From the NCBI RefSeq assembly GCF_002854065.1, contig NZ_CP024147.1: 64,000 nucleotides of DNA; one strand, written 5' to 3'. How positions within the stretch are numbered: the first letter of the stretch is position 1; the number at the start of each line of letters is the position of its first letter. The translations under genes were made by a program, and so were the position numbers. Shown piece by piece: positions 1-64,000 of the stretch. The DNA comes from Escherichia coli (lineage in GTDB: Bacteria > Pseudomonadota > Gammaproteobacteria > Enterobacterales > Enterobacteriaceae). The notes under the pieces are model-generated. The model saw only the letters and a list, made by a program, of their open reading frames with translations. It did not search any database and was not told the DNA's origin.

Positions 1-803
<803 letters not shown>

Positions 804-823
804 TCAATCGCTCAATGACCTGA

Positions 824-1345
<522 letters not shown>

Positions 1346-1513
1346 GGGTAGAAATTAATCGCAACGCGCAGATTGCGAGCTGCATTCCACGAAATTTGTA
1401 AGGTTGTGAAGATAGCGTTTTTCACCGGAATCAGGTTAACAAATCAGCGCTCTCTCTGTTGCTGAGCATCCGGAGTTATTCGATGGTGATACTCCAATTA
1501 CAGAGGATGTTTT

Positions 1514-1981
1514 ATGGACACTACCCTTCCCTTTCTAATTTTGTACGCTTGTTTATCAGCCCTACTTTTTTTCTGGGATGCAAAGCATGGCTTGTTACCT
1601 GACAGATTTACGTGCCCGTTACTCTGGTCAGGTCTTTTGTTCTATCAAGTTTGTCATCCTGATGGTTTAGCCGATGCGTTATGGGGGGCAATTATTGGTT
1701 ACGGCACATTCGCTGTCATTTACTGGGGGTATCGCATACTGCGCCATAAAGAAGGATTAGGCTATGGTGATGTGAAGTTTCTCGCCGCCCTTGGCGCCTG
1801 GCATTCATGGGCCTTCTTACCACGACTGGTTTTCCTTGCTGCCTCATTCGCTTGCGGAGCCGTAGTTATTGGTCTGCTCATGAGAGGAAAAGAATCATTA
1901 AAAAACCCGCTGCCTTTTGGGCCATTTCTGGCGGCTGCGGGTTTCGTTATAGGCTGGGATAGTTTGCTGATAGGCCGTTAA
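1514..1981 (+). CDS. gspO: Short A24-family prepilin peptidase-like membrane protein (155 aa)
   Basis: ORF track 155 aa with multiple hydrophobic segments and LLPD and [16 protein letters not shown] motifs typical of the prepilin peptidase aspartyl protease domain; RBS gagga upstream; lies between rpsJ and bfr where K-12 carries the gsp cluster ending in gspO. Symbol is by position and similarity only. Confidence 0.7.
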
Positions 1982-2454
1982 TCTTTAACTTTAATTTGTG
2001 ATTGCAGGTAATTTTGTAGGTCGATTTTACCGATGAGATCCAGTTCAGTTTCGAGCCAGTCGATATGACCTTCTTCATCAGCAAGGATCTCGATCATCAT
2101 ATCGCGGCTAACATAGTCATGAACGCTGTCGGCATATGCGATAGCCTCACGCAGATCCTTCGCGCCTTCCAGCTCTAATCGCAGGTCGGATTGCAGCATC
2201 TCTTCGACATCTTCACCAATCCCCAGTTTGCCTAAATCCTGTAAGTTGGGGACTCCTTCTAAAAACAAAATACGCTCGATATACTTATCAGCGTGTTTCA
2301 TCTCATCGATGGATTCATGGTATTCAACGTCATTGAGACGCATCAGCCCCCAGTTTTTAAACATCCGGGCATGGAGAAAATACTGATTGATTGCGACAAG
2401 CTCATTTCCCAATAGTTTATTGAGATAATTTATGATTTTAACATCACCTTTCAT
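1978..2454 (-). CDS. bfr: Bacterioferritin
   Basis: ORF track 158 aa [37 protein letters not shown]... Confidence 0.95.
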
Positions 2455-2526
2455 TTTATAGTCCCTCCGCTTCCACTATTAGAGCGTAGATGGGGCTAGC
2501 TGGTTGTCAAAAAATAAGCGTGGGCT

Positions 2527-2721
2527 TCAAGCAATCTCTTTAAATTCTGGCATCTGCATCAACTCGTCCTGCATCACTTCGCGCGCGGCGCGAATGCACT
2601 TACCACATTGATTTCCCACAGGAATAAACTTACGCAATTGTTGGAAAGATTGCGGATGAAACTGACGGACTGCCTGGCGAATTTTTTTGTCACTTACACC
2701 ATTACACAAACAAACGTACAT
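2527..2721 (-). CDS. bfd: Bacterioferritin-associated ferredoxin
   Basis: ORF track 64 aa MYVCLCNGVSDKKIRQAV... with CxC...CGKC [2Fe-2S] motif; directly upstream of bfr. Confidence 0.9.
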   Translation of the reverse strand: MYVCLCNGVSDKKIRQAVRQFHPQSFQQLRKFIPVGNQCGKCIRAAREVMQDELMQMPEFKEIA

Positions 2722-2852
2722 GATTGCTCCCGTTCAAATTCTGCGCAAAGTGTAAATGAGAATAGTTATGATTACAATAGCACAGTTTTATTTGCGCCAT
2801 AGTTCAGCGAACAAAATTACGACTAAATATTTCGAGCTCAAATTACGGGCAG

Positions 2853-2877
2853 CAAAAAGGGCGCCGAAGCGCCCTTT
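2853..2877 (-). terminator. Rho-independent terminator downstream of tufA
   Basis: GC stem agggcgc/gcgccct with cgaa loop, followed on the minus strand by a T run. Confidence 0.6.
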
Positions 2878-2903
2878 ACAATTCAAAACTAATTAACGTG
2901 TAA

Positions 2904-4145
<1,242 letters not shown>

Positions 4146-4158
4146 TTAACCCTTAGGC

Positions 4159-6285
<2,127 letters not shown>

Positions 6286-6369
6286 TTATCTTTTAGGCGT
6301 TCAATTTAAGTAGCCCAAAGCGGGCTGCTTACTGGAAGCGCCCGCCTGGTGACTAAAACTCCGAAGGGA

Positions 6370-6855
<486 letters not shown>

Positions 6856-6936
6856 TTAATTCAGGATTGTCCAAAACTCTACGAGTTTAGTTTGACATTT
6901 AAGTTAAAACGTTTGGCCTTACTTAACGGAGAACCA

Positions 6937-7414
<478 letters not shown>

Positions 7415-7436
7415 GAAATATACAACGATCCCGCCA

Positions 7437-7724
7437 TCACCAGGCCATCTGGCTGGAGTGCTTAACCGTAAGTCTGACGAAATCAGTATAGTCAATGGGA
7501 ATGATGTCATTCGAAATTTGACCAGTCAAACCGCGGGCAATAAGGTCTTCGTTCAGGGCATAGACCTTAATGGGGGCATTACGCAGACTTTCAAGGTAGC
7601 GGTTACCGTCAACTGCGGCAGTTACGCCATCTTGCAATAATAGCAGTTCGTCGCCTTCACTGAGCAGACGCAGCAGCGCAGCAAAATCCGTCAGCCAGGG
7701 TGAACGATGTAACGTGTGCAGCAT
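7437..7724 (-). CDS. tusB: Sulfurtransferase complex subunit TusB
   Basis: ORF track 95 aa; position after tusC/tusD and before rpsL. Confidence 0.9.
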
Positions 7725-7731
7725 AAACGCC

Positions 7732-8090
7732 TCAAAACCTCAAAATAACATCGTAGTTGGCGAGTTCGCGGCGTAAGGCATCTGCTTCGAGCGGCGTGGC
7801 TTCGACAACAAAGGGGGTCTGCGGATCTAACCCGCGTTCGCGCAGTGAAGCCGCACAAACCCAGCACTGTTCAATGTCGTACAGACCCAACAATTTAAAA
7901 GTGGCAATGTAATCACGCGCCAGCACTGCATCGGGCTTTTGTCCTGGCAGTAGCTGAAAAACGCCATCAGCAATAAAGAAGACGGCCAGCTCGTCAGTTA
8001 ACGCGGAAGTTGCCAGTAAAGCATCTAAACCTTCCCGCCCGGCAGCGGTACCATGAGGCACAGTAGAAAAAACAAACGCAATTCGTTTCA

Positions 8091-8091
<1 letters not shown>
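7732..8091 (-). CDS. tusC: Sulfurtransferase complex subunit TusC
   Basis: ORF track 119 aa; DsrF-like; 1-nt overlap with tusD. Confidence 0.9.
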
Positions 8092-9199
<1,108 letters not shown>

Positions 9200-9324
9200 G
9201 AAAAAAAACACTCCTTTTCAGGAGCCTGTCGTTAACTTTTCAGGGCAGGCTCATTAATGATGCGGGTAACTAAATTAATACAGCGGAGGTTCCGCTTTCC
9301 AGCACTAATTATATCCGGCCTGTA

Positions 9325-9356
9325 ATAAAAAAACCGCCGCCTGGTCAGGCGGCGGT
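9325..9356 (-). terminator. Rho-independent terminator downstream of fkpA
   Basis: Stem ccgccgcc/ggcggcgg followed on minus strand by T7 run. Confidence 0.7.
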
Positions 9357-9365
9357 TCTTAATGC

Positions 9366-10178
9366 TTATTTTTTAGCAGAATCTGCGGCTTTCGCATCAG
9401 CTTCCGGCTTTGCATCAGCCTTCGGCGCTGGTTTCACATCCAGCAGCTCTACGTCAAACACCAGGGTAGAATTCGGTGGGATCCCCGGAACACCCGCTTT
9501 GCCGTAAGCCAGTTCTGGTGGAATAACCAGTTTGATCTTACCGCCTTTCTTGATGTTCTTCAGACCTTCTGTCCAACCCGGGATAACACCGTCCAGACGG
9601 AAAGAAAGCGGTTCACCACGGGTGTAAGAGTTGTCGAACTCTTTACCGTCGATCAGCGTACCTTTGTAGTTCACTACAACAGTATCGCTGTCTTTCGGTG
9701 CTTCGCCTTTACCGGCTTCTACTACCTGATAAACCAGACCAGTTGAAGAGGTTTTCACACCTTTCTCTTTGGCAAATTTCTCGCGGTACTCTTTACCTTT
9801 TGCTTCGTTATCAGCCGCGTCTTTTTCCATCTTCGCCTGAGCAGAAGACTTCACGCGAGCTTCGAATGCTTGCAGAGTCTGTTCGATCTCTTGGTCGGAG
9901 AGTTTGCTCTTATCAGCAAATGCATCCTGAACACCAGCGATCAGCTGATCTTTATCCAGTTTGATGCCCAGTTTTTCTTGTTCTTTTAGAGAGTTTTCCA
10001 TGTAACGACCCAGCGAGGCACCCAGTGCATAAGCTGATTTCTGATCGTCATTTTTGAACGCTGCTTTGCTGTCAGCAGTTGTAGCAGGTTTTGCAGCTTC
10101 AGCAGCAAAAGTGATTGGTGCATGCAGGGCAACGGCCATTGTGGTCGCCAGCAGCGTTACTTTAAACAGTGATTTCAT
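9366..10178 (-). CDS. fkpA: Periplasmic FKBP-type peptidyl-prolyl isomerase
   Basis: ORF track 270 aa with signal peptide and FKBP domain. Confidence 0.93.
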   Translation of the reverse strand: MKSLFKVTLLATTMAVALHAPITFAAEAAKPATTADSKAAFKNDDQKSAYALGASLGRYMENSLKEQEKLGIKLDKDQLIAGVQDAFADKSKLSDQEIEQTLQAFEARVKSSAQAKMEKDAADNEAKGKEYREKFAKEKGVKTSSTGLVYQVVEAGKGEAPKDSDTVVVNYKGTLIDGKEFDNSYTRGEPLSFRLDGVIPGWTEGLKNIKKGGKIKLVIPPELAYGKAGVPGIPPNSTLVFDVELLDVKPAPKADAKPEADAKAADSAKK

Positions 10179-10398
10179 CCATATCTCCAGGATCGGGGCA
10201 TCTCACCCCAGGGTTAACTATTATCAGAAGGGTACTATAAAGCGTTGTCGAACAAATCTACATACAGACACGCCCTATTATCATCTATTTTCAGACTCTT
10301 TTTGTTTAAATTAGTTTCGATGACCGCGAAATGAGTGCTGTCTCGGGCAGCAAAGTTAAGTAGAATCCGCGGCGACCATTCGACAAAAGAGGTGAATC

Positions 10399-10617
10399 AT
10401 GCAGGATTTATCATTGGAAGCACGCCTGGCAGAGCTGGAGAGCCGACTGGCTTTTCAGGAAATCACCATTGAAGAACTGAACGTCACGGTGACCGCTCAT
10501 GAAATGGAGATGGCGAAACTGCGCGATCATCTGCGTCTGCTGACCGAGAAGTTAAAAGCCAGCCAGCCGTCGAACATCGCGTCGCAGGCTGAAGAAACGC
10601 CACCGCCACATTATTGA
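10399..10617 (+). CDS. slyX: Protein SlyX
   Basis: ORF track 72 aa [31 protein letters not shown]... Confidence 0.9.
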
Positions 10618-10622
10618 GGCGT

Positions 10623-10650
10623 AAAAAAAGCGGGGATTCCCCGCTTTTTT
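10623..10650. terminator. Bidirectional rho-independent terminator between slyX and slyD
   Basis: aaaaaaagcgggga-t-tccccgctttttt palindrome flanked by A run and T run. Confidence 0.7.
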
Positions 10651-10665
10651 GTCACTTTTTCGGTA

Positions 10666-11256
10666 TTAGTGGCAACCGCAACCGCCGTTACCTTTACCGC
10701 CACAGCAGCCTTCGCCACCGTGCTCATGACCGTGATCATGGCCATGACCACCGCAGCAACCGTCGTGGTCGTGATCGTGGTGATGATCGTGCGCACCGTG
10801 AACGTGGCCATGAGCCAGCTCTTCTTCAGTCGCTTCGCGAATCGCCACAACTTCAACGTTGAATTTCAGGTTCTGACCGGCCAGCATGTGGTTACCATCA
10901 ACCACGACGTGATCGTCTTCAACCGCAGTGATTTCAACCGGTACCGGACCCTGGTCGGTTTCAGCCAGGAAACGCATACCTACCTGCAGTTCATCAACGC
11001 CCATAAATACGTCTTTAGGCACACGTTGCACCAGGTTTTCGTCGTACTGACCGTAAGCGTCGTTCGCGCCAACAGCGACATCAAATTTGTCGCCAACTTC
11101 ATGACCTTCCAGCGCCGTTTCCAGGCCAGAGATCAGGGAACCGTGACCATGCAGGTAGTCCAGCGGCGCACTCACCGGAGACTCATCAACCAACACACCG
11201 TCTTCTGTACGTACCTGATAGGCCAGGCTGACCACCAGGTCTTTTGCTACTTTCAT
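10666..11256 (-). CDS. slyD: FKBP-type peptidyl-prolyl isomerase / metallochaperone SlyD
   Basis: ORF track 196 aa MKVAKDLVVSLAYQVRTEDGVLVDESPVSAPLDYLHGHGSLISGLE... with His/Cys/Gly-rich C-terminal tail. Confidence 0.95.
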   Translation of the reverse strand: MKVAKDLVVSLAYQVRTEDGVLVDESPVSAPLDYLHGHGSLISGLETALEGHEVGDKFDVAVGANDAYGQYDENLVQRVPKDVFMGVDELQVGMRFLAETDQGPVPVEITAVEDDHVVVDGNHMLAGQNLKFNVEVVAIREATEEELAHGHVHGAHDHHHDHDHDGCCGGHGHDHGHEHGGEGCCGGKGNGGCGCH

Positions 11257-11350
11257 GATATCTCCTGAGCATGGGAAGAATAGTGGCGCAGATTGTAGCG
11301 GAATTCTGCAGCCGTGTACTCACTAGCTTAAAAAAACTCGGCGCATATCG

Positions 11351-11551
11351 CTAGTCCGGATGAAAAATCCCGATCACTTGCTCATCTTTGCGAACGTGAT
11401 CGCGGGCTTCTTTGTCTGCTTCTCGCATCTGGTGTCCGCACTTAACGCATTCAACAATATCAATATTATTTTCGCGCCACATCGCCATTGAATCCTGCGC
11501 CTGACAGGCCGGGCATTTTGCGCCCGCAATAAAACGTTTTCGGATTGCCAT
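11351..11551 (-). CDS. yheV: Small zinc-ribbon protein YheV
   Basis: ORF track 66 aa with CPAC...CVKCGH motifs. Confidence 0.85.
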   Translation of the reverse strand: MAIRKRFIAGAKCPACQAQDSMAMWRENNIDIVECVKCGHQMREADKEARDHVRKDEQVIGIFHPD

Positions 11552-11560
11552 CTTTACCCT

Positions 11561-13366
11561 CTACTCAAATTCATCCCAGCCGTCCAGCTGGCGTCGTTCT
11601 TGTTGCATTTCACGCTGGAAAATCTCTTCCAGTTCGCGTCGGGCTTCCCTGGCGCGAGAAATTTGTACGGTATCGGCATGCATTGGGATGAGCTCTCGCA
11701 GCATCCGCATATCCAGGCGGCGAAAATGCAGTTGCGCCCGCTGTGCCTGATGCGGATGCATGCCAAGCGTGACCAGCGTCTTGCGCCCCAGCTCTAACGC
11801 ACTGGAGAATGTTTCACGGGAAAACTGCGTCACCCCTGCCTGTAATAACTCATGCGCTTCCACACGTCCGCGCGCTCGCGCAAGAATATGCAAATGCGGA
11901 AAGTGCTGCTGGCATATTTCCACCAGCTTCATGGTGTCTTCCGGCTCGTTACAGGTAATGACGATAGACTCAGCGGCCTCTGCACCCGCAGAACGTAAAA
12001 GATCGACCTGCGTGGCATCACCGTAATAAACTTTGTAGCCATATTTGCGCATCAGGTTAACGGCGCTGATATCCCGCTCCAGCACGGTAATGCGCATTTT
12101 ATTTGCCATCAGCAAACGACCAATCACCTGCCCAAAACGCCCGAAACCGACCACAATCACCTGCGGTTTATCATCATTGACCCACGGTTTTTCGTCTTCT
12201 TCTTCCGGTCCGTTAAACTGGCGGGATAGCCATTTATCCACCAGCTTCATCAGCAACGGCGTGGTCATCATGGAAAGCGTCACCGTCACCAGCAACAGCG
12301 CCATCTGGTCGCCCTGGAATAAGCGTTGTGAAGAAGCGGTAGAAAAGAGCACAAAGGCAAACTCGCCGCCCTGACTCAACACGCCCGCAAACTGCATCCG
12401 CTCTGAGCTACGCACGCCATACAATCGCGCCAGCAGATACAACACGAGAATTTTCACCGCCACCAGCACAACCACGCTTATCACTACCCACAACAGATGG
12501 GTATAAAGCACCCCGAGATTGAGCGACATGCCGACAGAGATAAAGAACAAACCGAGCAGCAACCCCTTAAACGGATCGATAGCCGTTTCCAGTTCATGGC
12601 GATATTCACTTTCCGCCAGCAGCACGCCTGCAATAAACGTACCGAGCGCCATCGACAGCCCCAACGCATCCATAAACAATGCGGAACCCAATACCAGCAG
12701 CAGCGTCGCGGCGGTGAACACTTCCCGCACGCCAGAAGCTGCAATAAAACGGAATACCGGACGCAATAAATAGCGCCCGCCAATCAGCATGCCGACAAAC
12801 GCCAGCACCTTCATGCCGATCTTCATCCAGTCGAAATGTTCGTCTGCCGAACCCGCCAGCAACGGCACTAACACCAGTGCCGGGATCACCGCCAGATCCT
12901 GAAACAGCAGTACCGAAAACCCGAGCTGCCCGGATTCGCTGCGATTCATCCCTTTCTCACGCATCAATTGCAACGCCATTGCGGTCGAAGACATCGCAAG
13001 GCCAATGCCACCGACCACCGCCGCCTGCCAGGCGAAATCCGTCAGCATCAATAATCCCGCCAGCAACGCCGCGCTTAACAGCACCTGTGCCGCGCCTACG
13101 CCAAAAATCGAACGCCGCAGTTGCCAAAGCTTGGAGGGATTCAACTCAAGGCCGATGATAAACATCAGGAACACCACGCCGAGTTCCGAAAAGTGGAGGA
13201 TCTCATCGACGTCGCTAATAAACCCCAGCCCCCACGGGCCAATTGCAATCCCTGCCAGCAAATATCCCAACACAGCGCCAATACCCAGCCGCGATGCCAA
13301 CGGCACCGCAGCCACCGCCGCGAAGAGAAACAGCACTCCTGCAAGTAAAAAATCGGAACCTTCCAT
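11561..13366 (-). CDS. kefB: Glutathione-regulated K+ efflux antiporter KefB
   Basis: ORF track 601 aa; multi-TM N-terminus plus C-terminal KTN/Rossmann domain ([11 protein letters not shown]). Confidence 0.95.
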
Positions 13367-13920
13367 CAGCGGCCTCCTGGAGACAGCGGATTTGCCAGCC
13401 AGTCACCGTAGGCTCTGGCGTGGCTCGCCAGCTCCTGTGCGCTTTGCCGTCTCGCCCAATAAATAATGATGGGACTTAACCAATGCATCCGGCACATGCC
13501 CGCCGCCAGTTCAAAGGGGCGCAGGACATCGCTCATCGGGTAGCGATTCAACGCGTCATAACGGTAAGCACTTTCCGGCTCGCCGGTGGTAATCACACTA
13601 CGCCAGTACTTTCCCGCCAGTTGGTTTCCTCCCGGCCCGCTGGCAAAACCACGGCTTAATACCCGGTCCAGCCACTCTTTCAGTAGCGCCGGGCAGCTAT
13701 AGGTATAAAGAGGATGCTGAAAGACAATCACCTCGTGCTCGCGCAGTAATGCCTGCTCACGGGGGATATCAATAAAAAAATCGGGATAGTGCGCGTAAAG
13801 GTCGTGCACGGTAACATTGCTGAGCTGCGTGGCCGGTTTAAGCAGTACCCGGTTTGCCACCGAGTCCTGAGATTCCGGATGGGCATACAGCAGCAAAACT
13901 TTCGCTGGCTGAGACATCAT
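13366..13920 (-). CDS. kefG: KefB ancillary protein KefG (NAD(P)H quinone oxidoreductase-like)
   Basis: ORF track 184 aa [27 protein letters not shown]...; 1-nt overlap with kefB. Confidence 0.9.
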
Positions 13921-14047
13921 CCCCCTCCCGGTATGGTTTTTGTGTATAGTCGCTGTTTTGGGCTACCATTGCGCCCGGTGCGGCAGCTCGCCCATACATT
14001 ACATTATCATAATGATAAGTTAACATAGTCTGAACATACGGCACCTT

Positions 14048-15961
14048 ATGATTGTTTTCTCCTCGTTACAAATTCGTCGCGGCGTGCGCGTCCTGCTGGA
14101 TAATGCCACCGCCACCATCAACCCCGGGCAGAAAGTCGGCCTGGTGGGTAAAAACGGCTGTGGTAAATCTACCCTGCTGGCATTGCTGAAAAATGAAATC
14201 AGCGCCGACGGCGGCAGCTACACCTTTCCGGGAAGCTGGCAACTGGCGTGGGTGAATCAGGAAACGCCGGCGTTACCGCAAGCGGCGCTGGAATATGTCA
14301 TTGACGGCGACCGTGAATATCGTCAACTGGAAGCGCAGCTACACGACGCCAACGAACGTAACGACGGGCACGCCATTGCGACCATTCATGGCAAGCTGGA
14401 TGCTATTGACGCATGGAGTATTCGCTCCCGTGCCGCCAGCCTGCTGCACGGCCTCGGTTTCAGCAATGAACAACTGGAGCGCCCGGTAAGTGATTTTTCC
14501 GGGGGCTGGCGTATGCGTCTTAACCTTGCCCAGGCGCTGATTTGCCGTTCAGACTTGCTGCTGCTCGACGAACCGACTAACCACCTCGATCTCGATGCCG
14601 TTATCTGGCTGGAAAAATGGCTGAAGAGCTATCAGGGCACGCTGATCCTGATCTCTCACGACCGCGACTTCCTCGATCCGATCGTCGATAAAATTATTCA
14701 TATCGAACAACAAAGCATGTTCGAGTACACCGGCAACTACAGTTCGTTTGAAGTACAGCGCGCCACCCGTCTGGCGCAGCAACAAGCGATGTACGAAAGC
14801 CAGCAGGAACGCGTAGCGCATCTGCAAAGTTATATCGACCGTTTCCGTGCCAAAGCCACCAAAGCGAAGCAGGCCCAGAGCCGCATTAAGATGCTCGAGC
14901 GTATGGAGCTGATTGCCCCGGCGCACGTCGACAATCCGTTCCGCTTTAGCTTCCGCGCGCCGGAAAGTCTGCCAAATCCGTTACTGAAGATGGAAAAGGT
15001 CAGCGCAGGCTATGGCGATCGCATTATTCTCGACTCGATTAAACTGAATCTGGTCCCCGGTTCGCGCATTGGTCTGTTAGGCCGCAACGGCGCGGGTAAA
15101 TCGACATTAATCAAACTGTTAGCCGGTGAACTTGCGCCAGTCAGTGGTGAAATAGGCCTGGCAAAAGGGATCAAGCTCGGCTACTTCGCCCAGCATCAAC
15201 TTGAATACCTGCGCGCCGACGAATCGCCTATTCAACATCTGGCACGTTTAGCGCCGCAGGAACTGGAGCAAAAACTGCGTGACTACCTCGGCGGCTTTGG
15301 TTTCCAGGGCGATAAAGTAACCGAAGAAACGCGCCGCTTCTCCGGTGGGGAAAAAGCCCGCCTGGTGCTGGCATTAATCGTCTGGCAGCGTCCGAATCTG
15401 CTGCTGCTCGACGAACCGACTAACCACCTTGACCTTGATATGCGTCAGGCACTCACCGAAGCATTAATCGAGTTTGAAGGCGCGCTGGTTGTCGTTTCGC
15501 ACGACCGTCATTTGCTGCGTTCCACCACTGACGACCTCTACCTGGTTCACGATCGTAAAGTCGAACCGTTCGACGGCGATCTGGAAGATTATCAACAGTG
15601 GTTGAGCGACGTACAAAAGCAGGAAAACCAGACCGACGAAGCGCCAAAAGAGAACGCGAACAGCGCCCAGGCACGTAAAGATCAGAAGCGTCGGGAAGCG
15701 GAGTTGCGTGCGCAAACCCAGCCACTGCGTAAAGAGATTGCCCGTCTGGAAAAAGAGATGGAGAAGCTGAACGCGCAACTGGCGCAGGCAGAAGAGAAAC
15801 TCGGCGACAGCGAACTGTATGACCAGAGCCGTAAAGCGGAGTTGACCGCCTGCCTGCAACAGCAAGCCAGCGCCAAATCCGGCCTGGAAGAGTGCGAAAT
15901 GGCATGGCTGGAAGCCCAGGAGCAGCTTGAGCAGATGTTGCTGGAAGGCCAAAGCAACTGA
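14048..15961 (+). CDS. yheS: ABC-F family ATPase (two ABC cassettes, no membrane domain)
   Basis: ORF track 637 aa with two Walker A motifs (GKNGCGKST, GRNGAGKST) and two LSGG signatures plus coiled-coil C-terminus. Confidence 0.9.
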   Translation: MIVFSSLQIRRGVRVLLDNATATINPGQKVGLVGKNGCGKSTLLALLKNEISADGGSYTFPGSWQLAWVNQETPALPQAALEYVIDGDREYRQLEAQLHDANERNDGHAIATIHGKLDAIDAWSIRSRAASLLHGLGFSNEQLERPVSDFSGGWRMRLNLAQALICRSDLLLLDEPTNHLDLDAVIWLEKWLKSYQGTLILISHDRDFLDPIVDKIIHIEQQSMFEYTGNYSSFEVQRATRLAQQQAMYESQQERVAHLQSYIDRFRAKATKAKQAQSRIKMLERMELIAPAHVDNPFRFSFRAPESLPNPLLKMEKVSAGYGDRIILDSIKLNLVPGSRIGLLGRNGAGKSTLIKLLAGELAPVSGEIGLAKGIKLGYFAQHQLEYLRADESPIQHLARLAPQELEQKLRDYLGGFGFQGDKVTEETRRFSGGEKARLVLALIVWQRPNLLLLDEPTNHLDLDMRQALTEALIEFEGALVVVSHDRHLLRSTTDDLYLVHDRKVEPFDGDLEDYQQWLSDVQKQENQTDEAPKENANSAQARKDQKRREAELRAQTQPLRKEIARLEKEMEKLNAQLAQAEEKLGDSELYDQSRKAELTACLQQQASAKSGLEECEMAWLEAQEQLEQMLLEGQSN

Positions 15962-16983
15962 TGGCGCAGATAACGACGACCGATGCCAATGAATTCAGCA
16001 GCAGTGCTGAATTCACCCCTATGCGCGGCTTTAGCAATTGTCATCTGCAAACCATGCTGCCGCGTCTGTTTCGTCGCAAGGTGAAATTCACCCCGTACTG
16101 GCAGCGGCTGGAGTTGCCCGACGGCGATTTTGTCGATCTCGCGTGGAGTGAAGCCCCAGCACAGGCGCGGCATAAACCGCGTTTAGTGGTATTTCACGGG
16201 CTGGAAGGCAGTCTCAATAGCCCTTACGCCCACGGTCTGGTTGAGGCGGCGCAAAAGCGCGGCTGGCTGGGCGTGGTGATGCATTTTCGCGGATGCAGCG
16301 GTGAACCAAACCGTATGCACCGCATTTACCATTCGGGCGAAACCGAAGACGCCAGTTGGTTTTTACGCTGGCTGCAACGCGAGTTTGGTCATGCGCCAAC
16401 GGCTACCGTCGGCTATTCGCTCGGCGGTAATATGCTGGCCTGTTTGCTGGCAAAAGAAGGCAATGATCTCCCGGTTGATGCGGCGGTGATTGTCTCTGCG
16501 CCGTTTATGCTGGAGGCCTGTAGTTACCATATGGAAAAGGGCTTTTCCCGCGTTTATCAGCGTTACTTGCTGAACCTGTTAAAAGCCAATGCCGCACGCA
16601 AGCTGGCTGCCTACCCCGGAACGCTGCCGATAAATCTCGCGCAATTAAAATCGGTACGTCGCATCCGTGAATTTGACGATCTAATCACCGCCAGGATTCA
16701 CGGCTACGCTGACGCTATCGACTATTATCGTCAGTGTAGCGCCATGACGATGCTGAACCGGATCGCCAAACCGACGCTGATTATTCACGCCAAAGACGAT
16801 CCGTTTATGGATCATCAGGTGATCCCGAAACCGGAAAGTCTTCCCCCGCAGGTGGAGTATCAACTGACTGAACATGGCGGTCATGTTGGCTTTATTGGCG
16901 GTACATTACTTCATCCGCAAATGTGGCTGGAGTCACGCATTCCTGACTGGTTAACAACGTATCTGGAGGCGAAATCATGTTGA
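15961..16983 (+). CDS. yheT: Alpha/beta-hydrolase fold protein YheT
   Basis: ORF track 340 aa with GYSLGG nucleophile elbow motif. Confidence 0.85.
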
Positions 16984-17195
16984 TTCCGTGGCAAGACCTC
17001 TCCCCCGAAACGCTGGAAAATTTAATTGAAAGCTTTGTGTTACGTGAAGGCACCGATTATGGTGAACATGAGCGTACACTTGAACAGAAAGTCGCCGACG
17101 TCAAACGCCAGCTACAGTGCGGAGAAGCGGTGCTGGTATGGTCGGAGCTGCACGAAACGGTCAATATCATGCCGCGCAGTCAGTTTCGCGAATAA
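16977..17195 (+). CDS. yheU: UPF0270 protein YheU
   Basis: ORF track 72 aa [32 protein letters not shown]... Confidence 0.85.
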
Positions 17196-17248
17196 CCTGC
17201 AACCGTCGGCGGACGAGATAATAATGATAGCTAAGTCATGGAGTTACT

Positions 17249-18118
17249 ATGTCTGCCAAACATCCGGTCATTGCGGTAACAGGATCCAGCGGCGCGGGGA
17301 CCACCACCACCAGCCTCGCGTTTCGTAAAATATTCGCGCAGTTAAATCTGCATGCAGCCGAGGTGGAAGGTGACAGTTTTCACCGTTACACCCGCCCGGA
17401 AATGGACATGGCGATCCGCAAAGCGCGCGACGCCGGGCGGCATATCAGCTACTTCGGCCCCGAAGCGAACGACTTTGGCCTGCTGGAACAAACCTTCATT
17501 GAATATGGTCAGAGCGGCAAAGGGAAATCTCGCAAATATCTGCATACCTACGACGAAGCCGTACCCTGGAATCAGGTACCGGGAACATTCACCCCCTGGC
17601 AACCTTTACCAGAACCCACTGATGTACTGTTTTATGAAGGTTTACACGGCGGCGTAGTCACGCCACAGCATAACGTTGCGCAGCATGTGGACTTACTGGT
17701 CGGCGTGGTGCCTATCGTTAACCTTGAGTGGATTCAAAAACTGATCCGCGACACCAGCGAGCGCGGGCACTCACGAGAAGCAGTGATGGACTCAGTAGTG
17801 CGTTCAATGGAAGACTATATCAACTACATCACACCGCAGTTTTCCCGCACCCATCTTAACTTCCAGCGCGTTCCCACCGTCGACACTTCAAACCCGTTCG
17901 CGGCAAAAGGTATCCCGTCGCTGGATGAAAGCTTTGTGGTGATCCATTTTCGTAATCTGGAAGGGATCGATTTCCCCTGGCTGCTGGCGATGTTGCAAGG
18001 CTCATTCATTTCCCACATCAATACGTTAGTGGTGCCCGGCGGCAAAATGGGTCTGGCAATGGAATTAATTATGCTGCCGCTGGTGCAACGATTGATGGAA
18101 GGAAAGAAAATCGAGTAA
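17249..18118 (+). CDS. prkB: Phosphoribulokinase homologue
   Basis: ORF track 289 aa with P-loop VIAVTGSSGAGTTT. Confidence 0.9.
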   Translation: MSAKHPVIAVTGSSGAGTTTTSLAFRKIFAQLNLHAAEVEGDSFHRYTRPEMDMAIRKARDAGRHISYFGPEANDFGLLEQTFIEYGQSGKGKSRKYLHTYDEAVPWNQVPGTFTPWQPLPEPTDVLFYEGLHGGVVTPQHNVAQHVDLLVGVVPIVNLEWIQKLIRDTSERGHSREAVMDSVVRSMEDYINYITPQFSRTHLNFQRVPTVDTSNPFAAKGIPSLDESFVVIHFRNLEGIDFPWLLAMLQGSFISHINTLVVPGGKMGLAMELIMLPLVQRLMEGKKIE

Positions 18119-18130
18119 CTCTGCTATTAC

Positions 18131-18152
18131 GCCGGATAAAATACTATCCGGC
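18131..18152. terminator. Palindromic stem-loop between convergent prkB and yhfA (weak U-tract)
   Basis: gccggata-aaatac-tatccggc perfect inverted repeat. Confidence 0.35.
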
Positions 18153-18172
18153 TTCACAACGGGATAGTTAAA

Positions 18173-18577
18173 TCACGCGGCAACCACTTCATACGAGTGA
18201 GTAATATTCACCGCTTTTTCCAGCATCAACGCCACTGAACAATATTTCTCAGCAGAGAGATCAACCGCACGCGCAACCGCTGCGTCTTTCAGGTCGCGAC
18301 CGGTGACGATAAAATGCAGATTAATGTGCGTAAACAGGCGTGGTGCCTCTTCGCGGCGTTCAGAGGTCAATTTTACTTCACAATCGACCACATCCTGACG
18401 CCCTTTTTGCAGGATCGAAACCACATCGATGGCACTGCAACCACCCGCCGCCATCAACACCATTTCCATCGGACTTGGTGCTTTATCGCCTGAATTGCCG
18501 TCCATTAAAATCTGGTGACCAGAGGCAGATTCGCCCAGAAAAGTTAACCCTTCGACCCACTTCACTCGCGCTTGCAT
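18173..18577 (-). CDS. yhfA: OsmC-family protein YhfA
   Basis: ORF track 134 aa MQARVKWVEGLTFLGESASGHQILMDG... Confidence 0.85.
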   Translation of the reverse strand: MQARVKWVEGLTFLGESASGHQILMDGNSGDKAPSPMEMVLMAAGGCSAIDVVSILQKGRQDVVDCEVKLTSERREEAPRLFTHINLHFIVTGRDLKDAAVARAVDLSAEKYCSVALMLEKAVNITHSYEVVAA

Positions 18578-18878
18578 TTTTGCTACTCCACTGCGTCAAT
18601 TTTCCTGACAGAGTACGCGTACTAACCAAATCGCGCAACGGAAGGCGACCTGGGTCATGCTGAAGCGAGACACCAGGAGACACAAAGCGAAAGCTATGCT
18701 AAAACAGTCAGGATGCTACAGTAATACATTGATGTACTGCATGTATGCAAAGGACGTCACATTACCGTGCAGTACAGTTGATAGCCCCTTCCCAGGTAGC
18801 GGGAAGCATATTTCGGCAATCCAGAGACAGCGGCGTTATCTGGCTCTGGAGAAAGCTTATAACAGAGGATAACCGCGC
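18578..18878 (+). promoter_or_regulatory. crp promoter / long 5' leader region
   Basis: 300-bp non-coding interval upstream of crp, divergent from yhfA; individual sites not resolved here. Confidence 0.4.
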
Positions 18879-19511
18879 ATGGTGCTTGGCAAACCGCAAA
18901 CAGACCCGACTCTCGAATGGTTCTTGTCTCATTGCCACATTCATAAGTACCCATCCAAGAGCACGCTTATTCACCAGGGTGAAAAAGCGGAAACGCTGTA
19001 CTACATCGTTAAAGGCTCTGTGGCAGTGCTGATCAAAGACGAAGAGGGTAAAGAAATGATCCTCTCCTATCTGAATCAGGGTGATTTTATTGGCGAACTG
19101 GGCCTGTTTGAAGAGGGCCAGGAACGTAGCGCATGGGTACGTGCGAAAACCGCCTGTGAAGTGGCTGAAATTTCGTACAAAAAATTTCGCCAATTGATTC
19201 AGGTAAACCCGGACATTCTGATGCGTCTGTCTGCACAGATGGCGCGTCGTCTGCAAGTCACTTCAGAGAAAGTGGGCAACCTGGCGTTCCTCGACGTGAC
19301 GGGCCGCATTGCACAGACTCTGCTGAATCTGGCAAAACAACCAGACGCTATGACTCACCCGGACGGTATGCAAATCAAAATTACCCGTCAGGAAATCGGT
19401 CAGATTGTCGGCTGTTCTCGTGAAACCGTGGGACGCATTCTGAAGATGCTTGAAGATCAGAACCTGATCTCCGCACACGGTAAAACCATCGTCGTTTACG
19501 GCACTCGTTAA
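18879..19511 (+). CDS. crp: cAMP receptor protein CRP
   Basis: ORF track 210 aa [51 protein letters not shown]...; no deviation noticed from the canonical sequence as remembered. Confidence 0.97.
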
Positions 19512-19522
19512 TCCCGTCGGAG

Positions 19523-19555
19523 TGGCGCGTTACCTGGTAGCGCGCCATTTTGTTT
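19523..19555 (+). terminator. Rho-independent terminator after crp
   Basis: Stem tggcgcg...cgcgcca followed by ttttgttt. Confidence 0.6.
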
Positions 19556-21652
19556 CCCCCGATGTGGCGCAGACTGATTTATCACCCCGATATCAACTAT
19601 GCACTACGACAAACGCTGGTGCTATGTTTGCCCGTGGCCGTTGGGTTAATGCTTGGCGAATTACGATTCGGTCTGCTCTTCTCTCTCGTTCCTGCCTGTT
19701 GCAATATTGCGGGCCTTGATACGCCTCATAAACGTTTTTTCAAACGCTTAATCATTGGTGCGTCGCTGTTTGCCACCTGTAGCTTACTGACACAGCTGCT
19801 ACTGGCAAAAGATGTTCCCCTGCCCTTTTTGCTGACCGGATTAACGCTGGTACTTGGCGTCACTGCTGAGCTGGGGCCATTGCACGCAAAATTGCTTCCT
19901 GCATCGCTGCTCGCCGCCATTTTTACCCTCAGTCTGGCGGGATACATGCCGGTCTGGGAACCGTTGCTCATCTATGCGTTGGGCACTCTCTGGTACGGAT
20001 TGTTTAACTGGTTTTGGTTCTGGATCTGGCGTGAACAACCGCTGCGCGAGTCACTAAGTCTGCTGTACCGTGAACTGGCAGATTATTGTGAAGCCAAATA
20101 CAGCCTGCTTACCCAGCACACCGACCCTGAAAAAGCGCTGCCGCCGCTGCTGGTGCGCCAGCAAAAAGCGGTCGATCTAATTACCCAGTGCTATCAGCAA
20201 ATGCATATGCTTTCCGCGCAAAATAATACTGACTACAAGCGGATGCTGCGTATTTTCCAGGAGGCGCTGGATTTACAGGAACATATTTCGGTCAGTTTGC
20301 ATCAGCCGGAAGAGGTGCAAAAGCTGGTCGAGCGTAGCCATGCGGAAGAAGTTATCCGCTGGAATGCGCAAACCGTCGCCGCTCGCCTGCGCGTGCTGGC
20401 TGATGACATTCTTTACCATCGCCTGCCGACGCGTTTTACGATGGAAAAGCAAATTGGCGCACTGGAAAAAATCGCCCGCCAGCATCCGGATAATCCGGTT
20501 GGGCAATTCTGCTATTGGCACTTCAGCCGCATTGCCCGCGTGCTGCGCACCCAAAAACCGCTCTATGCGCGTGACTTACTGGCCGATAAACAGCGACGAA
20601 TGCCGTTACTTCCGGCGCTGAAAAGTTATCTGTCACTAAAGTCTCCGGCGCTACGCAATGCCGGACGACTCAGTGTGATGTTAAGCGTTGCCAGCTTGAT
20701 GGGCACCGCGCTACATCTGCCGAAGTCGTACTGGATCCTGATGACGGTATTGCTGGTGACGCAAAATGGCTATGGCGCAACCCGTCTGAGGATTGTGAAT
20801 CGCTCCGTGGGAACCGTGGTCGGGTTAATCATTGCGGGCGTGGCGCTGCACTTTAAAATTCCCGAAGGTTACACCCTGACCTTGATGCTGATTACCACCC
20901 TTGCCAGCTACCTGATATTGCGCAAAAACTACGGCTGGGCGACGGTCGGTTTTACTATTACCGCAGTGTATACCCTGCAACTGTTGTGGCTGAACGGTGA
21001 GCAGTACATCCTTCCGCGTCTTATCGATACCATTATTGGTTGTTTAATTGCTTTCGGTGGTACCGTCTGGCTGTGGCCGCAGTGGCAGAGCGGGTTATTG
21101 CGTAAAAACGCCCATGACGCTTTAGAAGCCTATCAGGAAGCGATTCGCTTGATTCTGAGCGAGGATCCGCAACCTACGCCACTGGCCTGGCAGCGAATGC
21201 GGGTAAATCAGGCACATAACACTCTGTATAACTCATTGAATCAGGCGATGCAGGAACCAGCGTTCAACAGCCATTATCTGGCAGATATGAAACTGTGGGT
21301 AACGCACAGTCAGTTTATAGTTGAGCATATCAATGCCATGACCACGCTGGCACGGGAACACCGGGCATTGCCACCTGAACTGGCACAAGAGTATTTACAG
21401 TCTTGTGAAATCGCCATTCAGCGTTGTCAGCAGCGACTGGAGTATGACGAACCGGGGAGTTCTGGCGATGCCAATATCATGGATGCGCCGGAGATGCAGC
21501 CGCACGAAGGCGCGGCAGGTACGCTGGAGCAGCATTTACAGCGGGTTATTGGTCATCTGAACACCATGCACACCATTTCGTCGATGGCATGGCGTCAGCG
21601 ACCGCATCACGGGATTTGGCTGAGTCGCAAGTTGCGGGATTCGAAGGCGTAA
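19550..21652 (+). CDS. yhfK: Inner-membrane protein YhfK (FUSC-like); start uncertain, alternative ATG at 19562
   Basis: ORF track 700 aa with many TM segments; first ATG overlaps the crp terminator so the in-frame ATG at 19562 (MWRRLIYHPD) may be the true start. Confidence 0.85.
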   Translation: MFPPMWRRLIYHPDINYALRQTLVLCLPVAVGLMLGELRFGLLFSLVPACCNIAGLDTPHKRFFKRLIIGASLFATCSLLTQLLLAKDVPLPFLLTGLTLVLGVTAELGPLHAKLLPASLLAAIFTLSLAGYMPVWEPLLIYALGTLWYGLFNWFWFWIWREQPLRESLSLLYRELADYCEAKYSLLTQHTDPEKALPPLLVRQQKAVDLITQCYQQMHMLSAQNNTDYKRMLRIFQEALDLQEHISVSLHQPEEVQKLVERSHAEEVIRWNAQTVAARLRVLADDILYHRLPTRFTMEKQIGALEKIARQHPDNPVGQFCYWHFSRIARVLRTQKPLYARDLLADKQRRMPLLPALKSYLSLKSPALRNAGRLSVMLSVASLMGTALHLPKSYWILMTVLLVTQNGYGATRLRIVNRSVGTVVGLIIAGVALHFKIPEGYTLTLMLITTLASYLILRKNYGWATVGFTITAVYTLQLLWLNGEQYILPRLIDTIIGCLIAFGGTVWLWPQWQSGLLRKNAHDALEAYQEAIRLILSEDPQPTPLAWQRMRVNQAHNTLYNSLNQAMQEPAFNSHYLADMKLWVTHSQFIVEHINAMTTLAREHRALPPELAQEYLQSCEIAIQRCQQRLEYDEPGSSGDANIMDAPEMQPHEGAAGTLEQHLQRVIGHLNTMHTISSMAWRQRPHHGIWLSRKLRDSKA

Positions 21653-21665
21653 TGCAGGCTAAACC

Positions 21666-21696
21666 ATCGGATAAGGCATTCACGCCGCATCCGACA
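21666..21696. repeat. REP (repetitive extragenic palindromic) element
   Basis: cggataaggcattcacgccgcatccg closely matches the REP consensus; between convergent yhfK and argD. Confidence 0.6.
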
Positions 21697-21718
21697 TCTT
21701 TTTCCTGATGCGTCGTAT

Positions 21719-22954
<1,236 letters not shown>

Positions 22955-23024
22955 TTACGCATAAATCAATGTGAAATTATAATCACAAAATATGCATAAA
23001 AAATCACTGAATGGCAATCACAAA

Positions 23025-23588
23025 TCAGCGATGAAGGAAATTAGCCAGCAGTTGATGTCCTTGTTCGCTGAGAATACTTTCCGGATGGAACTGCACACCT
23101 TCCAGATCCCACTGGCGATGGCGAATCCCCATAATCTCGCGGGTTTCGCTCCAGGCCGTCACTTCAAAGCACGCTGGTAATGAGTCAGGTTCCACCACCA
23201 GCGAATGGTAGCGTGTCACGGTAAGTGGATTTGCCAGCCCCCGAAATACGCCCTCACCGCTATGTGTAATCGGCGAGGTTTTGCCGTGCATGACCTTTGC
23301 GGCGCGCACAACTTTACCGCCAAATGCCTGCGCCATTGCCTGATGACCGAGGCAAACGCCAAGAATCGGCAAGCGCCCGGCATAGTGACGAATAACGTCA
23401 AGGGAGATCCCGGCTTCATCTGGCGTACAGGGGCCGGGTGAGATGACAATTTTTTGCGGTTTCAGGGCGTCGATATCCGCCAGCGTCAACGCATCGTTGC
23501 GCTTAACCAGCACATCCGCCCCCAGTTCACAAAAGTACTGGTAGAGGTTCCAGGTAAAAGAATCGTAGTTATCTATAAGCAGGATCAT
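23025..23588 (-). CDS. pabA: Aminodeoxychorismate synthase glutamine amidotransferase subunit
   Basis: ORF track 187 aa [19 protein letters not shown]... with GVCLGHQ catalytic Cys motif. Confidence 0.93.
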
Positions 23589-23619
23589 GGCGGCTCCGGT
23601 ACGAAAGAACCGCGCTATT

Positions 23620-24222
23620 TTACTCAGATTCCCCGGCTTCGCTTACCACTTTGCTAAATATCATCTGCAGTGCGGTAAGATCCCCCATTGCCCCACTCTG
23701 ATTTGCCTGATTCCAGGCCTCTTTTTCGATACCCTGCCAGCTCAGTTGATATCCGGCATGAATCGCCAGTTGCTCGAAGAAGATCCGCTGTGCCAGACCA
23801 CTTCCCACCCGGAAGGGATGCAGCACGTTGATTTCACAATAGTAATGCGCCAGCCGCTCGACGAACTTCGCTTTCTCCAGGCCAACCAGATAACCTTCTT
23901 CCTCCAGATCCTGCATCAGGGCATTGCCCTCTTTTTCGATATAAGCAAAGTGGCAGAACGGCGTATCGCCCTGATAAATATCAACTTCACGCAGTTGCCC
24001 TGCCCAGTCGAAAATATCCTGATACAGCTGGCGATGGATAGTGCGCAAATGCGGTAAACCGCGCACCAGCGGACCAAGCTCAATGGTCGCAGCACGCAGC
24101 GCCGTCATTTCGTAAGCGGCCTGTTCCAGCCGCTGCTGCTGGCGGATGTTCAGCCGGTTACGCATGATATCAAGGCCTGGATAAAGATACGGATCGCGCC
24201 CTTCGCCGAATTTATCGCTCAT
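23620..24222 (-). CDS. fic: Fic-domain protein
   Basis: ORF track 200 aa [26 protein letters not shown]...; Fic-motif region reads [12 protein letters not shown]. Confidence 0.9.
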
Positions 24223-24379
24223 AGTGCCTCCTCAGCTCTTCAAGGCGCGCTAAAGCCTCTGCGGCAGTATGAGTGACTAAAGGCATCTCGACGCCTTCAA
24301 GACGGCGACTGGCCTGAAAATTACGATTACGCTGAAGCTCCCAGAGACGGGACTTTTGCTTATCGGTGAGTTTCTTCAC
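24212..24379 (-). CDS. yhfG: Small protein YhfG (55 aa, GTG start), overlapping fic start
   Basis: Manual translation [55 protein letters not shown]; stop overlaps fic ATG; not in ORF track because shorter than 60 aa. Confidence 0.75.
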
Positions 24380-24483
24380 TTGATGCCTCCCTGAACGTGT
24401 CCATTTGCCACAAGTATAAGCGGCAAATCCGGGTTACGCCGGGAGAGCAGAAGCGCGGGCAAGATTGCCCGCGCGAGAAATCA

Positions 24484-25065
<582 letters not shown>

Positions 25066-25326
25066 TTAACAAACAGAGCAGAAAAAAAGCAAGTGAAGAG
25101 ATTCTAAATAGCCTTCAAGAACAAGGCCATCCCTTTACCTAATTTTACGTATCTGAAATATATGTAACCTGACGATCACTTTTTATTTCGTGATCAAAAT
25201 CACCTCTTAAAATGCAATTTAGCAACCGATTGCAATAAAACATTTAAACAGATCACAAAATCACCTAAAATCGCCCGCTCGCGGCATATCCCGCTATGCC
25301 ATTTTATTTTTGAACGCAGGCCAATC

Positions 25327-26508
25327 ATGACTAACAGCAATCGCATCAAGCTCACATGGATTAGCTTTCTCTCCTACGCACTGACTGGTGCGTTGGTTAT
25401 TGTCACCGGGATGGTGATGGGAAATATCGCCGATTATTTCAATCTGCCTGTTTCCAGTATGAGTAACACCTTCACCTTCCTCAACGCCGGCATTTTAATC
25501 TCTATCTTCCTCAACGCCTGGCTGATGGAAATCGTCCCGTTGAAAACGCAGTTACGTTTTGGCTTTCTCCTGATGGTGCTGGCGGTTGCCGGTTTGATGT
25601 TCAGCCACAGCCTGGCGCTGTTCTCGGCGGCGATGTTCATTCTCGGGGTGGTCAGCGGCATCACCATGTCGATTGGTACATTCCTGGTAACACAAATGTA
25701 TGAAGGGCGTCAGCGCGGTTCCCGCCTGTTATTTACCGACTCCTTCTTCAGTATGGCTGGGATGATTTTCCCAATGATCGCCGCGTTTCTACTGGCGCGC
25801 AGCATTGAGTGGTACTGGGTTTATGCCTGCATCGGGCTGGTGTATGTCGCTATTTTTATTCTGACTTTCGGCTGTGAGTTCCCGGCGCTGGGCAAACATG
25901 CGCCAAAAACGGATGCTCCGGTAGCGAAAGAAAAGTGGGGGATCGGCGTACTGTTTCTCTCTGTTGCGGCGCTGTGCTACATCCTCGGTCAGTTAGGTTT
26001 TATCTCCTGGGTGCCTGAGTATGCCAAAGGCCTGGGCATGAGCCTGAACGACGCCGGCACGCTGGTAAGTAACTTCTGGATGTCGTACATGGTCGGCATG
26101 TGGGCGTTCAGCTTTATTCTTCGCTTCTTTGATTTGCAACGTATCCTGACCGTACTGGCTGGTCTGGCTGCGATTCTGATGTACGTCTTTAACACCGGAA
26201 CACCGGCACATATGGCGTGGTCAATTCTCGCCCTGGGCTTCTTCTCCAGCGCGATCTATACCACCATCATCACCCTGGGTTCACAGCAGACCAAAGTACC
26301 GTCGCCAAAACTGGTTAACTTTGTCCTGACCTGCGGGACCATCGGTACTATGTTGACCTTCGTAGTTACCGGCCCGATTGTTGAACATAGCGGTCCGCAG
26401 GCGGCACTGCTTACAGCAAACGGTCTGTACGCTGTCGTCTTTGTGATGTGCTTCCTGTTAGGTTTCGTCAGCCGTCACCGTCAGCATAACACCCTGACCT
26501 CTCATTAA
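25327..26508 (+). CDS. tsgA: MFS-type transporter TsgA
   Basis: ORF track 393 aa, 12-TM-like hydrophobic profile. Confidence 0.9.
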
Positions 26509-26517
26509 TTGCTCATG

Positions 26518-26548
26518 CCGGACGGCACTATCGTCGTCCGGCCTTTTC
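26518..26548 (+). terminator. Rho-independent terminator after tsgA
   Basis: Stem gccggacg...cgtccggc followed by cttttcc. Confidence 0.55.
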
Positions 26549-26669
26549 CTCTCTTACCCCCGCTACGTGCATCTATTTCTATAAACCCGTTCATTTTGTC
26601 TATTTTTTGCACAAACATGAAATGTCAGACAATTCCGTGACTTAAGAAAATTTATACAAATCAGCAATA

Positions 26670-26685
26670 TACCCCTTAAGGAGTA
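26670..26685 (+). promoter_or_regulatory. NarL/NarP 7-2-7 heptamer pair upstream of nirB
   Basis: TACCCCT-TA-AGGAGTA inverted heptamers centred about 70 bp upstream of the predicted start. Confidence 0.6.
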
Positions 26686-26698
26686 TATAAAGGTGAAT

Positions 26699-26712
26699 TT
26701 GATTTACATCAA
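26699..26712 (+). promoter_or_regulatory. FNR binding site of the nir promoter
   Basis: TTGATTTACATCAA matches the FNR consensus TTGAT-N4-ATCAA; a -10-like TAAGGT lies about 22 bp downstream. Confidence 0.7.
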
Positions 26713-26770
26713 TAAGCGGGGTTGCTGAATCGTTAAGGTAGGCGGTAATAGAAAAGAAATCGAGGCAAAA

Positions 26771-29314
26771 ATGAGCAAAGTCAGACTCGCAATTATCGGT
26801 AACGGTATGGTCGGCCATCGCTTTATCGAAGATCTTCTTGATAAATCTGATGCGGCCAACTTTGATATTACCGTTTTCTGTGAAGAACCGCGCATCGCTT
26901 ATGACCGCGTACACCTCTCGTCTTACTTCTCTCACCACACCGCCGAAGAGCTGTCGCTGGTGCGCGAAGGCTTCTACGAGAAACACGGCATCAAAGTTCT
27001 GGTCGGCGAACGCGCTATCACCATCAACCGTCAGGAGAAGGTGATTCACTCCAGCGCCGGGCGCACCGTTTTTTATGACAAGCTGATCATGGCGACCGGC
27101 TCCTACCCGTGGATCCCGCCAATCAAAGGTTCTGATACTCAGGACTGCTTTGTCTATCGCACCATTGAAGACCTCAACGCCATTGAATCCTGCGCCCGTC
27201 GCAGCAAGCGTGGTGCCGTTGTAGGTGGCGGCCTGTTAGGTCTGGAAGCCGCTGGCGCGCTGAAAAACTTAGGTATTGAAACCCACGTTATCGAATTTGC
27301 CCCTATGCTGATGGCAGAACAGCTTGATCAGATGGGCGGCGAGCAGCTGCGTCGCAAAATCGAAAGCATGGGCGTGCGCGTTCACACCAGCAAAAACACC
27401 CTTGAGATTGTGCAGGAAGGTGTCGAAGCGCGTAAAACCATGCGTTTTGCCGACGGCAGCGAACTGGAAGTCGACTTTATCGTCTTCTCTACCGGTATCC
27501 GTCCGCGCGATAAGCTGGCAACCCAGTGTGGTCTGGACGTTGCTCCGCGTGGGGGTATTGTCATTAATGATTCCTGCCAGACTTCCGATCCGGATATCTA
27601 CGCCATCGGTGAATGCGCAAGCTGGAACAACCGTGTATTTGGTCTGGTAGCACCAGGCTACAAAATGGCGCAGGTCGCCGTTGACCATATTCTCGGTAGC
27701 GAAAACGCCTTTGAAGGTGCTGACCTTAGCGCCAAGCTGAAACTGCTGGGCGTAGACGTAGGCGGTATTGGTGATGCGCACGGTCGCACACCAGGCGCAC
27801 GTAGCTACGTTTACCTCGACGAAAGCAAAGAGATCTACAAACGCCTTATTGTCAGCGAAGACAACAAAACCCTGCTCGGTGCGGTACTGGTGGGCGATAC
27901 CAGCGACTACGGCAACCTGCTGCAACTGGTGCTGAATGCTATCGAGCTGCCGGAAAACCCGGATTCTCTGATTCTGCCGGCGCACTCGGGTAGCGGTAAG
28001 CCGTCTATCGGTGTTGATAAACTGCCGGACAGCGCGCAAATCTGCTCCTGCTTCGACGTCACCAAAGGTGATCTGATTGCTGCCATCAACAAAGGCTGCC
28101 ACACCGTTGCGGCGCTGAAAGCCGAAACCAAAGCGGGTACTGGCTGCGGTGGCTGTATCCCGCTGGTCACTCAGGTACTGAACGCGGAACTGGCGAAACA
28201 GGGCATCGAAGTTAACAACAACCTGTGCGAACACTTTGCTTATTCGCGTCAGGAACTGTTCCATTTGATCCGCGTTGAAGGCATTAAAACCTTCGAAGAA
28301 CTGCTGGCGAAACACGGCAAAGGCTACGGTTGTGAAGTTTGTAAACCGACCGTCGGTTCGCTGCTGGCCTCCTGCTGGAACGAATACATTCTGAAGCCGG
28401 AACATACTCCGCTGCAGGATTCTAACGATAACTTCCTCGCTAACATCCAGAAAGACGGCACCTACTCGGTGATCCCGCGCTCTCCGGGCGGTGAAATCAC
28501 CCCGGAAGGACTGATGGCAGTGGGTCGTATCGCGCGTGAATTTAATCTCTACACCAAAATCACCGGCTCTCAGCGCCTGGCGATGTTTGGCGCACAGAAA
28601 GACGATCTGCCGGAGATCTGGCGCCAGCTGATTGAAGCTGGCTTCGAAACCGGTCATGCCTATGCGAAAGCACTACGTATGGCGAAAACCTGCGTGGGTA
28701 GCACCTGGTGCCGCTACGGCGTTGGCGACAGCGTCGGCCTCGGCGTGGAACTGGAAAACCGCTACAAAGGCATCCGTACGCCGCACAAAATGAAGTTCGG
28801 TGTCTCCGGCTGTACCCGTGAATGTTCAGAAGCTCAGGGTAAAGACGTGGGTATTATCGCCACTGAAAAAGGCTGGAACCTGTATGTTTGCGGTAACGGC
28901 GGCATGAAACCGCGTCATGCGGATCTGCTGGCGGCGGATATCGATCGCGAAACGCTGATCAAATATCTCGACCGCTTCATGATGTTCTACATCCGTACTG
29001 CCGACAAACTGACGCGTACCGCACCGTGGTTAGAAAACCTCGAAGGCGGCATCGATTACCTGAAAGCGGTGATCATTGACGACAAACTGGGGCTGAACGC
29101 ACATCTGGAAGAAGAGATGGCGCGCCTGCGTGAAGCGGTAGTGTGTGAGTGGACTGAAACGGTCAATACGCCGTCTGCGCAGACTCGCTTCAAACACTTC
29201 ATCAACAGCGACAAGCGTGACCCGAACGTACAGATGGTGCCAGAGCGCGAACAGCACCGTCCGGCAACGCCGTATGAACGTATCCCGGTAACTCTGGTGG
29301 AGGACAACGCATGA
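26771..29314 (+). CDS. nirB: NADH-dependent nitrite reductase large subunit
   Basis: ORF track 847 aa with FAD/NAD motifs and sirohaem Fe-S cysteines. Confidence 0.96.
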   Translation: MSKVRLAIIGNGMVGHRFIEDLLDKSDAANFDITVFCEEPRIAYDRVHLSSYFSHHTAEELSLVREGFYEKHGIKVLVGERAITINRQEKVIHSSAGRTVFYDKLIMATGSYPWIPPIKGSDTQDCFVYRTIEDLNAIESCARRSKRGAVVGGGLLGLEAAGALKNLGIETHVIEFAPMLMAEQLDQMGGEQLRRKIESMGVRVHTSKNTLEIVQEGVEARKTMRFADGSELEVDFIVFSTGIRPRDKLATQCGLDVAPRGGIVINDSCQTSDPDIYAIGECASWNNRVFGLVAPGYKMAQVAVDHILGSENAFEGADLSAKLKLLGVDVGGIGDAHGRTPGARSYVYLDESKEIYKRLIVSEDNKTLLGAVLVGDTSDYGNLLQLVLNAIELPENPDSLILPAHSGSGKPSIGVDKLPDSAQICSCFDVTKGDLIAAINKGCHTVAALKAETKAGTGCGGCIPLVTQVLNAELAKQGIEVNNNLCEHFAYSRQELFHLIRVEGIKTFEELLAKHGKGYGCEVCKPTVGSLLASCWNEYILKPEHTPLQDSNDNFLANIQKDGTYSVIPRSPGGEITPEGLMAVGRIAREFNLYTKITGSQRLAMFGAQKDDLPEIWRQLIEAGFETGHAYAKALRMAKTCVGSTWCRYGVGDSVGLGVELENRYKGIRTPHKMKFGVSGCTRECSEAQGKDVGIIATEKGWNLYVCGNGGMKPRHADLLAADIDRETLIKYLDRFMMFYIRTADKLTRTAPWLENLEGGIDYLKAVIIDDKLGLNAHLEEEMARLREAVVCEWTETVNTPSAQTRFKHFINSDKRDPNVQMVPEREQHRPATPYERIPVTLVEDNA

Positions 29315-29637
29315 GCCAGTGGAAAGACATCTGCAAAATCGATGACATCCTGCCTGAAACCGGCGTCTGCGCGCTGTTAGGTGACGAGCAGGTAGCAATT
29401 TTCCGCCCGTATCACAGCGACCAGGTGTTTGCGATCAGCAACATCGACCCGTTCTTCGAGTCCAGCGTGCTGTCACGCGGACTGATTGCGGAACACCAGG
29501 GCGAGCTGTGGGTCGCCAGCCCGCTGAAAAAACAGCGTTTTCGCTTAAGCGACGGCTTGTGCATGGAAGACGAACAGTTTTCCGTCAAACATTACGAAGC
29601 GCGAGTGAAAGACGGCGTGGTGCAGCTGCGCGGTTAA
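29311..29637 (+). CDS. nirD: Nitrite reductase small subunit
   Basis: ORF track 108 aa MSQWKDICKIDDILPETGVCALLGDEQVAIFRP...; overlaps nirB stop. Confidence 0.93.
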   Translation: MSQWKDICKIDDILPETGVCALLGDEQVAIFRPYHSDQVFAISNIDPFFESSVLSRGLIAEHQGELWVASPLKKQRFRLSDGLCMEDEQFSVKHYEARVKDGVVQLRG

Positions 29638-29646
29638 TGTTTTAAC

Positions 29647-29672
29647 GGGAGGCGCAATGCCTCCCCTTTTTG
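29647..29672 (+). terminator. Stem-loop with U-tract between nirD and nirC (possible partial terminator)
   Basis: gggaggc-gcaat-gcctccc followed by cttttt. Confidence 0.45.
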
Positions 29673-29762
29673 CATGGTCCTGTAATAATCTTCGGTATAT
29701 TGCAGGATATTTTTTAAACTTTTTGTTTTATTTTTTGTTTTTATTTTTTAAAGGATAATCAA

Positions 29763-30569
29763 ATGTTTACAGACACTATTAATAAGTGTGCGGCTAACGC
29801 TGCGCGCATTGCACGCCTGTCGGCAAATAACCCGCTCGGCTTTTGGGTCAGCTCCGCCATGGCGGGCGCGTATGTGGGTCTTGGGATCATCCTGATTTTC
29901 ACGCTCGGTAATTTGCTCGATCCGTCCATACGTCCTCTGGTGATGGGCGCGACCTTTGGTATCGCCTTAACGCTGGTGATTATCGCCGGTTCTGAACTGT
30001 TCACCGGACACACCATGTTCCTCACCTTTGGGGTGAAAGCGGGCACCATCAGCCACGGGCAAATGTGGGCAATCCTGCCGCAAACCTGGCTGGGTAATCT
30101 GGTCGGTTCCGTCTTCGTTGCCATGTTCTATAGCTGGGGTGGTGGTAGCCTGCTGCCGGTAGATACCAGCATCGTTCACTCCGTCGCGCTGGCTAAAACC
30201 ACTGCACCGGCAATGGTACTGTTCTTCAAAGGTGCATTGTGTAACTGGCTGGTTTGTCTGGCAATCTGGATGGCGCTGCGCACTGAAGGGGCGGCGAAAT
30301 TTATCGCAATCTGGTGGTGTCTGCTGGCATTTATCGCGTCCGGCTACGAGCACTCCATCGCTAACATGACGCTGTTCGCGCTCTCCTGGTTCGGCAACCA
30401 CAGCGAAGCCTACACGCTGGCGGGTATTGGTCATAACCTGCTGTGGGTGACGCTGGGTAATACTTTATCGGGCGCCGTATTCATGGGATTGGGTTATTGG
30501 TATGCTACGCCGAAAGCGAATCGTCCGGTTGCGGACAAATTTAATCAAACTGAAACGGCTGCCGGTTAA
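29763..30569 (+). CDS. nirC: Nitrite transporter (FNT family)
   Basis: ORF track 268 aa, formate/nitrite transporter-like TM protein. Confidence 0.93.
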   Translation: MFTDTINKCAANAARIARLSANNPLGFWVSSAMAGAYVGLGIILIFTLGNLLDPSIRPLVMGATFGIALTLVIIAGSELFTGHTMFLTFGVKAGTISHGQMWAILPQTWLGNLVGSVFVAMFYSWGGGSLLPVDTSIVHSVALAKTTAPAMVLFFKGALCNWLVCLAIWMALRTEGAAKFIAIWWCLLAFIASGYEHSIANMTLFALSWFGNHSEAYTLAGIGHNLLWVTLGNTLSGAVFMGLGYWYATPKANRPVADKFNQTETAAG

Positions 30570-30587
30570 TTACTAAGGGGTTTTTAC

Positions 30588-31961
30588 GTGGATCATTTGC
30601 CTATATTTTGCCAATTACGCAATCGCGACTGTCTGATTGTCGGCGGTGGTGATGTCGCGGAACGCAAAGCAAGGTTGCTGTTAGACGCAGGCGCTCGCTT
30701 AACGGTGAATGCATTAGCGTTTATTCCACAGTTCACCGCATGGGCAGATGCAGGCATGTTAACCCTCGTCGAAGGGCCATTTGATGAAAGCCTTCTCGAC
30801 ACCTGCTGGCTGGCGATTACAGCGACGGATGATGACGCGCTTAACCAGCGCGTCAGCGAAGCCGCTGAAGCTCGTCGCATCTTCTGTAACGTGGTCGATG
30901 CGCCGAAAGCCGCCAGCTTCATTATGCCGTCGATTATTGACCGCTCACCGCTGATGGTGGCGGTTTCCTCTGGCGGTACTTCTCCGGTTCTGGCGCGCCT
31001 GTTGCGCGAAAAACTCGAATCACTGCTGCCGCTGCATCTGGGCCAGGTAGCGAAATACGCCGGGCAGTTACGCGGTCGGGTAAAACAACAGTTCGCCACG
31101 ATGGGTGAACGCCGCCGCTTCTGGGAAAAACTGTTCGTTAACGACCGTCTGGCGCAGTCGCTGGCGAACAACGATCAGAAAGCCATTACTGAAACCACCG
31201 AACAGTTAATCAACGAACCGCTCGACCATCGTGGTGAAGTGGTGCTGGTTGGTGCAGGTCCGGGCGATGCCGGGCTGCTGACACTGAAAGGTCTGCAACA
31301 AATTCAGCAGGCAGATGTGGTGGTCTACGACCGTCTGGTTTCTGACGATATTATGAATCTGGTACGCCGCGATGCGGATCGTGTTTTCGTCGGCAAACGC
31401 GCGGGATACCACTGCGTACCGCAGGAGGAGATTAACCAGATCCTGCTGCGGGAAGCGCAAAAAGGCAAACGCGTGGTGCGGCTGAAAGGCGGCGATCCGT
31501 TTATTTTTGGCCGTGGTGGCGAAGAGCTGGAAACACTGTGCAACGCGGGTATTCCGTTCTCGGTGGTTCCGGGTATTACCGCAGCTTCTGGTTGCTCTGC
31601 CTATTCGGGTATTCCGCTCACGCATCGCGATTATGCCCAGAGCGTGCGCTTAATTACCGGACACTTAAAAACCGGTGGCGAGCTGGACTGGGAAAACCTG
31701 GCGGCAGAAAAACAGACGCTGGTGTTCTATATGGGGCTGAATCAGGCTGCGACTATTCAGCAAAAGCTGATTGAACACGGTATGCCTGGCGAAATGCCGG
31801 TAGCAATTGTCGAAAACGGAACAGCAGTCACGCAGCGCGTGATTGACGGTACGCTCACACAACTGGGCGAACTGGCGCAGCAAATGAACAGTCCATCGCT
31901 AATTATTATTGGTCGGGTTGTTGGCCTGCGCGATAAACTAAACTGGTTCTCCAACCATTAA
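30588..31961 (+). CDS. cysG: Sirohaem synthase (multifunctional)
   Basis: ORF track 457 aa; N-terminal NAD-binding domain plus C-terminal SAM methyltransferase domain ([10 protein letters not shown]). Confidence 0.95.
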
Positions 31962-31970
31962 TTTAATCAG

Positions 31971-31994
31971 GGCCAGAGAATTCTGGCCTTTTTC
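31971..31994 (+). terminator. Rho-independent terminator after cysG
   Basis: ggccaga-gaat-tctggcc followed by tttttcg. Confidence 0.65.
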
Positions 31995-32132
31995 GTTTAC
32001 AACTCTCTTTATATATTCAGCAGATAAAAATATAACTCATTAACAAAAATCATTTGTTTTTGCCCCGTTATATTCACCGTTACAGCGACTTACAAAATTA
32101 AGTCATTCACTCACTGACGCCGATTAAATATT

Positions 32133-32141
32133 CCTGTATCG
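32133..32141. repeat. Left copy of 9-bp IS1 target-site duplication (CCTGTATCG)
   Basis: Identical 9-mer directly abuts both IS1 termini. Confidence 0.9.
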
Positions 32142-32156
32142 GGTAATGACTCCAAC

Positions 32157-32660
32157 TTATTGATAGTGTTTTATGTTCAGATAATGCCCGATGACTTTGT
32201 CATGCAGCTCCACCGATTTTGAGAACGACAGCGACTTCCGTCCCAGCCGTGCCAGGTGCTGCCTCAGATTCAGGTTATGCCGCTCAATTCGCTGCGTATA
32301 TCGCTTGCTGATTACGTGCAGCTTTCCCTTCAGGCGGGATTCATACAGCGGCCAGCCATCCGTCATCCATATCACCACGTCAAAGGGTGACAGCAGGCTC
32401 ATAAGACGCCCCAGCGTCGCCATAGTGCGTTCACCGAATACGTGCGCAACAACCGTCTTCCGGAGCCTGTCATACGCGTAAAACAGCCAGCGCTGGCGCG
32501 ATTTAGCCCCGACGTATCCCCACTGTTCGTCCATTTCCGCGCAGACGATGACGTCACTGCCCGGCTGTATGCGCGAGGTTACCGACTGCGGCCTGAGTTT
32601 TTTAAATGGCGGAAAATCGTGTTGAGGCCAACGCCCATAATGCGGGCGGTTGCCCGGCAT
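32157..32660 (-). CDS. insB: IS1 transposase InsB (expressed as InsAB' fusion by -1 frameshift)
   Basis: ORF track 167 aa [16 protein letters not shown]...KHYQ matches IS1 InsB. Confidence 0.93.
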
Positions 32661-32854
32661 CCAACGCCATTCATGGCCATATCAATGATTTTCTGGTGCG
32701 TACCGGGTTGAGAAGCGGTGTAAGTGAACTGCAGTTGCCATGTTTTACGGCAGTGAGAGCAGAGATAGCGCTGATGTCCGGCAGTGCTTTTGCCGTTACG
32801 CACCACCCCGTCAGTAGCTGAACAGGAGGGACAGCTGATAGAAACAGAAGCCAC
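32579..32854 (-). CDS. insA: IS1 InsA (transposition inhibitor / N-terminal part of transposase)
   Basis: ORF track 91 aa [42 protein letters not shown]...; A6C slippery motif (plus gtttttt 32597-32603) in the insA/insB overlap. Confidence 0.93.
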
Positions 32855-32909
32855 TGGAGCACCTCAAAAACACCATCATACACTAAATCAGTAAGTTGGC
32901 AGCATCACC

Positions 32910-32918
32910 CCTGTATCG
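32910..32918. repeat. Right copy of 9-bp IS1 target-site duplication (CCTGTATCG)
   Basis: Identical to 32133-32141. Confidence 0.9.
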
Positions 32919-32992
32919 TTCTTAATGAGCAGTCTACTTATATTCATATAATCAATGAATATTAATCAATATATAATACATAGGGAATGTAA

Positions 32993-33160
32993 ATGAACAA
33001 ATTTATTAAAGTTGCACTGGTAGGTGCAGTACTGGCTACGTTAACTGCATGTACTGGTCATATTGAAAACCGTGATAAGAACTGCTCTTACGACTACCTG
33101 CTGCACCCAGCAATTTCTATTTCTAAAATCATTGGCGGTTGCGGTCCTACTGCACAGTAA
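32993..33160 (+). CDS. yhfL: Small lipoprotein YhfL (55 aa)
   Basis: Manual translation MNKFIKVALVGAVLATLTACTGHIENRDKNCSYDYLLHPAISISKIIGGCGPTAQ with lipobox LTAC; not in ORF track because shorter than 60 aa. Confidence 0.75.
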   Translation: MNKFIKVALVGAVLATLTACTGHIENRDKNCSYDYLLHPAISISKIIGGCGPTAQ

Positions 33161-33201
33161 GTCTCTGACAGAAATCAGCTAACACCGGTTTAATTGCCCG
33201 A

Positions 33202-33236
33202 CGCCCTCTGGATTTTCCGAGGGCGTATTTGTTTCT
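33202..33236 (+). terminator. Rho-independent terminator after yhfL
   Basis: cgccctc...gagggcg stem followed by tatttgtttct. Confidence 0.55.
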
Positions 33237-33266
33237 GCATTCTTTTCGAAAACATCATTCACAAGA

Positions 33267-34352
33267 TTAAATACTGGCAATACTCTCACGCAAAATCCGC
33301 AGCACCGTCTCTTCACCGCTGCGATTCGGGTTAATGCGAATCGCACAATGTTCGAGTTGCGGATTCGCCTGGCGGAACGTTCCGGAAAGGCGATAAAAGA
33401 GCGGCGGGATTTCATATTTCGACTCTGCACCGACCGGGTAAGGCAACGCGCCACGCTTTTGCGCTTCTTCCAGCACCCTGGCGGCAATCGGCTGATGAAA
33501 CTCGACAATCAACACCTTCGACTGCGCATTGGCAATGACGGCGCTTTTCACTTCCGGCACTGCACCACCGTTGAGCAAAGCCAGCAACCGTTCAGATACC
33601 CCTGCCTGCACCGCGTGCATCACTGGCGCGAACACCAGCCCACGCAACACTTCCAGCGCCTGTGAGCCCTGGATCTGGCTGCCGCCGGAGTAAAGCGTGG
33701 CGCGAATCCGACTAATAACATCGGCATCGCCAACCACTGCACCAACGCCCTCCGGCCCAAACAGCTTGAAGCAGGAGAATGTCGAGACATTCGCGCCGCA
33801 TTCACAGCCGATTCGCGCCACCTTCATCACCGCATAGTTGTCATCGGTTAACGCTGGAACACCTGCCGCGCGCAACGTTGCCAGCACATCTGCCAGCACA
33901 TAGCTGTCCTGCGGCTGCTGGCGCGTATGCTGCACCAGCGCGGCATCAGGTTGTTGCTCGTCGACGACCTGCTTCAGTGCCGACAGGGCATTGAAATCAG
34001 CAGTAATAAGCGTCAGCCCCATCTGCTCAATAATAACCCGTGTCGTTGGGTAAACAGGCGCGTCATGCACCAGAAGACGCTGCCCCGGTTTGAGCAAAGC
34101 CGCCAGCCCGGCGCGAATCGCGCCAGTCCCCGCGCCCTGCACCAGCGCCGCCGCTGGTGCATGAAACGCATCTGCCAGCACCTGCTCCACCCGCTGGGTA
34201 ATGCGCGGTTGATTCAACCCTGGAGTTAACCCTAAATCACCGCCAGTAAGAAACTCGCTGCCGGGGAAATGGCGGCAGATGGTGTCCACCAGCGCAAACT
34301 GCTTTTGCTGCGCTTCATTAAGCGTCAGGCTTTGCAGAGGAAACGTCTTCAT
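33267..34352 (-). CDS. yhfS: Putative PLP-dependent enzyme YhfS
   Basis: ORF track 361 aa; last gene of the yhfZ-yhfS cluster. Confidence 0.85.
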   Translation of the reverse strand: MKTFPLQSLTLNEAQQKQFALVDTICRHFPGSEFLTGGDLGLTPGLNQPRITQRVEQVLADAFHAPAAALVQGAGTGAIRAGLAALLKPGQRLLVHDAPVYPTTRVIIEQMGLTLITADFNALSALKQVVDEQQPDAALVQHTRQQPQDSYVLADVLATLRAAGVPALTDDNYAVMKVARIGCECGANVSTFSCFKLFGPEGVGAVVGDADVISRIRATLYSGGSQIQGSQALEVLRGLVFAPVMHAVQAGVSERLLALLNGGAVPEVKSAVIANAQSKVLIVEFHQPIAARVLEEAQKRGALPYPVGAESKYEIPPLFYRLSGTFRQANPQLEHCAIRINPNRSGEETVLRILRESIASI

Positions 34353-34363
34353 AGGTGCATTCC

Positions 34364-35668
34364 TTAAGCCGGAATAAACAGGCCAAACCAGTAAAGAACA
34401 TTCAGCAGGATGCCGGTGATCATTACTGCCACGACCGGTGCCGCCATTTTCTGTACCGGACGGCCCAGGGATTCGTTGAGGAAGTAAATGGCAACCGCGA
34501 TAGAGAATCCGGTATAACCCGCCATCTTAATTGCTGCGAAAATCGAACCGACCAGCAGCGCCACTTCCATCAGCATATTCATGGCGTTACGGATGTTATC
34601 CGACGCATTACGCACCGACGGGTAGCGTCCCAGCCATTTGCCGATAGAACGAAGCAGCAAGACTTCCGCCGAAATAACCACTGCGCCTAATACCGCTGCA
34701 ACCATCGGATTCGGCGAGAGATAGCCCACCGCATAAACAAAGGTAAAGCCCGCAACTGCATACACACCCGTTGCTAAGGCGGTGGTGGCAATCAACGGTA
34801 CAAAACCCAGCCCGCGCATAAATTCTGCCAGTGCCGCCTGGTTGATCAGCGTTTGCGATTGTTCCGGCGTTACGCCTGCGGAATATGCTTTCTCAAGGGT
34901 GAAGATCGACACTTCACTGCCAGCAAAAATCTTCATGCTGGCAACGGCGGCAATCAGCGCCCCTACAATAGCGATATACGGTAAGTTTTTGATAATCCGC
35001 GACGTGCGTTCTTCAAACACCGAAAGCCCGCTGGCATCGATGTCATTTTCATCACGATGACGCAGGTCGTGAGTTATCGCGATCCCCAGCAGCATCACCA
35101 TGCCAATAAAGATTTCGATGGATTCAGGGTTAAGATGTGGGAAATAGCGCACGACTACCACACGGGTCATCAGAACAACCACGGCGGCGACCAGACTTTG
35201 CTTCCAGCCAAACTGGTAGAAAATCGCCACCAGCGGGAACAGTGCAAAAGCAGAAACCACCGGCGAGCTTAATTCCCCGAGGCTACCTAATACATCCACC
35301 GGCAGCGCGGTCAGCAGCTGGTTTACTGGCAACAGGCAAGTAAGGATCAACACGCCCCAGATAGCGCCAAGACCAAACGCCATCAGGCTGTTTATCGCCA
35401 GTACGCCGAGGATATCGGTAGGAAGAAAGAGTAACCATGCGTTTAGCAGCCCGGTTTTCAGGGTAAAAGAGATCCCCACCGAGGCCACAAAACCAATGCT
35501 CAGACCAAAAGCGATACTCCCCGCCTCGCGACGGTTCATATAGCCTTCAATCAGTTGCGGCAGGATCGGGCGGATGCCGTCATGAAAAACAGCCGCCGAG
35601 CGATGCGCCAGAAGCGATGTCATACCCGTCAGGCACGCCACCACGATAATCTGAATATACAGATCCAT
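34364..35668 (-). CDS. yhfT: Inner-membrane transporter-like protein YhfT
   Basis: ORF track 434 aa, highly hydrophobic multi-TM protein. Confidence 0.85.
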   Translation of the reverse strand: MDLYIQIIVVACLTGMTSLLAHRSAAVFHDGIRPILPQLIEGYMNRREAGSIAFGLSIGFVASVGISFTLKTGLLNAWLLFLPTDILGVLAINSLMAFGLGAIWGVLILTCLLPVNQLLTALPVDVLGSLGELSSPVVSAFALFPLVAIFYQFGWKQSLVAAVVVLMTRVVVVRYFPHLNPESIEIFIGMVMLLGIAITHDLRHRDENDIDASGLSVFEERTSRIIKNLPYIAIVGALIAAVASMKIFAGSEVSIFTLEKAYSAGVTPEQSQTLINQAALAEFMRGLGFVPLIATTALATGVYAVAGFTFVYAVGYLSPNPMVAAVLGAVVISAEVLLLRSIGKWLGRYPSVRNASDNIRNAMNMLMEVALLVGSIFAAIKMAGYTGFSIAVAIYFLNESLGRPVQKMAAPVVAVMITGILLNVLYWFGLFIPA

Positions 35669-35679
35669 AGTCGTGCCTT

Positions 35680-36033
35680 TTATTTCAGATGGTTAATCAG
35701 CATCGGAATCGCGTGTTCGACGTGCTCAACGGAAAGGCCAAACGCCACTTTTCCTTCAGCGATCATTTTGGCGATATGCTCGTCTTTCGCTTTAATGCCT
35801 GGTTTGGCAATGGTGCAACTTTTGTTATAGCCAATCACCGCGATGGCAATCGACAATGCCGCGCCCGCACCGGTATTACACGCGCCGATGTAATAATCCA
35901 GTTGCCCGGATTTCACCTTCATTGCCGCTTCCATGTCGTTGTGAATGAAAACTTCAAAACAGCCAGGAGCCGTCGCTTCAATAGTTTTTTTAATCTGCTC
36001 ACGCTGTAAGCCTGCAACGCCAATCTTTTTCAT
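35680..36033 (-). CDS. yhfU: Uncharacterized protein YhfU (117 aa from MKKIGVAG)
   Basis: ORF track 130 aa; start chosen at internal Met to avoid overlap with php; alternative start 36072. Confidence 0.8.
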   Translation of the reverse strand: MKKIGVAGLQREQIKKTIEATAPGCFEVFIHNDMEAAMKVKSGQLDYYIGACNTGAGAALSIAIAVIGYNKSCTIAKPGIKAKDEHIAKMIAEGKVAFGLSVEHVEHAIPMLINHLK

Positions 36034-36043
36034 GAGTCTGTCC

Positions 36044-36922
36044 TTATTGGAAAAATTGAGAGGGATTTTCACGTAACATCACATCCACATCGGCCTGACT
36101 GAATCCTGACTGGCGCAATTGCGGAATAAAGGTGGTTAGTAAATAGTCATAGCCATAACCACCGTTGGCTTTTAAATGGGAGCGGCGCGTAATATCCATC
36201 GACAGCATGACGCGGTTCAGCAACCCACGGTCGCGTAGCGCATGAAGCATCGCAATACGCTTTTCGTCCGGGTAGTAACTGTTCTTACCAATGGTGTCGA
36301 ACTGCACATACGCGCCGAGATCGATCATCTTCAAAATGTTGTCGAGGTTGTCTTTCAGATCGCAGTGACCAACGGTGACGCGCGAAAGATCAACTCCGTG
36401 GGCTTGCAACAAAGCCAGTTGCTCCAGCCCCATCGTGCTGAACGACGTATGCGTGGAGATCGGGCGTCCGGTCTGGTTATGTGCCAGCGCGGCGGCAATA
36501 AATACCTTCTCTTCCAGCGGCGTAATCTTCCCTTCGCTGGAGCCGATCTCCGCGATGATCCCGGCTTTCAGTTCCGTGCCATCGATACCCTGCTCAATTT
36601 CATCGACCATCTCCTGCGCCAGTTCCTGCACGCTGCGGGTCGCCACATGTTCCGGGAAAAACGCGTCCTGGTAATAACCGGTACAGGCCACCACGTTGAT
36701 CCCCGTCTCGCGCATTACATCGAGCATAAATTGCGCATTGCGCCCCATGTAACGGTTGGTCATCTCAATCACATTACGCACGCCCCGGGCCATCAGGTCG
36801 TTCATCTCCTGGCAAATGAACGAATACTGATCAAGGCGGCAGTCCACGTTGTTTTTAAAGCCGGAGAGATCAATATGCAGATGCTCATGGGCGAGGGTGT
36901 AACCCGTCGGATCAAAACTCAT
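36044..36922 (-). CDS. php: Phosphotriesterase homology protein (amidohydrolase superfamily)
   Basis: ORF track 292 aa [32 protein letters not shown]... with metal-binding HxH motif. Confidence 0.9.
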
Positions 36923-38145
36923 AGGGTGTCTCCTGCAAACCGGAGGGAGGAAAGAAAAGAGCGACCATTTTGTGGCGGTGGCGCACGGAAAAATTCACAC
37001 ACGGTAGCCCCCACATCAGAAAGCGTGGTGCGCACACCGATCTGCGTAGTGACCAGCCCTTGCTGATAAACCAGCACTGGCACCACTTCACGGGTATGGT
37101 GGCTGTGACCAATGGTCGGATCGTTACCGTGATCCGCCATCACGACCAGGCAATCATCTGGCTGCATCGCCTCGACAAGCCGGGCAAGATTACGGTCAAC
37201 GACCTGCAAACGTTCGGCATAACTTGCGACGTCTTCTGCGTGACCAGCGAGGTCGGTTTCCTGAATGTTGGTGCAAATAAACGCTGTCTGATGGGTGATA
37301 AATTCGTCGAGGGTGATATCCATAATCCGCTGGCTATCCACCAGATTTTGCCAGCTCACGCCATAAGGATTGTTGACGATATCTGCCACCTTACCCACCA
37401 GCACGGTTGGCACGCCTGCTTCATACAGTTTTTGTGGCACCTGCACTTTTTCATCGACGCCATAGCCCATATGCACGACCTGGAAACCGTTGTCATAAGC
37501 GCCAGAACGCGGCGCATTAATACCAATAAAGCGCCCTTCTTTGCTTTCTGCGGCATCGAGAATACGCTGACTGTCGGTTAACAGGCCGCCAAATGTAATG
37601 ACCCGACCGACCTGTACCTGGTCACGCACGATACGACCAATTTTGATTGCGTCGTCAAAAGAGATCACAGAGAGATTGGCGGTAATGTTATAGACTTGGC
37701 CTAAATCCGCCTCGAGATTATCGCCAATCGCAACCGCCTGATTGACTCACAGAAATTGCAGTTCATCGCCACGGCGCTCCACCTGCCAACCGGCGGATAC
37801 TAATGCCTGCTCAACACGGTCAATCACATCGCGAAAGGGCATCCGCAGCGGCGGTAACGGGCGCGTGCCTAAAATTTCCTGATGCCCCATAAAGGTATCG
37901 CCACCTTCATGTTGCAGCTCTGCCACACCCCAGGTTGCGGAGTCTGACGGCTGCATATCACCTGGCGCATAACCCAATGCGTTGATTAGCCCCAGCTTCT
38001 CCAGCGTTGGTAGCTGCAAATGCGGCAGCTGGCTCAGGATGTGACCACAGGTATTCGCTCCGGCATCTTGCGGGCGCACCAGCGTGACATCTTTCATTGC
38101 ACCTACGCCAAAGCTATCAATCACTAACACCACAAATCGCGCCAT
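36919..38145 (-). pseudogene. yhfW: yhfW (phosphopentomutase-like metalloenzyme) interrupted by an in-frame TGA at 37747-37749
   Basis: ORF track gives a 132-aa N-terminal piece (37747-38145) and a 249-aa C-terminal piece (36919-37668); manual translation shows both are in the same frame with 26 sense codons between them, so a single TGA splits a 408-codon gene. Confidence 0.8.
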
Positions 38146-39308
38146 TACGCCTCCAGAGAGTTTCCAAGACTGTCATAACGACCGACAATTTCCGGTTCGC
38201 CACGCTGAATACCCGATACCAACACCACATCACTGCGGGTAACAAAAATCTGCGTACGAAAACAGAACACTACGGCACTACTCACCGGAAACTCGCCTGC
38301 TAACGGCAGGTAATAGTCGATACTGCTGTCATCCACAGTTTTGAGATTTGTTTCAGTAATCTTTTGATTTTCTGGCGTAAACACCAGCGCATGTTGCGCA
38401 TGACCACGACGGTAATAACCGCCGCCGTAGCAGTAGCTGTCGCCACGGAAATGGTGGGAAATTTCACTTAACCAAAGCATCGCGATACGTTCAGGCTGAT
38501 CGCCCTGCTGGTTTGCCGGAATTGTGCCCGTCAGCGCATGACCGGGTTCGGCATGAGTCACACCGTATTGCGCCAGCAATGGCAACGAAGTGCAGCTGGT
38601 CGCAGAAGGTGCGTTCAGTTGCTCAATCGCAATACCAGATTTCGCCAGTTGATCCCGTGCCTGTATCAGCGTGTGAAGATTCGGTGTCGGCAAAACTTTC
38701 CCGGCAGCCTCATCCCAAAGCAGGCAAGGGAAATGGGTTAGTCCGGCTAAATGCAGCCCCGGCAGTTTCTTAATTTCAGCAACCACCTCGTGCAGCGAAT
38801 GCTGTACAAAACCGCTCTCCTGCCCCGGATAAAGAAAATCATCGTCGCTATAAACTTTGAGCAGCACAGACTGGATTCGCCCGGCTTTCACCGCCGCCGC
38901 AGAAACTTCCCGCGCTTTGTCGAGAGTAAACACGGTGATGACGTCGGTGCCCTGTTCAACGGCGTCAGCAACCTGATGACAAGGGATTTGTACCAGATGC
39001 CCCTGATGCGCCACCGGCAAACCAGCGCGGCGCATGACTCGCGCCTCTTTGTAATCCACCGCCACAATGCCGCTGTAGCCCAACGCCAGCAGTTTTTCCG
39101 CCAGCCATGGGTTACGACCGAATTGTTTGGTCATCAGATACAGTTCAATGCCGTAAAGCCGCGCCGTCTCAATCTGCCGCTTACCGTTTTCCAGTATCTG
39201 ATCCACGTCGATCACCCAGCTGTCCGGGGCGATCTTGCCCTGCTGCCACAGACTTAAAGCGGCGGAAATCAGCGCCGGGTTCTGGCGTTTCAATGCTTCT
39301 ACAAACAT
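38145..39308 (-). CDS. yhfX: Alanine-racemase-fold (fold type III PLP) protein YhfX
   Basis: ORF track 387 aa [42 protein letters not shown]... Confidence 0.85.
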
Positions 39309-39391
39309 CTTGTTGCCTCGTTTCTGTTCCTTGAATTAAATATTCATTTTTTTGAATATTTAGATTGTGCGACGTGGATTTGCCGAATGCC

Positions 39392-39754
39392 TCAGATACT
39401 TTCGTTAGCAGCCATCCATAATCCATAAAGGTTGGCCAGCAAATAGCCTTCTTCACACGGGTTAACTTCCAGTGCGAATTCCTTCAACAACACCTGATGC
39501 AATTGCACAACGGCTTGCCAGTGGCTGGATTGCGCCAGCTCTGCCAGCAACTCGTTATCCAGTGGCTCAATTTCTTCACCACGGCGACTGCGCATCAGTG
39601 CACTCGCCATATGTGTCATCGCCATCGTTCCTTGCTCACTGCGCACCGGCAGATGGCACTCTGTTTCCAGTACCTTGACGACCTGCATCATGCCTTTGCA
39701 GATGTCCTTATCAATAACGCCTGCATCGCAAAGCAGGTTGAGTCTGGTTTCCAT
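39392..39754 (-). CDS. yhfY: Uncharacterized protein YhfY (120 aa from METRLNLL)
   Basis: ORF track 134 aa; internal Met chosen as start; alternative start 39796. Confidence 0.8.
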   Translation of the reverse strand: METRLNLLCDAGVIDKDICKGMMQVVKVLETECHLPVRSEQGTMAMTHMASALMRSRRGEEIEPLDNELLAELAQSSHWQAVVQLHQVLLKEFALEVNPCEEGYLLANLYGLWMAANESI

Positions 39755-39770
39755 ATCAGATGCCTTTCGT

Positions 39771-40676
39771 TTAATAACTCGGTTCCTGTTCCCCACTCAC
39801 CACCCGTTGTTGATGGGCGAGCAGGGCGTGTTTATCTACAACGGCACGCAGCAGTTGTTGCATTGGGTAATCATCGACTCGCGTCAGGACCACGGCTTCG
39901 GTGGCCTGTAAAAATCGCGGATCGTCTGTGAGCGGCGTCGCCTCTAATCCCAGCATGGTCAGTTCGTTTTCCGCCACCACGTTCCAGATAACCGCATCAA
40001 CATCGCCTTTAACAATGCGTTGTAAACTCTCGTGATAAGAGAGATCGACTCGTTCCACATCACTACCGCCAAAAAAGACATCAGTCATGATTTTCTGATC
40101 CGCCGAACGGTTATCCAGCCCCACGCGCTTCACGTTTGCGGACTCGCCTTTACGGCAAATCAACTGGTGCTCGCCAACGTAGGTGTGCGGCCCCAACTCC
40201 AGCGCGAGGCATAACCCTTTTTGCGTGAGATAACTTTCCGCCGCCAGTCGGGAAACCACCGCCATGTCATACACGCCGTTAAGTAAACACTCCACGCGAA
40301 TATCCGCGCCGCGCATATGCGCATAGTAAAAAGGAATGCCATCAAACTGGGCTTTCAATCCGCTCGCTAAACCTTCGTACAAGCGGGTATAGGGCAAAGG
40401 CATCGCACATACCACGTTGTTGATATCCACATGACTCAGCAATGCTTTGTTATCCATCTCGACCAGATAACTGCCATTGCGCCCACGGCGTTCAATCCGT
40501 ATCGCTCCGCTTGATTCCAGCGTTTTCAACGCGGCCTGCGTCAGGCCAACGGATGAACGGCATTCAGTGGCCAGTTCATCTATAGTTTTCAATCGGTTAC
40601 CGCACTTTTCACCCAACAAATAACGGGCCAGCGTCGTGATGACGACGCCTTCTTTTTTGATAAACGTTCGACGCAT
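39771..40676 (-). CDS. yhfZ: Putative regulator YhfZ (N-terminal HTH-like region)
   Basis: ORF track 301 aa; first gene of the cluster by position. Confidence 0.85.
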   Translation of the reverse strand: MRRTFIKKEGVVITTLARYLLGEKCGNRLKTIDELATECRSSVGLTQAALKTLESSGAIRIERRGRNGSYLVEMDNKALLSHVDINNVVCAMPLPYTRLYEGLASGLKAQFDGIPFYYAHMRGADIRVECLLNGVYDMAVVSRLAAESYLTQKGLCLALELGPHTYVGEHQLICRKGESANVKRVGLDNRSADQKIMTDVFFGGSDVERVDLSYHESLQRIVKGDVDAVIWNVVAENELTMLGLEATPLTDDPRFLQATEAVVLTRVDDYPMQQLLRAVVDKHALLAHQQRVVSGEQEPSY

Positions 40677-40792
40677 AATAAATTTTCAGTAAATTGAATA
40701 TTTATATCTTCAGGAATTTGAAGATAAGGCGCAACTGTGAGATGTGGAAACGGCGAGGCGCTTCACATTTTTTCGGATTATTGCAAATGAGG

Positions 40793-40820
40793 ATAAAAAA
40801 ACCGGGTTTCCCCGGTTTTG
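40793..40820 (-). terminator. Rho-independent terminator downstream of trpS
   Basis: ccggggaaacccgg stem followed on minus strand by T8. Confidence 0.7.
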
Positions 40821-40834
40821 GCATTAATGTTAAA

Positions 40835-41839
40835 TTACGGCTTCGCCACAAAACCAATCGCTTCGTACACCGCTTTTAGCGTACGGGAAGCGTGCGCGCT
40901 GGCTTTTTCTGCGCCGTCTTTCATCACCTGTTGCAGGAAGGCTTCATCGTTGCGGAAACGGTGGTAACGTTCCTGCAATTCAGTCAGCATACCGGAAACG
41001 GCATCAGCCACTTCACCTTTCAGATGACCATACATCTTGCCTTCGAACTGTTTTTCCAATTCCGGGATACTCTGGCCCGTTACCGCAGAAAGGATATCCA
41101 GCAGGTTGGAAACGCCCGCTTTGTTCTGCACATCGTAGCGAACTACCGGCGGCTCGTCGGAGTCGGTGACCGCGCGTTTGATTTTCTTCACTACCGATTT
41201 CGGATCTTCCAGCAGGCCAATAACGTTATTGCGGTTATCGTCAGACTTGGACATCTTCTTGGTCGGCTCCAGCAGCGACATTACGCGCGCGCCGGATTTC
41301 GGAATAAACGGCTCCGGCACCTTAAAGATATCGCCGTACAGCGCGTTGAAACGCTGGGCGATATCACGGCTCAGTTCCAGGTGCTGTTTCTGGTCTTCAC
41401 CCACCGGTACCAGATTAGTTTGATACAGCAGGATGTCCGCTGCCATCAGCACCGGATAGTCAAACAGACCAGCGTTGATGTTCTCGGCATAACGCGCAGA
41501 TTTATCTTTAAACTGCGTCATGCGGCTCAGTTCGCCGAAGTAGGTATAGCAGTTCAGTGCCCAGCCTAACTGCGCATGTTCCGGTACGTGGGACTGAACA
41601 AAAATGGTGCTTTTCTCAGGATCGATACCACAAGCCAGATACAAGGCCAGCGTATCCAGCGTCGCTTTACGCAGCTTCTGTGCATCCTGGCGCACGGTGA
41701 TCGCGTGTTGGTCAACGATACAGTAAATGCAATGGTAGTCATCCTGCATGTTTACCCACTGACGCAGCGCACCCATGTAGTTACCAATGGTCAATTCACC
41801 TGAGGGCTGTGCGCCACTAAAAACGATGGGCTTAGTCAT
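40835..41839 (-). CDS. trpS: Tryptophan--tRNA ligase
   Basis: ORF track 334 aa with TIGN (HIGH-class) and KMSKS motifs. Confidence 0.97.
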
Positions 41840-42590
41840 TTTTCGATTCCTGATTTTCGCTATGCGGAAGCCCTAATGCGGGCAGAAGGTCATTTATAGA
41901 CTGATAAATTACATCAGGCTGGCTGAGATCGATAGCCTCGCCGTAGTTATATCCGTAGGTTAAGCCAACTGATGGGCAACCTGCCGCTTTTGCTGCCTGA
42001 ATATCATTGCGTGAGTCGCCAACAAACAGCATCTGTTGTGGAGCAATTCCCATCCGCTCAGCCACCAGTAACAGCGGGTCCGGATGCGGTTTTTTGTTTT
42101 GCACATCATCACCACCAATCACCACGCTGAAGTATTTGGCGATATCTAAGGCTTCGAGCAGCGGCGCGACGAACGGCGTCGGTTTGTTGGTGACCAGGCC
42201 TAGCGGCAGGCCTTTAGCCTGCAACGCGCCCAACGTATCGGCAACGTGCGGGAACAAAAACGTCCCCTCTTCGGCAACCTCGCCATAGTAGCGATCGAAC
42301 AGTTTACGCAGAATACGTACCTGTTCTTCTGCCGGAATGTCGTCATCAACGGGCGGTTTACCCATTGTTTTACGCAGAGTCGCACGTTCCTGACGCGCCC
42401 AGGTCAATGCGCGCTCCATCAGAACATCTGCGCCGTTACCAATCCAGGTAATAACGCGTTCTTCACCTGCGACGGGCAACTCCAGCGCATACAGCGCCAT
42501 ATCTACCGCAGCAGCAAGACCGGGAGCACTGTCCACCAGCGTACCGTCGAGATCAAAAGCGACGCCGCGAATATCTTCAAACTTACTCAT
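41832..42590 (-). CDS. gph: Phosphoglycolate phosphatase
   Basis: ORF track 252 aa, HAD motif FDLDGTL. Confidence 0.93.
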
Positions 42591-43260
42591 GACTTACCTT
42601 TGCCAGTTCACTGCGCATTTCATCAATGACTTTTTTATAGTCTGGCTGGTCGAAGATTGCCGAACCGGCGACGAACATATCCGCGCCCGCCGCAGCGATT
42701 TCGCCAATGTTGTTCACCTTCACGCCACCGTCCACTTCCAGACGAATGTCAAAGCCAGACTCGTCGATACGACGACGTACTTCGCGCAGTTTATCCAGTG
42801 TTTGAGGAATGAAAGACTGACCGCCGAAACCAGGATTGACGGACATCAGCAGGATCACATCCAGCTTATCCATCACGTAATCCAGATAGCTCAGAGGTGT
42901 CGCCGGGTTAAATACCAGACCCGCTTTACAGCCATTTTCTTTAATCAGTTGCAGCGTGCGGTCAACATGCTCGGAGGCTTCTGGATGAAAGGTAATGATG
43001 CTGGCACCAGCGGCAGCGAAATCAGGCACAATGCGATCGACAGGTTTCACCATCAGGTGTACGTCGATAGGGGCGGTAATGCCATAGTTACGCAAGGATT
43101 TCAGCACCATTGGCCCAATCGTCAGATTGGGAACATAGTGGTTATCCATGACGTCAAAATGCACGACATCAGCGCCAGCTGCCAGGGCTTTTGCGGTATC
43201 TTCACCCAGGCGGGCAAAATCAGCCGACAGAATTGAGGGGGCAATCAAATACTGTTTCAT
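42583..43260 (-). CDS. rpe: Ribulose-phosphate 3-epimerase
   Basis: ORF track 225 aa [22 protein letters not shown]... Confidence 0.95.
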
Positions 43261-43277
43261 CCGCTTCTCCTTGAGAA

Positions 43278-44114
43278 TTATTTTTTCGCGGGTGAAACGA
43301 CTCCTGGTTTGTACAAAGCCAGCAGTTCGTCCACCTTTTTACGTGTGCCGCCGTTGCTGCTTATACTGCGTCGAACTTTGACGACATGCAATTTTGCGCG
43401 CTGATACCACTCACGCGTTAACATCGTATCGTGATTGGAGATCAGCACAGGAATATGGCGATCAACCAGACCTTCGGCGATCTCCGCCAGATGCGCTTGT
43501 TGTTCAAGCGTAAAACTGTTTGTGTGATACGCCGTAAAGTTGGCGGTCGCAGACAGCGGTGCATAAGGCGGATCGCAATAGACGACGGATGCATCATCTG
43601 CGCGCGCCATGCTATCGGCGTAAGACTCACAATAGAAAAAGGCATTCTGCGCTTTTTCAGCGAAGTGATACAACTCTGCTTCCGGGAAATAGGGTTTTTT
43701 GTAGCGGCCGAACGGCACGTTAAACTCACCGCGCAGATTGTAACGACACAGGCCGTTGTAACCGTAGCGGTTCAAATATAAAAACAGTACCGCCCGACGG
43801 AACGGATCCTGGCTTTTGTTGAACTCTTCGCGGAACTGATAGTAAACCTCGGCGCAATTTGTTTCGGGAACAAACAGCTCGCGTGCGGCCTGTACGTACT
43901 CATCAGTACGCATCTTCACAATGTTATAGAGACTGATCAGGTCGCTATTGATATCGGCAAGGATATAACGAGAAAAGTCGGTGTTGAGAAACACCGACCC
44001 GGCACCTACAAAAGGCTCAACCAGACATTCGCCCTTGGGCAAATGCCGTTTAATATCATCAAGCAGGGGATACTTGCCCCCTGCCCACTTCAAAAAAGCG
44101 CGATTTTTCTTCAT
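43278..44114 (-). CDS. dam: DNA adenine methyltransferase (GATC)
   Basis: ORF track 278 aa with DPPY catalytic motif. Confidence 0.96.
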
Positions 44115-44220
44115 GCTGACTAACTAATTACACCTTCTCCGGCTGTGGAGAAAGCTCCGACAGCATCCAGCGCTTCAGGCAGCTCCCGCAACGATAAACC
44201 ATTGCGGGAGATAACCTTGA

Positions 44221-45507
44221 TTACTTCAGATCGGCCTGTACCTGACGCAGCGGTTTCGCCCACGGGTTTTTGGCCTGGACATCTGCTGGCAATGTAGATA
44301 CCGCTTTTTTCGCCTCTTCTTTCGAAGCGTACACGCCAGAAACCAGGACATACCACGGCTGACCATTACGCGTCGTTTCATAGACAACGTAGTTTTTCAG
44401 ATTCTCTTTCTTCGCCCAACCGTTCAGGTTGTCGTAGTTAGAGGAACTGCTCAGCTGCAGAGTGTAATGGCTGGACGGTGCCGATTTCAACGAACCCACA
44501 TTACCTGCGGTCTTCCCTCCAGCGGCTGGTGTTGCCGTGGTTTGCGCCGGGGATGCCGTCTGTACTGGAGCCGTAGTCGCCGTCTCTTTTGGTGCTGGCG
44601 TAGAAGTCGCAGCCGGTGCCTTCGTGCTCGCCACAGGAGCAGCTGGTTCAGTACGCTTCGGCGTCTGTGCTACCGGCTTCGGTTCCGTTTTCACGGTTGC
44701 TTGCGGTTTTTTCGGTTCAATCACCGCCTGCTGACGAGCTGGACGCGTAGTGGCCGGACGTTCAGCAGTTTGCGTTTTCGCCGTGTCACGCGATGCATTG
44801 CCATTGCGTACTGGCGCGACAGTTGCTGGTTCAGTCGGCAATGTAGAATTGACCGCCACATTGTTCAACTGTTGCTGATTTTGTGGCTGGGTCAGCGCAT
44901 TGTTCAGGTCACCCTGCACTTCAACACGTTGTTGACCATCCGTTGCCGCCGGGGTTTGCCCTTGAGTCGGCGTAGAAGAGATCGGCGGCAGAGAAACATC
45001 CTGCTGAGTATTTTCCGCAGACGTGGTTCCCGGCGCTGGCTGCACGCCATTCGCCTGATCGGTCGCATTGCCAGCAAGATCAATACTCTTCTCGCCAGAC
45101 GCGGTTTGATCGCTGGAAGTGGTCGAGGGGGCTTTTAGCGCAGAACCGATACCGATGATCAACAGCAGTAGAACCAGAATGCCGACGCCCATCATCATAT
45201 ACTGACGAGAAGCGGGTTTACTGGCTGCTTTTTTGCGCTTACGCGGACGACGCTCTACGCGCTCTTCATCCACGGTTTCATCTTCGGACTCGTCAATTTC
45301 TTCTTCGATTTCCGGTTCCTCATTGCGCTCTTTTTGCGCACGAGTCGGACGGCGATCGTCAGTGTCATCAAGTTCAATATCATCAAAATTGATCTGCGGT
45401 TCGCCACGTTCAGTACGCTCAGAACGTTCAGAAGATTGACGAGAACGACCAGTACGACGATCGCTGGGATCGGGTTTCAGCTCGTCTTCTGGTTTGAATT
45501 CATCCAT
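44221..45507 (-). CDS. damX: Cell-division protein DamX (SPOR domain)
   Basis: ORF track 428 aa; acidic N-terminus, single TM, long Pro/Thr/Ala/Gln-rich linker, C-terminal SPOR-like domain. Confidence 0.93.
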
Positions 45508-45598
45508 TTAACACCCCACTAAAAGGTTAATGCTTACCACGTTGCAATTAACCTGAAGCTAATAGACCGCTTGATAAGCGGCCTGACCTTTCTTGTTG

Positions 45599-46687
45599 TT
45601 ACGCTGATTGACAATCGGCAATGGCGTTAAGAACAAGCTCGTGCGAAACACCGCTGCGAACTTCACTCTTACCAATTGCCAACGGAAGAATTAAGCGCAT
45701 CTCTCCCGCAAGGACTTTCTTGTCACGCAGCATATGCGGTAAATACGCCTGCGCGGACATTTCGCGCGGCCCATTGACCGGTAACCCAGCCCGCGTGAGC
45801 AGAGTTATAATACGCTGCGTTTCGGCAGAACTAAACTGCCCGAGACGTTCCGACGTCCGCGCCGCCATCACCATACCCGCAGCGACCGCTTCACCATGTA
45901 ACCAATTGCCATACCCCATTTCAGCTTCAATGGCATGACCAAAGGTGTGTCCCAGATTCAGTAAAGCACGTAACCCGGTTTCGCGCTCGTCGGCGGCGAC
46001 AACTTCTGCCTTCAGTTCACAACAACGGCGAATACAGTACGCCATTGCCGGACCGTCCAGACGCAACAACGCATCCAGATTCTCTTCCAGCCAGTTGAAA
46101 AACGCACCGTCAAGAATAATGCCGTATTTGATGACTTCTGCCAGCCCCGACGCTAACTCACGCGGGGGAAGCGTTTTCAGACAGTCGAGATCCACCACCA
46201 CTGAAGCAGGCTGGTAGAACGCGCCAATCATGTTTTTACCGAGGGGATGGTTGACCGCAGTTTTGCCGCCAACGGAGGAATCGACCTGCGACAGTAACGT
46301 CGTCGGGACTTGAATGAAACGAACACCGCGCTGATAACTCGCCGCCGCGAAGCCGGTCAGATCGCCCACTACGCCGCCGCCAAGCGCCACCAGCGTAGTA
46401 TCGCGACCATGCGGCTTTTGTAACAACGCCGTAAAGACGGTATCGAGTACAGCCAGGCTTTTATACTGCTCGCCGTCAGGAAGGATAACGCTATCGACGT
46501 TAACACCCGCCTGTTCAAGTACGCCGCGGACCTTATCGAGATACAGAGGAGCCAGGGTTTCGTTGGTGACCAACATGACCTGCTCGCCCGATTTCAGCGG
46601 TAAGAATGAAGCTGGTTCATTAAACAAACCAGATGCGATGGTAATTGGGTAACTACGTTCCCCGAGAGTAACGACAATCCTCTCCAT
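45599..46687 (-). CDS. aroB: 3-dehydroquinate synthase
   Basis: ORF track 362 aa. Confidence 0.96.
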
Positions 46688-46743
46688 AACGCGACATCCA
46701 CCTTAATTACTGTACCCGCAGACGAGTGTATATAAAGCCAGAA

Positions 46744-47265
46744 TTAGTTGCTTTCCAGCATGTGAATAATCTGGTTTGCAACCACTTTAGCGCTTTGATC
46801 ATCAGTACGAATGGTCACGTCGGCAATCTCTTCATACAGCGGATTGCGTTCATTGGCCAACGCTTCCAGAACTTCACGTGGCGGTGTTTCAACGTGCAGC
46901 AACGGGCGTTTTTTATCACGCTGCGTGCGTGCAAGTTGCTTTTCGATGGTCGTTTCAAGATAAACGACAACGCCACGAGCGGAAAGACGGTTACGCGTTT
47001 CACGGGATTTCACAGAGCCGCCGCCAGTAGCCAGCACAATACCCTGTTTCTCGGTCAACTCATTGATGACCTTTTCTTCGCGATCGCGGAAGCCTTCTTC
47101 GCCTTCTAAATCGAAAACCCAGCCCACATCAGCTCCGGTTCGTTTCTCAATCTCTTGATCGGAATCGTAAAATTCCATATTGAGTTGTTGAGCTAACTGG
47201 CGCCCAATAGTGCTTTTTCCGGCACCCATAGGCCCAACCAGAAAGATATTGCGTTTCTCTGCCAT
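46744..47265 (-). CDS. aroK: Shikimate kinase I (173 aa)
   Basis: ORF track; start set at [21 protein letters not shown] (P-loop). Confidence 0.95.
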
Positions 47266-47665
47266 TTTTTCGGTACTACTAAGACTATTCGTTAATGATA
47301 AACCCGCTTCGCTCAGAGAGCGCCGCAGGACATGAACTGAAACCTCATAAGATATTGCGAGAGTCAGACTGAAAATTATCTCAATACTCCAGCGGGTTTG
47401 GCAACTGAATAAATCACCCATCCCTCTGCATATCTGGTCGCTGCAAGCGCGCTGCCTTGCTACCACCGCTCTGGCGATAAATCACCGGGTAAGATTAGCG
47501 TAAAAAAGACAGCAAAATGCCGCCTGAATGATAAATCATCATCATGGAACGCAGGCAGCGAAGAGCACCAACTCTCAAATCGGTACTCCTTGTATGCTAA
47601 ATACCTGCGCGCGTCAAATAGATGAAACACGTTCAGCGTAAAAACATTACCGCTTTTACGGCTGT

Positions 47666-48904
47666 TTACTCACTGGAAACCAGTCGTGGCGTGATAAACA
47701 CCACTAACTCGCGTCGTTCATCTTCTTTTCCGTCATGACGAAATAATTGCCCGAACCAGGGAATGTCGCCAAGCAACGGCACGCTATCCTGACCCGATTT
47801 ATTTTTACGGGTAAAAATGCCGCCCAGCGCCAACGTTTCTCCGCTTTTGACCTCGACCTGCGTTTCGATCTCCTGCTTATCAATCGCCAGCACTTCGCCA
47901 TCGGCCTGCTGTAGCACCTGCCCCGGAACGTTCTGGCTGATGTGTAATTTCAGCCGGATGCGACCTTTTTGTAACACCGTGGGCGTGACCTCCATCCCCA
48001 GGACTGCCTCTTTAAATTCCACCGACGTCGCGCCACTTTCCCCGCTGGAAACTTGATATGGAATTTCGCTCCCCTGTTTAATGCTGGCAGGCTGAAGATG
48101 TGAGGCCAGCAGACGCGGACTAGCGATAATATCCAGCTGCTGTTTTTGTTCGAGCGCAGAAAGCTCAAGATCCAGCAAACGTCCGTTGATGCGCCCAATG
48201 TTAAAACCGACATGCGTTGTCGCCGTCGCTACGGAGAGGTCGCTGCCAAGCGTGGTGACTTGCCCAACGCCACCAGCTTGTTGCGCATCGGCCAGCGTCC
48301 ATTTCACGCCTAACTCACGCAAACTTTTTTCATTAATGGTGACAATATGCGCCGACAGCTCAACCTGCCCGACCGGCAGATCCATTTGCGCTACCCACTG
48401 TTCAAGGGCGCTTAACGCCGTTTTGTTATCTCGTAGCAAAAGGCGATTGGTGCGTTTATCGACGGTCATACTCCCTTTGGCACTCAGTAGCTTTTCCCCA
48501 GCTTTCGCCAGCTCTCCGGCGTCGGCGTATTGCAGAGTAATATTGCGATTTTCCAGCGGCAGATTTGCCTGCGCCCGCGCCTGCTCCGCTTCCTGACGGG
48601 CGATATTGTCATTCTGCCAGGCAATGGAATGCACTGAGAGAATGTTGCCCTCCTGGCGCGTTATCAGTCCGGCGCTTTTCACTACAGTTTGTAGTGCCTG
48701 CTTCCAGGGAACATCTGTTAGATGTAACGACACCGTACCGCTGACGTCTGGCGACACCACCAGGTTCAACTTCTCCTGTTCAGCCAGCGCCTGCAACACC
48801 TGAGCTACCGGAACGTCATCCACCATCAGCGTCACTTTTTGCGGCTTTGCCGCCTGTACGCCGGGTATCAGCATCAACAGTAGTGCGGCTATCCATTGCT
48901 TCAT
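47666..48904 (-). CDS. hofQ: Secretin-family outer-membrane channel HofQ (DNA uptake)
   Basis: ORF track 412 aa with signal peptide and secretin C-domain. Confidence 0.9.
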   Translation of the reverse strand: MKQWIAALLLMLIPGVQAAKPQKVTLMVDDVPVAQVLQALAEQEKLNLVVSPDVSGTVSLHLTDVPWKQALQTVVKSAGLITRQEGNILSVHSIAWQNDNIARQEAEQARAQANLPLENRNITLQYADAGELAKAGEKLLSAKGSMTVDKRTNRLLLRDNKTALSALEQWVAQMDLPVGQVELSAHIVTINEKSLRELGVKWTLADAQQAGGVGQVTTLGSDLSVATATTHVGFNIGRINGRLLDLELSALEQKQQLDIIASPRLLASHLQPASIKQGSEIPYQVSSGESGATSVEFKEAVLGMEVTPTVLQKGRIRLKLHISQNVPGQVLQQADGEVLAIDKQEIETQVEVKSGETLALGGIFTRKNKSGQDSVPLLGDIPWFGQLFRHDGKEDERRELVVFITPRLVSSE

Positions 48905-49220
48905 TTGTATCTCCTTGCCGTTGCCACAACCATTGTGGCGGTTCGCAGTTTGTCCCGGTACCCAGCGTTAGTACGTCTGGCGTCAGCTGTAAAATTGTCC
49001 AGCCGTTTTCCAGCACATCGTTTTGCTGCACCCGTCGCCATTTCTTTTGCCCGTCTTTTATTACACCGATGATGCGCTCGCCTCGCCCTACCATCCCCTG
49101 ATAGCGCCACTGGCTAAGTTCGCTAATCCGGCATAGATCTTCCGGCGGTTTAAAAGGGTCACGCATACCGGTTAAAAGGCACAATGCAATACCTGCCAAC
49201 AACCAGCGTTTAACCCTCAT
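48816..49220 (-). CDS. hofP: HofP (134 aa from MRVKRWLL)
   Basis: ORF track 147 aa; internal Met start chosen; overlaps hofQ 5' end. Confidence 0.75.
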   Translation of the reverse strand: MRVKRWLLAGIALCLLTGMRDPFKPPEDLCRISELSQWRYQGMVGRGERIIGVIKDGQKKWRRVQQNDVLENGWTILQLTPDVLTLGTGTNCEPPQWLWQRQGDTNEAMDSRTTVDADTRRTGGKAAKSDADGG

Positions 49221-49650
49221 GCGGCGTCTCCAGTTGTAGGGTGAACAAAAGATCATCACCTTCCACGCTTAATGAAAAACGGCTCACGCTGACGTTGCGC
49301 TCTGCCAGCCGTGTAAATGCCGACGGCACTGCTTCCCACAGCGTTTTCAACGCCAACTCGCCTCCCTGCGCGGATGGATGCCAGGAAACCAGTTGCGCGC
49401 CGGATAACTGAAAATCCAGTGGCGAAAAGGGCAGCGTTTTTTCCTCGCTGAAGGGAGTGGTGTCTACCAGGCGATACAGTGCGGCCCACTGCTGGTGATG
49501 ACTTGCCCGTAGTCGAATTAATGCGTCGCTCTCTTCATGATGTGTCGATGACAGAAAAATGAGCGTAACTAACATCAGCAACCAGACTGCCCAGCAAAGC
49601 TGGCGGAGACGGGGTGATGTGGCGAACCACCAGTCAAAGAACATGTTCAT
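49210..49650 (-). CDS. hofO: HofO (PilO-like)
   Basis: ORF track 146 aa with N-terminal TM. Confidence 0.8.
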   Translation of the reverse strand: MNMFFDWWFATSPRLRQLCWAVWLLMLVTLIFLSSTHHEESDALIRLRASHHQQWAALYRLVDTTPFSEEKTLPFSPLDFQLSGAQLVSWHPSAQGGELALKTLWEAVPSAFTRLAERNVSVSRFSLSVEGDDLLFTLQLETPHEG

Positions 49651-50173
49651 CGCTAACCTTCCTTGTTAACTGATACTCAAATTGCCAGCGTCCCTGCGCA
49701 TCCTGCTGCGTGGCCCCCCGCTGATTGAGATGAAAAGACGCATCCTGGCGGAGTGACGTTTCCAGTGCGTTTAACGCGGTAATGCTTGTTGTCAGCCCCT
49801 TGATCTCCAGCGTTCCCTGCTGCCAGCTTATCGTTGTCAGCCAGGCGTGCTCGGGTAAAAGCGCCGCCAGTGCTTCCAGCGCAGATTGCCAGTCGCGGGT
49901 AAATTGTCGCTGGCGCTGCCGTTGCAAACGCTGTTCGCGTAACTGCTGTTGCTGCAGCAAACGTGGTTTCGTTATCTGTAAGCTGCGGGCGAGTTGTTGT
50001 TCCCCCTGAAGCAAAACGGCGTCTACGCGAGCTTCGGCGCTGCTTGTCAGACGCAGTATTAGCGTTATCCCGACGGCCAGCAGCAGAGGCGCAACGAACA
50101 TCAGCAACCAGAAACGAAGAAAAGCGGTCCGGCGTTGCTGTCGCCAGGGCAAAAAATTAATTGGCGGGTTCAT
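49634..50173 (-). CDS. hofN: HofN (PilN-like)
   Basis: ORF track 179 aa with N-terminal TM and coiled-coil. Confidence 0.8.
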   Translation of the reverse strand: MNPPINFLPWRQQRRTAFLRFWLLMFVAPLLLAVGITLILRLTSSAEARVDAVLLQGEQQLARSLQITKPRLLQQQQLREQRLQRQRQRQFTRDWQSALEALAALLPEHAWLTTISWQQGTLEIKGLTTSITALNALETSLRQDASFHLNQRGATQQDAQGRWQFEYQLTRKVSDEHVL

Positions 50174-50952
50174 CAGTACGCCTTCCCAAGCGCCAGCCCC
50201 AGCGCGATGGCAAAGTCTCCACCTGGCGGCGGTAACGGCGGCTGACGAACAGAAACGGCCTCCCAGGGATCAAATCCGCCTTCGCCACATATCGCGACGC
50301 TTTCGGGATCAACGGATAACGCTGCCGCCAGCTCCTTCGCGCTAGTCATCCCCACCGCCAGTTTGCGCCCCCAGCGATAGCGCGTCGCCCACAGCCACTG
50401 TTCGTTATCACGCCAGGCCAGACATTGCTGATGAGAAGGTAAAAAAGGCAGGAATCGCTGTAATGCACTGGCATCCGGGGTGATCGCACTAACATGAACA
50501 CGCAACCTTTCTGCCAGAGTAAGCAGCGTTGCCAGCTCTTTGCTTTGCGCGGCAGTCACGTTATAGGCGGGACTGAGTGAGTCTTCGCTGTAATCGAAGC
50601 GCAGGGAGTCCGGATCCATATCCAGCTCGCGGGCCATCGTCCCGGAAAGCCAGGCCGTTTGCTCCCGCTCACCGAGGGACATCGGCGGGCGCGGAAATGA
50701 CCGCTGTAATGTGCGACTGGCGGGAAACGCCAACATGATGTGATGGCGCTGCGGCAGTTCGCGACTCCACGGTAACAACGTTTTAGCCAGCCGCTGCGCA
50801 TCAACAATCCGCCCATCTTTGATAATGTCGTGCGCCAGCGGCAACCGCCACCAGCGTTGCAAAAAGCATTCTTTTGCGCCCCGCACAATAGCAACCGCTA
50901 CCGCTTCTTGCTGTTGTAAATGCAAACCAATTTGCCAGATCTTAAATGCCAT
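50173..50952 (-). CDS. hofM: HofM (PilM-like; 259 aa from MAFKIWQIG)
   Basis: ORF track 268 aa; internal Met start chosen. Confidence 0.8.
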   Translation of the reverse strand: MAFKIWQIGLHLQQQEAVAVAIVRGAKECFLQRWWRLPLAHDIIKDGRIVDAQRLAKTLLPWSRELPQRHHIMLAFPASRTLQRSFPRPPMSLGEREQTAWLSGTMARELDMDPDSLRFDYSEDSLSPAYNVTAAQSKELATLLTLAERLRVHVSAITPDASALQRFLPFLPSHQQCLAWRDNEQWLWATRYRWGRKLAVGMTSAKELAAALSVDPESVAICGEGGFDPWEAVSVRQPPLPPPGGDFAIALGLALGKAY

Positions 50953-51071
50953 TGTGATGATCTCCTTATCACCCGTCACTCTGACGGGTATATCAATGCG
51001 TCTGGCTTGCCTTTATACTACCGCGCGTTTGTTTATAAACTGCCCAAATGAAACTAAATGGGAAATTTCCA

Positions 51072-53624
51072 GTGAAGTTCGTAAAGTATTTTTTGATCCT
51101 TGCAGTCTGTTGCATTCTGCTGGGAGCAGGCTCGATTTATGGCCTATACCGCTACATCGAGCCACAACTGCCGGATGTGGCGACATTAAAAGATGTTCGC
51201 CTGCAAATTCCGATGCAGATTTACAGCGCCGATGGCGAGCTGATTGCTCAATACGGTGAGAAACGTCGTATTCCGGTTACGCTGGATCAAATCCCGCCGG
51301 AGATGGTGAAAGCCTTTATCGCGACGGAAGACAGCCGCTTCTACGAGCATCACGGCGTTGACCCGGTGGGGATCTTCCGTGCAGCAAGCGTGGCGCTGTT
51401 CTCCGGCCACGCGTCACAAGGGGCGAGTACCATTACCCAGCAGCTGGCGAGAAACTTCTTCCTCAGTCCAGAACGCACGCTGATGCGTAAGATTAAGGAA
51501 GTCTTCCTCGCGATTCGCATTGAACAGCTGCTGACGAAAGACGAGATCCTCGAGCTTTATCTGAACAAGATTTACCTTGGTTACCGCGCCTATGGTGTCG
51601 GTGCTGCGGCACAAGTCTATTTCGGAAAAACGGTCGACCAACTGACGCTGAACGAAATGGCGGTGATAGCCGGACTGCCGAAAGCGCCTTCCACCTTCAA
51701 CCCGCTCTACTCGATGGATCGTGCCGTCGCGCGGCGTAACGTCGTGCTATCGCGGATGCTGGATGAAGGGTATATCACCCAACAACAGTTCGATCAGACA
51801 CGCACTGAGGCGATTAACGCTAACTATCACGCGCCGGAGATTGCTTTTTCTGCGCCGTACCTGAGCGAAATGGTGCGCCAGGAGATGTATAACCGTTATG
51901 GCGAAAGTGCCTATGAAGACGGTTATCGCATTTACACCACCATCACCCGCAAAGTGCAGCAGGCCGCGCAGCAGGCGGTACGTAATAACGTGCTGGACTA
52001 CGACATGCGCCACGGCTATCGCGGCCCGGCAAATGTGCTGTGGAAAGTGGGCGAGTCGGCGTGGGATAACAACAAGATTACCGATACGCTGAAGGCGCTG
52101 CCGACCTATGGTCCGCTGCTGCCTGCCGCAGTCACCAGCGCCAATCCTCAGGGAGCGACGGCGATGCTGGCGGACGGGTCGACCGTCGCATTGAGTATGG
52201 AAGGCGTTCGCTGGGCGCGTCCTTACCGTTCGGATACTCAGCAGGGACCGACGCCGCGTAAAGTGACCGATGTTCTGCAAACGGGTCAGCAAATCTGGGT
52301 TCGTCAGGTTGGCGATGCATGGTGGCTGGCACAAGTGCCGGAAGTGAACTCGGCACTGGTGTCGATCAATCCGCAAAACGGTGCCGTTATGGCGTTGGTC
52401 GGTGGCTTTGATTTCAATCAGAGCAAGTTTAACCGCGCCACCCAGGCACTGCGTCAGGTAGGTTCCAACATCAAACCGTTCCTCTACACCGCGGCGATGG
52501 ATAAAGGTCTGACGCTGGCAAGTATGTTGAACGATGTGCCAATTTCTCGCTGGGATGCAGGTGCCGGTTCTGACTGGCAGCCGAAGAACTCACCACCGCA
52601 GTATGCCGGTCCAATTCGCTTACGTCAGGGGCTGGGTCAGTCGAAAAACGTGGTGATGGTACGCGCAATGCGGGCGATGGGCGTCGACTACGCTGCAGAA
52701 TATCTGCAACGCTTCGGCTTCCCGGCGCAAAACATTGTCCACACCGAATCGCTGGCGCTGGGTTCAGCGTCCTTCACCCCAATGCAGGTGGCGCGCGGCT
52801 ACGCGGTCATGGCGAACGGCGGCTTCCTGGTGGACCCGTGGTTTATCAGCAAAATTGAAAACGATCAGGGCGGCGTGATTTTCGAAGCGAAACCGAAAGT
52901 AGCTTGCCCGGAATGTGATATTCCGGTGATTTACGGTGATACGCAGAAATCGAACGTGCTGGAAAATAACAATGTTGAAGATGTCGCTATCTCCCGCGAG
53001 CAGCAGAATGTTTCTGTACCAATGCCGCAGCTGGAGCAGGCAAATCAGGCGTTAGTTGCGAAGACTGGCGCGCAGGAGTACGCACCGCACGTCATCAACA
53101 CTCCGCTGGCATTCCTGATTAAGAGTGCTTTGAACACCAATATCTTTGGTGAGCCAGGCTGGCAGGGTACCGGCTGGCGTGCAGGTCGTGATTTGCAGCG
53201 TCGCGATATCGGCGGGAAAACCGGTACCACTAACAGTTCGAAAGATGCGTGGTTCTCGGGTTACGGTCCGGGCGTTGTGACCTCGGTCTGGATTGGCTTT
53301 GATGATCACCGTCGTAATCTCGGTCATACAACGGCTTCCGGAGCGATTAAAGATCAGATCTCAGGTTACGAAGGCGGTGCCAAGAGTGCCCAGCCTGCAT
53401 GGGACGCTTATATGAAAGCCGTTCTTGAAGGTGTGCCGGAGCAGCCGCTGACGCCGCCGCCGGGTATTGTGACGGTGAATATCGATCGCAGCACCGGGCA
53501 GTTAGCTAATGGTGGCAACAGCCGCGAAGAGTATTTCATCGAAGGTACGCAGCCGACACAACAGGCGGTGCACGAGGTGGGAACGACCATTATCGATAAT
53601 GGCGAGGCACAGGAATTGTTCTGA
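51072..53624 (+). CDS. mrcA: Penicillin-binding protein 1A (850 aa, GTG start)
   Basis: ORF track 858 aa; glycosyltransferase and transpeptidase motifs; start at VKFVKYFLIL. Confidence 0.95.
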   Translation: MKFVKYFLILAVCCILLGAGSIYGLYRYIEPQLPDVATLKDVRLQIPMQIYSADGELIAQYGEKRRIPVTLDQIPPEMVKAFIATEDSRFYEHHGVDPVGIFRAASVALFSGHASQGASTITQQLARNFFLSPERTLMRKIKEVFLAIRIEQLLTKDEILELYLNKIYLGYRAYGVGAAAQVYFGKTVDQLTLNEMAVIAGLPKAPSTFNPLYSMDRAVARRNVVLSRMLDEGYITQQQFDQTRTEAINANYHAPEIAFSAPYLSEMVRQEMYNRYGESAYEDGYRIYTTITRKVQQAAQQAVRNNVLDYDMRHGYRGPANVLWKVGESAWDNNKITDTLKALPTYGPLLPAAVTSANPQGATAMLADGSTVALSMEGVRWARPYRSDTQQGPTPRKVTDVLQTGQQIWVRQVGDAWWLAQVPEVNSALVSINPQNGAVMALVGGFDFNQSKFNRATQALRQVGSNIKPFLYTAAMDKGLTLASMLNDVPISRWDAGAGSDWQPKNSPPQYAGPIRLRQGLGQSKNVVMVRAMRAMGVDYAAEYLQRFGFPAQNIVHTESLALGSASFTPMQVARGYAVMANGGFLVDPWFISKIENDQGGVIFEAKPKVACPECDIPVIYGDTQKSNVLENNNVEDVAISREQQNVSVPMPQLEQANQALVAKTGAQEYAPHVINTPLAFLIKSALNTNIFGEPGWQGTGWRAGRDLQRRDIGGKTGTTNSSKDAWFSGYGPGVVTSVWIGFDDHRRNLGHTTASGAIKDQISGYEGGAKSAQPAWDAYMKAVLEGVPEQPLTPPPGIVTVNIDRSTGQLANGGNSREEYFIEGTQPTQQAVHEVGTTIIDNGEAQELF

Positions 53625-53626
53625 TT

Positions 53627-53655
53627 AAAAAGGCGCTTCGGCGCCTTTTCAGTTT
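53627..53655 (+). terminator. Rho-independent terminator after mrcA
   Basis: aaaaaggcgc-ttcg-gcgcctttt palindrome. Confidence 0.65.
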
Positions 53656-53678
53656 GCTGACAAAGTGCACTTGTTTAT

Positions 53679-53707
53679 GCCGGATACGGGTGAACGCGTT
53701 ATCCGGC
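53679..53707. repeat. REP-like palindromic element
   Basis: gccggatacgggtgaacgcgttatccggc resembles REP consensus; between mrcA and nudE. Confidence 0.5.
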
Positions 53708-53788
53708 TAACAAAATCGTGAAAACTCAATATATTGCAGGAACCCCATAAGCCTGATAAGCGTTGTGCATCAGGCAAACTTCACGCAT

Positions 53789-54349
53789 TTACACTCGCCC
53801 CTGCCCTTTCAACCATTCGCGCACGAGGAACAGCGCGCTGACATTACGCGCTTCGTTGAAGTCAGGGTCTTCCAGCAAATCCATCATATGCGCCAGCGGC
53901 CAGCGCACCTGTGGTAGCGGCTCTGGCTCATCGCCTTCCAGCGATTCCGGGTAGAGATCTTGCGCTACCACGATATTCATTTTGCTGGAAAAGTAAGACG
54001 GTGCCATGCTGAGCTTCTTCAAAAAAGTCAGATCGTTCGCACCAAATCCAACCTCTTCTTTTAGCTCGCGGTTAGCGGCTTCGAAGACGCTTTCACCCGG
54101 ATCAATTAATCCTTTCGAAAAACCTAATTCGTAGGATTCAGTTCCCACTGCATATTCGCGGATCAGGATCAGGTGATCGTCCACAATCGGCACAATCATC
54201 ACTGCTTCCCGGTTGGTTGGACGCATTCGTTCATAAACACGCCGCACGCCATTGCTGAACTCCAGATCCACGCTCTCGACGGTAAACAGTCGGGAACGGG
54301 CTACAGTTTCAACATTCAGAATGGTGGGTTTTTGTAATGATTTGCTCAT
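53789..54349 (-). CDS. nudE: ADP-sugar/NUDIX hydrolase NudE
   Basis: ORF track 186 aa with Nudix box GLIDPGESVFEAANRELKEEVG. Confidence 0.93.
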   Translation of the reverse strand: MSKSLQKPTILNVETVARSRLFTVESVDLEFSNGVRRVYERMRPTNREAVMIVPIVDDHLILIREYAVGTESYELGFSKGLIDPGESVFEAANRELKEEVGFGANDLTFLKKLSMAPSYFSSKMNIVVAQDLYPESLEGDEPEPLPQVRWPLAHMMDLLEDPDFNEARNVSALFLVREWLKGQGRV

Positions 54350-54668
54350 CGTGGGATCTATGCTGTGAAATCAGCGGTTATTGTGCGATATCGGACACGC
54401 TTTCGGCAATGTGAATTGCATGTTATTTACATTTATGTAACTTAATAAATAATCGTCCTCAAATCAAATTAAAAGTCAATAGGTTGAAATAACTCCAGGA
54501 ATTTGCTGATATTCCGCCTTCAGAGGGTTTGCTATGATCAGCGGTTACTGTGATGTGCTTAATGATGCTCAAGTTAAACTCCACGCTTGCCGATAGCCAA
54601 CCGCAGAATCATGTATTGTGTCCGGTGCGACTGACCACGCCTGACAGACTAAGTAAGATGGGGAAAGC

Positions 54669-56804
54669 ATGAGCACCATTGTGATTTTTTTAGCTGCTTT
54701 GCTGGCCTGCTCACTACTTGCGGGATGGCTGATAAAAGTGCGATCCAGACGGCGTCAGCTGCCCTGGACCAACGCCTTCGCGGATGCGCAAACGCGTAAA
54801 CTCACACCTGAAGAACGTAGCGCCGTTGAAAATTATCTTGAGAGCCTGACGCAGGTATTACAGGTGCCTGGCCCAACGGGAGCCAGCGCGGCACCGATCT
54901 CTCTGGCGCTGAATGCCGAAAGCAACAACGTCATGATGCTGACACACGCTATCACGCGTTACGGCATCTCTACCGACGATCCGAATAAATGGCGTTACTA
55001 CCTCGATTCGGTAGAAGTGCACCTGCCCCCTTTCTGGGAGCAGTACATCAACGATGAGAATACCGTTGAATTGATTCATACCGATTCGCTGCCACTGGTT
55101 ATTTCACTCAACGGTCATACGCTGCAGGAGTACATGCAGGAAACGCGCGGCTATGCCTTGCAACCTGTTCCGTCCACGCAGGCGTCGATTCGCGGGGAAG
55201 AGAGTGAGCAAATCGAGCTACTCAATATTCGCAAAGAAACGCATGAAGAATATGCGCTGAGTCGTCCGCGCGGGCTGCGTGAAGCGTTGCTGATCGTCGC
55301 CTCCTTTCTGATGTTCTTTTTCTGCCTGATTACCCCGGATGTATTTGTTCCGTGGCTGGCAGGCGGCGCGTTACTGCTGCTGGGCGCAGGTCTGTGGGGG
55401 CTATTCGCCCCCCCGGCAAAATCCTCCCTGCGGGAAATTCATTGTCTGCGCGGTACACCCCGTCGTTGGGGATTGTTTGGCGAAAACGATCAGGAACAGA
55501 TCAACAATATTTCACTCGGTATTATCGACCTGGTCTATCCCGCACACTGGCAGCCATACATTGCTCAGGATCTCGGTCAACAAACCGATATTGATATCTA
55601 TCTCGACCGCCACGTAGTGCGTCAGGGACGATATCTTTCGCTGCATGATGAAGTAAAAAACTTTCCGTTACAGCACTGGCTGCGCAGTACGATTATCGCT
55701 GCGGGCTCGCTGCTGGTGCTGTTTATGCTGTTATTCTGGATCCCGCTGGATATGCCGCTGAAATTCACTCTCTCATGGATGAAAGGCGCGCAGACCATTG
55801 AAGCCACCAGCGTAAAACAACTGGCTGACGCTGGCGTGCGGGTAGGCGATACATTGCGTATTAGCGGTACGGGAATGTGTAATATTCGCACTTCCGGAAC
55901 CTGGAGCGCGAAAACCAATTCACCTTTTTTACCGTTTGACTGCTCGCAGATCATCTGGAATGACGCCCGCTCATTACCATTACCAGAATCTGAGCTGGTC
56001 AACAAAGCGACGGCATTGACTGAAGCAGTTAATCGCCAGCTGCACCCTAAACCGGAAGATGAATCTCGCGTCAGTGCCTCATTACGTTCAGCGATTCAAA
56101 AATCCGGCATGGTATTGCTTGATGATTTTGGCGACATTGTACTGAAGACAGCGGATCTGTGTTCTGCCAAAGATGACTGTGTGCGACTGAAAAATGCGCT
56201 GGTCAATCTCGGCAACAGTAAAGACTGGGACGCGCTGGTAAAACGCGCCAACGCCGGGAAGCTCGATGGCGTGAATGTGTTATTACGCCCGGTGAGTGCG
56301 GAATCGCTGGATAACCTGGTGGCAACCTCCACCGCGCCGTTTATCACGCATGAAACGGCACGAGCGGCACAATCACTAAACAGTCCGGCCCCCGGCGGAT
56401 TCCTGATTGTCAGCGATGAAGGCAGCGATTTTGTTGATCAGCCCTGGCCTTCGGCATCACTTTACGACTACCCGCCGCAAGAACAGTGGAACGCTTTCCA
56501 GAAACTGGCACAAATGCTGATGCATACGCCGTTTAACGCCGAGGGTATCGTCACAAAAATCTTCACTGACGCCAATGGTACGCAGCATATAGGCCTTCAT
56601 CCGATCCCGGATCGTTCCGGCCTGTGGCGCTATCTCAGCACCACACTGCTGCTACTGACGATGCTGGGTAGCGCCATTTATAATGGCGTACAGGCCTGGC
56701 GGCGTTACCAGCGTCATCGCACTCGCATGATGAAGATTCAGGCCTATTATGAAAGCTGCCTGAACCCGCAACTGATCACCCCTTCAGAAAGCCTTATCGA
56801 ATAA
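54669..56804 (+). CDS. igaA: Inner-membrane Rcs-system regulator IgaA
   Basis: ORF track 711 aa MSTIVIFLAALLACSLLAGWLIKVRSRRRQLPW... Confidence 0.93.
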   Translation: MSTIVIFLAALLACSLLAGWLIKVRSRRRQLPWTNAFADAQTRKLTPEERSAVENYLESLTQVLQVPGPTGASAAPISLALNAESNNVMMLTHAITRYGISTDDPNKWRYYLDSVEVHLPPFWEQYINDENTVELIHTDSLPLVISLNGHTLQEYMQETRGYALQPVPSTQASIRGEESEQIELLNIRKETHEEYALSRPRGLREALLIVASFLMFFFCLITPDVFVPWLAGGALLLLGAGLWGLFAPPAKSSLREIHCLRGTPRRWGLFGENDQEQINNISLGIIDLVYPAHWQPYIAQDLGQQTDIDIYLDRHVVRQGRYLSLHDEVKNFPLQHWLRSTIIAAGSLLVLFMLLFWIPLDMPLKFTLSWMKGAQTIEATSVKQLADAGVRVGDTLRISGTGMCNIRTSGTWSAKTNSPFLPFDCSQIIWNDARSLPLPESELVNKATALTEAVNRQLHPKPEDESRVSASLRSAIQKSGMVLLDDFGDIVLKTADLCSAKDDCVRLKNALVNLGNSKDWDALVKRANAGKLDGVNVLLRPVSAESLDNLVATSTAPFITHETARAAQSLNSPAPGGFLIVSDEGSDFVDQPWPSASLYDYPPQEQWNAFQKLAQMLMHTPFNAEGIVTKIFTDANGTQHIGLHPIPDRSGLWRYLSTTLLLLTMLGSAIYNGVQAWRRYQRHRTRMMKIQAYYESCLNPQLITPSESLIE

Positions 56805-56868
56805 CACGTTTGCGCGGCAGGTTATGCTACCCTGTCGCGCAAATTGCTTCACTCTGGAGATTTCCCTC

Positions 56869-57537
56869 ATGCATATCAACATTGCCTGGCAGGACGTAGA
56901 TACCGTTCTGCTGGATATGGACGGCACGTTGCTCGACCTCGCCTTCGATAACTATTTCTGGCAAAAGCTGGTGCCTGAAACATGGGGCGCGAAAAACGGG
57001 GTTACGCCACAGGAAGCGATGGAATATATGCGCCAGCAATATCACGACGTACAGCATACGCTAAACTGGTACTGTCTTGATTACTGGAGTGAGCAACTGG
57101 GTCTGGATATCTGTGCGATGACCACCGAGATGGGACCGCGTGCCGTACTGCGTGAAGATACCATTCCGTTTCTTGAGGCACTGAAAGCCAGCGGTAAGCA
57201 GCGAATTTTGCTCACCAATGCGCATCCGCACAACCTGGCGGTAAAACTTGAGCATACCGGTCTGGACGCACACCTTGATTTATTACTTTCCACCCACACA
57301 TTTGGTTATCCGAAAGAGGATCAGCGGTTATGGCATGCGGTGGCCGAAGCTACGGGTCTGAAAGCTGAAAGAACGCTGTTTATTGATGACAGCGAAGCGA
57401 TTCTCGATGCTGCCGCGCAATTTGGTATTCGTTACTGCCTCGGCGTGACTAATCCTGACTCAGGGATTGCCGAGAAACAGTATCAACGCCATCCGTCACT
57501 GAATGACTACCGCCGCCTGATCCCCTCGCTAATGTGA
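56869..57537 (+). CDS. yrfG: HAD-family nucleotidase YrfG (222 aa)
   Basis: ORF track 237 aa; start set at MHINIAWQDVDTVLLDMDGTLLDL (HAD motif). Confidence 0.9.
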   Translation: MHINIAWQDVDTVLLDMDGTLLDLAFDNYFWQKLVPETWGAKNGVTPQEAMEYMRQQYHDVQHTLNWYCLDYWSEQLGLDICAMTTEMGPRAVLREDTIPFLEALKASGKQRILLTNAHPHNLAVKLEHTGLDAHLDLLLSTHTFGYPKEDQRLWHAVAEATGLKAERTLFIDDSEAILDAAAQFGIRYCLGVTNPDSGIAEKQYQRHPSLNDYRRLIPSLM

Positions 57538-57547
57538 AGGAGACGCC

Positions 57548-57949
57548 ATGAAAGAAAAACCTGCTGTTGAGGTTCGACTGGATAAATGGCTATGGGCTGC
57601 CCGTTTTTATAAAACCCGCGCGCTGGCCCGTGAAATGATTGAGGGCGGTAAGGTGCATTACAACGGGCAGCGCAGCAAGCCGAGCAAAATCGTCGAGCTG
57701 AATGCCACGCTCACTCTGCGCCAGGGAAATGACGAACGCACGGTGATTGTAAAGGCGATTACTGAACAGCGTCGCCCCGCCAGCGAGGCAGCCTTGCTGT
57801 ATGAAGAGACTGCGGAAAGTGTAGAGAAACGCGAAAAAATGGCGCTGGCACGTAAACTTAATGCCTTAACCATGCCGCACCCGGACCGACGCCCAGACAA
57901 AAAAGAGCGCCGCGACCTGTTACGATTTAAACACGGCGACAGTGAATAA
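57548..57949 (+). CDS. hslR: Heat shock protein 15 (ribosome-associated)
   Basis: ORF track 133 aa, S4-like RNA-binding domain. Confidence 0.93.
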   Translation: MKEKPAVEVRLDKWLWAARFYKTRALAREMIEGGKVHYNGQRSKPSKIVELNATLTLRQGNDERTVIVKAITEQRRPASEAALLYEETAESVEKREKMALARKLNALTMPHPDRRPDKKERRDLLRFKHGDSE

Positions 57950-57973
57950 CTGTTACCTGCAAGAGAGATGATT

Positions 57974-58852
57974 ATGCCGCAACATGACCAATTACATCGC
58001 TATCTGTTTGAAAATTTTGCCGTTCGCGGCGAACTGGTAACCGTTTCGGAAACCCTGCAACAGATCCTTGAGAACCACGATTATCCGCAGCCCGTTAAAA
58101 ACGTGCTGGCAGAACTGCTGGTTGCGACCAGCCTGTTAACCGCTACGCTGAAGTTTGATGGTGATATCACCGTACAGCTGCAAGGCGACGGTCCGATGAA
58201 TCTGGCGGTTATTAACGGTAACAACAACCAGCAGATGCGCGGTGTGGCGCGCGTGCAGGGCGAAATTCCAGAAAATGCCGACCTGAAAACGCTGGTCGGC
58301 AATGGTTACGTGGTGATCACCATTACCCCGAGCGAAGGTGAGCGCTATCAGGGCGTGGTGGGTCTGGAAGGAGATACCCTGGCGGCCTGCCTGGAAGATT
58401 ACTTTATGCGTTCTGAACAGCTGCCGACGCGCCTGTTTATTCGCACCGGCGACGTAGACGGCAAACCGGCTGCGGGCGGTATGTTGTTGCAGGTAATGCC
58501 TGCGCAAAATGCCCAGCAGGACGACTTCGACCACCTGGCGACGCTAACCGAAACCATCAAAACCGAAGAACTGCTGACCTTACCGGCAAACGAAGTGTTG
58601 TGGCGTTTGTATCACGAAGAAGAGGTGACGGTTTACGATCCGCAGGATGTGGAGTTCAAATGCACCTGCTCGCGTGAACGTTGCGCCGATGCGCTGAAAA
58701 CGCTGCCTGATGAAGAAGTCGATAGCATCCTGGCGGAAGATGGCGAAATTGACATGCATTGTGATTACTGCGGTAACCACTATCTGTTCAATGCGATGGA
58801 TATTGCTGAAATCCGCAACAACGCGTCTCCGGCAGATCCGCAAGTTCATTAA
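57974..58852 (+). CDS. hslO: Redox-regulated chaperone Hsp33 (292 aa; alternative start 57968)
   Basis: ORF track 294 aa; C-terminal CxC...CxxC zinc centre (CTCSRERC...CDYCG). Confidence 0.93.
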
Positions 58853-58861
58853 TGAGTATGT

Positions 58862-58890
58862 CCGGCAGAGAGGGCTCTGCCGGATTTTAC
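58862..58890 (+). terminator. Rho-independent terminator after hslO
   Basis: ccggcagag-aggg-ctctgccgg followed by attttac. Confidence 0.6.
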
Positions 58891-58914
58891 GACTAATACA
58901 CCTGATGCGCTTTG

Positions 58915-60639
58915 TCACTCATTCAGATTCACATCCAGCCTTTCACCATCCACTACAAGATCGCGCCACGCTTTAGGCTTCGTTCCCAGTTTTCCATCCT
59001 TCGCAGCTGTGAGTAATTTTTCTTTCGTTATATCACGCGGAAGTAAACTCATCGTAAGCTCTTGCCATTCTTTCTTGTCAGGATCAAAGCCATAGACAAT
59101 GTATCTTTCATCATCAAAGGCAAAGAGGATCCGCTCTGCCCTGCCATCACTATTCAGATCTTGCTCGACAAGTACGCAGGCGTCTTTTTCAATGCAGGTC
59201 ATCACGTTATAGCGATCCTGGATTAAGGCCGACCAGAATGTCGCATCCGGTTTACCAGAACCTGGGGCAATTAACACATTTTCGGCTAATACTTTTTCCG
59301 ATATCTGTTGCTGAAGATGTTGCTCTCCATCTAACGCCATCAACAGATCCCGCGCACGTTTCGGGTCTTTCATATACTCGGCATCGCTTTTCAGCGACTC
59401 AAGCGCCGCACGTCCATAGCGACCGCTCTGTTCGAGCATGTAGATAGTTACCTGGTCTGGCGTATTTTTGCCGCTCTGATAACGCGCCATATGACTGTTC
59501 ACACTAATGCGCATACTGTCCAGCACCGGAGAATTAAGAAGCACCAGTATTACCAACACCAATAACGAAACCGCAAGGTTCACTTTGCCCTGAAGAACAA
59601 GGGGATTTTGCCCTTTACGCCAGACGATGCTGACAAAATACCCCAGCGACCACACCAGTAACACCAGCACCGCCAGCACGCCCTGCAAGCGGTCGACAGT
59701 CCAGCCGTACTGAGCAACCCGCAGCCATAACGCCCAGGCGGCGACGAACACATACAGCGGAGCAACCAGCAAAGCGGTTTTAATCAGGCAACGCAACGGC
59801 CCCGTCCAGGGAAGAGACGCTTTTTGCGGATCGCGGACAATAGCCATTAAGATCAATTGCAAAAAGGCCAGCGTCAACAGCAACCCGGCGGCGGAGATGT
59901 GGCGAGAAATCGCGCTCAGGCCCGTAAACGGCAGGGTGATGATAAACATCAGGGTTAGCAATGATACTAACGGCAGCAACCCCGTGGCGATTAACGTGAA
60001 CAACTTTTGAATAGAGTCGATTAAACGTGACTGTGTTCGCGCGAGGATCACCGCCAGCGCGGTAACCAGACCTAATGTAAGATACATAAACCAGTCGGTT
60101 GCAAAAAAGAGCGTATTGAAAAACGTGATGCCAACAAGTTTAAACAACTCACCCCACAGTAAAAGCACCAGCCACGTCAGGCCATTGGCGAGAAAAATAA
60201 CCTGTAATATAAGTACGTTATGCCATACTGACTGGTAAAAATAGCGATAGCGGCTACTGCCATTGCGGATGCGAAGGCTTTGTTGTATCCACGGTAGCAA
60301 CAACATTGCCATCAGCAGCAGATAGCAGCCAAAATCCCAAAGCGCCTTTTCAGCTCTCCAGGGGTTCATGCCATCAGTTTGCCACTTCAGCCAACCGCTC
60401 ATCCCCAGCGTGGCAATAAACACCAGCGCCAGCCATCCCCAAAGGCGCTTCTGTTTAAAAGAGATCACGGAGAAGAGTAAAACGGATGAAAACGCGACGG
60501 TCGCAGGCACGCCATAAACAATCCAACTGTGATTTTTTCCGGAAAGCCAGGCGATCAGCAGGTAGCAAACCAGACCCTGAAGTAATCCGGTAGCAATCAT
60601 CCCCCAGCGTGTTGCGGGTGAAAGTTCAACGTTATCCAT
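58915..60639 (-). CDS. yhgE: Inner-membrane protein YhgE
   Basis: ORF track 574 aa, many TM segments. Confidence 0.85.
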
Positions 60640-60883
60640 GTTGGTTATCCAGAATCAAAAGGTGGGTTAATTATCGCATCCGGGCAGTAGTATTTTGCTT
60701 TTTTCAGAAAATAATCAAAAAAAGTTAGCGTGGTGAATCGATACTTTACCGGTTGAATTTGCATCAATTTCATTCAGGAATGCGATTCCACTCACAATAT
60801 TCCCGCCATATAAACCAAGATTTAACCTTTTGAGAACATTTTCCACACCTAAAATGCTATTTCTGCGATAATAGCAACCGTTT

Positions 60884-60899
60884 CGTGACAGGAATCACG
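60884..60899 (+). promoter_or_regulatory. Candidate CRP-like palindromic site upstream of pckA
   Basis: CGTGAcaggaaTCACG, near-match to TGTGA-N6-TCACA, about 125 bp upstream of pckA ATG. Confidence 0.35.
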
Positions 60900-61017
60900 G
60901 AGTTTTTTGTCAAATATGAATTTCTCCAGATACGTAAATCTATGAGCCTTGTCGCGGTTAACACCCCCAAAAAGACTTTACTATTCAGGCAATACATATT
61001 GGCTAAGGAGCAGTGAA

Positions 61018-62640
61018 ATGCGCGTTAACAATGGTTTGACCCCGCAAGAACTCGAGGCTTATGGTATCAGTGACGTACATGATATCGTTTACAACCCAAG
61101 CTACGACCTGCTGTATCAGGAAGAGCTCGATCCGAGCCTGACAGGTTATGAGCGCGGGGTGTTAACTAATCTGGGTGCCGTTGCCGTCGATACCGGGATC
61201 TTCACCGGTCGTTCACCAAAAGATAAGTATATCGTCCGTGACGATACCACTCGCGATACTTTCTGGTGGGCAGACAAAGGCAAAGGTAAGAACGATAACA
61301 AACCTCTCTCTCCGGAAACCTGGCAACATCTGAAAGGCCTGGTGACCAAACAGCTTTCCGGCAAACGTCTGTTCGTTGTCGACGCTTTCTGTGGTGCGAA
61401 CCCGGATACTCGTCTTTCCGTCCGTTTCATCACCGAAGTGGCCTGGCAGGCGCATTTTGTCAAAAACATGTTTATTCGCCCGAGCGATGAAGAGCTGGCA
61501 GGTTTCAAACCAGACTTTATCGTTATGAACGGCGCGAAGTGCACTAACCCGCAGTGGAAAGAACAGGGTCTGAACTCCGAAAACTTCGTGGCGTTTAACC
61601 TGACCGAGCGCATGCAGCTGATTGGCGGCACCTGGTACGGCGGCGAAATGAAGAAAGGGATGTTCTCGATGATGAACTACCTGCTGCCGCTGAAAGGTAT
61701 CGCTTCTATGCACTGCTCCGCCAACGTTGGCGAGAAAGGCGATGTTGCGGTGTTCTTCGGCCTTTCCGGCACCGGTAAAACCACCCTTTCCACCGACCCG
61801 AAACGTCGCCTGATTGGCGATGACGAACACGGCTGGGACGATGACGGCGTGTTTAACTTCGAAGGCGGCTGCTACGCAAAAACTATCAAGCTGTCGAAAG
61901 AAGCGGAACCTGAAATCTACAACGCTATCCGTCGCGATGCGCTGCTGGAAAACGTCACCGTGCGTGAAGATGGCACTATCGACTTTGATGATGGTTCAAA
62001 AACCGAGAACACCCGCGTTTCTTATCCGATCTATCACATCGATAACATCGTTAAGCCGGTTTCCAAAGCGGGTCACGCAACGAAAGTTATCTTCCTGACC
62101 GCAGACGCCTTTGGTGTGCTGCCGCCGGTTTCTCGTCTGACTGCCGATCAAACCCAGTACCACTTCCTCTCTGGCTTCACCGCCAAACTGGCCGGTACTG
62201 AGCGTGGCATCACCGAACCGACGCCAACCTTCTCCGCTTGCTTCGGCGCGGCATTCCTGTCGCTGCACCCGACTCAGTACGCAGAAGTGCTGGTGAAACG
62301 TATGCAGGCGGCAGGCGCGCAGGCTTATCTGGTTAACACTGGCTGGAACGGCACTGGCAAACGTATCTCGATTAAAGATACCCGCGCCATTATCGACGCC
62401 ATCCTCAACGGTTCGCTGGATAATGCAGAAACCTTCACTCTGCCGATGTTTAACCTGGCGATCCCAACCGAACTGCCGGGCGTAGACACCAGGATCCTTG
62501 ATCCGCGTAACACCTACGCTTCCCCGGAACAGTGGCAGGAAAAAGCCGAAACCCTGGCGAAACTGTTTATCGACAACTTCGATAAATACACCGACACCCC
62601 TGCGGGTGCCGCGCTGGTAGCGGCTGGTCCGAAACTGTAA
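61018..62640 (+). CDS. pckA: Phosphoenolpyruvate carboxykinase (ATP), 540 aa
   Basis: ORF track 563 aa; start set at [17 protein letters not shown]; kinase-1a motif GLSGTGKTT. Confidence 0.95.
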
Positions 62641-62680
62641 TGATTTGAAGCTGGAGAATATCTATCCAGTATCTTATAGA

Positions 62681-62715
62681 AAGCAAAACGGGAGGCACCT
62701 TCGCCTCCCGTTTAT

Positions 62716-62718
<3 letters not shown>
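62681..62718. terminator. Bidirectional terminator between convergent pckA and envZ
   Basis: acgggaggc-acctt-cgcctcccgt flanked by A run upstream and T-rich tract downstream. Confidence 0.65.

Positions 62719-64000
<1,282 letters not shown>

Follow-up and report, generated by a model that had tools for sequence, protein, structure and literature searches.

Convergent genes whose 3' ends overlap form a common class, usually without known consequence. The tetramers TTAA, CTAA, TTAG, and CTAG, each of which can hold two stop codons, produce a jump at length 4 among such overlaps, and E. coli K-12 contains 58 convergent overlaps, 19 of which have a rho-independent terminator inside the coding sequence of the partner (Lillo & Krakauer 2007, Biol Direct 2:22, PMC2174442). 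Related arrangements include the bidirectional terminators of convergent pairs (Ju et al. 2019, SEnd-seq; Wang, Ju & Liu 2022, bioRxiv 10.1101/2022.10.23.513370) and the arfA/mscL pair of E. coli, for which antisense regulation is reported (PMC10070815). In Salmonella, bfd, bfr, and hopD have been described as genes inserted between the str and S10 operons (Brandis et al., PMC6735719).

The junction considered here lies in a 64,000-nt stretch of E. coli contig NZ_CP024147.1 (assembly GCF_002854065.1), referred to as the window. The genes and the junction are as follows.

162-791, minus strand: rplC, at the start of the S10 ribosomal-protein operon
824-1135, minus strand: rpsJ, at the start of the S10 ribosomal-protein operon
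1514..1981, plus strand: hopD, an open reading frame for a 155-aa A24-family prepilin (leader) peptidase (Pfam PF01478, E 3e-22)
1978..1981, no strand: TTAA tetramer, the 4-nt tail-to-tail overlap, read from the sequence
1978..2454, minus strand: bfr, bacterioferritin, 158 aa (Pfam Ferritin, E 1e-37; NCBIfam TIGR00754 equivalog, E 2e-78)
2527..2721, minus strand: bfd, bacterioferritin-associated ferredoxin, upstream in the bfd-bfr unit (Pfam Fer2_BFD, E 1e-15; RefSeq)
from 2904, minus strand: tufA

The hopD/bfr junction belongs to exactly the class of Lillo & Krakauer, with two real genes on opposite strands whose stops share the centre of TTAA. From the sequence and the list of open reading frames, both stop codons are contained in this palindrome at 1978-1981, one of the four tetramers that define the class (PMC2174442). 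The hopD stop is TAA at 1979-1981 on the plus strand, while that of bfr appears as TTA on the plus strand at 1978-1980 and reads TAA on the minus strand, with bases 1979-1980 common to both. Each stop additionally uses one base of the final sense codon of the partner (CGT/Arg, 1976-1978; GAT/Asp, 1983-1981), and there is no sense-sense codon overlap between the genes. That both are genuine coding genes is supported by domain matches, purifying selection, and RefSeq. RefSeq annotation of O145:H28 and further E. coli strains has the identical 4-nt overlap, NCBI annotation shows this arrangement in ~2,000 complete E. coli genomes, and O157:H7 Sakai (where hopD is ECs4188) is a strain type sharing the junction. 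Over 1880-2000 the window matches O157:H7 strain TR01 at 100% identity. The tetramer is also constant across five divergent E. coli alleles. The overlap is an ordinary one of a long-known kind that is already annotated. The original prediction described a tail-to-tail overlap of the stops of a gspO-like gene and bfr, and its coordinates are exact. Its point that transcription arriving from each flank has to run into the opposite gene also holds. The further claim that no terminator lies between the genes is trivially true because no space separates them, but the lack of termination that it implies does not hold for bfd-bfr, for which a strong and conserved hairpin with a U-tract, a predicted terminator, lies inside hopD codons 129-144.

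The Bfr encoded in the window is 89% identical in amino acid sequence to K-12 Bfr. For the other gene the peptidase family was correctly named, but the protein is of the 155-aa HopD type and shares 41% identity with the peptidase part of K-12 GspO, in an alignment that starts at GspO residue 80. HopD lacks the N-terminal methyltransferase domain, and because GspO residues 1-79 have no HopD counterpart it is considered a peptidase-only member of the family and not a GspO orthologue. Orthologues carry the name 'leader peptidase HopD' in Salmonella, Citrobacter, Lelliottia, and others, and HopD is the name used for the same protein in Salmonella and EHEC annotations. Catalysis by A24 peptidases depends on a pair of aspartates, of which the second belongs to a G-x-G-D motif. 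The corresponding catalytic-type residues of HopD, D22 and D86 (GYGDVK), are invariant in 13 orthologues.

The absence of the N-terminal domain of GspO/PilD-type enzymes would also suit a gene left over from a lost type II secretion cluster and now decaying, in which case the region is effectively just the bfr 3' UTR and the overlap an annotation artefact. The HopD protein sequence evolves ~10x faster than that of Bfr (dN 0.28-0.41 vs 0.03-0.05), truncated copies occur in Shigella and an IS-disrupted copy in one E. coli strain, and searches of NCBIfam and of PDB sequences with HopD gave zero matches. Decay is at odds with an open reading frame that stays intact, at a conserved length of 151-160 aa, in at least 10 genera although dS is saturated, and with a hopD dN/dS of 0.11-0.23 against other genera (0.01-0.04 for bfr). 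A good Shine-Dalgarno sequence precedes hopD; this element, the ATG, both aspartates, and the GYGDVK and PFGP motifs are invariant across the orthologues, and the Peptidase_A24 score of 79.4 bits is well clear of the Pfam cut-off of 26.5. The C-terminal tail (V145-R155) is variable in both length and sequence. A remnant is therefore extremely improbable, and from these patterns hopD looks like a real but fast-evolving gene.

The locus is one of two types found at this site in E. coli. One E. coli chromosome matches segment 1140-2900 at 99.9% identity and another 2,222 match it at 95-99%, and the rpsJ-peptidase-bfr-bfd-tufA layout is present in 2,252 of 5,426 complete E. coli genomes, including O145:H28 and O157:H7. 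The remaining ~3,150 genomes, including K-12, have the cryptic gsp type II secretion cluster and chiA at the same site, and their bfr-bfd is only ~78% identical in nucleotide sequence to the window version. The K-12 gspO-bfr pair (b3335/b3336) resembles the window in its site between the S10 and str operons, where bfr and a prepilin peptidase gene converge, and in the GC-rich hairpin that follows the bfr stop. It differs in having a 28-nt gap between the genes, which holds a dedicated perfect 8-bp GC hairpin (CGGGAGGG-TTCT-CCCTCCCG, plus strand) with poor U-tracts. Hence bfr has a 3' hairpin in the gspO locus type too. The K-12 peptidase is the 225-aa GspO of the cryptic type II secretion system, 41% identical to HopD as noted above, and the two versions of bfr have diverged as between genera (dS 1.1, dN 0.095).

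Outside E. coli, orthologous hopD-bfr loci from ~10 enterobacterial genera were gathered by protein search and exact-sequence contig look-ups. The resulting 14 loci comprise the window and 13 others (Salmonella, four Citrobacter, two Enterobacter, Lelliottia, Raoultella, Intestinirhabdus, two Kosakonia, and Silvania); they are related by phylogeny, and counts over them are not independent. The order rpsJ-hopD-bfr-bfd(-tufA) is kept in all 13 further loci as far as the contigs reach. A tail-to-tail overlap is present in 14/14 loci, with lengths of 4, 11, 17, or 24 nt, which suggests that the overlap is probably old. Among the 13 further loci, six have an overlap of 17 nt and five one of 4 nt, with single loci at 11 and 24 nt. 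TTAA or TTAG is found in Salmonella, Intestinirhabdus, Kosakonia, and two Citrobacter, and other genera have longer overlaps. With an overlap in every locus examined, it is not a chance feature of this one sequence, and since its length varies the exact TTAA is itself not what is conserved. The length drifts together with the variable HopD C-terminal tail, which is what stop-codon drift predicts.

The sequence beyond the bfr stop contains the following elements, listed with the terminator of the neighbouring str operon.

1946..1977, minus strand: spacer forming the bfr 3' UTR, antisense to the HopD tail V145-R155 and poorly conserved in the alignment
1906..1941, minus strand: core stem-loop of the predicted bfr intrinsic terminator (MFE fold), encoded by hopD codons N131-G143
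1888..1905, minus strand: U-tract of the predicted bfr terminator, UUUUUUAAUGAUUCUUUU (from the sequence; tail score 4.05)
2859..2876, minus strand: tufA (str operon) terminator hairpin, GGGCGC-UUCG-GCGCCC followed by U5 (custom scan)

On the bfr-strand RNA the fold gives a branched GC-rich hairpin, GAAACCCGC-A-GCC(GCCA-GAAA-UGGC)CCAAAA-GGC-A-GCGGGUUUU, and then UUUUUUAAUGAUUCUUUU, with a dG of -20.2 kcal/mol. Its core (minus strand, 5'-CCCGC A GCC GCCA GAAA UGGC CCAAAA GGC A GCGGG-3') pairs CCCGC with GCGGG and GCC with GGC, and an A-U/G·U extension reaches to 1945 and 1901, the closing U residues belonging to the U6 run. This run (1905->1900) is the A6 of hopD codons L129-K130-N131 read from the other strand and is followed by AAUGAUUCUUUU. 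Hairpin and U6 together (1945->1900) are written in hopD codons L129-F144, including a conserved peptide motif. The stem starts 32-36 nt after the bfr stop in the window and 19-33 nt after it in six other loci measured, beyond the footprint of a ribosome at the bfr stop. The element thus combines the GC-rich stem-loop, the U-rich tract, and the position in untranslated RNA past the last gene that mark an intrinsic terminator.

Sites were ranked in a custom hairpin and U-tail scan with an ad hoc terminator score, which combines hairpin dG with a d'Aubenton-Carafa-type tail score. On this scale the bfr hairpin scores 32.4, against 24.0 for the tufA terminator; it is the best minus-strand site between tufA and rpsJ, and when both strands of the whole 64-kb window are scanned it ranks 2nd of 784 terminator-like sites. 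A consensus promoter/terminator scan of 1100-3000 reports none at the junction, and the same scan also misses the textbook tufA terminator; the bfr hairpin probably escapes it due to a branched loop longer than 8 nt. An Rfam scan of 1-4200 at E <= 1 gave no match, and nothing specific on a mapped bfr terminator was found in the literature. Another minus-strand hairpin, at 1378-1359 just upstream of the S10 promoter, was considered as a 'backup' terminator and rejected, as it is seen in E. coli and arguably in one Enterobacter but is not conserved in the other genera.

A hairpin is present on the bfr strand in 14/14 loci, with a dG of -17 to -26 kcal/mol. The U-rich tail is conserved in 12/14 and is weaker in Salmonella (UUUAUUAAUG) and Raoultella (UUGUUCAG); less efficient termination is predicted for Salmonella on this account. 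Within E. coli the stems are invariant in five divergent alleles, whose differences fall in the loop, the flanks, and the HopD tail. The spacer that precedes the hairpin was also considered as the site of a conserved seed of an sRNA derived from the 3' UTR, an idea rejected because this spacer is not conserved. In one strain an ISApl1 insertion has destroyed hopD, and the last 87 nt, with the hairpin and U6, remain beside bfr; this case is an anecdote and not a test.

As the hairpin lies in the codons of an invariant peptide motif, part of its nucleotide conservation comes from the protein, and the whole element could be a by-product of the peptide and codon bias. Synonymous recoding argues against this. 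When the same HopD peptide was recoded with synonymous codons at E. coli usage (200 trials per locus, 14 loci), an equal or better terminator score arose in 0-3 of 200 trials per locus (0/200 at the hairpin of the window), and a dG and tail that were both as good arose in 0-2. Third-codon positions are also frozen beyond what the protein requires. At invariant residues with four- or sixfold degenerate codons, pairwise codon identity is 0.66 within the hairpin vs 0.29 elsewhere in hopD (Mann-Whitney p 6e-5), and synonymous divergence between the genera is saturated (dS 1.3 to >3). Covariation statistics on the hairpin are not significant alone, as the stem hardly varies; with a stem too invariant for covariation, the synonymous-site and strand-asymmetry tests are relied on instead. 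With the kept pairing and the strand asymmetry described next, these make four tests, all of which indicate that the hairpin is not a mere shadow of the conserved peptide.

The strand on which the structure acts is indicated by the changes it tolerates. Across the loci pairing is kept in 94% of pair cells. One stem change is a double compensatory one (G-C to A-U in Salmonella), and the remaining stem changes are all wobble-compatible on the bfr-strand RNA. Wobble cells number 18 on the minus strand, where they form G·U pairs that correspond to A·C mismatches in hopD mRNA, vs 0 on the plus strand, and paired cells make up 93.8% on the minus vs 85.7% on the plus strand. The alternative that the conserved hairpin belongs to the hopD mRNA, as a 3' stabiliser or an intragenic attenuator ~30 nt before the stop, draws on the plus-strand fold being about as stable in E. 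coli (-19.8 vs -20.2). This mirror structure is followed by UUUCGUUAU and ranks 13th of the 784 sites, with a tail score of 2.3-3.0 vs 4.05 on the minus strand. Across the loci its dG ranges from -9 to -29 while the minus-strand value stays between -17 and -26; the spread is wide because the tolerated changes are A·C mismatches on the plus strand, and these degrade the pairing in several genera. The long U run is also exclusive to the minus strand. On the hopD side the hairpin occupies translated sequence, 33-51 nt ahead of the stop codon, where ribosomes should unfold the structure, whereas past bfr the same sequence is untranslated. Ownership by hopD, or origin as a by-product, is accordingly regarded as very unlikely.

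These comparisons favour a terminator of the bfd-bfr unit that is not missing but housed in the last part of hopD, a reading held with good though incomplete confidence. As a ranked, conserved, and strand-selected hairpin with U6 is found there, bfr transcripts most likely end ~80 nt inside hopD, with a 3' end predicted at ~1897-1903. The overall explanation, for which we consider the odds clearly favourable, is that of an ordinary 4-nt tail-to-tail overlap in an rpsJ-hopD-bfr-bfd-tufA locus that recurs in the 14 loci and ~10 genera, with the Rho-independent terminator of bfd-bfr embedded in the 3' coding region of the opposing hopD. The ribosome would stop at the bfr TAA (1980-1978) and RNA polymerase would continue for 32-36 nt through the variable 3' UTR. 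It would then make the branched hairpin (1945->1901) and U6 (1905->1900) and be released inside hopD. The same DNA encodes HopD L129-F144 with its conserved motif, so this stretch is doubly constrained, by the encoded protein on one strand and by RNA structure on the other.

The embedded hairpin can now be compared with the other described arrangements. Like the pairs with bidirectional terminators, hopD and bfr converge and have one stem-loop close to where they meet, bordered by an A-run and, on its other side, by a U-rich tract, and the 3' ends of the transcripts are expected to overlap. The pair is unlike them in that the hairpin is wholly inside one gene and not between genes, is canonical-looking on one strand only, and in its plus-strand version lies upstream of the hopD stop. 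With arfA/mscL, hopD/bfr shares convergent genes with overlapping 3' regions, but nothing comparable to the antisense regulation reported for arfA/mscL is shown for hopD/bfr. To the class of Lillo & Krakauer, hopD/bfr adds comparative evidence that an embedded terminator constrains the synonymous sites of the partner.

The transcription of hopD itself appears less well bounded. One element upstream of it is relevant.

1459..1487, plus strand: candidate weak sigma-70 promoter of hopD, with -35 TTGCTG (1459-1464), a 17-nt spacer, and -10 GATGGT (1482-1487)

The consensus scan of 1100-3000 does not report this candidate. In a 10-genus alignment the upstream region is poorly conserved, but TTG in the -35 is invariant, as are the A at position 2 and the T at position 6 of the -10 (nAnnnT), a pattern compatible with a weak sigma-70 promoter. 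Past the hopD stop, the custom scan found no good intrinsic terminator on the plus strand until the mirror of the tufA terminator at 2833-2874. The tufA terminator marks the upstream limit of the bfd-bfr unit, and a transcript reading through from hopD would meet no sizeable terminator-like site before the mirror of this terminator. The original prediction was probably right that the hopD side lacks a terminator of its own. As hopD has no convincing one, its read-through into bfr, antisense and presumably weak, is possible. Such transcripts might be stopped by Rho, by head-on collision with bfd-bfr polymerases, or not at all. Rho could use a stretch in which C exceeds G, and over ~2100-2260 C amounts to 30-36% and G to 18-22%, so this stretch could serve Rho on hopD read-through.

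This arrangement leaves room for a different account, in which neither gene is effectively terminated, each is transcribed through the other, and expression of the peptidase is linked to that of the iron-regulated bfd-bfr unit by mutual interference, antisense or through collisions. The intergenic space is absent, no convincing plus-strand terminator follows hopD until 2833-2874, and antisense read-through is plausible. The two mRNAs would still be complementary over at least 80 nt at their 3' ends if bfr transcripts stopped at the hairpin. Termination caused by collision has been described for convergent E. coli pairs (Ju et al. 2019, as summarised in bioRxiv 10.1101/2022.10.23.513370), and the antisense 3' overlap of arfA/mscL is reported as regulatory (PMC10070815). 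This account has to contend with a top-ranked and conserved intrinsic terminator on the bfr strand that appears to be under strand-specific selection. The antisense output of hopD is also probably small, because its promoter is at best weak. Overlap lengths of 4 to 24 nt between genera fit neutral movement of stop codons and not a tuned device, and no report of hopD-bfr cross-regulation was found in the literature. Mutual interference is hence judged unlikely, though less remote than the other alternatives.

A further possibility is that the hairpin acts on both strands, ending bfd-bfr transcripts and also cutting short some of the hopD transcripts, ~30 nt ahead of their stop codon. The amount of HopD made would then vary with how tightly translation is coupled to transcription, non-stop mRNAs arising otherwise, and with head-on bfd-bfr traffic. 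We regard this as very unlikely. The bfd promoter is presumably under Fur control. A Fur-box-like sequence, judged by eye only, lies upstream of the bfd-bfr unit. If the two-strand reading were true, the level of an orphan prepilin peptidase would be tied to iron status via gene geometry alone.

For biology at large the embedded bfr terminator carries little weight, but it corrects a natural misreading, in that 'no room for a terminator' is not the same as 'no terminator'. The element may serve as a benchmark for terminator finders, which usually skip coding sequence. It is a well-conserved, computational example of dual coding, in which ~45 nt specify a conserved peptidase motif on one strand and a predicted terminator on the other. 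If the 3' end of hopD were recoded, as in codon optimisation, or deleted, the expected result is that bfr loses its terminator and that transcription continues towards the S10 ribosomal-protein promoter.

Candidate regulatory sequences lie on both sides of the convergent gene pair formed by hopD, encoding an A24 prepilin peptidase, and bfr, encoding bacterioferritin.

Candidate regulatory features flanking hopD and bfr (window coordinates)
1359-1378, minus strand: TCGCAA-N8-TTGCGA hairpin with TTAATTTCTA after it, immediately 5' of the S10 operon promoter
~1340-1335 (-35) and 1318-1313 (-10), minus strand: S10 operon promoter
2455-2526, minus strand: bfd-bfr spacer, with a short hairpin and U6 (AAGCCCACGCUUAUUUUUUG) adjoining TTGACA and a possible -10, TACGCT, 16 nt beyond (by eye)
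2750-2790: AT-rich imperfect palindrome GAGAATAGTTATGATTACA upstream of bfd (by eye)

The hairpin at 1359-1378 could halt antisense-hopD read-through ahead of the S10 promoter. A search for its conservation in other genera found none beyond E. coli and one Enterobacter, and cross-genus conservation around it is limited to an A/T-rich block. Upstream of bfr, the spacer separating it from the bacterioferritin-associated ferredoxin gene bfd may, judged from its motifs, hold a candidate partial terminator after bfd that is overlapped by a candidate bfr-specific promoter. The hairpin and U6 of this spacer scored low in a custom terminator scan. The arrangement recalls the terminator-promoter overlaps reported by Brandis et al. 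Further upstream, GAGAATAGTTATGATTACA agrees by eye with the 19-bp Fur-box consensus at ~12 of 19 positions. Iron control of bfd is known, and a Fur-box-like element here would fit with it.

The whole-window terminator scan also returned several textbook hairpin and U-tract sites, at 9333-9362 (minus strand), 10603-10671 and 62682-62723, the latter two being predicted pairs that are clearly bidirectional.

Predicted bidirectional terminator pairs from the whole-window scan
10603-10644, plus strand, and 10671-10630, minus strand
62687-62710, plus strand, and 62723-62682, minus strand

In NZ_OX442407.1 (1-787), hopD has been lost to an ISApl1 (IS30-like) insertion, with its last 87 nt remaining. 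The A6/U6 run lies 5 nt inside the start of this remnant, and the hairpin and U6 of the predicted bfr terminator are thus still joined to bfr. The Lelliottia bfr call (L010, 2958-3344) is 128 aa long, compared to 158 aa in the other loci with gene calls returned, probably reflecting a start-codon or sequence difference.

The window differs from E. coli O145:H28 at 28 positions over 1,761 nt, 22 of which cluster in what looks like a short recombination patch inside bfr (window 2017-2347; bfr dS 0.24), and only one falls in hopD (dS 0.009). The region at window 1140-2900 is dimorphic across E. coli. Among 5,426 complete genomes, 2,252 have the hopD-bfr-bfd layout and ~3,150 carry gspA-O with bfr-bfd and chiA. 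The bfr alleles of the two layouts differ by a dS of 1.11 and a dN of 0.095, which is the between-genus level of bfr divergence. At the protein level, Bfr of Salmonella, Enterobacter, and Citrobacter (dN 0.03-0.05) is closer to the window Bfr than is that of K-12. Divergence on this scale, with K-12 Bfr lying beyond these three genera, suggests that horizontal transfer replaced one entire block in E. coli, bfr-bfd included.

Follow-up and report, generated by a model that had tools for sequence, protein, structure and literature searches.

A tufA terminator and a predicted Fur-repressed bfd promoter in the tufA–bfd intergenic region of the chiA-less Escherichia coli haplotype

The 64-kb stretch of E. 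coli DNA analysed here (hereafter the window) carries a compact locus in the order rpsJ, short prepilin peptidase gene, bfr, bfd and tufA, with neither gspA–M nor chiA (Table 1). Positions 1100–4300 are 100% identical to E. coli strain 100416, and a search against Rfam returned no RNA family within these positions at E ≤ 1. With the bfd start codon at 2721 and the tufA stop codon, TAA, at 2904–2906, the two genes are separated by a spacer of 182 bp (2722–2903), which has a GC content of 38% compared with 52% for the window. The prepilin peptidase comprises a complete Peptidase_A24 domain without the approximately 70 N-terminal residues of GspO, and its gene converges on bfr with a 4-bp overlap at the bfr 3′ end. 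Since orthologues with 50–65% identity adjoin rpsJ in Citrobacter, Kluyvera, Pluralibacter, Raoultella, Enterobacter and others, including many genera without a T2SS, this gene seems to be an orphan that has been maintained, not something left over from a recent deletion.

Table 1. Features of the rpsJ–tufA region, in window coordinates, and Fur ChIP-exo peaks of two other strains placed on them
Feature	Position	Strand	Evidence or remark
rpsJ	824–1135	-	ORF list and RefSeq annotation
Short haplotype of the rpsJ–tufA interval, 1532 bp	1320–2851	.	alignment against K-12
Prepilin peptidase gene, short, hopD-like, 155 aa	1514–1981	+	Pfam Peptidase_A24, full domain; hopD in the Sakai annotation; sits at the place of K-12 gspO
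bfr, bacterioferritin, 158 aa	1978–2454	-	Pfam Ferritin, E=1e-37; 138/158 aa identical to K-12 Bfr
bfd, bacterioferritin-associated [2Fe-2S] ferredoxin, 64 aa	2527–2721	-	Pfam Fer2_BFD, E=1e-15; RefSeq WP_000289090.1; 56/64 aa identical to K-12 Bfd
bfd Shine–Dalgarno sequence, GGGAG	2727–2731	-	sequence; conserved
bfd promoter, predicted -10 hexamer TACACT, 17 bp from -35	2749–2754	-	sequence; conserved across genera
Fur box, 19-mer AATGAGAATAGTTATGATT (+ strand); 7-1-7 core 2757–2771	2755–2773	.	PWM, conservation, ChIP-exo peaks of 042 and W
Fur ChIP-exo peak of 042 at bfd (042 3816258–3816270)	2755–2767		34–46 bp upstream of bfd ATG; Gao 2023, PMC10164565, mapped here
Fur ChIP-exo peak of W at bfd (W 3667868–3667880)	2764–2776		43–55 bp upstream of bfd ATG; Gao 2023, PMC10164565, mapped here
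bfd promoter, predicted -35 hexamer TTGTAA	2772–2777	-	sequence; TTGTAA/TTGAAA in 15 or more genera
Spacer part without K-12 counterpart	2779–2851	.	sequence alignments; conservation not beyond Citrobacter
Right-hand haplotype breakpoint	2851–2852	.	99.8% K-12 identity begins at 2852, right after the terminator
tufA intrinsic terminator	2852–2877	-	inverted repeat, RNA fold
tufA (EF-Tu) CDS	2904–4088	-	ORF list; RefSeq annotation of strain 100416; 99.8% identical to K-12 tufA
fusA	4159–6273	-	ORF list and RefSeq annotation

The first-pass annotation of this DNA had stated that K-12 carries chiA between bfd and tufA and that the window does not. The gene order of NC_000913.3 (rpsJ-gspBA-gspC..O-bfr-bfd-chiA-tufA), in which 3153 bp lie between the tufA stop codon and the bfd ATG, bears this out. 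When aligned with the K-12 region by blastn, as that annotation had suggested, the window resolves into three segments, with 100% identity up to position 1319 (rpsJ and its leader), only 78% over 1994–2778 (bfr, bfd and the 57 bp immediately preceding bfd) and 99.8% from 2852 onward (tufA terminator, tufA and fusA). The 73 bp at 2779–2851 have no counterpart in K-12 and align with Citrobacter. Taken over the whole interval, the 1532-bp cassette of the window (1320–2851) stands in place of a K-12 cassette of 16,638 bp containing gspBA-gspC..O-bfr-bfd-chiA (positions 3456–20093 of the K-12 locus, L001), and the Bfr and Bfd proteins of the two share 87% and 87.5% amino acid identity, respectively. 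Because near-identical flanks enclose bfr and bfd genes of just 78% identity and a segment foreign to K-12, the absence of chiA is part of an alternative haplotype of the whole interval and not a local deletion relative to K-12.

Among 5426 complete E. coli genomes, the bfd–spacer–tufA junction of the window is present in 2255 (42%) and the K-12 bfd–chiA junction in 3157 (58%), with about 14 carrying neither; 3174 genomes of the long type match the junction query just from its position 326, which corresponds to window position 2852. O157:H7 Sakai, EAEC 042 and W share the rpsJ-hopD-bfr-bfd-tufA architecture and the 182-bp spacer. Over the 377 bp of bfd plus spacer, they show point differences only (3 substitutions in Sakai, 10 in 042), and the Bfd protein of 042 and W is that of the window (WP_000289090.1). 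CFT073 (B2), which was expected to have the short haplotype, was found to carry the long, K-12 arrangement. A presence–absence polymorphism of T2SS-alpha and chiA in E. coli was reportedly described by Francetic in 2000. The T2SS-alpha and its substrate ChiA are absent in W, B1 strains and O157:H7 (PMC3032704, PMC3707838), and the window represents this 'absent' state. In a mastitis GWAS, gsp/chiA was treated as an accessory cluster, and bfr and bfd were listed as 'accessory' and co-varying (Olson 2024, PMC11390585). These papers deal with gene loss or an accessory cluster, whereas the window shows an interval with a bfr-bfd allele of its own, diverged by 22%, of which we found no mention in the T2SS-alpha/chiA literature searched. 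E. coli is dimorphic at this locus, and the lack of chiA is one of two standing states rather than a lesion.

Across Enterobacterales, the short architecture prevails. Among the 59 loci in which tufA can be seen upstream, most have a tufA–bfd spacer of 120–350 bp, like the window. chiA and T2SS (gsp) genes surround bfr-bfd in a scattered minority, namely Enterobacter sichuanensis, an Enterobacter MAG, two Trabulsiella species, Kosakonia oryziphila (gspO only), the uncultured lineage UBA5654 and an E. coli-like MAG. T2SS genes (gspM and a full-length gspO-like gene) also lie by bfr in Citrobacter amalonaticus S646 and C. braakii (L020, L023) and in Rahnella (L071, L074). All four of these loci have a direct tufA–bfd junction of 146–185 bp without chiA, so linkage of chiA with the T2SS is not universal at this place.

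The two E. coli alleles have different nearest relatives. The bfd-bfr region of the window, together with the spacer, matches Citrobacter at 84–86% identity along almost the full length. The K-12 bfd-bfr region is at most 81% identical to every named genus and 82.5% identical to UBA5654; its only close match (98.6%) is an E. coli-like MAG labelled Citrobacter (L044). We calculated a neighbour-joining tree from 621 nt of bfr plus bfd with 300 bootstrap replicates, which is a simple method applied to a short alignment, with loci from a scan that recovered no Salmonella and no other Escherichia species. In this tree, the two E. coli alleles grouped together in 0% of the replicates, the window allele grouped with Citrobacter in 93%, the K-12 allele with UBA5654 in 93%, and nine chiA/T2SS-associated alleles formed one group in 60%; neither the Kosakonia nor the Enterobacter alleles were monophyletic in any replicate (0% each). 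GC content (48.8% for the long cassette, 44.4% for the short one and 52.2% for the window) marks neither cassette as foreign.

Based on these comparisons, we would give even odds to an rpsJ–tufA interval of E. coli that is occupied by one of two anciently diverged cassettes, hopD′-bfr-bfd or gspAB-gspC..O-bfr-bfd-chiA, the shared genes of which are 22% apart. We hypothesise, with confidence that is evenly balanced, that the short cassette was inherited vertically and that the long cassette of K-12 may be a block moving between enterobacterial genera with its own bfr-bfd and Fur-regulated promoter. Exchange of such a block would proceed by homologous recombination, with the ultra-conserved rpsJ leader and tufA terminator as anchors. 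The reverse polarity, in which the long chiA/T2SS-alpha cassette is the vertical Escherichia state and the short one was imported from a Citrobacter-like donor via rpsJ/tufA recombination, appears unlikely to us. On its side are the majority of the long type in E. coli, the presence of this type in the early-branching B2 group (e.g. CFT073), the approximately 85% identity of the short allele to Citrobacter, at which no recent donor is identified, and the scan described above, in which other Escherichia species and Salmonella did not appear. However, Escherichia, Salmonella and Citrobacter are close relatives, and the grouping of the short allele with Citrobacter is what the species tree predicts, while the K-12 allele groups with an unrelated uncultured Enterobacteriaceae lineage and with chiA/T2SS loci of other genera, and the short architecture is shared across the order.

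The same data render it highly improbable that the short haplotype arose by simple deletion of chiA, and separately of gspA–gspM, from a K-12-like ancestor. This scenario would account for the near identity of both flanks with K-12 and for the alignment of the short prepilin peptidase to the C-terminal two thirds of GspO, and Archer et al. 2011 (PMC3032704) describe the W locus as a deletion, the phrase used being 'gspO-rpsJ deletion'. In contrast, the 78% DNA identity of bfr-bfd is far beyond within-species divergence, and its occurrence in 2255 independent complete genomes excludes an assembly artefact. Moreover, hopD′ is about 41% identical to K-12 GspO compared with 50–65% to the short gene of Citrobacter and Kluyvera, the 73 bp at 2779–2851 match Citrobacter, and the two E. 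coli alleles came together in 0 of 300 bootstrap trees. We thus retain the view of an alternative haplotype, the right-hand breakpoint of which lies within the tufA–bfd spacer.

At the tufA side of this spacer, the presence of the tufA terminator, which had been claimed in the first-pass annotation, was confirmed by an inverted-repeat search. The stem (AAAGGGCGC / GCGCCCTTT at 2869–2877 / 2856–2864) is 9 nt long and 100% complementary, includes 6 G-C pairs and encloses the 4-nt loop TTCG, with the T-run lying partly within the 3′ arm. In the transcript, AAAGGGCGC-UUCG-GCGCCCUUU followed by UU can form this hairpin 27 nt after the tufA stop codon, which places a GC-rich hairpin with UUUUU close behind the last gene of the operon, as in intrinsic terminators. 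RNA folding of positions 2840–2906 (67 nt) yielded -18.2 kcal/mol for the whole stretch, with the terminator hairpin as the main stem. A simple promoter/terminator scanner did not list the tufA terminator because the stem absorbs the T-run. The terminator falls in the part shared with K-12 at 99.8%, and the haplotype breakpoint is located directly behind it.

On the bfd side, a conserved block consists of TTGTAA, the 17-bp spacer TCATAACTATTCTCATT, TACACT, the GGGAG Shine–Dalgarno sequence and the ATG. We interpret this block as a putative sigma-70 promoter with a Fur operator as its spacer, since the 17 bp are almost wholly made up of a 7-1-7 Fur box (TCATAACTATTCTCA), the centre of which (2764) lies 43 bp upstream of the bfd ATG. 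The predicted hexamers are weak (4/6 matches each), and with 8/12 matches the promoter remained below the threshold of the promoter scanner, which did not list it. The AT-rich motif upstream of bfd that had first drawn attention (gagaatagttatgattacaat) lies at 2758–2778, one base off the place implied in the accompanying text, and overlaps the core of the Fur box. Its designation as a palindrome is loosely true: the half-sites are symmetric at 4 of 7 positions, and no inverted repeat was reported there.

When matches to a consensus were counted, the site agreed with GATAATGATAATCATTATC at 13 of 19 positions, in each of two registers offset by 6 bp, and with the 7-1-7 model at 11 of 14, a level also reached by three other sites in the window. 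Consensus counting (19-mer, 7-1-7 and ChIP-exo motif) was dropped, as the site tied with two to three others in the window, and because this procedure was not discriminating, a position weight matrix (PWM) was used. The PWM is symmetric, spans 19 bp and was derived from 13 K-12 Fur sites that had been footprinted or gel-shifted, except for sufA and ydiE, which are supported by Fur-regulon expression studies; the site coordinates were taken from Table 4 of Chen et al. 2007 (PMC2189734), and the sequences were retrieved and inspected by eye. With 21.1 bits, positions 2755–2773 (AATGAGAATAGTTATGATT) rank first among the 63,982 positions of the window, 7.7 bits above the runner-up (13.4 bits). Leave-one-out scores of the 13 training sites range from 18.0 to 28.2 bits (mean 22.0), so that the score lies in the range of validated sites and the wording of the first-pass annotation, according to which the motif 'loosely resembles' a Fur box, understates the likeness. 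Only 3 of 20,000 first-order Markov resamples of the spacer attained at least 21.1 bits. The box is flanked by weak sites centred at 2758 (2.6 bits) and 2770 (4.9 bits), and the 6-bp register between them and the box is typical of Fur clusters.

Other matches in the window lie in different settings. The runner-up is situated at 31895–31913, near the 3′ end of cysG as judged by synteny with CFT073, and the third-best PWM match (2419–2437, 10.5 bits, ATTGAGATAATTTATGATT) falls within the 5′-terminal part of the bfr coding sequence, its centre lying 26 nt behind the start codon. At 38828–38846, inside a gene that is yhfY-like, again by synteny, 15 of 19 positions agree with the classical 19-mer.

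The bfd site of K-12 is reportedly named in the Fur regulon study of McHugh (2003). With our PWM, the homologous K-12 site scores 21.6 bits at -40, where a Fur cluster of 20.2 bits had been listed for K-12 bfd (Chen 2007, PMC2189734). The two sites occupy orthologous places (centre at -43 in the window, -40 in K-12), are identical at 16 of 19 bases, differing by three substitutions, and are both embedded in a predicted TTGxAA-N17-TAxxxT promoter. Upstream of the -35 hexamer the sequences are unrelated, as K-12 continues into the chiA 3′ end and the window into the tufA terminator. Comparable likeness was seen with the footprinted Fur box of the fecI promoter (TATGAGAATGGTTATCATT), which matches the window site at 16 of 19 positions including the unusual TGAGAAT half-site. 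However, fecI is another gene of another regulon branch and has more overlapping sites (a cluster of 7 walkers; Chen 2007, PMC2189734).

For conservation of the box, species-representative genomes were searched with the Bfr of the window, which resulted in 80 Enterobacterales loci; bfd was located in 77 of them, and the best matrix match in the 250 bp upstream of bfd was recorded. In 70 of the 77 loci, the best site scores at least 10 bits (mostly 17–25) and is centred 40–57 bp upstream of the ATG; the other seven, all from Xenorhabdus, have their best site about 91–129 bp upstream of bfd. Citrobacter, Phytobacter, Buttiauxella, Atlantibacter and Franconibacter have exactly the same 19-mer. 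In an ATG-anchored alignment, the -35 hexamer, box, -10 hexamer and Shine–Dalgarno sequence appear as a single conserved block, and conservation stops abruptly upstream of it. In many draft assemblies, the contig ends close upstream of bfd, within a few hundred bp, where tufA has its 3′ end (loci whose contig range begins at 1), presumably due to collapse of the tufA/tufB duplication in short-read assemblies; these breaks incidentally confirm the adjacency of bfd and tufA in the respective genomes.

Fur binding has been mapped by ChIP-exo in nine strains (Gao et al. 2023, PMC10164565). We placed the bfd peaks of two of these strains, 042 and W, on the window via their collinear loci, and both coincide with the box, which demonstrates Fur occupancy in vivo in strains that share the haplotype. 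The Sakai peak coordinates did not fit the locus exactly, probably because the study relied on an older version of the sequence record. A base-by-base comparison of 042 with the window showed collinearity without indels over 377 bp, and the sole change in the 042 box, G for A at 2764, affects the central position of the 7-1-7 model, which is uninformative; the Fur box of Sakai is identical to that of the window. [quoted passage not shown] The peaks and the mutant data from the literature agree with the earlier suggestion that the box would fit iron regulation of bfd. That the motif is mere promoter or AT-rich intergenic DNA without a functional Fur operator is hardly credible, for although the spacer is AT-rich, consensus counting finds three equal matches elsewhere in the window and the overlap with the promoter spacer could explain the conservation for promoter reasons alone, the PWM score stands far above anything else in 64 kb, ChIP-exo peaks fall on the motif in two strains of the haplotype, bfd is derepressed in fur mutants, and 17-bp promoter spacers are normally not sequence-constrained, while here the spacer is the most conserved part.

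For 042, W and Sakai, all of the short haplotype, a further Fur ChIP-exo peak was reported under the label 'bfr, intergenic' (Gao 2023, PMC10164565). It is located 141–149 bp downstream of the bfd promoter peak, corresponding to window positions 2614–2627 inside the bfd coding sequence, and by the PWM the entire bfd coding region lacks a Fur-like motif scoring more than 3 bits. A single peak was reported for CFT073, BL21, Crooks and W3110, which are of the K-12 type, and also for KO11FL, a derivative of the short-haplotype strain W (Gao 2023, PMC10164565). The second peak within bfd is not explained by the promoter-box model.

Taking these findings together, we estimate a probability of about 90% that the interval is the ordinary tufA–bfd intergenic region of the chiA-less (T2SS-alpha-less) haplotype, consisting of the tufA terminator and, behind it, a Fur-repressed bfd(-bfr) promoter. 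We propose the following hypothetical sequence of events along the minus strand, on which the tufA hairpin, the non-conserved 73-bp spacer and the promoter TTGTAA-N17-TACACT with its Fur box follow one another: (i) the tufA hairpin and U-tract would end transcription of the str operon ahead of the bfd promoter and insulate this promoter from the very strongly expressed operon; (ii) under iron-sufficient conditions, Fe(II)-Fur dimers would occupy the box at 2755–2773 and the weak neighbouring sites in the 6-bp register; (iii) bound Fur would exclude RNA polymerase from the bfd promoter; (iv) when iron is scarce, Fur would be released and Bfd produced, which would dock on bacterioferritin and pass electrons via the Bfr haem, freeing the stored iron. 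Reductive iron release from bacterioferritin via Bfd is established biochemistry (review PMC7762939). Occlusion as the mode of repression is what we infer from the geometry of the site, and the promoter hexamers and transcription start site are likewise predictions.

In summary, published work already covers the regulation of bfd by Fur, the tufA terminator and the polymorphism of T2SS-alpha/chiA, and all three are confirmed here with exact coordinates; the view of the chiA-less locus as an allelic replacement is the only, mildly, new element. The diverged bfr-bfd allele probably explains the 'accessory' status of these genes in the mastitis GWAS, and orthology tables and pan-genome GWAS can misreport the bfr and bfd genes of chiA-less strains as accessory (PMC11390585). 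K-12-centred regulatory annotation is transferable to approximately 42% of E. coli by position only, not by sequence identity. The locus would also offer a compact example of how cassettes are exchanged between anchor points in highly conserved translation genes. If E. coli indeed harbours two anciently diverged cassettes at this place, 'presence' signals of bfr and bfd in pan-genome GWAS would represent hitch-hiking allelic variants, and the two Bfr/Bfd pairs, with an amino acid divergence of 13%, might differ functionally.

What the first reader, a model, noticed from the sequence alone, without database searches (positions are those of the whole stretch)
17249..18118. Phosphoribulokinase homologue prkB in a non-autotroph, beside three genes of unclear role (yheS, yheT, yheU)
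A P-loop phosphoribulokinase-like gene with no obvious partner enzymes sits in a block with an ABC-F ATPase, an alpha/beta hydrolase and a small UPF0270 protein. The physiological substrate of PrkB in E. coli is, to my knowledge, not established.
Basis: partly seen in the sequence, partly recalled or inferred. Interest (0 to 1): 0.2.

Follow-up and report, generated by a model that had tools for sequence, protein, structure and literature searches.

The report
E. coli orphan phosphoribulokinase gene prkB
This is the already annotated E. coli gene prkB, an intact and very strongly conserved copy of the Calvin-cycle enzyme phosphoribulokinase in bacteria that have no Calvin cycle; its cellular job is still unknown, so this is a real but long-catalogued open question, not a new object.

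Summary
The ORF at 17249-18118 (+) is E. coli prkB, exactly as described. It is a single-copy core gene, present in 5,424 of 5,426 complete genomes. It is a full-length bacterial-type phosphoribulokinase: 50% identical to the solved R. sphaeroides enzyme, with a model TM-score of 0.90.

Every catalytic and ribulose-5-phosphate-binding residue I checked is invariant in 82 orthologues from Enterobacterales, Vibrionaceae, Aeromonas and Alteromonadales. These orthologues form one clade whose tree follows the species tree. Purifying selection is strong (dN/dS 0.015-0.03, lower than argD or pabA). In the decaying genome of Ca. Pantoea persica, prkB stays intact while yheS, yheT, yheU and yhfA are broken.

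The yheT-yheU-prkB order is widely conserved but not obligatory. The yheS-yheT junction is specific to Escherichia.

Two positions invariant in 122 cbb-type enzymes are changed throughout this clade (H69 to Y, R187 to S). Published controls show that native PrkB feeds no measurable RuBP to RuBisCO expressed in E. coli.

No paper I could search defines its substrate or role. Best reading: a competent, tightly restrained Ru5P kinase with a RuBisCO-independent role (confidence 0.5). The gene is known, the question is open, and interest is modest.

The parts
17249..18118 (+). prkB coding sequence (289 aa plus stop), a bacterial-type (class I) phosphoribulokinase orthologue
   Evidence: ORF. RefSeq annotation. 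PF00485 E 1.3e-76 and NF011997 at 524.7 bits against a cut-off of 362. PDB 1a7j E 7.8e-94 over the full length. AlphaFold model pLDDT 90, TM-score 0.90 to 1a7j.
17282..17308 (+). Codons 12-20, the Walker A / P-loop GSSGAGTTT
   Evidence: Identical to the R. sphaeroides PRK P-loop except S19T. G12, S13, S14, G15 and G17 are invariant in 82 orthologues.
17240..17243 (+). Shine-Dalgarno GGAG, 5 nt before the ATG
   Evidence: Read from the sequence. TCA(G/T)GGAGT is the only conserved block in the yheU-prkB spacer across 10 Enterobacteriaceae genera.
17196..17248 (+). 53-nt yheU-prkB spacer with no conserved promoter or terminator
   Evidence: The spacer is not conserved apart from the ribosome-binding site. 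Its fold is no better than shuffles, z 0.12. No promoter-like site was called there. In other genera the gap ranges from 28 to 327 nt.
16977..17195 (+). yheU (UPF0270, 72 aa), the most consistently linked upstream neighbour
   Evidence: PF06794 E 1.1e-35. PDB 1y0n, a protein of unknown function. It lies directly upstream of prkB on the same strand in 55 of 81 loci, and Pfam also finds it in Shewanella.
15961..16983 (+). yheT (alpha/beta hydrolase, 340 aa); overlaps the yheU start by 7 nt
   Evidence: PF00561 E 6e-41 and NF008218. It lies upstream on the same strand in 57 of 81 loci. No solved relative was found by sequence.
14048..15961 (+). yheS (ABC-F ATPase); adjacent here but not a conserved partner
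   Evidence: NF007921 and the ABC-F families. It abuts yheT only in E. coli and E. albertii; elsewhere it is 125 nt to 6.6 kb away or absent from the flank. It acts on ribosomes.
18131..18152 (.). 8-bp GC-rich hairpin GCCGGATA-AAATAC-TATCCGGC between the convergent stops of prkB and yhfA, with no U tract on either strand
   Evidence: Folds: -16 kcal/mol, z -4.3 (+ strand) and -20.4 kcal/mol, z -4.9 (- strand). Sequence read.
18173..18577 (-). yhfA (OsmC family), the convergent downstream neighbour
   Evidence: PF02566 and NF008009. It is convergent within 1.3 kb of prkB in 56 of 81 loci.

Best explanation
prkB encodes a catalytically competent bacterial-type (class I, CbbP-like) P-loop sugar-phosphate kinase. 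It most likely still transfers the gamma-phosphate of ATP to C1 of D-ribulose 5-phosphate, giving ribulose 1,5-bisphosphate (RuBP).

Shown here:
- The fold, the P-loop, the acidic catalytic residues, the lid Lys/Arg residues and the phosphate-binding His/Arg/Tyr residues are all retained.
- The gene has been inherited vertically and kept under strong purifying selection across Enterobacterales, Vibrionaceae, Aeromonadales and Alteromonadales. From general knowledge, these organisms have no RuBisCO.
- Retention of prkB does not depend on yheS, yheT, yheU or yhfA.

Inferred:
- The product serves a RuBisCO-independent purpose. It could be a regulated drain on, or signal of, the pentose-phosphate pool, or an intermediate of an undescribed route.
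- Flux is normally kept very low, because E. coli cannot dispose of RuBP.
- prkB is probably translated from a transcript that starts upstream, in or before yheT-yheU.
For: Family and fold:
- The NF011997 equivalog scores 524.7 bits against a cut-off of 362, and PF00485 matches.
- PrkB is 50% identical to R. sphaeroides PRK with a single one-residue gap, and 1a7j matches at E 7.8e-94.
- The AlphaFold model has pLDDT 90 and a TM-score of 0.90 (rmsd 2.0 A) to 1a7j. The next 19 PDB hits are all PRKs.

Active site:
- D42, H45, R49, H99, E130, H133, K164, R167, D168, R172 and R185 are identical to the R. sphaeroides residues.
- The same residues are invariant in all 82 orthologues.
- 92 positions are conserved and identical between this clade and 122 cbb-type PRKs.

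Selection:
- dN/dS is 0.015-0.032, below argD, pabA, yheS, yheT and yheU.
- prkB is a single-copy core gene, present in 5,424 of 5,426 genomes.
- The clade is monophyletic and its tree follows the species tree.
- prkB is intact in Ca. Pantoea persica while 8 of its 10 neighbours are broken.

Independence from neighbours:
- prkB stands without yheT and yheU in Idiomarina, Colwellia, Pseudoalteromonas, Alishewanella and Rheinheimera.
Against: - No enzyme assay of E. coli PrkB was found.
- RuBP is reported to be a dead end in E. coli that arrests growth (PMC4475311).
- In that study, a strain with active RuBisCO but an inactivated heterologous PRK made 13C-3PGA only at control level. Native PrkB therefore supplied no measurable RuBP under those conditions.
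- Two positions invariant in 122 cbb-type PRKs are changed in all 82 clade members: H69 to Y68, and lid-helix R187 to S186. This could mean altered substrate or nucleotide handling.
- No RuBP-consuming enzyme is known in these organisms (general knowledge).
- Residue roles other than K165 rest on my memory of the Miziorko-laboratory papers. Only their titles could be checked.
Confidence: 0.5

Rival explanations
1. Substrate shift. The heterotroph-clade enzyme keeps the PRK chemistry and the phosphate-binding pocket, but phosphorylates a different phosphorylated acceptor, for example another pentose or heptose phosphate. It therefore does not make RuBP in vivo.
For: - Y68 and S186 are fixed in all 82 clade members, where 122 cbb-type PRKs have H69 and R187.
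- The other class I representatives and a cyanobacterial PRK also have Arg at the R187 position.
- Native PrkB gives no detectable RuBP flux to RuBisCO in E. coli.
- RuBP is toxic and a dead end in E. coli.
- The family also contains nucleoside and pantothenate kinases with the same fold.
Against: - All residues assigned to Ru5P binding and catalysis are invariant.
- The protein passes the PRK equivalog cut-off, and scores far below the cut-offs for uridine kinase (27.5 against 180 bits) and plant-type PRK (49.1 against 236).
- R185, next to S186, is invariant in the clade and could replace the lost Arg.
- The negative RuBisCO control could equally reflect low expression or allosteric inhibition.
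Confidence: 0.3
2. Functional module. PrkB works only together with YheT (hydrolase) and YheU, with or without YheS, as steps of one pathway.
For: - yheU lies directly upstream on the same strand in 55 of 81 loci, and yheT in 57 of 81. These loci span Enterobacterales, Vibrionaceae, Aeromonas and Shewanella.
- yheT and yheU overlap by 7 nt.
- The spacer before prkB has no conserved promoter or terminator.
- Ousalem et al. treat prkB as co-cistronic with yheS, yheT and yheU.
Against: - prkB is retained without yheT and yheU in at least five Alteromonadales genera.
- In Ca. Pantoea persica, yheS, yheT and yheU are pseudogenes while prkB is intact.
- yheS abuts yheT only in Escherichia, and it is a ribosome-acting ABC-F protein.
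- prkB evolves 2-5 times more slowly than yheT and yheU.
Confidence: 0.12
3. Evolutionary relic. prkB is a left-over of an ancestral Calvin-cycle cluster with no present function.
For: - No RuBisCO partner is present.
- rpe and gph, homologues of cbbE and cbbZ, lie in the same conserved chromosomal region.
- No phenotype has been reported in the literature I could search.
Against: - dN/dS is 0.015-0.032.
- 110 of 289 residues are invariant across four orders.
- The gene is present in 5,424 of 5,426 E. coli genomes.
- It is intact in a decaying symbiont genome.
Confidence: 0.02

Closest known systems
Bacterial-type (class I, octameric) phosphoribulokinase CbbP/PrkA of Rhodobacter (Cereibacter) sphaeroides, PDB 1A7J
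   Same: The two proteins are the same length. They are 50% identical with a single one-residue gap. They share the same P-loop and the same catalytic and Ru5P-site residues. The model has a TM-score of 0.90 to 1a7j. PrkB passes the same NCBIfam equivalog.
   Different: - There is no RuBisCO or cbb operon next to prkB. A typical member, Oleispirillum, has form II RuBisCO directly upstream and a LysR regulator gene nearby.
- The host clade is heterotrophic.
- Y68 and S186 replace the invariant H69 and R187.
- In E. coli the three arginines I recall as the NADH allosteric site are K220, H233 and H256. They vary within the clade.
- Activity, oligomeric state and effectors are untested.
Plant/cyanobacterial-type (dimeric, redox-regulated) PRK, e.g. 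PDB 6H7G, 6KEV, 6HZK
   Same: It shares the Pfam family, the P-loop kinase fold and the reaction. Foldseek probability is 1.00.
   Different: Identity is only 18-22% and TM-scores are 0.53-0.62. PrkB scores 49 bits against the 236-bit cut-off of the plant/cyanobacterial-type NCBIfam model. Sequence matches to these chains cover only part of the protein.
Archaeal PRK of Methanospirillum hungatei (reductive hexulose-phosphate pathway), PDB 5B3F
   Same: It is a precedent for a PRK outside the classical Calvin cycle, and it has the same fold.
   Different: It still works with a bona fide RuBisCO. It is dimeric, about 18% identical to PrkB in the Foldseek alignment, and forms a separate clade.
Uridine-cytidine kinase (Udk/UCK2), the other half of Pfam PF00485
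   Same: It shares the domain family and the P-loop plus lid architecture.
   Different: PrkB scores 27.5 bits against a cut-off of 180 for uridine kinase. TM-scores are 0.40-0.51. PrkB also has the PRK-specific C-terminal domain.

Membership tests
Bacterial-type (class I) phosphoribulokinase | Sequence membership: passes the curated family model over its full length | tested here: met
   NF011997 equivalog at 524.7 bits against a cut-off of 362, residues 1-288 of 289. PF00485 at 257 bits against a cut-off of 22.
Bacterial-type (class I) phosphoribulokinase | Fold of R. sphaeroides PRK (P-loop kinase core plus lid plus C-terminal domain) | tested here: met
   The AlphaFold model has pLDDT 90 and pTM 0.88. 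Its best PDB match is 1a7j, with TM-score 0.90/0.93 and rmsd 2.0 A over 283 columns.
Bacterial-type (class I) phosphoribulokinase | Walker A P-loop and acidic catalytic residues (D42, E131, D169 in R. sphaeroides numbering) | tested here: met
   G12-T20, D42, E130 and D168 are present and invariant in 82 orthologues. The residue roles come from my knowledge of the Miziorko-laboratory work.
Bacterial-type (class I) phosphoribulokinase | Ru5P-binding and lid basic residues (H45, R49, H100, K165, R168, R173) | tested here: met
   H45, R49, H99, K164, R167 and R172 are present and invariant. K165 is named as catalytic in a paper title listed.
Bacterial-type (class I) phosphoribulokinase | Lid-helix Arg187 and His69, invariant in cbb-type enzymes | tested here: not met
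   All 82 clade members have S186 and Y68, against R187 and H69 in 122 of 122 cbb-type sequences.
Bacterial-type (class I) phosphoribulokinase | ATP:Ru5P 1-phosphotransferase activity | not testable with these tools
   No assay of E. coli PrkB was found in the searchable literature.
Bacterial-type (class I) phosphoribulokinase | Octameric assembly with NADH activation and AMP inhibition | not testable with these tools
   The R. sphaeroides enzyme is octameric and allosteric. The recalled allosteric Arg trio is K/H/H in E. coli and varies within the clade: position 233 is R in 48 and H in 34, and position 256 is R in 44.
Calvin-Benson-Bassham (cbb) gene system | PRK encoded with, or in a genome with, RuBisCO and under CbbR control | tested here: not met
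   No RuBisCO or cbb regulator is annotated in window positions 1-50,777; 50,778-64,000 were not checked. The 81 loci show E. coli-like synteny instead. The Oleispirillum comparator has RuBisCO directly upstream. RuBisCO and Prk have to be added to E. coli to build the cycle. Whole genomes of the other taxa were not scanned.
Uridine/cytidine kinase | Passes the uridine kinase equivalog model | tested here: not met
   27.5 bits against a cut-off of 180, and 22.7 against 220.

The most novel reading that the evidence does not exclude
RuBP, or a closely related sugar bisphosphate made by PrkB, has a RuBisCO-independent physiological use that is conserved from E. coli to Vibrio, Shewanella and Idiomarina. 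It could be an undescribed branch of central pentose-phosphate metabolism or a regulatory metabolite.

One concrete but untested possibility is cleavage of RuBP by an aldolase of the FucA type (the enzyme that cleaves D-ribulose 1-phosphate) into DHAP plus phosphoglycolaldehyde. That product could be oxidised to 2-phosphoglycolate, which would link PrkB to the nearby Gph.
Probability: 0.3. Interest if true: 0.6.

Novelty: already known. Interest (0 to 1): 0.3.

Why it matters
PRK is usually treated as a marker of autotrophy. [quoted passage not shown] Synthetic-autotrophy work adds Prk to E. coli as a non-native reaction.

Yet a whole radiation of heterotrophic Gammaproteobacteria, E. coli included, keeps a PRK orthologue under tighter constraint than several biosynthetic genes. 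This has two consequences.

- Metagenomic surveys that count prkB as evidence of CO2 fixation will over-call autotrophy.
- A piece of E. coli central carbon metabolism or its regulation is probably still missing.

The question can be answered with simple experiments.

Tried and rejected
- **CRP control.** prkB lies beside crp, but a scan for the CRP consensus gave 28 matches against 26.5 expected by chance. None lies in a sensible position before prkB. I make no claim.
- **An own promoter in the yheU-prkB spacer.** The scanner called none, and the spacer is unconserved except for the ribosome-binding site.
- **Loss of the NADH allosteric site as a clade feature.** Rejected. H233 and H256 are specific to the E. 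coli lineage, and Arg is kept at these positions in about half of the clade.
- **A conserved partner gene outside the yheT-yheU synteny.** Neighbours in Alteromonadales differ by genus: ribosomal alpha operon, ApbE, RlmJ-like, SpeD-like, or YjjX-like plus HAD in Pseudoalteromonas. No common partner emerged.
- **Reading the Miziorko papers to verify residue roles.** They are not held in the library.
- **Locating the TadA-edited site of the reported prkB antisense RNA.** A strict search for an anticodon-arm geometry found nothing. Four minus-strand UACG sites exist, and none could be singled out.
- **Names for the 50%-cluster representatives.** Mostly unavailable.
- **The search on YheT, YheU and ABHD.** It gave nothing useful.

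Full report
**Observation.** The window is E. coli chromosome. The stretch 16000-19500 is found at 95% identity or more in 5,425 of 5,426 complete genomes. An ATG-to-TAA ORF of 289 codons lies at exactly 17249-18118 on the + strand and is annotated prkB, phosphoribulokinase. The layout is kefB and kefG (minus strand), then yheS 14048-15961, yheT 15961-16983, yheU 16977-17195, a 53-nt spacer, prkB, then convergent yhfA 18173-18577 (OsmC family), then crp 18879-19511.

**What the protein is.** PrkB matches Pfam PF00485 at E 1.3e-76. It scores 524.7 bits against the NCBIfam phosphoribulokinase equivalog NF011997, whose cut-off is 362. It scores far below the cut-offs of the plant/cyanobacterial-type PRK model (49 against 236 bits) and of uridine kinase (27.5 against 180 bits). 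Its closest solved relative is R. sphaeroides PRK, PDB 1A7J, at E 7.8e-94 over the whole length. A global alignment gives 50% identity with a single one-residue gap. An AlphaFold model (pLDDT 90, pTM 0.88) superposes on 1a7j with TM-score 0.90 and rmsd 2.0 A. The next 19 PDB hits are all PRKs, followed by uridine-cytidine and pantothenate kinases.

**Active site.** The following are identical to the R. sphaeroides residues: the P-loop (G12-T20), D42, H45, R49, H99, E130, H133, K164, R167, D168, R172 and R185. The catalytic role of K165 and the existence of studies on the invariant lid arginines, the basic Ru5P-binding residues, the P-loop Ser/Thr and a mobile-loop His are documented by paper titles in the reference list of Kono et al. 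2017. The roles of the other individual residues come from my memory of those papers, which the library does not hold. Three arginines that I recall as the NADH allosteric site (R221, R234, R257) are K220, H233 and H256 in E. coli.

**Distribution and evolution.** Orthologues in Enterobacterales are 82-97% identical. A scan of one genome per species returned at least 599 loci. The best 80 are all Enterobacterales, Aeromonas, Vibrionaceae, Shewanella, Colwellia, Pseudoalteromonas, Idiomarina, Alishewanella, Rheinheimera and relatives, at 68-99% identity. From general knowledge these are heterotrophs; I did not scan their genomes for RuBisCO.

- In 82 orthologues, 110 of 289 positions are invariant, including every catalytic and Ru5P-site residue listed above.
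- The allosteric-site positions vary inside the clade (position 233 is R in 48 and H in 34; position 256 is R in 44). The E. coli state is therefore lineage-specific and not a clade character.
- A neighbour-joining tree puts all these sequences in one clade whose branching follows the species tree. The R. sphaeroides enzyme and the other representatives fall outside it.
- Against Citrobacter, Enterobacter and Pluralibacter, dN/dS of prkB is 0.015-0.032. This is lower than argD (0.042-0.070), pabA, yheS, yheT and yheU; only crp is lower. dS is near saturation, so the ratios are rough, but dN alone gives the same ranking.
- prkB is a single-copy gene in 5,424 of 5,426 E. coli genomes.
- In the draft genome of Ca. 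Pantoea persica, kefB, kefG, yheS, yheT, yheU, yhfA, yhfK and argD are interrupted by stops or split into pieces. prkB (289 aa, no stop), crp and pabA are intact.

The gene is therefore not a relic.

**Differences from cbb-type enzymes.** Compared with 122 mostly alphaproteobacterial PRKs, 92 positions are conserved and identical and 14 discriminate the two groups. Two of the 14 also differ from the other class I representatives and from a cyanobacterial PRK: Y68 for H69, and S186 for R187. S186 lies in the second lid helix (residues 176-193 of the model). The adjacent R185 is invariant in the clade but variable elsewhere. I could not measure distances to the active site, because model coordinates are not exposed.

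**Genomic context.** Counts over the 81 loci are.

- yheU lies directly upstream on the same strand in 55, at a gap of 28-327 nt.
- yheT lies upstream in 57.
- yhfA is convergent downstream in 56.
- crp lies within 3 kb in 59.

Shewanella also has a UPF0270 gene before prkB. By contrast, yheS abuts yheT only in E. coli and E. albertii. Elsewhere the gap is 125 nt to 6.6 kb, or yheS is not in the flank; in Photorhabdus, other genes occupy its place. In Idiomarina, Colwellia, Pseudoalteromonas, Alishewanella and Rheinheimera, prkB stands without yheT and yheU, and its neighbours differ by genus. A typical cbb-type relative (Oleispirillum) has form II RuBisCO immediately upstream and a LysR regulator gene nearby. 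Two other representatives, of unknown organisms, have no RuBisCO within 7 kb, so orphan PRKs may exist elsewhere too.

**Expression signals.** The only conserved element in the yheU-prkB spacer is the Shine-Dalgarno block. The spacer has no significant structure (z 0.12) and no promoter-like site. This fits co-transcription with yheT-yheU, as Ousalem et al. assume. CRP-consensus matches are at chance level. Codon adaptation is middling: 0.34, similar to argD at 0.37. Downstream, an 8-bp GC-rich hairpin at 18131-18152 (z -4.3 and -4.9) lacks a U tract on both strands.

**Literature.** Ten full-text searches found no paper that defines a substrate or role for E. coli PrkB. Mentions are incidental: an operon remark, an antisense RNA 'prkB-as' edited by TadA, a differential-expression list and a Salmonella proteome list.

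Two published statements bear on function. First, Gong et al. 2015 report that RuBP cannot be metabolised by E. coli and arrests growth. In their strain with active RuBisCO but an inactivated heterologous PRK, 13C-3PGA stayed at control level, so native PrkB gave no measurable RuBP under those conditions. Second, Gleizer et al. 2019 add Prk to the E. coli network as a missing reaction. A 2023 review states that PRK occurs exclusively in photosynthetic organisms and methanogens. The library omits most subscription journals, so an older biochemical report cannot be excluded.

**Mechanism.**

- Most likely (confidence 0.5): PrkB is a competent Ru5P kinase that makes RuBP at low, tightly restrained flux for a RuBisCO-independent purpose. 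The chemistry is inferred from full conservation of the catalytic machinery. The restraint is inferred from RuBP toxicity and the negative RuBisCO control. The purpose is unknown.
- Main rival (0.3): the clade has shifted to another phosphorylated acceptor, as the fixed H69Y and R187S changes and the lack of RuBP flux could suggest.
- A strict functional module with YheT and YheU (0.12) is weakened by the genera, and the decaying symbiont genome, that keep prkB alone.
- A functionless relic (0.02) is excluded by the selection data.

**Comparison and verdict.** PrkB works like, and by sequence and fold is a member of, the bacterial-type PRK family. It fails two tests: association with the cbb system, and two otherwise invariant residues. 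Activity, oligomeric state and allostery could not be tested. The gene itself is already known and named, and its orphan status is a known unknown. What this analysis adds:

- the breadth and strength of its conservation in heterotrophs;
- its independence from yheS, yheT and yheU;
- two diagnostic substitutions;
- a set of simple decisive experiments.

Interest is modest (0.3).

Noticed in passing
window 41832-43260 (gph 41832-42590, rpe 42583-43260, both minus strand): The dam-rpe-gph-trpS cluster lies in the same window. rpe and gph are the housekeeping counterparts of the Calvin-operon genes cbbE and cbbZ, so three cbb-like genes (counting prkB) sit within 25 kb. In Vibrionaceae, Idiomarina, Rosenbergiella and Aliagarivorans, rpe-gph lies only about 8-10 kb from prkB. 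This may be plain regional synteny or the trace of an ancestral cbb cluster.
   Followed up: partly
window 32142-32909: A 768-bp insertion is flanked by a 9-bp direct duplication, CCTGTATCG (32133-32141 and 32910-32918), between cysG and yhfL. It is absent from strain CUWW06. From memory, its end sequence GGTAATGACTCCAACTTATTGATAGTG is that of IS1.
   Followed up: partly
window 17249-18172, minus strand: A 2026 mBio paper lists a TadA-dependent A-to-I editing site in an antisense RNA called 'prkB-as'. The hairpin between prkB and yhfA has no U tract, so read-through from yhfA could produce that RNA. Four minus-strand UACG sites exist (A at 17953, 17655, 17562 and 17326). The one at 17953 has the loop UUACGAA, like the tRNA-Arg2 anticodon loop. 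The true site was not identified.
   Followed up: partly
L018 (Candidatus Pantoea persica), 1-16000: This is a decaying region. kefB, kefG, yheS, yheT, yheU, yhfA, yhfK and argD all carry stops or are split into separate pieces, while prkB, crp and pabA are intact. Sequencing errors in this draft assembly cannot be excluded.
   Followed up: partly
L073, L074, L077, L078 (Pseudoalteromonas), about 10965-12450: In four Pseudoalteromonas species, prkB is followed on the same strand by an NTPase_I-T (YjjX-like) gene and a HAD-family hydrolase gene. A HAD phosphatase next to prkB could be a product phosphatase, but the linkage holds only within this genus.
   Followed up: partly
window 36919-38145 (yhfW): The window copy of yhfW (phosphopentomutase-like) is 100% identical to the CUWW06 copy, which RefSeq marks as a pseudogene with an internal stop. 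It sits in the uncharacterised yhfS-yhfZ cluster.
   Followed up: no
window 18578-18878 (yhfA-crp divergent region): yhfA starts 301 nt from crp on the opposite strand. From memory, a divergent CRP-activated transcript from this region was described as a regulator of crp transcription, and yhfA would be its coding part. The known-looking CRP site TGCAAAGGACGTCACA lies at 18746-18761.
   Followed up: no
L085 (TARA metagenome contig) and L083: Two class I PRK representatives from uncultured organisms (P0126, P0133) have no RuBisCO within 7 kb. They sit among housekeeping genes: leuS and lptE for P0126, and tpiA and truA-like genes for P0133. Orphan PRKs may therefore exist outside the E. coli clade.
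   Followed up: no
E. coli genome collection (H20 NZ_AP043965.1; one plasmid record): One E. coli genome has prkB truncated to 53% of its length, annotated there as 'nucleoside/nucleotide kinase family protein'. One record places the region on a replicon labelled plasmid.
   Followed up: no

Follow-up and report, generated by a model that had tools for sequence, protein, structure and literature searches.

The Fic protein encoded in this region of the Escherichia coli chromosome departs from the canonical signature sequence HxFx[D/E]GNGRxxR at three positions, and our analysis confirms the degenerate site as a conserved, selected state and not as decay. The region is, near certainly, the chromosomal yhfG-fic (ecficA-ecficT) module of E. 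coli; the Fic family was founded on this protein, which forms with YhfG a domesticated class I FicTA pair. We favor the reading that Fic is a re-purposed enzyme rather than a dead relic, and that it probably serves a function other than AMPylation at the same site, gated by YhfG and exerted in stationary phase. Both the motif and the partner, as well as the complex and the assays negative for AMPylation, have been on record in the literature and the PDB since 2015-2016, and the observation of an atypical loop with which the preliminary description began is correct, not new.

The features that bear on this reading are listed below, with coordinates given in the window, i.e., the whole 64-kb stretch of DNA that was analysed.

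21719..22939, minus strand: argD (ORF list)
23025..23588, minus strand: pabA, the conserved neighbour 3' of fic (ORF list, RefSeq)
23620..24222, minus strand: fic (ecficT), 200 aa (ORF list)
23785..23820, minus strand: codons of the Fic signature loop, H135-P-F-R-V139-G-S141-G-L143-A-Q-R146
24212..24222, minus strand: overlap between yhfG (3' end) and fic (5' end), 11 nt, ATGAGCGATAA (read off the sequence)
24212..24379, minus strand: yhfG (ecficA), 55 aa, α-helical, GTG start (ORF list; RefSeq annotation of identical extent)
24227..24233, minus strand: GAGGAGG, a Shine-Dalgarno-like element, putatively for fic, inside the yhfG coding sequence
24293..24310, minus strand: codons of YhfG S24-R-R-L-E28-G29, the [S/T]xxxE[G/N] inhibitory motif
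24386..24391, minus strand: GGGAGG, a Shine-Dalgarno-like element, putatively for yhfG
24413..24418, minus strand: TATACT, a -10-like element (sequence and published promoter-fragment coordinates)
24453..24474, minus strand: GC-rich hairpin GCGCGGGCAATCTTGCCCGCGC, directly 3' of the ppiA stop
24484..25056, minus strand: ppiA (ORF list)

Profile and structure matches identify both proteins. Fic scores 52.5 bits (E=9e-14; cut-off 24) against the Pfam Fic profile PF02661 over residues 58-152 and 430 bits against the NCBIfam equivalog NF007672, and YhfG scores 84 bits against Pfam YhfG PF10832 (cut-off 22.6) and 124 bits against NCBIfam NF007573 (cut-off 77). The RefSeq annotation of the locus, fic plus yhfG, agrees with these matches. 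In the PDB, Fic matches 5JFZ and 5JFF with E of about 1e-133 and YhfG matches chain B of 5JFF with E=3.8e-29, 5JFZ being the same complex. Both entries are EcFicT/EcFicA of K-12, from the same locus; the Fic encoded in the window shows 0 amino-acid differences from the K-12 lineage Fic of DH10B, and the crystallized chains differ from the present proteins by engineered mutations, a tag, S2G and R27H, and in YhfG also by L37H and S51R. The latter two are the differences of the window's YhfG from that of K-12 (codons 24269..24271 and 24227..24229, respectively), and this exact YhfG allele is present on 530 public contigs. Leu37 is kept in 96% of 85 full-length YhfG representatives, which makes His37 unusual, and Arg51 is the family consensus; the two changes may affect the interface with Fic, which is mainly hydrophobic.

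The preliminary description had assigned the pair to class I, with an antitoxin-like partner, and the match to 5JFF/5JFZ, the inhibitory motif and the upstream overlapping gene all bear this out. Its coordinates and its two motifs agree exactly with the ORF list and the translations. The two genes do overlap, as it had said, but not as stop codon over start codon: the overlap is 11 nt long and the yhfG stop lies 5 nt past the end of the fic ATG. This overlap implies translational coupling, and the GAGGAGG element lies 4 nt 5' of the fic ATG. The yhfG start position, a GTG here, is an ATG in Klebsiella. On the other side, 31 nt separate the fic stop from the pabA start on the same strand, and from this spacing and the conserved gene order we predict that pabA is probably co-transcribed with fic. 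An old report is said to have linked fic to pabA/PABA/folate; a literature search for such a link returned nothing relevant.

The published fic promoter is strictly Eσ38-dependent (PMC3089606) and has been cited as biochemically σS-dependent (PMC3141248). On the window, the primers used for the published promoter fragment fall at 24309 and 24568..24585, so that the promoter lies upstream of yhfG and what has been called the fic promoter is in fact that of yhfG-fic. From the fragment coordinates, we infer a transcription start near 24407. The TATACT element and the ppiA hairpin both lie inside this fragment. A scan of 23300..24700 for the σ70 promoter consensus found none, a result that fits the published σ38 dependence and is therefore no evidence against the promoter. 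The hairpin at 24453..24474 is likely the ppiA terminator, separating ppiA from yhfG-fic; its T-tract is weak and a terminator scan did not call it. Terminator-like matches of the same scan inside coding sequences were dismissed as chance matches.

The module belongs to the core genome of the species. Of 5426 complete E. coli genomes, 5425 carry yhfG-fic DNA, nearly always as a single chromosomal copy, with at least 80% of the region in 5423 of them; a near-full-length copy is missing from at most 3 of the 5426. The order tsgA-ppiA-yhfG-fic-pabA-argD recurs in Salmonella, Klebsiella, Leclercia and Citrobacter, and in these four genera YhfG has 55 aa, Fic has 200 aa, the 11-nt overlap is identical and the fic-pabA spacing is the same. 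The mobile or patchy distribution typical of toxin-antitoxin (TA) modules is absent: yhfG-fic is a core gene pair in E. coli with identical synteny across five genera, and it is vertically inherited. The TA-like arrangement proposed in the preliminary description thus stands as architecture and goes no further, given vertical inheritance in the core genome and no demonstrated toxin activity.

Two kinds of exception were seen among public sequences. In E. coli MS 21-1, a human colon isolate (NZ_CP146670.1, L006 218..3236), fic is split by the IS21-like ISEc10 and yhfG, ppiA and pabA are intact, making this strain a rare natural fic knock-out. Public assemblies also hold ORFs in which YhfG and Fic are fused into a single chain. 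One of these, P0001 (252 aa, 15 member sequences, junction ...EELRVTMSDKF), is consistent with a 1-nt deletion just 5' of the yhfG/fic overlap (window 24212..24233), and the other, P0005 (233 aa), has an internal deletion. Such fusions may be assembly errors; if real, they would make the pair class II-like, a Fic whose inhibitory helix is N-terminal, instead of class I.

In pairwise comparisons between genera (Nei-Gojobori), dN/dS for fic is 0.04-0.12 with a ratio of means of 0.06, and the same comparison gives 0.06 for pabA, 0.05 for argD and 0.03 for ppiA; between-genus dS is near saturation (1-3), so that these values are approximate and serve only to compare fic with its neighbours. For yhfG, dN/dS is 0.08-0.18 in the pairs with computable dS, three yhfG pairs being not computable. 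Purifying selection on fic is as strong as on pabA and argD. Since its dN/dS is on a par with those of the neighbouring genes, fic is not decaying.

Within the signature loop, the residues of the Fic/DOC superfamily pattern HxFxxGxG...R are all present (H135, F137, G140, G142 and R146), and Fic does not have the adenylylation-competent motif HxFx[D/E]GNGRxxR: the acidic position is V139, the Asn is S141 and the first arginine, R1, is L143. The preliminary description had recognized the loss of the acidic residue and the Asn and had missed the change of R1 to L143, so that the substitutions number three and not two. The overlooked one is the substitution considered most damaging for ATP binding, the leucine in place of R1 having been judged the 'most relevant' by Stanger et al. 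in 2016 (PMC5033356). It had also been proposed that a canonical motif elsewhere would mean that the Fic motif had been misidentified. We found no canonical H.F.[DE]GNGR..R in six frames of the whole 64-kb window, and the loose pattern H.F..G.G...R has a single match there, which is the Fic loop; the motif was therefore not misidentified.

The departures from the canonical motif are shared by the close relatives of Fic. All of the 120 closest homologue clusters (at least 79% identity) read H-P-F-[RC]-[VLIF]-G-[SNC]-G-[LMI]-[AV]-Q-R, with His135, Phe137, Gly140, Gly142 and Arg146 invariant and positions 139 and 143 always hydrophobic. Further out, an exhaustive search of the representatives of 50%-identity clusters gave 122 matches with a recognisable motif, and in 112 of these 122 it is the canonical HPFREGNGRxxR; the degenerate motifs in this set belong to EcFicT-like sequences or fragments. 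With distant relatives canonical, the degenerate loop would be a derived state. Other stages of motif change are seen among more distant relatives: P0122 (200 aa, 68% identical to Fic) reads HPFFVGSGRAQR, with the acidic residue and the Asn lost and R1 kept, and P0129 (212 aa, 48% identical) reads YFFCFGNGLIQC, with the catalytic His and the last Arg both lost.

Fic also carries the features that define the EcFicT-like subgroup 3 of enterobacterial FicT proteins. This subgroup has hydrophobic residues at the D/E and R1 positions, A36, T40, Y67 and F71, an N-terminal DPY and an R0 that is R138 (PMC5033356); Fic has D10-P11-Y12, A36, T40, Y67, F71, R138, V139 and L143.

The biochemistry and structure of the pair were reported by Stanger, Harms, Dehio and Schirmer in PLoS One in 2016, where it was renamed EcFicT/EcFicA (PMC5033356). 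Their complex was found to be stable and 1:1 in composition, melting at 63 °C, and two crystal structures of it were solved, 5JFF and 5JFZ (PMC5033356). EcFicT has lost ATP/Mg2+-binding residues (Glu to Val139, Asn to Ser141, Arg to Leu143 and Glu to Ala36), and its Mg2+-binding D/E position is hydrophobic (PMC5033356). No auto- or target-adenylylation by EcFicT was seen, even with EcFicA E28G (PMC5033356, which is our source for the adenylylation assays, their primary source being Harms et al. 2015 in Cell Reports). In an independent test, Lu et al. (2020) found that EcFic did not AMPylate E. coli GyrB or ParE (PMC7479194). The question of whether this Fic is catalytically atypical is hence answered affirmatively by the degenerate motif and by the published lack of detectable adenylylation (PMC5033356), and the checks that the preliminary description had proposed, namely alignment with FicT/FicA pairs, an active-site structure and AMPylation assays in the presence and absence of YhfG and with a mutated inhibitory Glu, had all been published.

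YhfG is a separate inhibitor gene product encoded upstream, as in class I Fic systems, and its residues 24-29, SRRLEG, fit [S/T]xxxE[G/N]. About 3% of random 55-mers with the window's amino-acid composition contain [ST]xxxE[GN]; the chance estimate alone being insufficient, support for the motif is taken from family conservation and the crystal structure. [S/T]xxxE[G/N] is kept in 113 of 120 YhfG family cluster representatives, 104 of the 120 having exactly SRRLEG, and E28 is kept in 98% of 85 full-length representatives. In the crystal structure SRRLEG lies at the end of the first YhfG helix and protrudes into the Fic active site, where S24 and E28 bind R146, the last arginine of the signature loop, with a salt bridge between E28 and R146, and R25 binds T40 (PMC5033356). 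The Glu-Arg salt bridge of a class I complex is assigned to the proteins of the window by their sequence match to this solved structure. The two lines of evidence agree with the earlier identification of SRRLEG as an antitoxin-like inhibitory motif. Because the motif is kept in so many clusters and E28 in nearly all full-length representatives, the plug of the active site is still under selection despite the loss of AMPylation.

Building on these observations, we propose that Fic has been re-purposed. In this model His135, the glycine-rich anion nest and Arg146 would be used on a phosphate-containing substrate other than ATP, which would be held partly in the clade-specific hydrophobic groove formed by A36, T40, Y67, F71 and V139. 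YhfG would be the active-site gate, through a lock between its Glu28 and Arg146, and the module would act in stationary phase. The proposal draws on selection as strong as that on neighbouring genes, on the presence of the module in all but one of the E. coli genomes with shared synteny and the 11-nt overlap, on the five loop residues invariant in the 120 closest clusters, and on the σ38 promoter together with the retention of Glu28 and its motif in YhfG. A more specific form of the proposal, which we put forward tentatively, is that EcFicT may be an active enzyme whose chemistry or donor is new to the Fic family, with Glu28 of YhfG gating the reaction or taking part in it, for instance in a hydrolase that removes modifications, the module being under σ38 control in stationary phase and immediately upstream of pabA. 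The authors of the 2016 structure had already concluded that EcFicT descends from canonical AMP-transferases, that it is passed on vertically in the Enterobacteriaceae and that a conserved pocket in it accommodates a substrate yet to be discovered (PMC5033356).

Several observations weigh against the re-purposed enzyme. No substrate, product or target of Fic has ever been found. That His135 and Arg146 are conserved at an overall identity of at least 79% is a weak argument for catalysis, since so close a relationship leaves most positions unchanged. Retention of Arg146 and YhfG Glu28 could serve nothing but the stability of the complex, E28G lowering its melting temperature by 10 °C (PMC5033356), and P0129, without the His and the last Arg at 48% identity, shows that the loss of both is compatible with the fold. 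Strains with fic knocked out are viable (PMC5033356) and there is one natural IS insertion in fic, so that any function of Fic is dispensable in the laboratory. Finally, two reviews (PMC8097203 and PMC10886550) list EcFicT as AMPylating gyrase/topo IV or as strongly growth-inhibitory, contradicting the primary papers PMC5033356 and PMC7479194.

The Fic fold has been adapted to other reactions before. The phage P1 kinase Doc, whose antitoxin is Phd, and the phosphocholine transferase AnkX are Fic-fold precedents in which an altered motif with the conserved His serves another reaction or substrate, and a small antitoxin controls Doc as well. By motif comparison, EcFicT does not have the motif variant of Doc or of AnkX, and, unlike for these two, no activity has been demonstrated for it.

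The main rival to a re-purposed enzyme is a pseudoenzyme, in which the fold and the complex with YhfG are kept for a role in binding only, with Fic sequestering or scaffolding a partner through its flap and surface patches; we think this unlikely, if far from negligible. It would account for the lack of activity in any assay (PMC5033356, PMC7479194) and for the replacement of three ATP/Mg-binding residues by inert hydrophobic or small ones, and the crystal structure shows an intact fold with conserved surface patches away from the active site (PMC5033356). Purifying selection is equally compatible with a binding role. It would not, however, account readily for the invariance of the catalytic His135 and the anion-nest glycines in the clade, nor for the clade-specific conserved positions, which cluster as a groove around the signature loop (PMC5033356). 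The retention of the YhfG plug motif is likewise harder to explain with nothing to inhibit.

A second rival takes the YhfG-Fic complex itself for a de-modifying hydrolase of the deAMPylase type, in which Glu28 of YhfG is catalytic and the forward transferase activity has been lost. The comparison that suggests it is with Fic-1/AntF of Pseudomonas bijieensis 2P24 (8WT0; E=2e-49 over residues 1-196), which among solved relatives with a canonical motif is the closest. Fic-1 reads HPFREGNGRAQR and, unlike EcFicT, AMPylates GyrB/ParE; its complex with AntF is a metal-dependent deAMPylase that strictly needs AntF E28. The two systems share their residue numbering, H135 and R146 in Fic and S24 and E28 in the partner, and all four residues are kept in EcFicT and YhfG. 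The lost R1 and Asn would contact the β/γ-phosphate side of ATP, which is absent from protein-AMP, and the YhfG-Fic complex, with its melting temperature of 63 °C, is very stable. Against this, Fic-1-AntF needs a divalent metal and a negative patch made of Fic-1 E29, E36 and E139 and AntF E28, and EcFicT has Q29, A36 and V139 at the first three of these positions, so that three of the four acidic residues of the patch are gone. Fic-type deAMPylases more widely (Fic-1-AntF, FICD and EfFic) combine the inhibitory Glu with an acidic, metal-binding residue in the Fic motif or with a negative patch; Glu28 is present in YhfG, and at the acidic positions of Fic-1 EcFicT carries Q29, A36 and V139. Nor does E. 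coli K-12 have a known AMPylase that could partner such an activity. We therefore regard a deAMPylase as improbable.

That Fic might instead be a conventional FicT toxin, AMPylating GyrB/ParE once free of YhfG in an ordinary type II toxin-antitoxin system, is suggested by the small overlapping upstream partner with its inhibitory motif, by homology to Fic-1 and to VbhT (E=6e-33), and by database product names and the two reviews. Structurally, EcFicT/EcFicA is a class I FicTA module, and it works like VbhT/VbhA and Fic-1/AntF. VbhT/VbhA of Bartonella schoenbuchensis (3SHG, 3ZC7, 3ZCB) is likewise a class I system whose small inhibitor, with the motif [S/T]xxxE[G/N], is separate and encoded upstream; it has the same fold (E=6e-33; rmsd 1.36 Å, PMC5033356) and, like EcFicT/EcFicA, a salt bridge between the inhibitory Glu and the last motif Arg. 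VbhA has three helices, in contrast to the two plus a loop of YhfG (PMC5033356). VbhT differs from EcFicT in having a canonical motif, in AMPylating GyrB/ParE, in being toxic and plasmid-borne, and in being fused to a BID domain. EcFicT, for its part, departs from the canonical motif at three positions including R1, showed no adenylylation even with E28G (PMC5033356) and no AMPylation of GyrB/ParE (PMC7479194), and, in contrast to mobile TA modules, its locus is syntenic and inherited vertically. A conventional gyrase-AMPylating toxin is essentially excluded.

Also essentially excluded, and the least probable reading, is a decaying toxin-gene remnant without function: the degenerate active-site motif, the viable knock-outs and the one strain with an IS insertion in fic would fit it, but a dN/dS of about 0.06, equal to that of neighbouring housekeeping genes, an intact 200-aa ORF in five genera, presence in 5425 of 5426 E. 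coli genomes, and the fact that one particular, conserved version has taken the motif's place, not a scatter of random changes, speak against it, and a decaying pseudogene is ruled out by dN/dS and conservation.

In RefSeq, NCBIfam and UniProt the product goes by the name of a putative or probable AMP-protein transferase ('putative adenosine monophosphate-protein transferase'). Set beside the primary papers, the AMP-transferase names and the two reviews look like over-annotation, and they overstate what is known of EcFicT. EcFicT also lacks the acidic residues required for the class I deAMPylase activity described recently. A 2026 paper still calls the mechanism of Fic elusive and, given the 2016 proposal, only finding the activity itself would be new. 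The present finding does not make the role of Fic more testable than the 2016 structure did; what the protein that named the Fic family does in the cell is a question of real importance.

Follow-up and report, generated by a model that had tools for sequence, protein, structure and literature searches.

Organization of the cysG–yhfL locus

The stretch of DNA analysed here (the window) comprises 64 kb of an Escherichia coli chromosome, in which an IS1 element lies between cysG and yhfL, and the two gene names given in the original prediction agree with the RefSeq annotation of identical DNA. The features of the locus are listed below, by window position.

30588..31961, plus strand: cysG, intact, named from the RefSeq annotation of identical DNA
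31969-31990: terminator-like hairpin and T-run of cysG, 151 nt upstream of IS1 and untouched
32133-32141: left copy of the target-site duplication (TSD), CCTGTATCG, located with a repeat finder, 100% match to the right copy
32142-32909, minus strand: complete IS1, exactly 768 bp
32142-32164, plus strand: right inverted repeat (IRR, cysG side), GGTAATGACTCCAACTTATTGAT, beginning GGTAATGACTCC
32157..32854, minus strand: insAB' transframe transposase gene, 232 aa after the −1 shift
32660..32157, minus strand: insB reading frame, an ORF of 167 aa expressed solely as the C-terminal portion of InsAB'
32603..32597, minus strand: A6C slippery motif AAAAAAC, IS1 nt 307-313, the −1 programmed frameshift site
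32854..32579, minus strand: insA, 91-aa repressor with zinc-finger cysteines C8, C11, C32 and C35
32902..32875, minus strand: promoter-like site of IS1 itself, CTGCCA-16-TATGAT, overlapping IRL and reading into insA, away from yhfL
32887-32909, minus strand: left inverted repeat (IRL, yhfL side), GGTGATGCTGCCAACTTACTGAT, beginning GGTGATGCTGCC
32910-32918: right copy of the TSD, CCTGTATCG, located with the repeat finder
32922-32952, plus strand: predicted yhfL core promoter, TTAATG-19-TATAAT, from alignment to K-12 and a relaxed scan, intact
32993..33160, plus strand: yhfL, intact, encoding a 55-aa small lipoprotein (DUF4223), named from the annotation of identical DNA

The complete 768-bp element that had been predicted, with both inverted repeats, insA, insB and the A6C motif, was found again in all its parts on re-inspection. 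When the canonical 23-bp IS1 ends were searched over the 64-kb window, with shuffled sequences as the null (0 matches expected), IRR and IRL were each found as a single exact match, and no second IS1 copy is present in the window. As each end occurs only once, we rejected the idea that the element belongs to a composite transposon or has a partner for recombination within the window. The two ends are identical at 18 of 23 positions and are thus of the kind seen in IS1 proper, namely imperfect inverted repeats of about 23 bp that begin with GGT(G/A)ATG. The insA and insB' frames, in phases 0 and −1, overlap and contain the A6C heptamer, again the layout of IS1 proper. InsAB' matches the IS1 family transposase equivalog NF033558 with 243.8 bits (cut-off 100) over profile positions 1-199 of 199, and the InsA N-terminus matches the IS1/IS1595 zinc-binding domain NF050000 with 37.9 bits (cut-off 28). 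In a strict scan of 31900-33250, the IRL-overlapping site is the only consensus promoter match, and its position at 32875-32902 agrees with that of the promoter described for IS1, which partially overlaps IRL (PMC12428005).

The cysG–yhfL spacer (31962-32992, including IS1 and the duplication) is 254 nt long without the insertion and has a GC content of 30%, as compared with 52% for the window, in line with the AT-rich intergenic target that had been proposed. The distance from the last base of IS1 (32909) to the A of the yhfL ATG (32993) was re-measured as 84, the value originally given, with 83 nt intervening. For YhfL there is no NCBIfam profile match, and no structured RNA was found in the spacer, as neither strand of the entire 64-kb window gave an Rfam match that reached the gathering score. 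In this strain yhfL is followed directly by yhfS (window 33161-33266); the fructoselysine operon frlABCDR, which follows yhfL in K-12, is absent here and also missing in XJ34, CUWW06 and ST131 genomes. Further downstream, yhfW (phosphopentomutase, 36919-38145, minus strand) has an internal stop at codon 133, and is likewise annotated as a pseudogene in CUWW06 and 100416.

Sequence type of the element

Over its full 768 nt the element shows 100% identity to IS1 copies that many E. coli chromosomes and plasmids carry; among the 25 matches listed, every one showed 100% identity over 100% of the query. There are 5,497 records whose best IS1 place reaches at least 99% identity, the median number of IS1 places per E. 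coli genome is 11, and some records contain at least 40 matching pieces. In RefSeq the identical copies bear the label "IS1-like element IS1B family transposase".

IS1 nt 1-768 align without gaps to the IS1 copies of K-12 and of plasmid R100. The number of nucleotide differences from the window copy is one for K-12 IS1B and IS1C (nt 704), one for the R100 IS1 (nt 127), three for IS1D, eight for IS1A and 74 for IS1F. IS1R of R100/NR1 (NC_002134.1, 21225-21992) shares with the window copy its length of 768 bp, its ends, the A6C motif and 767/768 nt, and its InsAB' is identical over 232 aa, since the sole change (C at nt 127, T in the window copy) is synonymous; it adjoins the boundary of a resistance determinant, however, whereas the window copy is chromosomal. 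IS1B/IS1C of K-12 MG1655 likewise share 767/768 nt, but nt 704 is A in K-12, giving Q217 in InsAB', and T in the window copy, giving L217.

The original prediction had noted that the InsB translation differs at a few residues from another IS1 variant, and had suggested a distinct isoform. The variant meant was probably IS1A/IS1E of K-12, which agrees with the window copy in length, ends, organization and 760/768 nt, but differs at InsB-ORF residues 5, 17, 18, 19 and 65 and at InsA residue 81. Of the residue differences in InsB (R5S, P17T, P18S, F19L and R65S relative to IS1A), four of the five lie upstream of the frameshift site and so never become part of the transposase, and the IS1A transposase differs at only two residues (L81 and S130 in IS1A, F81 and R130 in the window copy). 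These are the known differences between IS1A and IS1B/R. Since many annotated copies match the element at 100% identity, and since it is one nucleotide from IS1B/C and one nucleotide from the R100 IS1, a new IS1 isoform was rejected, and the sequence identifies it as a standard IS1 of the IS1B/IS1R type.

Target-site duplication and the empty site

A perfect flanking repeat of 9 bp had been reported, and CCTGTATCG is indeed present at both junctions. The two copies are 777 bp apart, and the chance of a 9-mer match at exactly these positions is about 4 × 10−6; the perfect 9-bp TSD is also of the length expected for IS1 (typically 9 bp, sometimes 8). We have healed the site in silico by removing IS1 together with one copy of the 9-mer, and have searched for the 80-mer spanning the healed site. 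This 80-mer is matched exactly in E. coli XJ34, CUWW06 and 100416, strains that lack the insertion and in each of which CCTGTATCG is single, and the comparison with an empty site that the original prediction had called for is thereby provided.

Over 36,001 bp, the healed window aligns without gaps to both CUWW06 (3 mismatches) and 100416 (8 mismatches), so that the flanks are collinear. Because excision restores the empty site, and because the 36-kb context is collinear with two near-identical IS1-free genomes, the element does not mark a rearrangement junction, and the proposal of a simple transposition is supported by the exact healed site in three genomes and by the collinearity in two. An IS1 at exactly this position, in either orientation, was found in 0 of 5,426 complete E. 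coli genomes.

CUWW06 and 100416 are the nearest available relatives, and both have the empty site. From this empty site in near-identical genomes the insertion is most simply read as simple, strain-specific and recent, which agrees with the relatively recent event that had been proposed; measured against the time since these strains diverged, the insertion would be young. The word recent here reflects parsimony and the zero divergence from other copies, the latter of which could be mimicked by gene conversion among IS1 copies.

Mobility of the element

From the filled and empty alleles in near-identical genomes, we infer that this copy has been mobile. The IS1B/C copies of K-12 have been reported to be almost immobile, with L81F proposed among the causes (PMC12428005, 2025). 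The window element carries F81 and the other substitutions shared with IS1B/C, and the sole difference between them is residue 217 of InsAB' (L here, Q in K-12; window nt 32206, corresponding to IS1 nt 704). The reported immobility of IS1B/C thus sits uneasily with a recent jump of an element only one nucleotide different, unless L217Q, the context or mobilization in trans is responsible. Because an F81-bearing element looks freshly inserted and is abundant in natural isolates, L217Q or the local context would seem a better suspect than L81F for the immobility in K-12, and L217Q, rather than L81F, may be what cripples these copies. Alternatively, the window copy could have been mobilized in trans by another IS1 of the same genome.

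Effect on the yhfL promoter

It had also been proposed that the insertion may disrupt or replace the native promoter of yhfL. In K-12, the cysG–yhfL spacer contains a constitutive RpoD promoter, flagged as H-NS-associated, with the predicted elements TTAACG-19-TATAAT (Shimada et al. 2014, PMC3946193); this is a sequence prediction within a SELEX peak and has an unusual 19-nt spacer. Our literature search found predicted promoters only, and no mapped yhfL transcript start. In the window the corresponding −35 (TTAATG, 32922-32927) and −10 (TATAAT, 32947-32952) are both intact, with 12 nt between the end of IS1 and the −35, and all reasonable −10 candidates for yhfL (32947-52 and 32972-77) are downstream of IS1. 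The insertion has destroyed one weak promoter candidate, CTGACG-17-TATCGT, which in the empty allele overlaps the target. In addition, 172 nt of AT-rich spacer (31962-32133, its left-hand part) are moved 777 bp further away from yhfL.

No hybrid promoter directed outwards from the IS1 flank was found in either the strict or the relaxed scan. An outward TTGGCA is present in IRL (32896-32901), but the hexamers found 17-18 nt further on, TTCTTA/TCTTAA, fail the −10 criteria, and hence there is no hybrid promoter toward yhfL. An IS1-created promoter driving yhfL, which calls for a −35 spaced 16-18 nt from a usable −10, was accordingly rejected. Within 32875-32952, the IRL promoter on the minus strand and the promoter predicted for yhfL on the plus strand are arranged back-to-back, their −35 hexamers being 19 nt apart.

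The proposal was thus correct insofar as upstream DNA and one weak candidate are affected, but the predicted core promoter (32922-32952) is intact and no hybrid promoter is formed. Loss or replacement of the yhfL promoter by IS1 appears weakly supported from these predictions, and the net effect on yhfL is likely to be an altered upstream context only.

Recurrent IS1 insertions in the spacer of other E. coli

In other E. coli genomes, at least 14 distinct combinations of IS1 site, orientation and IS1 type were found in the cysG–yhfL spacer. Those at or near the spacer include the following.

TSD TGCTAATG (8 bp): IS1 in the spacer, minus orientation
TSD CTAATGGGT: IS1 in the spacer, minus orientation
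TSD TGCTAATGG: IS1 in the spacer, plus orientation
TSD AAACAATGA: IS1 in the spacer, plus orientation
TSD TATATAATA: IS1 in the spacer, minus orientation
TSD GGGAATGTA: IS1 directly before the yhfL ATG, both orientations, IS1 types 93-99.9% identical to the window copy
TSD GTAGGTGCG: IS1 inside yhfL
One insertion in the cysG terminator
Several IS1-bounded deletions, reaching frlA, yhfU or towards trpS

Since the insertions at GGGAATGTA occur in both orientations and with differing IS1 types, they represent at least four events. Altogether about 38 IS1 places were seen in the spacer versus about 4 expected if chromosomal places were uniform, a rough figure that is uncorrected for shared ancestry. 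The spacer IS1 copies of E. coli HCP6S3_I1, SY3626 and 2018-10-1CC have no TSD and abut, on one side, frlA, a truncated HTH-domain pseudogene beside trpS, or yhfU; they have the appearance of adjacent deletions mediated by IS1, in which yhfL and genes downstream of it were lost.

In a first comparison, about nine of ten independent spacer insertions had the orientation of the window copy. That search joined pieces on one strand only, however, so insertions of opposite orientation could not score, and with a flipped-IS1 query 16 genomes were recovered at 80% coverage or more, versus 12 for the native orientation. The apparent orientation bias vanished with this query, and was rejected as an artefact of the search design.

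A related arrangement occurs on the 86-kb plasmid pLR-45_1 (NZ_AP027533.1, 21709-28997), where a chromosomal nirB-nirD-nirC-cysG segment is followed by IS1, IS26, nfsB and ybdG, and the left junction of its IS1 is 4 bp from the target in the window. Here a plasmid has apparently captured chromosomal DNA, which lies beside insertion sequences.

The preference of IS1 for AT-rich targets has long been known, and H-NS is reportedly involved in IS1 transposition (Shiga et al. 2001, as cited in PMC12428005). The recurrent insertions in the spacer fit this AT-rich preference, and are compatible with the "transposon capture" by H-NS, an effect so far shown for IS5-family elements alone (PMC11335895).

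Discussion

Taken together, the intact anatomy, the perfect duplication and the empty site in close relatives make us highly confident that a standard IS1 of the IS1B/IS1R type has recently transposed into the AT-rich spacer that separates yhfL from the cysG terminator, probably with little or no consequence.

The course of this event may be outlined from what has been described for IS1. A weak promoter overlapping IRL would drive insA (PMC12428005), as the intact anatomy suggests for this copy too. InsA, with its zinc finger and HTH, would repress this promoter and compete at the ends, and a rare −1 ribosomal frameshift at A6C would fuse InsA to the insB frame to give the DDE transposase InsAB' (PMC12428005). 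InsAB' would then bind both terminal inverted repeats and join them to staggered target cuts 9 bp apart, and gap repair at these cuts would produce the CCTGTATCG duplication. The element lies with IRL beside yhfL and with its genes reading towards cysG; AT-rich DNA reported as H-NS-associated is moved 777 bp away, and IRL, which can bind InsA and IHF, is set about 12-35 nt upstream of the −35. Because the insertion has left cysG and its terminator intact, as well as the ORF and the predicted core promoter of yhfL, the consequence for the neighbours is most likely small or nil, at most an altered upstream context.

Two other accounts were considered. IS1 is multicopy in most E. coli (median 11 places) and repeats are a classic source of misassembly, so that an assembler might have placed the element wrongly; a misjoin, however, would not generate a perfect 9-bp repeat of letters that occur only once in the empty site, and both flanks come from one locus and heal exactly, which makes an artefact extremely improbable. 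An ancestral IS1 that was precisely excised in the empty-site relatives would also leave exactly the site observed, by excision between the 9-bp repeats. Such a history would nevertheless demand that IS1 was precisely excised on separate occasions in XJ34, CUWW06, 100416 and practically all other genomes sampled, although precise excision of IS1 is rare, and the element shows no divergence from other copies of the active type. We consider an old insertion very improbable.

The recent insertion could, on the other hand, have been kept for a changed expression of yhfL, either through the breaking of an H-NS tract, as in bgl, or through the removal of an upstream activator or promoter. The K-12 spacer indeed contains an RpoD promoter and has been flagged for H-NS association (PMC3946193), IS1 is 12 nt upstream of the predicted yhfL −35 and has destroyed one weak upstream promoter candidate, and the neighbouring yhfL/frlA spacer was reportedly a target of adaptation during evolution in the mouse gut. 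The bgl promoter insertions of IS1 and IS5, by which H-NS silencing is relieved, resemble the present case in that an insertion sequence is situated just upstream of a promoter in H-NS-associated AT-rich DNA, but in bgl the insertion raises expression, and the parallel with yhfL would be a functional analogy only. The many IS1 hits on the spacer in other strains, including at least four at the 9-mer before the yhfL ATG, could be taken in the same sense, yet they are equally explained by the preference of IS1 for AT-rich DNA. They occupy many positions in both orientations, some of them disrupt or wholly delete yhfL, and the exact insertion seen here is in no other genome sampled, a pattern more like that of a permissive, dispensable target than of expression tuning. 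An adaptive insertion is therefore improbable in our judgement. That the spacer is a genuine capture hotspot for IS1, possibly mediated by H-NS, with some insertions (for example, those at GGGAATGTA) perhaps retained because silencing or rewiring of yhfL is advantageous, seems a rather unlikely reading of the same data.

We thus return to a recent transposition of probably little consequence. The observation is correct and the object is ordinary, because the element is of the standard IS1 type and not new: an intact IS1 whose AT-rich site is new but in no way unusual. The original prediction went too far on two points, the suggested new isoform and the possible loss of the promoter, and both are corrected here. 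As a strain-specific copy, the element can be used as a lineage marker, and it could serve as a substrate for later deletions mediated by IS1, of the kind seen at this locus in other strains. The wider pattern provides a modest lead on the target choice of IS1, and fits the known behaviour of IS1 in a dispensable, AT-rich and reportedly H-NS-associated spacer. If the spacer were a true capture hotspot, "transposon capture" would apply to IS1 as well as to IS5-family elements.

Follow-up and report, generated by a model that had tools for sequence, protein, structure and literature searches.

The gap between yhfL and yhfS in an Escherichia coli chromosome is very probably an ancestral spacer unoccupied by the frlABCDR operon

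In Escherichia coli K-12 the operon frlABCDR lies between yhfL and yhfS, while in the 64-kb stretch of E. coli DNA analyzed here (the window, meaning this stretch at its full length) these two genes abut each other without it, which raises the question whether the site is an ancestral empty one or the product of a deletion. The frl locus, which encodes the fructoselysine/psicoselysine pathway, is well characterized (Wiame et al., 2002, as cited in an excerpt of PMC3505186). According to excerpts of metabolic-model and pangenome studies, phylogroup B2 lacks the operon, which most other strains possess (PMC5996543), and in an excerpt of a later preprint this lack is termed a hallmark of B2 (bioRxiv 10.1101/2025.09.14.675865). 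As such, the absence of frl is already known, and it is a common, ordinary polymorphism of the accessory genome. The window resembles the known presence/absence polymorphism in its position, which is the same locus as in K-12, and in its frl-negative state, which is typical of B2 and of many extraintestinal pathogenic strains; it is unlike B2 in that its yhfS differs by 9% from the B2 allele and in that the closest relatives of its core are O157:H7 and O55:H7. The excerpts of PMC5996543 and bioRxiv 10.1101/2025.09.14.675865 contain neither the exact junction (29 bp against 5,242 bp) nor an argument on the ancestral state. What is added here is the description of the junction at the level of single bases, the argument for an ancestral allele, and the occurrence of the empty allele in a non-B2 lineage, none of which is surprising.

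The left-hand core gene of the variable stretch is cysG (siroheme synthase; 30588-31961, plus strand), which was taken from the list of open reading frames and is 99.6% identical to K-12 CysG in a tblastn comparison. It is followed by yhfL (32993-33160, plus strand), encoding a DUF4223 lipoprotein of 55 amino acids, the translation of which begins with a lipoprotein-like N-terminus and matches K-12 YhfL at 100% identity; the gene is annotated as yhfL in matching genomes. From the other side, yhfS (33267-34352, minus strand) converges on it as the last gene of the yhfZ-to-yhfS cluster, encoding a PLP-dependent aminotransferase-fold protein of 361 amino acids according to its translation and the annotation of matching genomes, with 97% identity to K-12 YhfS. 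The intergenic region between the two convergent genes (33161-33266), which represents the unoccupied frl site, had been estimated in the initial annotation at about 106 bp and measures exactly 106 bp from stop to stop. It contains one strong hairpin and no remnants of frl. Searching with the K-12 proteins FrlA, FrlB, FrlC, FrlD, and FrlR by tblastn returned no match anywhere in the 64-kb window, which together with the coordinates of the open reading frames confirms the claim that frlABCDR is absent and that yhfL abuts yhfS. The gene order of K-12 given in the initial annotation is correct, since the annotated record of K-12 MG1655 reads cysG, yhfL, frlA, frlB, frlC, frlD, frlR, yhfS, yhfT. 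On both sides the flanks of the empty site are syntenic and orthologous to those of K-12, with cysG-yhfL on one side and yhfS-yhfT-yhfU on the other. A scan of positions 31900-33500 against Rfam at E ≤ 1 matched no RNA family.

The pairwise alignment against K-12, which had been proposed as the way to define the breakpoints and to decide between an empty site and a deletion, sets the breakpoints at 33236 and 33266 and favors the empty site. Homology to K-12 runs at 98% from upstream of yhfL to position 33236 and resumes at 33266 (96%), one nucleotide before the yhfS stop codon, so that 29 bp in the window (33237-33265; GCATTCTTTTCGAAAACATCATTCACAAG) stand against 5,242 bp in K-12. The K-12 segment consists of 218 bp upstream of frlA comprising the promoter region, the genes frlABCDR, and approximately 150 bp of REP-type and related palindromic repeats, the latter identified by eye only. 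Local alignment of the 29 bp with the K-12 insert, both inside it and at its two ends, gave nothing above chance, which together with the blank tblastn searches bears out the earlier statement that the gap holds no gene remnants; no cassette sequence is left at the junction. Furthermore, the comparison with K-12 revealed no direct repeat common to the two cassette junctions, and because frlABCDR are the only genes annotated between yhfL and yhfS in the K-12 record, the insert carries no integrase gene. The G+C content of the frl segment is 51-59% and resembles that of its surroundings in the K-12 region; being ordinary for E. coli, the composition gives no independent sign of a foreign origin. 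The cassette is similar to a classical genomic island in that it is a set of several metabolic genes whose presence varies at one fixed position in the chromosome. It differs in that such islands are linked to a tRNA gene, bear an integrase, and are bounded by direct repeats, whereas the frl cassette has none of the three and a typical G+C content. In sum, it behaves as an ordinary accessory operon that is exchanged through its flanks.

The left breakpoint coincides with the end of the hairpin that had been described in the gap as terminator-like, a description that fits well. The stem-loop at 33201-33226 on the plus strand (ACGCCCTCTGGATTTTCCGAGGGCGT) is followed by a T-rich tail (ATTTGTTTCT, 33227-33236), the last base of which (33236) marks the left breakpoint of the cassette. 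It starts 40 nt past the yhfL stop codon, comprises a stem of 8 + 3 pairs, and has a folding energy of -18.3 kcal/mol (z = -3.5 relative to shuffled sequences), and the whole element (33201-33236) has the makeup of a Rho-independent terminator with a G+C-rich stem-loop and a T-rich tract located 3' of a gene. With its bulge and loop, the hairpin falls outside the rules of a consensus terminator scan, which accordingly missed it. Since the U-tail is absent on the minus strand, the element reads as a terminator of yhfL and at best as a weak terminator for yhfS. In an alignment of 11 Escherichia sequences 97% of the cells pair, one stem position varies between G-C, A-U, and U-A, and the covariation score was equaled or exceeded by 7 of 500 shuffles. 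The hairpin is retained in frl-positive and empty alleles as well as across species, and both of its variants occur with both frl states. These modest but consistent signs suggest that the structure is maintained, and its folding and conservation point to a putative function as the yhfL terminator.

How the two alleles are distributed was determined in a set of 5,426 complete E. coli genomes, in which the contiguous junction was searched with a query lacking the IS1 element that neighbors yhfL in the window. The contiguous yhfL-yhfS junction was found in 2,105 genomes (39%, a share that is not a population frequency because complete RefSeq genomes are a biased sample), and at least 80% of the K-12 frl cassette in 3,297; together the two classes cover 5,402 of the 5,426 genomes. 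The K-12 left junction is present in 3,283 genomes and the right junction in 2,861, and the smaller number of right junctions fits the O157:H7/O55:H7 type, which lacks yhfS. In the empty genomes the matches of the K-12 junction queries end exactly at positions 5692 and 10935 of the K-12 locus in every sampled match. Both breakpoints are identical in K-12, REL606, E69, and all sampled matches from the 5,426 genomes, the identity thus referring to the sampled matches rather than to every genome of the set. The left breakpoint is common to K-12, REL606, O55:H7, and E69, with O55:H7 sharing only this one as its right end was removed by a deletion of yhfS-Z. The cassette of E69 (reverse complement of locus L003, 4001-9244) aligns end to end with that of K-12 at 93.6% identity. 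As the occupied alleles among the sampled matches share one pair of junctions in cassettes that have diverged by up to 6.4%, a single old insertion of the frl cassette would be the simplest reading. As a separate observation, the 3' end of cysG and the yhf genes of E69 are also 5-22% divergent, and the whole E69 segment may come from a divergent Escherichia lineage.

The question which of the two alleles is the older one was addressed with a scan for YhfS in one genome per species, which yielded 80 loci onto which the K-12 proteins were mapped; among these 80 loci no record of E. fergusonii, E. marmotae, or E. ruysiae was identified. Only one of the 80 loci, that of E. coli E69, contains frl. 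In E. albertii, E. whittamii, Escherichia sp. MOD1-EC7003, and strain SCPM-O-B-8794, yhfS lies beside yhfL without frl, and the same holds for several Citrobacter, one Enterobacter, Buttiauxella, Superficieibacter, and others, the distance from yhfL to yhfS in these loci being approximately 60-150 bp. In loci without yhfL, yhfS adjoins cysG. The 29-bp spacer of the window aligns base for base with few substitutions in four Escherichia lineages other than E. coli, so that the junction, spacer and hairpin included, is orthologous to that of outgroups free of the cassette. Since frl-positive alleles lack these 29 bp, a deletion of frl could not regenerate the spacer, which consequently is either the ancestral uninterrupted form or a copy of it gained by recombination. 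No scar of a deletion is apparent either: neither of the two genes nor the yhfL terminator is truncated, the junction retains the ancestral spacer, and the IS1 is 1 kb away. We are therefore left with little doubt about the reading of the gap itself, which from the alignments is in all probability the intact ancestral Escherichia yhfL-yhfS spacer and the unoccupied allele of a common presence/absence polymorphism. The frl-positive form is derived, with 5,242 bp inserted and 29 bp lost. In other E. coli the 5,242-bp segment would have replaced exactly the 29 bp, presumably in a single old insertion by illegitimate recombination, and both alleles would since have been inherited vertically and exchanged among lineages by homologous recombination in the conserved flanks.

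Within E. coli, the comparison of yhfS sequences places the sampled frl-positive genomes, with the exception of E69, in one yhfS allele clade. The empty genomes span several yhfS clades that are 8-9% apart, nearly the distance to other Escherichia species. This pattern is as expected for a derived insertion linked to one haplotype. The frl-positive K-12 and the empty strain 1916D18 differ, cassette and spacer aside, by one SNP over approximately 2.6 kb around the junction (window-equivalent 32032-34622; loci L089 and L087, respectively) and by 1-4% further out, a local near-identity that indicates a swap of the cassette on one haplotype. Moreover, the allele classes do not differ over the first 88 bp of yhfS or over most of the yhfL side, which leaves room for crossovers. 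Judged by these alignments, exchange of alleles by homologous recombination in the flanks clearly occurs. The history may also have a selective side. In excerpts of a study of mouse-gut evolution, frlR, frlA, and frlC are mutated repeatedly under diet-driven selection, and the yhfL/frlA intergenic region is a recurrent adaptive target as well (bioRxiv 10.64898/2026.05.27.728231). Given these recurrent mutations in the mouse gut, balancing selection that depends on diet or niche, and not simple lineage history, could underlie the polymorphism. That the polymorphism is long-lived, possibly maintained by selection in a divergent region, with the cassette moved by recombination of very short tracts and balancing selection as a possible force, is a tentative proposal which we consider possible but would not expect to hold.

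The ancestral nature of the spacer does not by itself tell whether this lineage has carried it throughout, since the spacer could also be a recombinational copy. The window is 99.97% identical to strain 100416 over 48 kb and 100% identical to strain CUWW06 over the parts compared; after these near-identical relatives, its nearest relatives outside this locus are O157:H7 and O55:H7 (99.5%), both of which are frl-positive. The window contains no phylogroup typing markers, so its placement is a nearest-neighbor indication towards these two. Because the nearest core relatives are frl-positive, the empty allele has possibly been regained by recombination rather than kept throughout. In such a history an frl-positive ancestor would have lost the cassette when recombination with DNA from an empty site restored the ancestral 29-bp spacer, an event for which K-12 and 1916D18 offer a parallel and for which the identical 88-bp start of yhfS and the yhfL side would provide the crossover sites. 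However, yhfS of the window forms a clade of its own, 5% from the K-12 type, of which no frl-positive member was sampled, and the divergent haplotype spans the whole yhf cluster, so that a long-term linkage with the empty state fits at least as well. We regard the reacquisition as rather unlikely, though deserving serious weight; the distinct yhf haplotype leans towards retention of the empty allele as the probable course.

Where the cassette came from was approached through the similarity of FrlB, for which the nearest matches outside E. coli are those of a Serratia sp. (84%) and of Sodalis sp. C49 (83%), followed mostly by Firmicutes at 55-75%. In neighboring genera with yhfL-yhfS synteny, the FrlB similarity search found no close orthologue, a pattern more in line with acquisition of the cassette than with its vertical descent. 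Sodalis sp. C49 contains a complete frlABCDR directly beside trpS-gph-rpe-dam (L090, 6603-11559), with fic-yhfG-ppiA-tsgA upstream of frl, which is the same neighborhood as in E. coli. Between this operon and that of E. coli the Frl proteins share 60-83% identity, and the flanking TrpS, Rpe, Dam, and PpiA fall in the same range. The location of this operon beside trpS with ppiA-tsgA upstream, and an identity matching that of the flanking housekeeping proteins, could be taken to mean that frlABCDR is ancestral to the Enterobacterales in the tsgA-trpS neighborhood and was lost many times, which would make the empty sites repeated precise losses. Yet nirBDC-cysG, yhfL, and the yhf cluster are all missing from the Sodalis locus, where the operon consequently occupies a different insertion point from that in E. 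coli; the second close homologue, that of the Serratia sp., sits in an unrelated genomic context; and wherever yhfL and yhfS are both kept in the sampled genera and species, the two genes are adjacent and free of frl. An ancient presence is very improbable, as it needs many independent losses with equivalent end points.

On the far side of yhfL from the junction, where the initial annotation had placed an IS1, an element of 768 bp was indeed found (32142-32909), with its transposase reading frames on the minus strand and imperfect terminal inverted repeats of approximately 23 bp (GGTAATGACTCCAACTTA and GGTGATGCTGCCAACTTA). It is flanked by a 9-bp target-site duplication (CCTGTATCG), the left copy of which lies at 32133-32141 and the right copy at 32910-32918, as given by the 9-bp overlap in the alignments to the IS1-free strain 100416. 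The element separates cysG from yhfL, with 83 bp between its end and the yhfL start codon, and it matches the IS1B annotated in strain FDAARGOS_1284 at 99.9% identity. Strains 100416 and XJ34 lack it and have the same empty junction. IS1 elements are known to cause adjacent deletions, and the initial annotation had implied a link between the element and the missing operon, which finds no support, since the duplication is intact and IS1-free strains 99.97-100% identical to the window share the empty junction. A fresh deletion of frlABCDR in this strain, be it by illegitimate recombination or through the IS1 approximately 1 kb away, is thus so improbable as to be negligible, given that the junction contains 29 bp absent from frl-positive alleles and orthologous to the spacers of other Escherichia, that the IS1 keeps both copies of its duplication with an intact yhfL between it and the junction, grounds on which an IS1-mediated deletion was rejected, and that 100416, XJ34, and 2,100 other genomes share the junction without this IS1. 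The element is a simple insertion of recent date and has no bearing on the absence of frl; the intact duplication and the near-identical IS1-free strains with the same junction indicate that it did not remove the operon.

Further copies of IS1 were found nearby in other genomes. FDAARGOS_1284 has an independent IS1 immediately before the yhfL ATG, an ST131 isolate has one in the 3' end of yhfS, and E. coli B strains carry one inside yhfS. Counting that of the window, four independent insertions in unrelated strains lie within approximately 1.5 kb of yhfL/yhfS (window, 32142-32909; L093, 1583-2350; L094, 1996-2763; L085, 8624-9391), which suggests a locally favored target region for IS1 around these genes.

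A second structural change affects the same part of the chromosome, from cysG to trpS. The O55:H7 genome that was examined, RM12579, retains frl, with frlD annotated as a pseudogene, but has lost 7.7 kb comprising yhfS-Z. One end of this deletion cuts 35 bp off the right end of the frl segment, the other lies 1 nt before the stop codon of trpS, and 14 bp of filler stand between them (junction region L084, 17421-17552). The matches from O157:H7 genomes show the same truncated cassette as O55:H7. Since the yhfS-Z block is conserved across genera, its absence in O55:H7 is a derived loss. This deletion is comparable to the frl polymorphism in that it concerns the same cysG-trpS stretch and in that a breakpoint likewise lies 1 nt from a stop codon; it differs in that it removes a block otherwise conserved across genera, while the frl-negative junction of the window is the ancestral sequence. 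The frl polymorphism, the yhfS-Z deletion, and the IS1 insertions make the cysG-trpS stretch a variable one, and the label of an indel hotspot given to it earlier is a reasonable one in view of the presence or absence of frl, the 7.7-kb loss of yhfS-Z, and the insertion of IS1 on at least four independent occasions in the genomes examined.

The yhf cluster itself (33267-40700, yhfS to yhfZ) is unusually divergent within E. coli. Alleles of yhfS differ by up to approximately 9% at the nucleotide level, nearly as much as from other Escherichia species, and 400-bp windows of the cluster diverge by 3-10% as compared to 1-3% in nirB; relaxed constraint, introgression, or balancing selection are candidate causes. 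Moreover, yhfW (phosphopentomutase-like; 36919-38145, minus strand) carries an in-frame stop at codon 133 and is a pseudogene in the window; it is annotated likewise in strain 100416, and the gene of XJ34 is intact.

For the organism, the empty allele has a metabolic consequence that can be predicted from the sequence: the strain of the window would not use fructoselysine or psicoselysine and is predicted not to grow on these Amadori compounds. For the species, the junction of 29 bp versus 5,242 bp provides a clean typing marker for this locus, and the ancestral empty allele sets the direction for evolutionary models. If the empty allele is ancestral, as we infer, the absence of frl of the type known from B2 would represent retention of the older state and not a loss.

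Follow-up and report, generated by a model that had tools for sequence, protein, structure and literature searches.

Gene content, yhfW inactivation, and conservation of the yhf cluster

The 64,000-nucleotide stretch of Escherichia coli DNA analyzed here (the window; 100% identity to E. coli strain 100416) contains the yhfZ-to-yhfS cluster, which has long been annotated and is still without an assigned function. Eight co-directional minus-strand open reading frames were found exactly where they had been predicted. These are yhfZ (39771..40676), coding for a GntR-like winged-helix regulator with a YhfZ_C ligand-binding domain; yhfY (39392..39754), for a stand-alone PTS regulation domain (PRD) protein of 120 aa; yhfX (38145..39308), for a fold-type III (alanine-racemase-fold) PLP enzyme; the phosphopentomutase-like metalloenzyme gene yhfW (36919..38145); php (36044..36922), for a binuclear-metal amidohydrolase of the PTE family; yhfU (DUF2620; 35680..36033), for an RpiB/LacAB-fold protein of 117 aa, its gene always adjoined by yhfT; yhfT (34364..35668), for a polytopic membrane protein of the YhfT family and presumed permease; and yhfS (33267..34352), for a gamma/beta-lyase-like fold-type I PLP enzyme that is optional in the module. 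In the order Z-Y-X-W-php-U-T-S, the intergenic gaps are 16, 83, -1, -4, 10, 11, and 11 nt, such that the overlapping or near-abutting boundaries of the original prediction hold for the gaps of -4 to 16 nt but not for the 83 nt between yhfY and yhfX, which include a conserved palindrome. Family and Pfam assignments, dN/dS, and presence across E. coli establish all eight as real genes rather than chance ORFs. The identities proposed for YhfZ, YhfX, YhfW, Php, YhfT, and YhfS were supported by family/Pfam matches, PDB structures, and profile searches, and the two small products earlier listed as unknowns now have assigned folds, a PRD domain for YhfY and an RpiB-like fold for YhfU.

The gene yhfW had been taken as intact, overlooking an in-frame TGA at codon 133 (W133*, Trp to stop; 37747-37749) that makes it a pseudogene in this strain. 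Codon 133 is TGG in other Escherichia, with TCG in one, and RefSeq lists yhfW of the identical strain 100416 as a pseudogene, noting an "internal stop." Of the 5,035 complete E. coli genomes holding this segment, only 2 contained the exact 61-mer that spans the stop. Because the TGA is in frame and rare among genomes, the window contains seven intact genes plus a recently inactivated yhfW.

At least 80% of the cluster was retained in 5,058 of 5,426 complete E. coli genomes, and most of it was missing from ~7%. Strong purifying selection acts on each of the eight genes (dN/dS of 0.03-0.17 versus E. albertii and 0.04-0.09 versus Citrobacter). It is therefore very improbable that the E. coli cluster is a cryptic remnant that has fallen out of use: the inactivated yhfW, the genomes missing most of the cluster, and the absence of a reported phenotype would agree with decay, but the stop is private to those two genomes, selection acts on every gene, and the operators and CRP-like site described below are conserved across genera.

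The gene set Z-(Y)-U-T-P-(S)-X-W was found again, in differing gene orders, in Enterobacterales, Vibrionaceae, Fusobacteria, and Firmicutes, and thus constitutes a conserved module from Firmicutes to Proteobacteria. Among the loci compared, U-T were adjacent in all and X-W in nearly all, and a U-T pair occurred without the rest of the cluster in one locus (L010). The yhfS gene was missing from the Yersinia and Vibrionaceae clusters and is dispensable in many lineages.

Candidate operators and transcription units

YhfZ matched the NCBIfam model NF041241 (YhfZ_full) at 373.8 bits (cutoff 260) as well as Pfam HTH_41 and YhfZ_C; its C-terminal domain corresponds to PDB 2OZZ and its N-terminus is similar to the winged-helix domains of CodY and FadR. 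The pattern ATNTTCA-N6-TGAANAT had exactly three exact matches in the 64 kb (0.00 expected), all in yhf control DNA. Two lie upstream of yhfZ, namely O1 (ATCTTCA-N6-TGAAGAT; 40706..40725) and O2 (ATATTCA-N6-TGAAAAT; 40682..40701), the latter with its end 6 nt before the yhfZ start codon (ATG), and the third is the perfect palindrome OX (ATATTCA-N6-TGAATAT; 39340..39359), located between yhfY and yhfX, 31 nt ahead of the yhfX start codon (ATG). In an alignment across 14 genera, O1/O2 formed a conserved block upstream of yhfZ and OX was the sole conserved block of the yhfY-yhfX gap besides the ribosome-binding site; by our tally, roughly 40 of about 47 Enterobacterales loci carry it. In Vibrionaceae, Sebaldella, and Clostridia, lineage-specific variants stood ahead of yhfZ and of the first structural gene, and the retrieved loci contained 118 sites compared to 5 in shuffled sequence. 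This placement before yhfZ and yhfX, kept across genera and phyla, suggests that the palindrome is a candidate YhfZ operator and that the cluster is divided into two regulated units and is not a simple single operon. YhfZ was assigned as the putative binding protein by co-occurrence only; in Enterovibrio, a similar palindrome persists at U-T-X-W loci that have no yhfZ nearby.

Further upstream of yhfZ, the minus strand carries a CRP-like site (TGTGA-N6-TCGCC; 40752..40767) with a conserved TGTGA, followed by a -35-like TTGCGC (40729-40734) with a conserved TTG. Both TGTGA and TTG were invariant in the 14-genus alignment and would represent a CRP site and a -35 element. An intrinsic terminator after trpS (40798..40819, minus strand; 9-bp stem AAAACCGGG/CCCGGTTTT followed by a T-run) is the upstream limit of cluster transcription. 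Between the convergent yhfS and yhfL genes, direct reading of the sequence displayed a hairpin (CGCCCTC..GAGGGCG; 33202..33225) that was not among the calls of the terminator scan.

Of the proposal that the genes form one operon, the co-direction stands, but a single unit is made doubtful by the palindromes in the yhfY-yhfX gap and in front of yhfZ and by the operon table used in PMC4448311, where yhfX-yhfW-php-yhfU-yhfT-yhfS is a unit without yhfZ and yhfY. Transcription from Z through S as one message, with OX forming a roadblock inside it, is equally possible, since a sigma-70 consensus promoter scan detected none ahead of yhfZ or yhfX and no terminator was found between yhfY and yhfX.

Relationships of the encoded proteins

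E. coli YhfY matched Pfam PRD at E=0.001, as did 11 of 15 cluster-linked relatives at E<=0.001 (best 3e-11), with H48, A52, R55, and E101 invariant and a weak match to TIGR03582 (EF_0829 PRD protein). Genes for Lac/Cel-family EIIB, EIIC, and EIIA adjoin the cluster in Vibrionaceae, and an EIIC gene does so at locus L011. The palindrome occurs ~30-45 nt upstream of these neighboring Lac/Cel-type PTS genes in three other organisms (L062, L069, and L011). A PTS Enzyme I gene, recognized by eye from the sequence and not by family search, lies directly 3' of yhfW in one Clostridiales genome. Such neighbors accompany only about 10 of about 95 loci, and no EIIA is encoded in the E. coli cluster. The YhfY PRD and these neighbors point to a link to the phosphotransferase system that was absent from the original prediction.

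Among the closest known systems is the Enterococcus EF_0829-EF_0839-type cluster, itself uncharacterized, with a glycine-rich SFCGS protein, DUF4312, DUF4311, and DUF4310 proteins, an amidohydrolase, a DgaE-family PLP ammonia-lyase, and a KDPG-aldolase family protein; to judge from the TIGR03582 family name, a PRD protein is also part of it. Both clusters combine a Gly-rich soluble protein of about 115-120 aa beside membrane protein(s) with an amidohydrolase-superfamily and a PLP enzyme, and as in yhf, a kinase is missing from the seven genes of the SFCGS cluster. The Enterococcus cluster differs in having the DUF4310, DUF4311, and DUF4312 membrane parts compared to the single YhfT (PF10797), and an aldolase compared to the yhf phosphomutase, whereas yhf has a PTE-type amidohydrolase and, in place of a SelA/DgaE-like PLP enzyme, one of fold type III and one that is Cys/Met-like. 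Divergent DUF2620 proteins gave weak full-length matches to TIGR03577 (EF_0830/SFCGS; E about 0.01), a hint that YhfU and YhfY may be homologous to the EF_0830 and EF_0829 small proteins.

YhfU shares its fold and a Cys-x-Thr-Gly-x-Gly loop with the RpiB/LacAB isomerases, but it is truncated (117 versus about 149 aa, without the C-terminal helix) and in HMM comparison with RpiB only the Cys loop aligned, over 27 columns. YhfW keeps the DeoB catalytic motifs D10, T84 (GDTxx motif), and HTRE (aligned to B. cereus PPM 3M8W) and hence the catalytic residues of the deo operon phosphopentomutase, but it scores 144 against the DeoB equivalog cutoff of 341 and has a divergent cap domain. YhfT had no structural relative among solved structures; accessory neighbors of the module elsewhere include NagB, amidase-signature proteins, and a YhfT-amidase fusion, and the most distant YhfT relative sampled adjoins a PNP_UDP_1 nucleoside phosphorylase. 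An alternative to the reading proposed below would be an unusual pathway for a pentose or nucleoside-derived sugar, with YhfT as a conventional ion-coupled secondary carrier, YhfU as an RpiB-type aldose-ketose isomerase, YhfW as a pentose 1,5-phosphomutase, the PLP enzymes acting on an amino substituent (aminopentose or amino-pentonate), and the PRD protein serving catabolite-type regulation only. In its favor, RpiB/LacAB proteins are the closest structures to YhfU, the Cys-x-Thr loop and every DeoB motif are retained, the distant YhfT relative lies beside a nucleoside phosphorylase, and Lmo2620 and its Mycoplasma relatives, characterized PTE-family members, hydrolyze pentonolactone 5-phosphates, Php matching the phospho-furanose lactonase model weakly. 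We nevertheless consider such a pathway somewhat unlikely: the RpiB Asp/His and phosphate-binding residues could not be placed in the short YhfU, an isomerase offers no obvious reason for invariable adjacency to YhfT even in the solitary U-T pair, the cluster has neither kinase nor phosphorylase, and the nucleoside phosphorylase neighbor is a single case where YhfU is absent.

Php (PDB 1BF6/4LEF) scored 654.6 bits against NF007373, yet far under the curated cutoffs of the OPH (100, cutoff 500) and phospho-furanose lactonase (100, cutoff 630) families. It has the PTE-family TIM-barrel binuclear metal centre of Lmo2620-type phospho-sugar lactonases, phosphotriesterase-like lactonases, and animal PTER, and residues H12, H14, E125, H158, H186, and D243 were invariant in cluster-linked homologues. 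PTER, the animal member of the Php family, hydrolyzes N-acetyltaurine and N-acyl amino acids and has in common with Php a bridging Glu metal ligand, corresponding to E125. YhfX (PDB 4KBX; Pfam Ala_racemase_N and YhfX-like_C; K61 invariant) retrieved alanine racemase (3e-5), then YggS and D-threonine aldolase, in profile searches, its nearest named family being ornithine racemase or alanine racemase. YhfS (PDB 4J8L; K196 invariant) retrieved Met gamma-lyase (5e-11), followed by Cys/Met PLP enzymes, YnbB-type C-S lyases, and cysteine desulfurases. Together with the amidase-signature genes and fusion that accompany YhfT elsewhere, these affinities would suit a pathway that catabolizes or detoxifies a cyclic or N-acylated amino acid carrying no phosphate, where Php would act as an amidase, lactamase, or lactonase, YhfX would racemize the D-/L-product, YhfS would carry out gamma/beta-elimination, and YhfW would have a side role. 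This is unlikely, as it leaves unexplained the X-W pairing (translationally coupled here through the 1-nt overlap), the YhfW phosphotransfer machinery, the PRD protein, and the PTS neighbors, and YhfS is dispensable in many lineages.

Proposed catabolic role and substrate class

The earlier statement that no substrate has been established remains correct: none was found in a full-text literature search, PDB entries 4J8L, 4KBX, 2OZZ, and 1BF6/4LEF are titled as uncharacterized, hypothetical, or by homology only, and a January 2026 paper still includes yhfW among uncharacterized genes. No inducer or phenotype of the cluster was found. We tentatively interpret the cluster as a PTS-linked, YhfZ-repressed, substrate-inducible catabolic module of the units yhfZ-yhfY and yhfX-yhfW-php-yhfU-yhfT-yhfS that would take up and degrade a small amino or phosphorylated compound. 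YhfZ probably binds O1 and O2, overlapping its own promoter region, and OX, repressing both units, and catabolite control is suggested by the CRP-like site upstream of yhfZ. YhfY, with its one invariant His (H48), probably relays the PTS phosphorylation state to cluster control. The uptake unit would be YhfT, of a rare membrane family, with YhfU as its obligate partner, an RpiB-fold protein whose glycine-rich loop contains an invariant Cys.

In the proposed catabolic module, Php would first open a lactone ring or remove an N-acyl group, YhfX would then carry out a PLP-dependent racemization, epimerization, or elimination at an amino-bearing carbon, YhfW would shift the phosphate, and where YhfS is present the amino group would be lost through beta/gamma-elimination. 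A phosphate ester is the most likely form in which the substrate is processed, since the cluster encodes a phosphomutase but no kinase and Php has relatives that use phosphorylated lactones. The same logic is known from Salmonella dgaABCDEF (D-glucosaminate) and E. coli ula (ascorbate), where PTS uptake precedes a PLP ammonia-lyase (DgaE) or lactonase (UlaG) acting on the phosphorylated compound, and a kinase is unnecessary because the substrate is phosphorylated on entry. Both dga and ula have recognized EIIA, EIIB, and EIIC families, unlike yhf in E. coli, and their enzymes are unrelated in sequence to those of yhf. As substrate class, our preferred guess is either a phosphorylated amino-sugar acid or lactone or else an N-acyl amino compound. 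The W133* stop would break the YhfW step in this strain and may lower php-yhfUTS expression.

A conserved cluster with an interrupted yhfW gene

The yhf cluster, a long-standing y-gene cluster of K-12, was already known from the annotation of E. coli genomes and is classed here as a regulated catabolic operon whose uptake unit is unusual. The reading frames of yhfZ-yhfY-yhfX-yhfW-php-yhfU-yhfT-yhfS were found on the (-) strand exactly at the coordinates of the original prediction (33267-40676), but one of the eight genes, yhfW, was interrupted by an in-frame TGA at codon 133 (37747-37749). Intergenic gaps from yhfZ to yhfS were 16, 83, -1, -4, 10, 11, and 11 nt, and the RefSeq annotation placed cysG and yhfL on one side of the cluster and trpS-gph-rpe-dam on the other. 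Downstream of trpS, a strong intrinsic terminator (40819-40798) cuts the cluster off from transcription upstream. A riboswitch or other known RNA element was not supported, since 32500-41500 matched nothing in Rfam at E ≤ 1.

The cluster stretch was 100% identical to that of E. coli strains 100416 and CUWW06, and 5,058 of the 5,426 complete E. coli genomes (about 93%) hold at least 80% of it. Purifying selection on its genes is strong, dN/dS being 0.03-0.17 in the comparison with E. albertii and 0.04-0.09 in that with Citrobacter. This conservation speaks against the cluster being a cryptic remnant, a reading for which the broken yhfW might be invoked and which is highly improbable. Codon 133 is TGG (Trp) in other Escherichia, with one TCG, and the exact 61-mer carrying the stop was present in only two of the 5,035 genomes with that segment, so the TGA is best read as a recent private nonsense mutation with no sign of general decay. 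In strain 100416, whose sequence is identical, RefSeq lists yhfW among the pseudogenes. Selenocysteine insertion or programmed read-through was rejected on the same codon comparison and genome count. No E. coli stop codon is leakier than UGA, which tRNA-Trp misreads, and it is conceivable that a trace of wild-type YhfW arises in this way; the pathway in this strain is predicted to be broken at YhfW.

Several local differences were also identified. The dS of yhfT between the window and E. albertii was 1.12, with values ~1.5- to 4-fold lower (0.28-0.74) for the other seven genes, which may reflect recombination inside the cluster. In K-12-like strains (loci L004, L005, and L007), yhfL and yhfS are separated by the fructoselysine operon frlABCDR. 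The operon is absent here, and the two genes are joined directly (32993-33267) as in 2,106 of the 5,426 complete genomes. Adjacency to frl was rejected as a clue to function because the operon is missing here and in 39% of genomes. The trpS-yhfZ spacer (40677-40834) measures 158 nt, and that of K-12-like strains (L005) ~290 nt. BIME/REP elements have been assigned to the region upstream of yhfZ in a published survey of attenuators, and these repeats appear to be missing from this strain.

Enzymes and regulators of the cluster

The expectation that no substrate had been established was borne out, as the literature on the gene, family, and DUF names and on Php/PTER gave no function or substrate. 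The publications matched were gene lists, screens, or on Bacillus subtilis namesakes, and a January 2026 paper still terms yhfW uncharacterised. Four cluster proteins have crystal structures, and motifs, profiles, and structures together supported the enzyme identities proposed from sequence reading, namely PLP folds for YhfX and YhfS, a phosphopentomutase-like YhfW, and a Php of the phosphotriesterase family. YhfX is a fold-type III PLP protein (PDB 4KBX) with an invariant K61, remotely related in profile searches to alanine racemase, YggS, and D-threonine aldolase; the alanine racemase match (E 3e-5) covers part of the barrel only, and the score against the characterised racemase Orr was 29 bits compared to an equivalog cutoff of 480. 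YhfS is a fold-type I PLP enzyme (PDB 4J8L) whose nearest relatives are methionine gamma-lyase, Cys/Met enzymes, YnbB-type C-S lyases, and cysteine desulfurases. Its profile similarity to the Cys/Met PLP enzymes is remote (5e-11), and it scored ≤35 bits against gamma-lyase and gamma-synthase equivalog cutoffs of 440-666.

Aligned to the Bacillus cereus phosphopentomutase 3M8W, YhfW retains DS..GxG, GDTxxGH, D..GH, ADHGNDP, and HTRE, so that the catalytic Thr and the Mn-binding Asp/His motifs of DeoB are all present, while the cap region is divergent. The only model passed was PRK12383 ("phosphopentomutase"), aligned end to end (1-408 of 408); the DeoB equivalog TIGR01696 gave 144 bits compared to a cutoff of 341, and the frame is not intact in this strain. 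Php (PDB 1BF6/4LEF) is a TIM barrel with ligands for a binuclear metal centre, and all six (H12, H14, the bridging E125, H158, H186, and D243) are invariant in cluster-linked homologues. It falls outside the subfamilies of known substrate, with ~100 bits compared to cutoffs of 500 (OPH) and 630 (phospho-furanose lactonase).

Recent work has identified PTER, the animal homologue of Php, as a hydrolase of N-acetyltaurine. By analogy with PTER the cluster could serve a pathway for N-acyl or cyclic amino acids without phosphorylation, which we consider unlikely. The lack of a kinase, the presence of a phosphomutase, and the inclusion of phospho-lactonases in the Php family suggest that the substrate would be handled as a phosphate ester. 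This forms part of the best-supported model, which we regard as plausible but tentative, of a YhfZ-repressed, PTS-linked catabolic module with uptake by YhfT plus YhfU and a phosphate-ester substrate. We infer every chemical step of it: Php would open a lactone or remove an acyl group, PLP chemistry at the amino carbon would fall to YhfX and YhfS, and YhfW would shift the phosphate.

The assignment of YhfZ as a regulator was upheld by the curated GntR-type model NF041241 YhfZ_full (373.8 compared to a cutoff of 260), an N-terminal wHTH resembling CodY, FadR, and GntR, and a C-terminal effector domain (PDB 2OZZ). In profile searches against PDB the effector domain matched 2OZZ and a glutamate-binding protein (E = 0.14) alone, which was uninformative as to ligand class. 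A fold could be given to both of the small proteins described from sequence reading as unknowns. YhfY proved to be a stand-alone PRD domain, matching Pfam PRD at E = 0.001, with 11 of 15 cluster-linked relatives at E ≤ 0.001 (best 3e-11). H48, A52, R55, and E101 are invariant in the alignment of its relatives, H48 being the predicted phosphorylatable His, and the second PRD His is Asn in gamma-proteobacteria. At 120 aa YhfY consists of the PRD alone, with no attached RNA- or DNA-binding output domain of the BglG/LicT or MtlR/LevR types, and its output would need a partner such as YhfZ; in the model, YhfY would tie PTS phosphorylation to regulation.

The uptake pair and its PTS neighbours

Comparison of ~95 loci of YhfT relatives (24-99% identity) confirmed the module across Enterobacteriaceae and extended it to Vibrionaceae, Firmicutes, and Fusobacteria. 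With genes abbreviated by their last letter and php as P, the order is Z-Y-X-W-P-U-T-S in Enterobacteriaceae, Z-Y-X-P-U-T in most Yersinia, Z-Y-P-U-T-X-W in Vibrionaceae, U-T-X-W in Enterovibrio, and Z-(Y)-U-T-P-(S)-X-W in Firmicutes and Fusobacteria; one genome holds the U-T pair by itself. Across these loci yhfU was always next to yhfT, yhfX nearly always next to yhfW, and yhfS optional. In Thalassobacillus the cluster neighbours included NagB together with a ComB-like phosphatase, Sebaldella had an amidase-signature protein, and a fusion of YhfT to an amidase was identified elsewhere. Among the YhfT relatives sampled, the most divergent (24-26% identity; L015, 10001-11978) is found without YhfU. 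The gene after it encodes a PNP_UDP_1 nucleoside phosphorylase, which may point to the class of substrate that the transporter family handled ancestrally.

The uptake unit would consist of YhfT and YhfU. YhfT is without a solved structural relative, and no homology to a recognised EIIC family was detected. YhfU (DUF2620) has an RpiB fold with a catalytic-type Cys-x-Thr loop. At 117 aa compared to ~149 aa, it is not a full-length RpiB/LacAB member and lacks the C-terminal phosphate-binding helix. Comparison with the RpiB HMM aligned only 27 columns at 6% probability, no NCBIfam RpiB/LacAB family model was matched, and the precomputed Pfam annotation lists DUF2620 alone. Were YhfU to act as a genuine isomerase and YhfT as a conventional carrier, the cluster would encode an unusual pentose- or nucleoside-derived pathway; the fold, the loop, and the phosphopentomutase-like YhfW are compatible with this, the shortened YhfU fits it poorly, and we judge it rather improbable.

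The PTS-linked model draws on gene neighbourhoods. The cluster in the window contains no EIIA gene. Lac/Cel-family EIIA, EIIB, and EIIC genes adjoin the cluster in ~9 loci, an EIIC gene follows yhfW in a metagenomic contig, and a PTS Enzyme I gene, identified by sequence reading, lies immediately after yhfW in a Clostridiales genome (L086). In several Vibrionaceae, a four-gene set of Lac/Cel EIIB-EIIC-EIIA plus DUF7916 stands beside the yhf-like cluster in varying orientation (L062 4258-7153, L069 16442-19343, and L082 3127-6015; also L073, L075, and L083). Two divergent DUF2620 proteins match TIGR03577 EF_0830 (SFCGS) full-length but weakly (E ~0.01). The Enterococcus SFCGS cluster is similarly built, with SFCGS first in the order SFCGS-DUF4312-DUF4311-DUF4310-amidohydrolase-DgaE lyase-KDPG aldolase, and this seven-gene set has no kinase, as in the yhf cluster. 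YhfT and YhfU, with the distant SFCGS/DUF431x sets, might form an unrecognised class of PTS-coupled group-translocating permease, in which an RpiB-fold phosphocarrier would use C52 as phospho-acceptor and YhfY would read transport activity and signal to YhfZ. This proposal is doubtful; if true, the cluster would represent a new sugar-acid or amino-compound PTS family and an undescribed catabolic pathway.

Candidate operators and transcription units

The 64-kb window contains exactly three copies of the palindrome ATnTTCA-N6-TGAAnAT, compared to 0.00 expected: upstream of yhfZ (O1, 40706-40725), directly upstream of its start codon (O2, 40682-40701), and in the yhfY-yhfX gap (OX, 39340-39359). 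In alignments of 14 genera, the conserved blocks upstream of yhfZ were a CRP-like TGTGA-N6-TCnCC, a -35-like TTGC, O1, and O2, and those in the yhfY-yhfX gap were OX and the ribosome-binding site only. Related palindromes precede yhfZ in Vibrionaceae and yhfU in Enterovibrio, and a Clostridia variant (ATATACA-N6-TGTATAT) precedes both genes. Such palindromes also lie ~30-45 nt upstream of the neighbouring Lac/Cel PTS genes in three loci, among them the PTS-DUF7916 sets of L062 and L069, where they are of the same class as before yhfZ. Over 1.8 Mb of fetched loci, 118 sites were counted compared to 5 in shuffled sequence.

From this co-occurrence and positional conservation, the simplest reading is that the palindromes are a YhfZ operator governing two units, with YhfZ repressing the module and CRP probably assisting. 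The single operon originally predicted is doubtful: OX lies in the yhfY-yhfX gap, and the operon table used in PMC4448311 gives yhfX-yhfS without yhfZ and yhfY, which fits two units, but no terminator was found in the gap. Nor was a consensus sigma-70 promoter found before yhfZ or yhfX, promoter positions being putative, and OX could therefore be a roadblock inside one long transcript.

In Sebaldella (L074), three identical ATTTTCAAAATAATGAAAAT copies at 7048, 8024, and 8209 flank yhfZ and precede the PRD gene, an unusually clean candidate operator triplet. The minimal U-T-X-W clusters of Enterovibrio (L071, L076, and L081) have no yhfZ, yhfY, or php nearby, and L071 and L076 keep an ATCTTCA-N6-TGAAGA-type palindrome ~200 nt upstream of yhfU, such that the regulator may be encoded elsewhere.

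New in this analysis are the strain-specific yhfW pseudogene, the fold assignments for YhfU and YhfY, the lack of a structural relative for YhfT, the cross-phylum conservation of the module, its PTS links, and a precise candidate operator set. The yhf cluster is among the larger E. coli enzyme-gene blocks still without function, and experiment now has as handles a precise candidate operator found at three positions, a probable organisation in two units with input from CRP, and an RpiB-fold partner of the membrane protein. The PRD protein and PTS neighbours point to PTS coupling. If this coupling is true, it would add a new permease family to the PTS, a system regarded as well catalogued; if false, the cluster would still encode an undescribed catabolic route, possibly for gut or marine nutrients.
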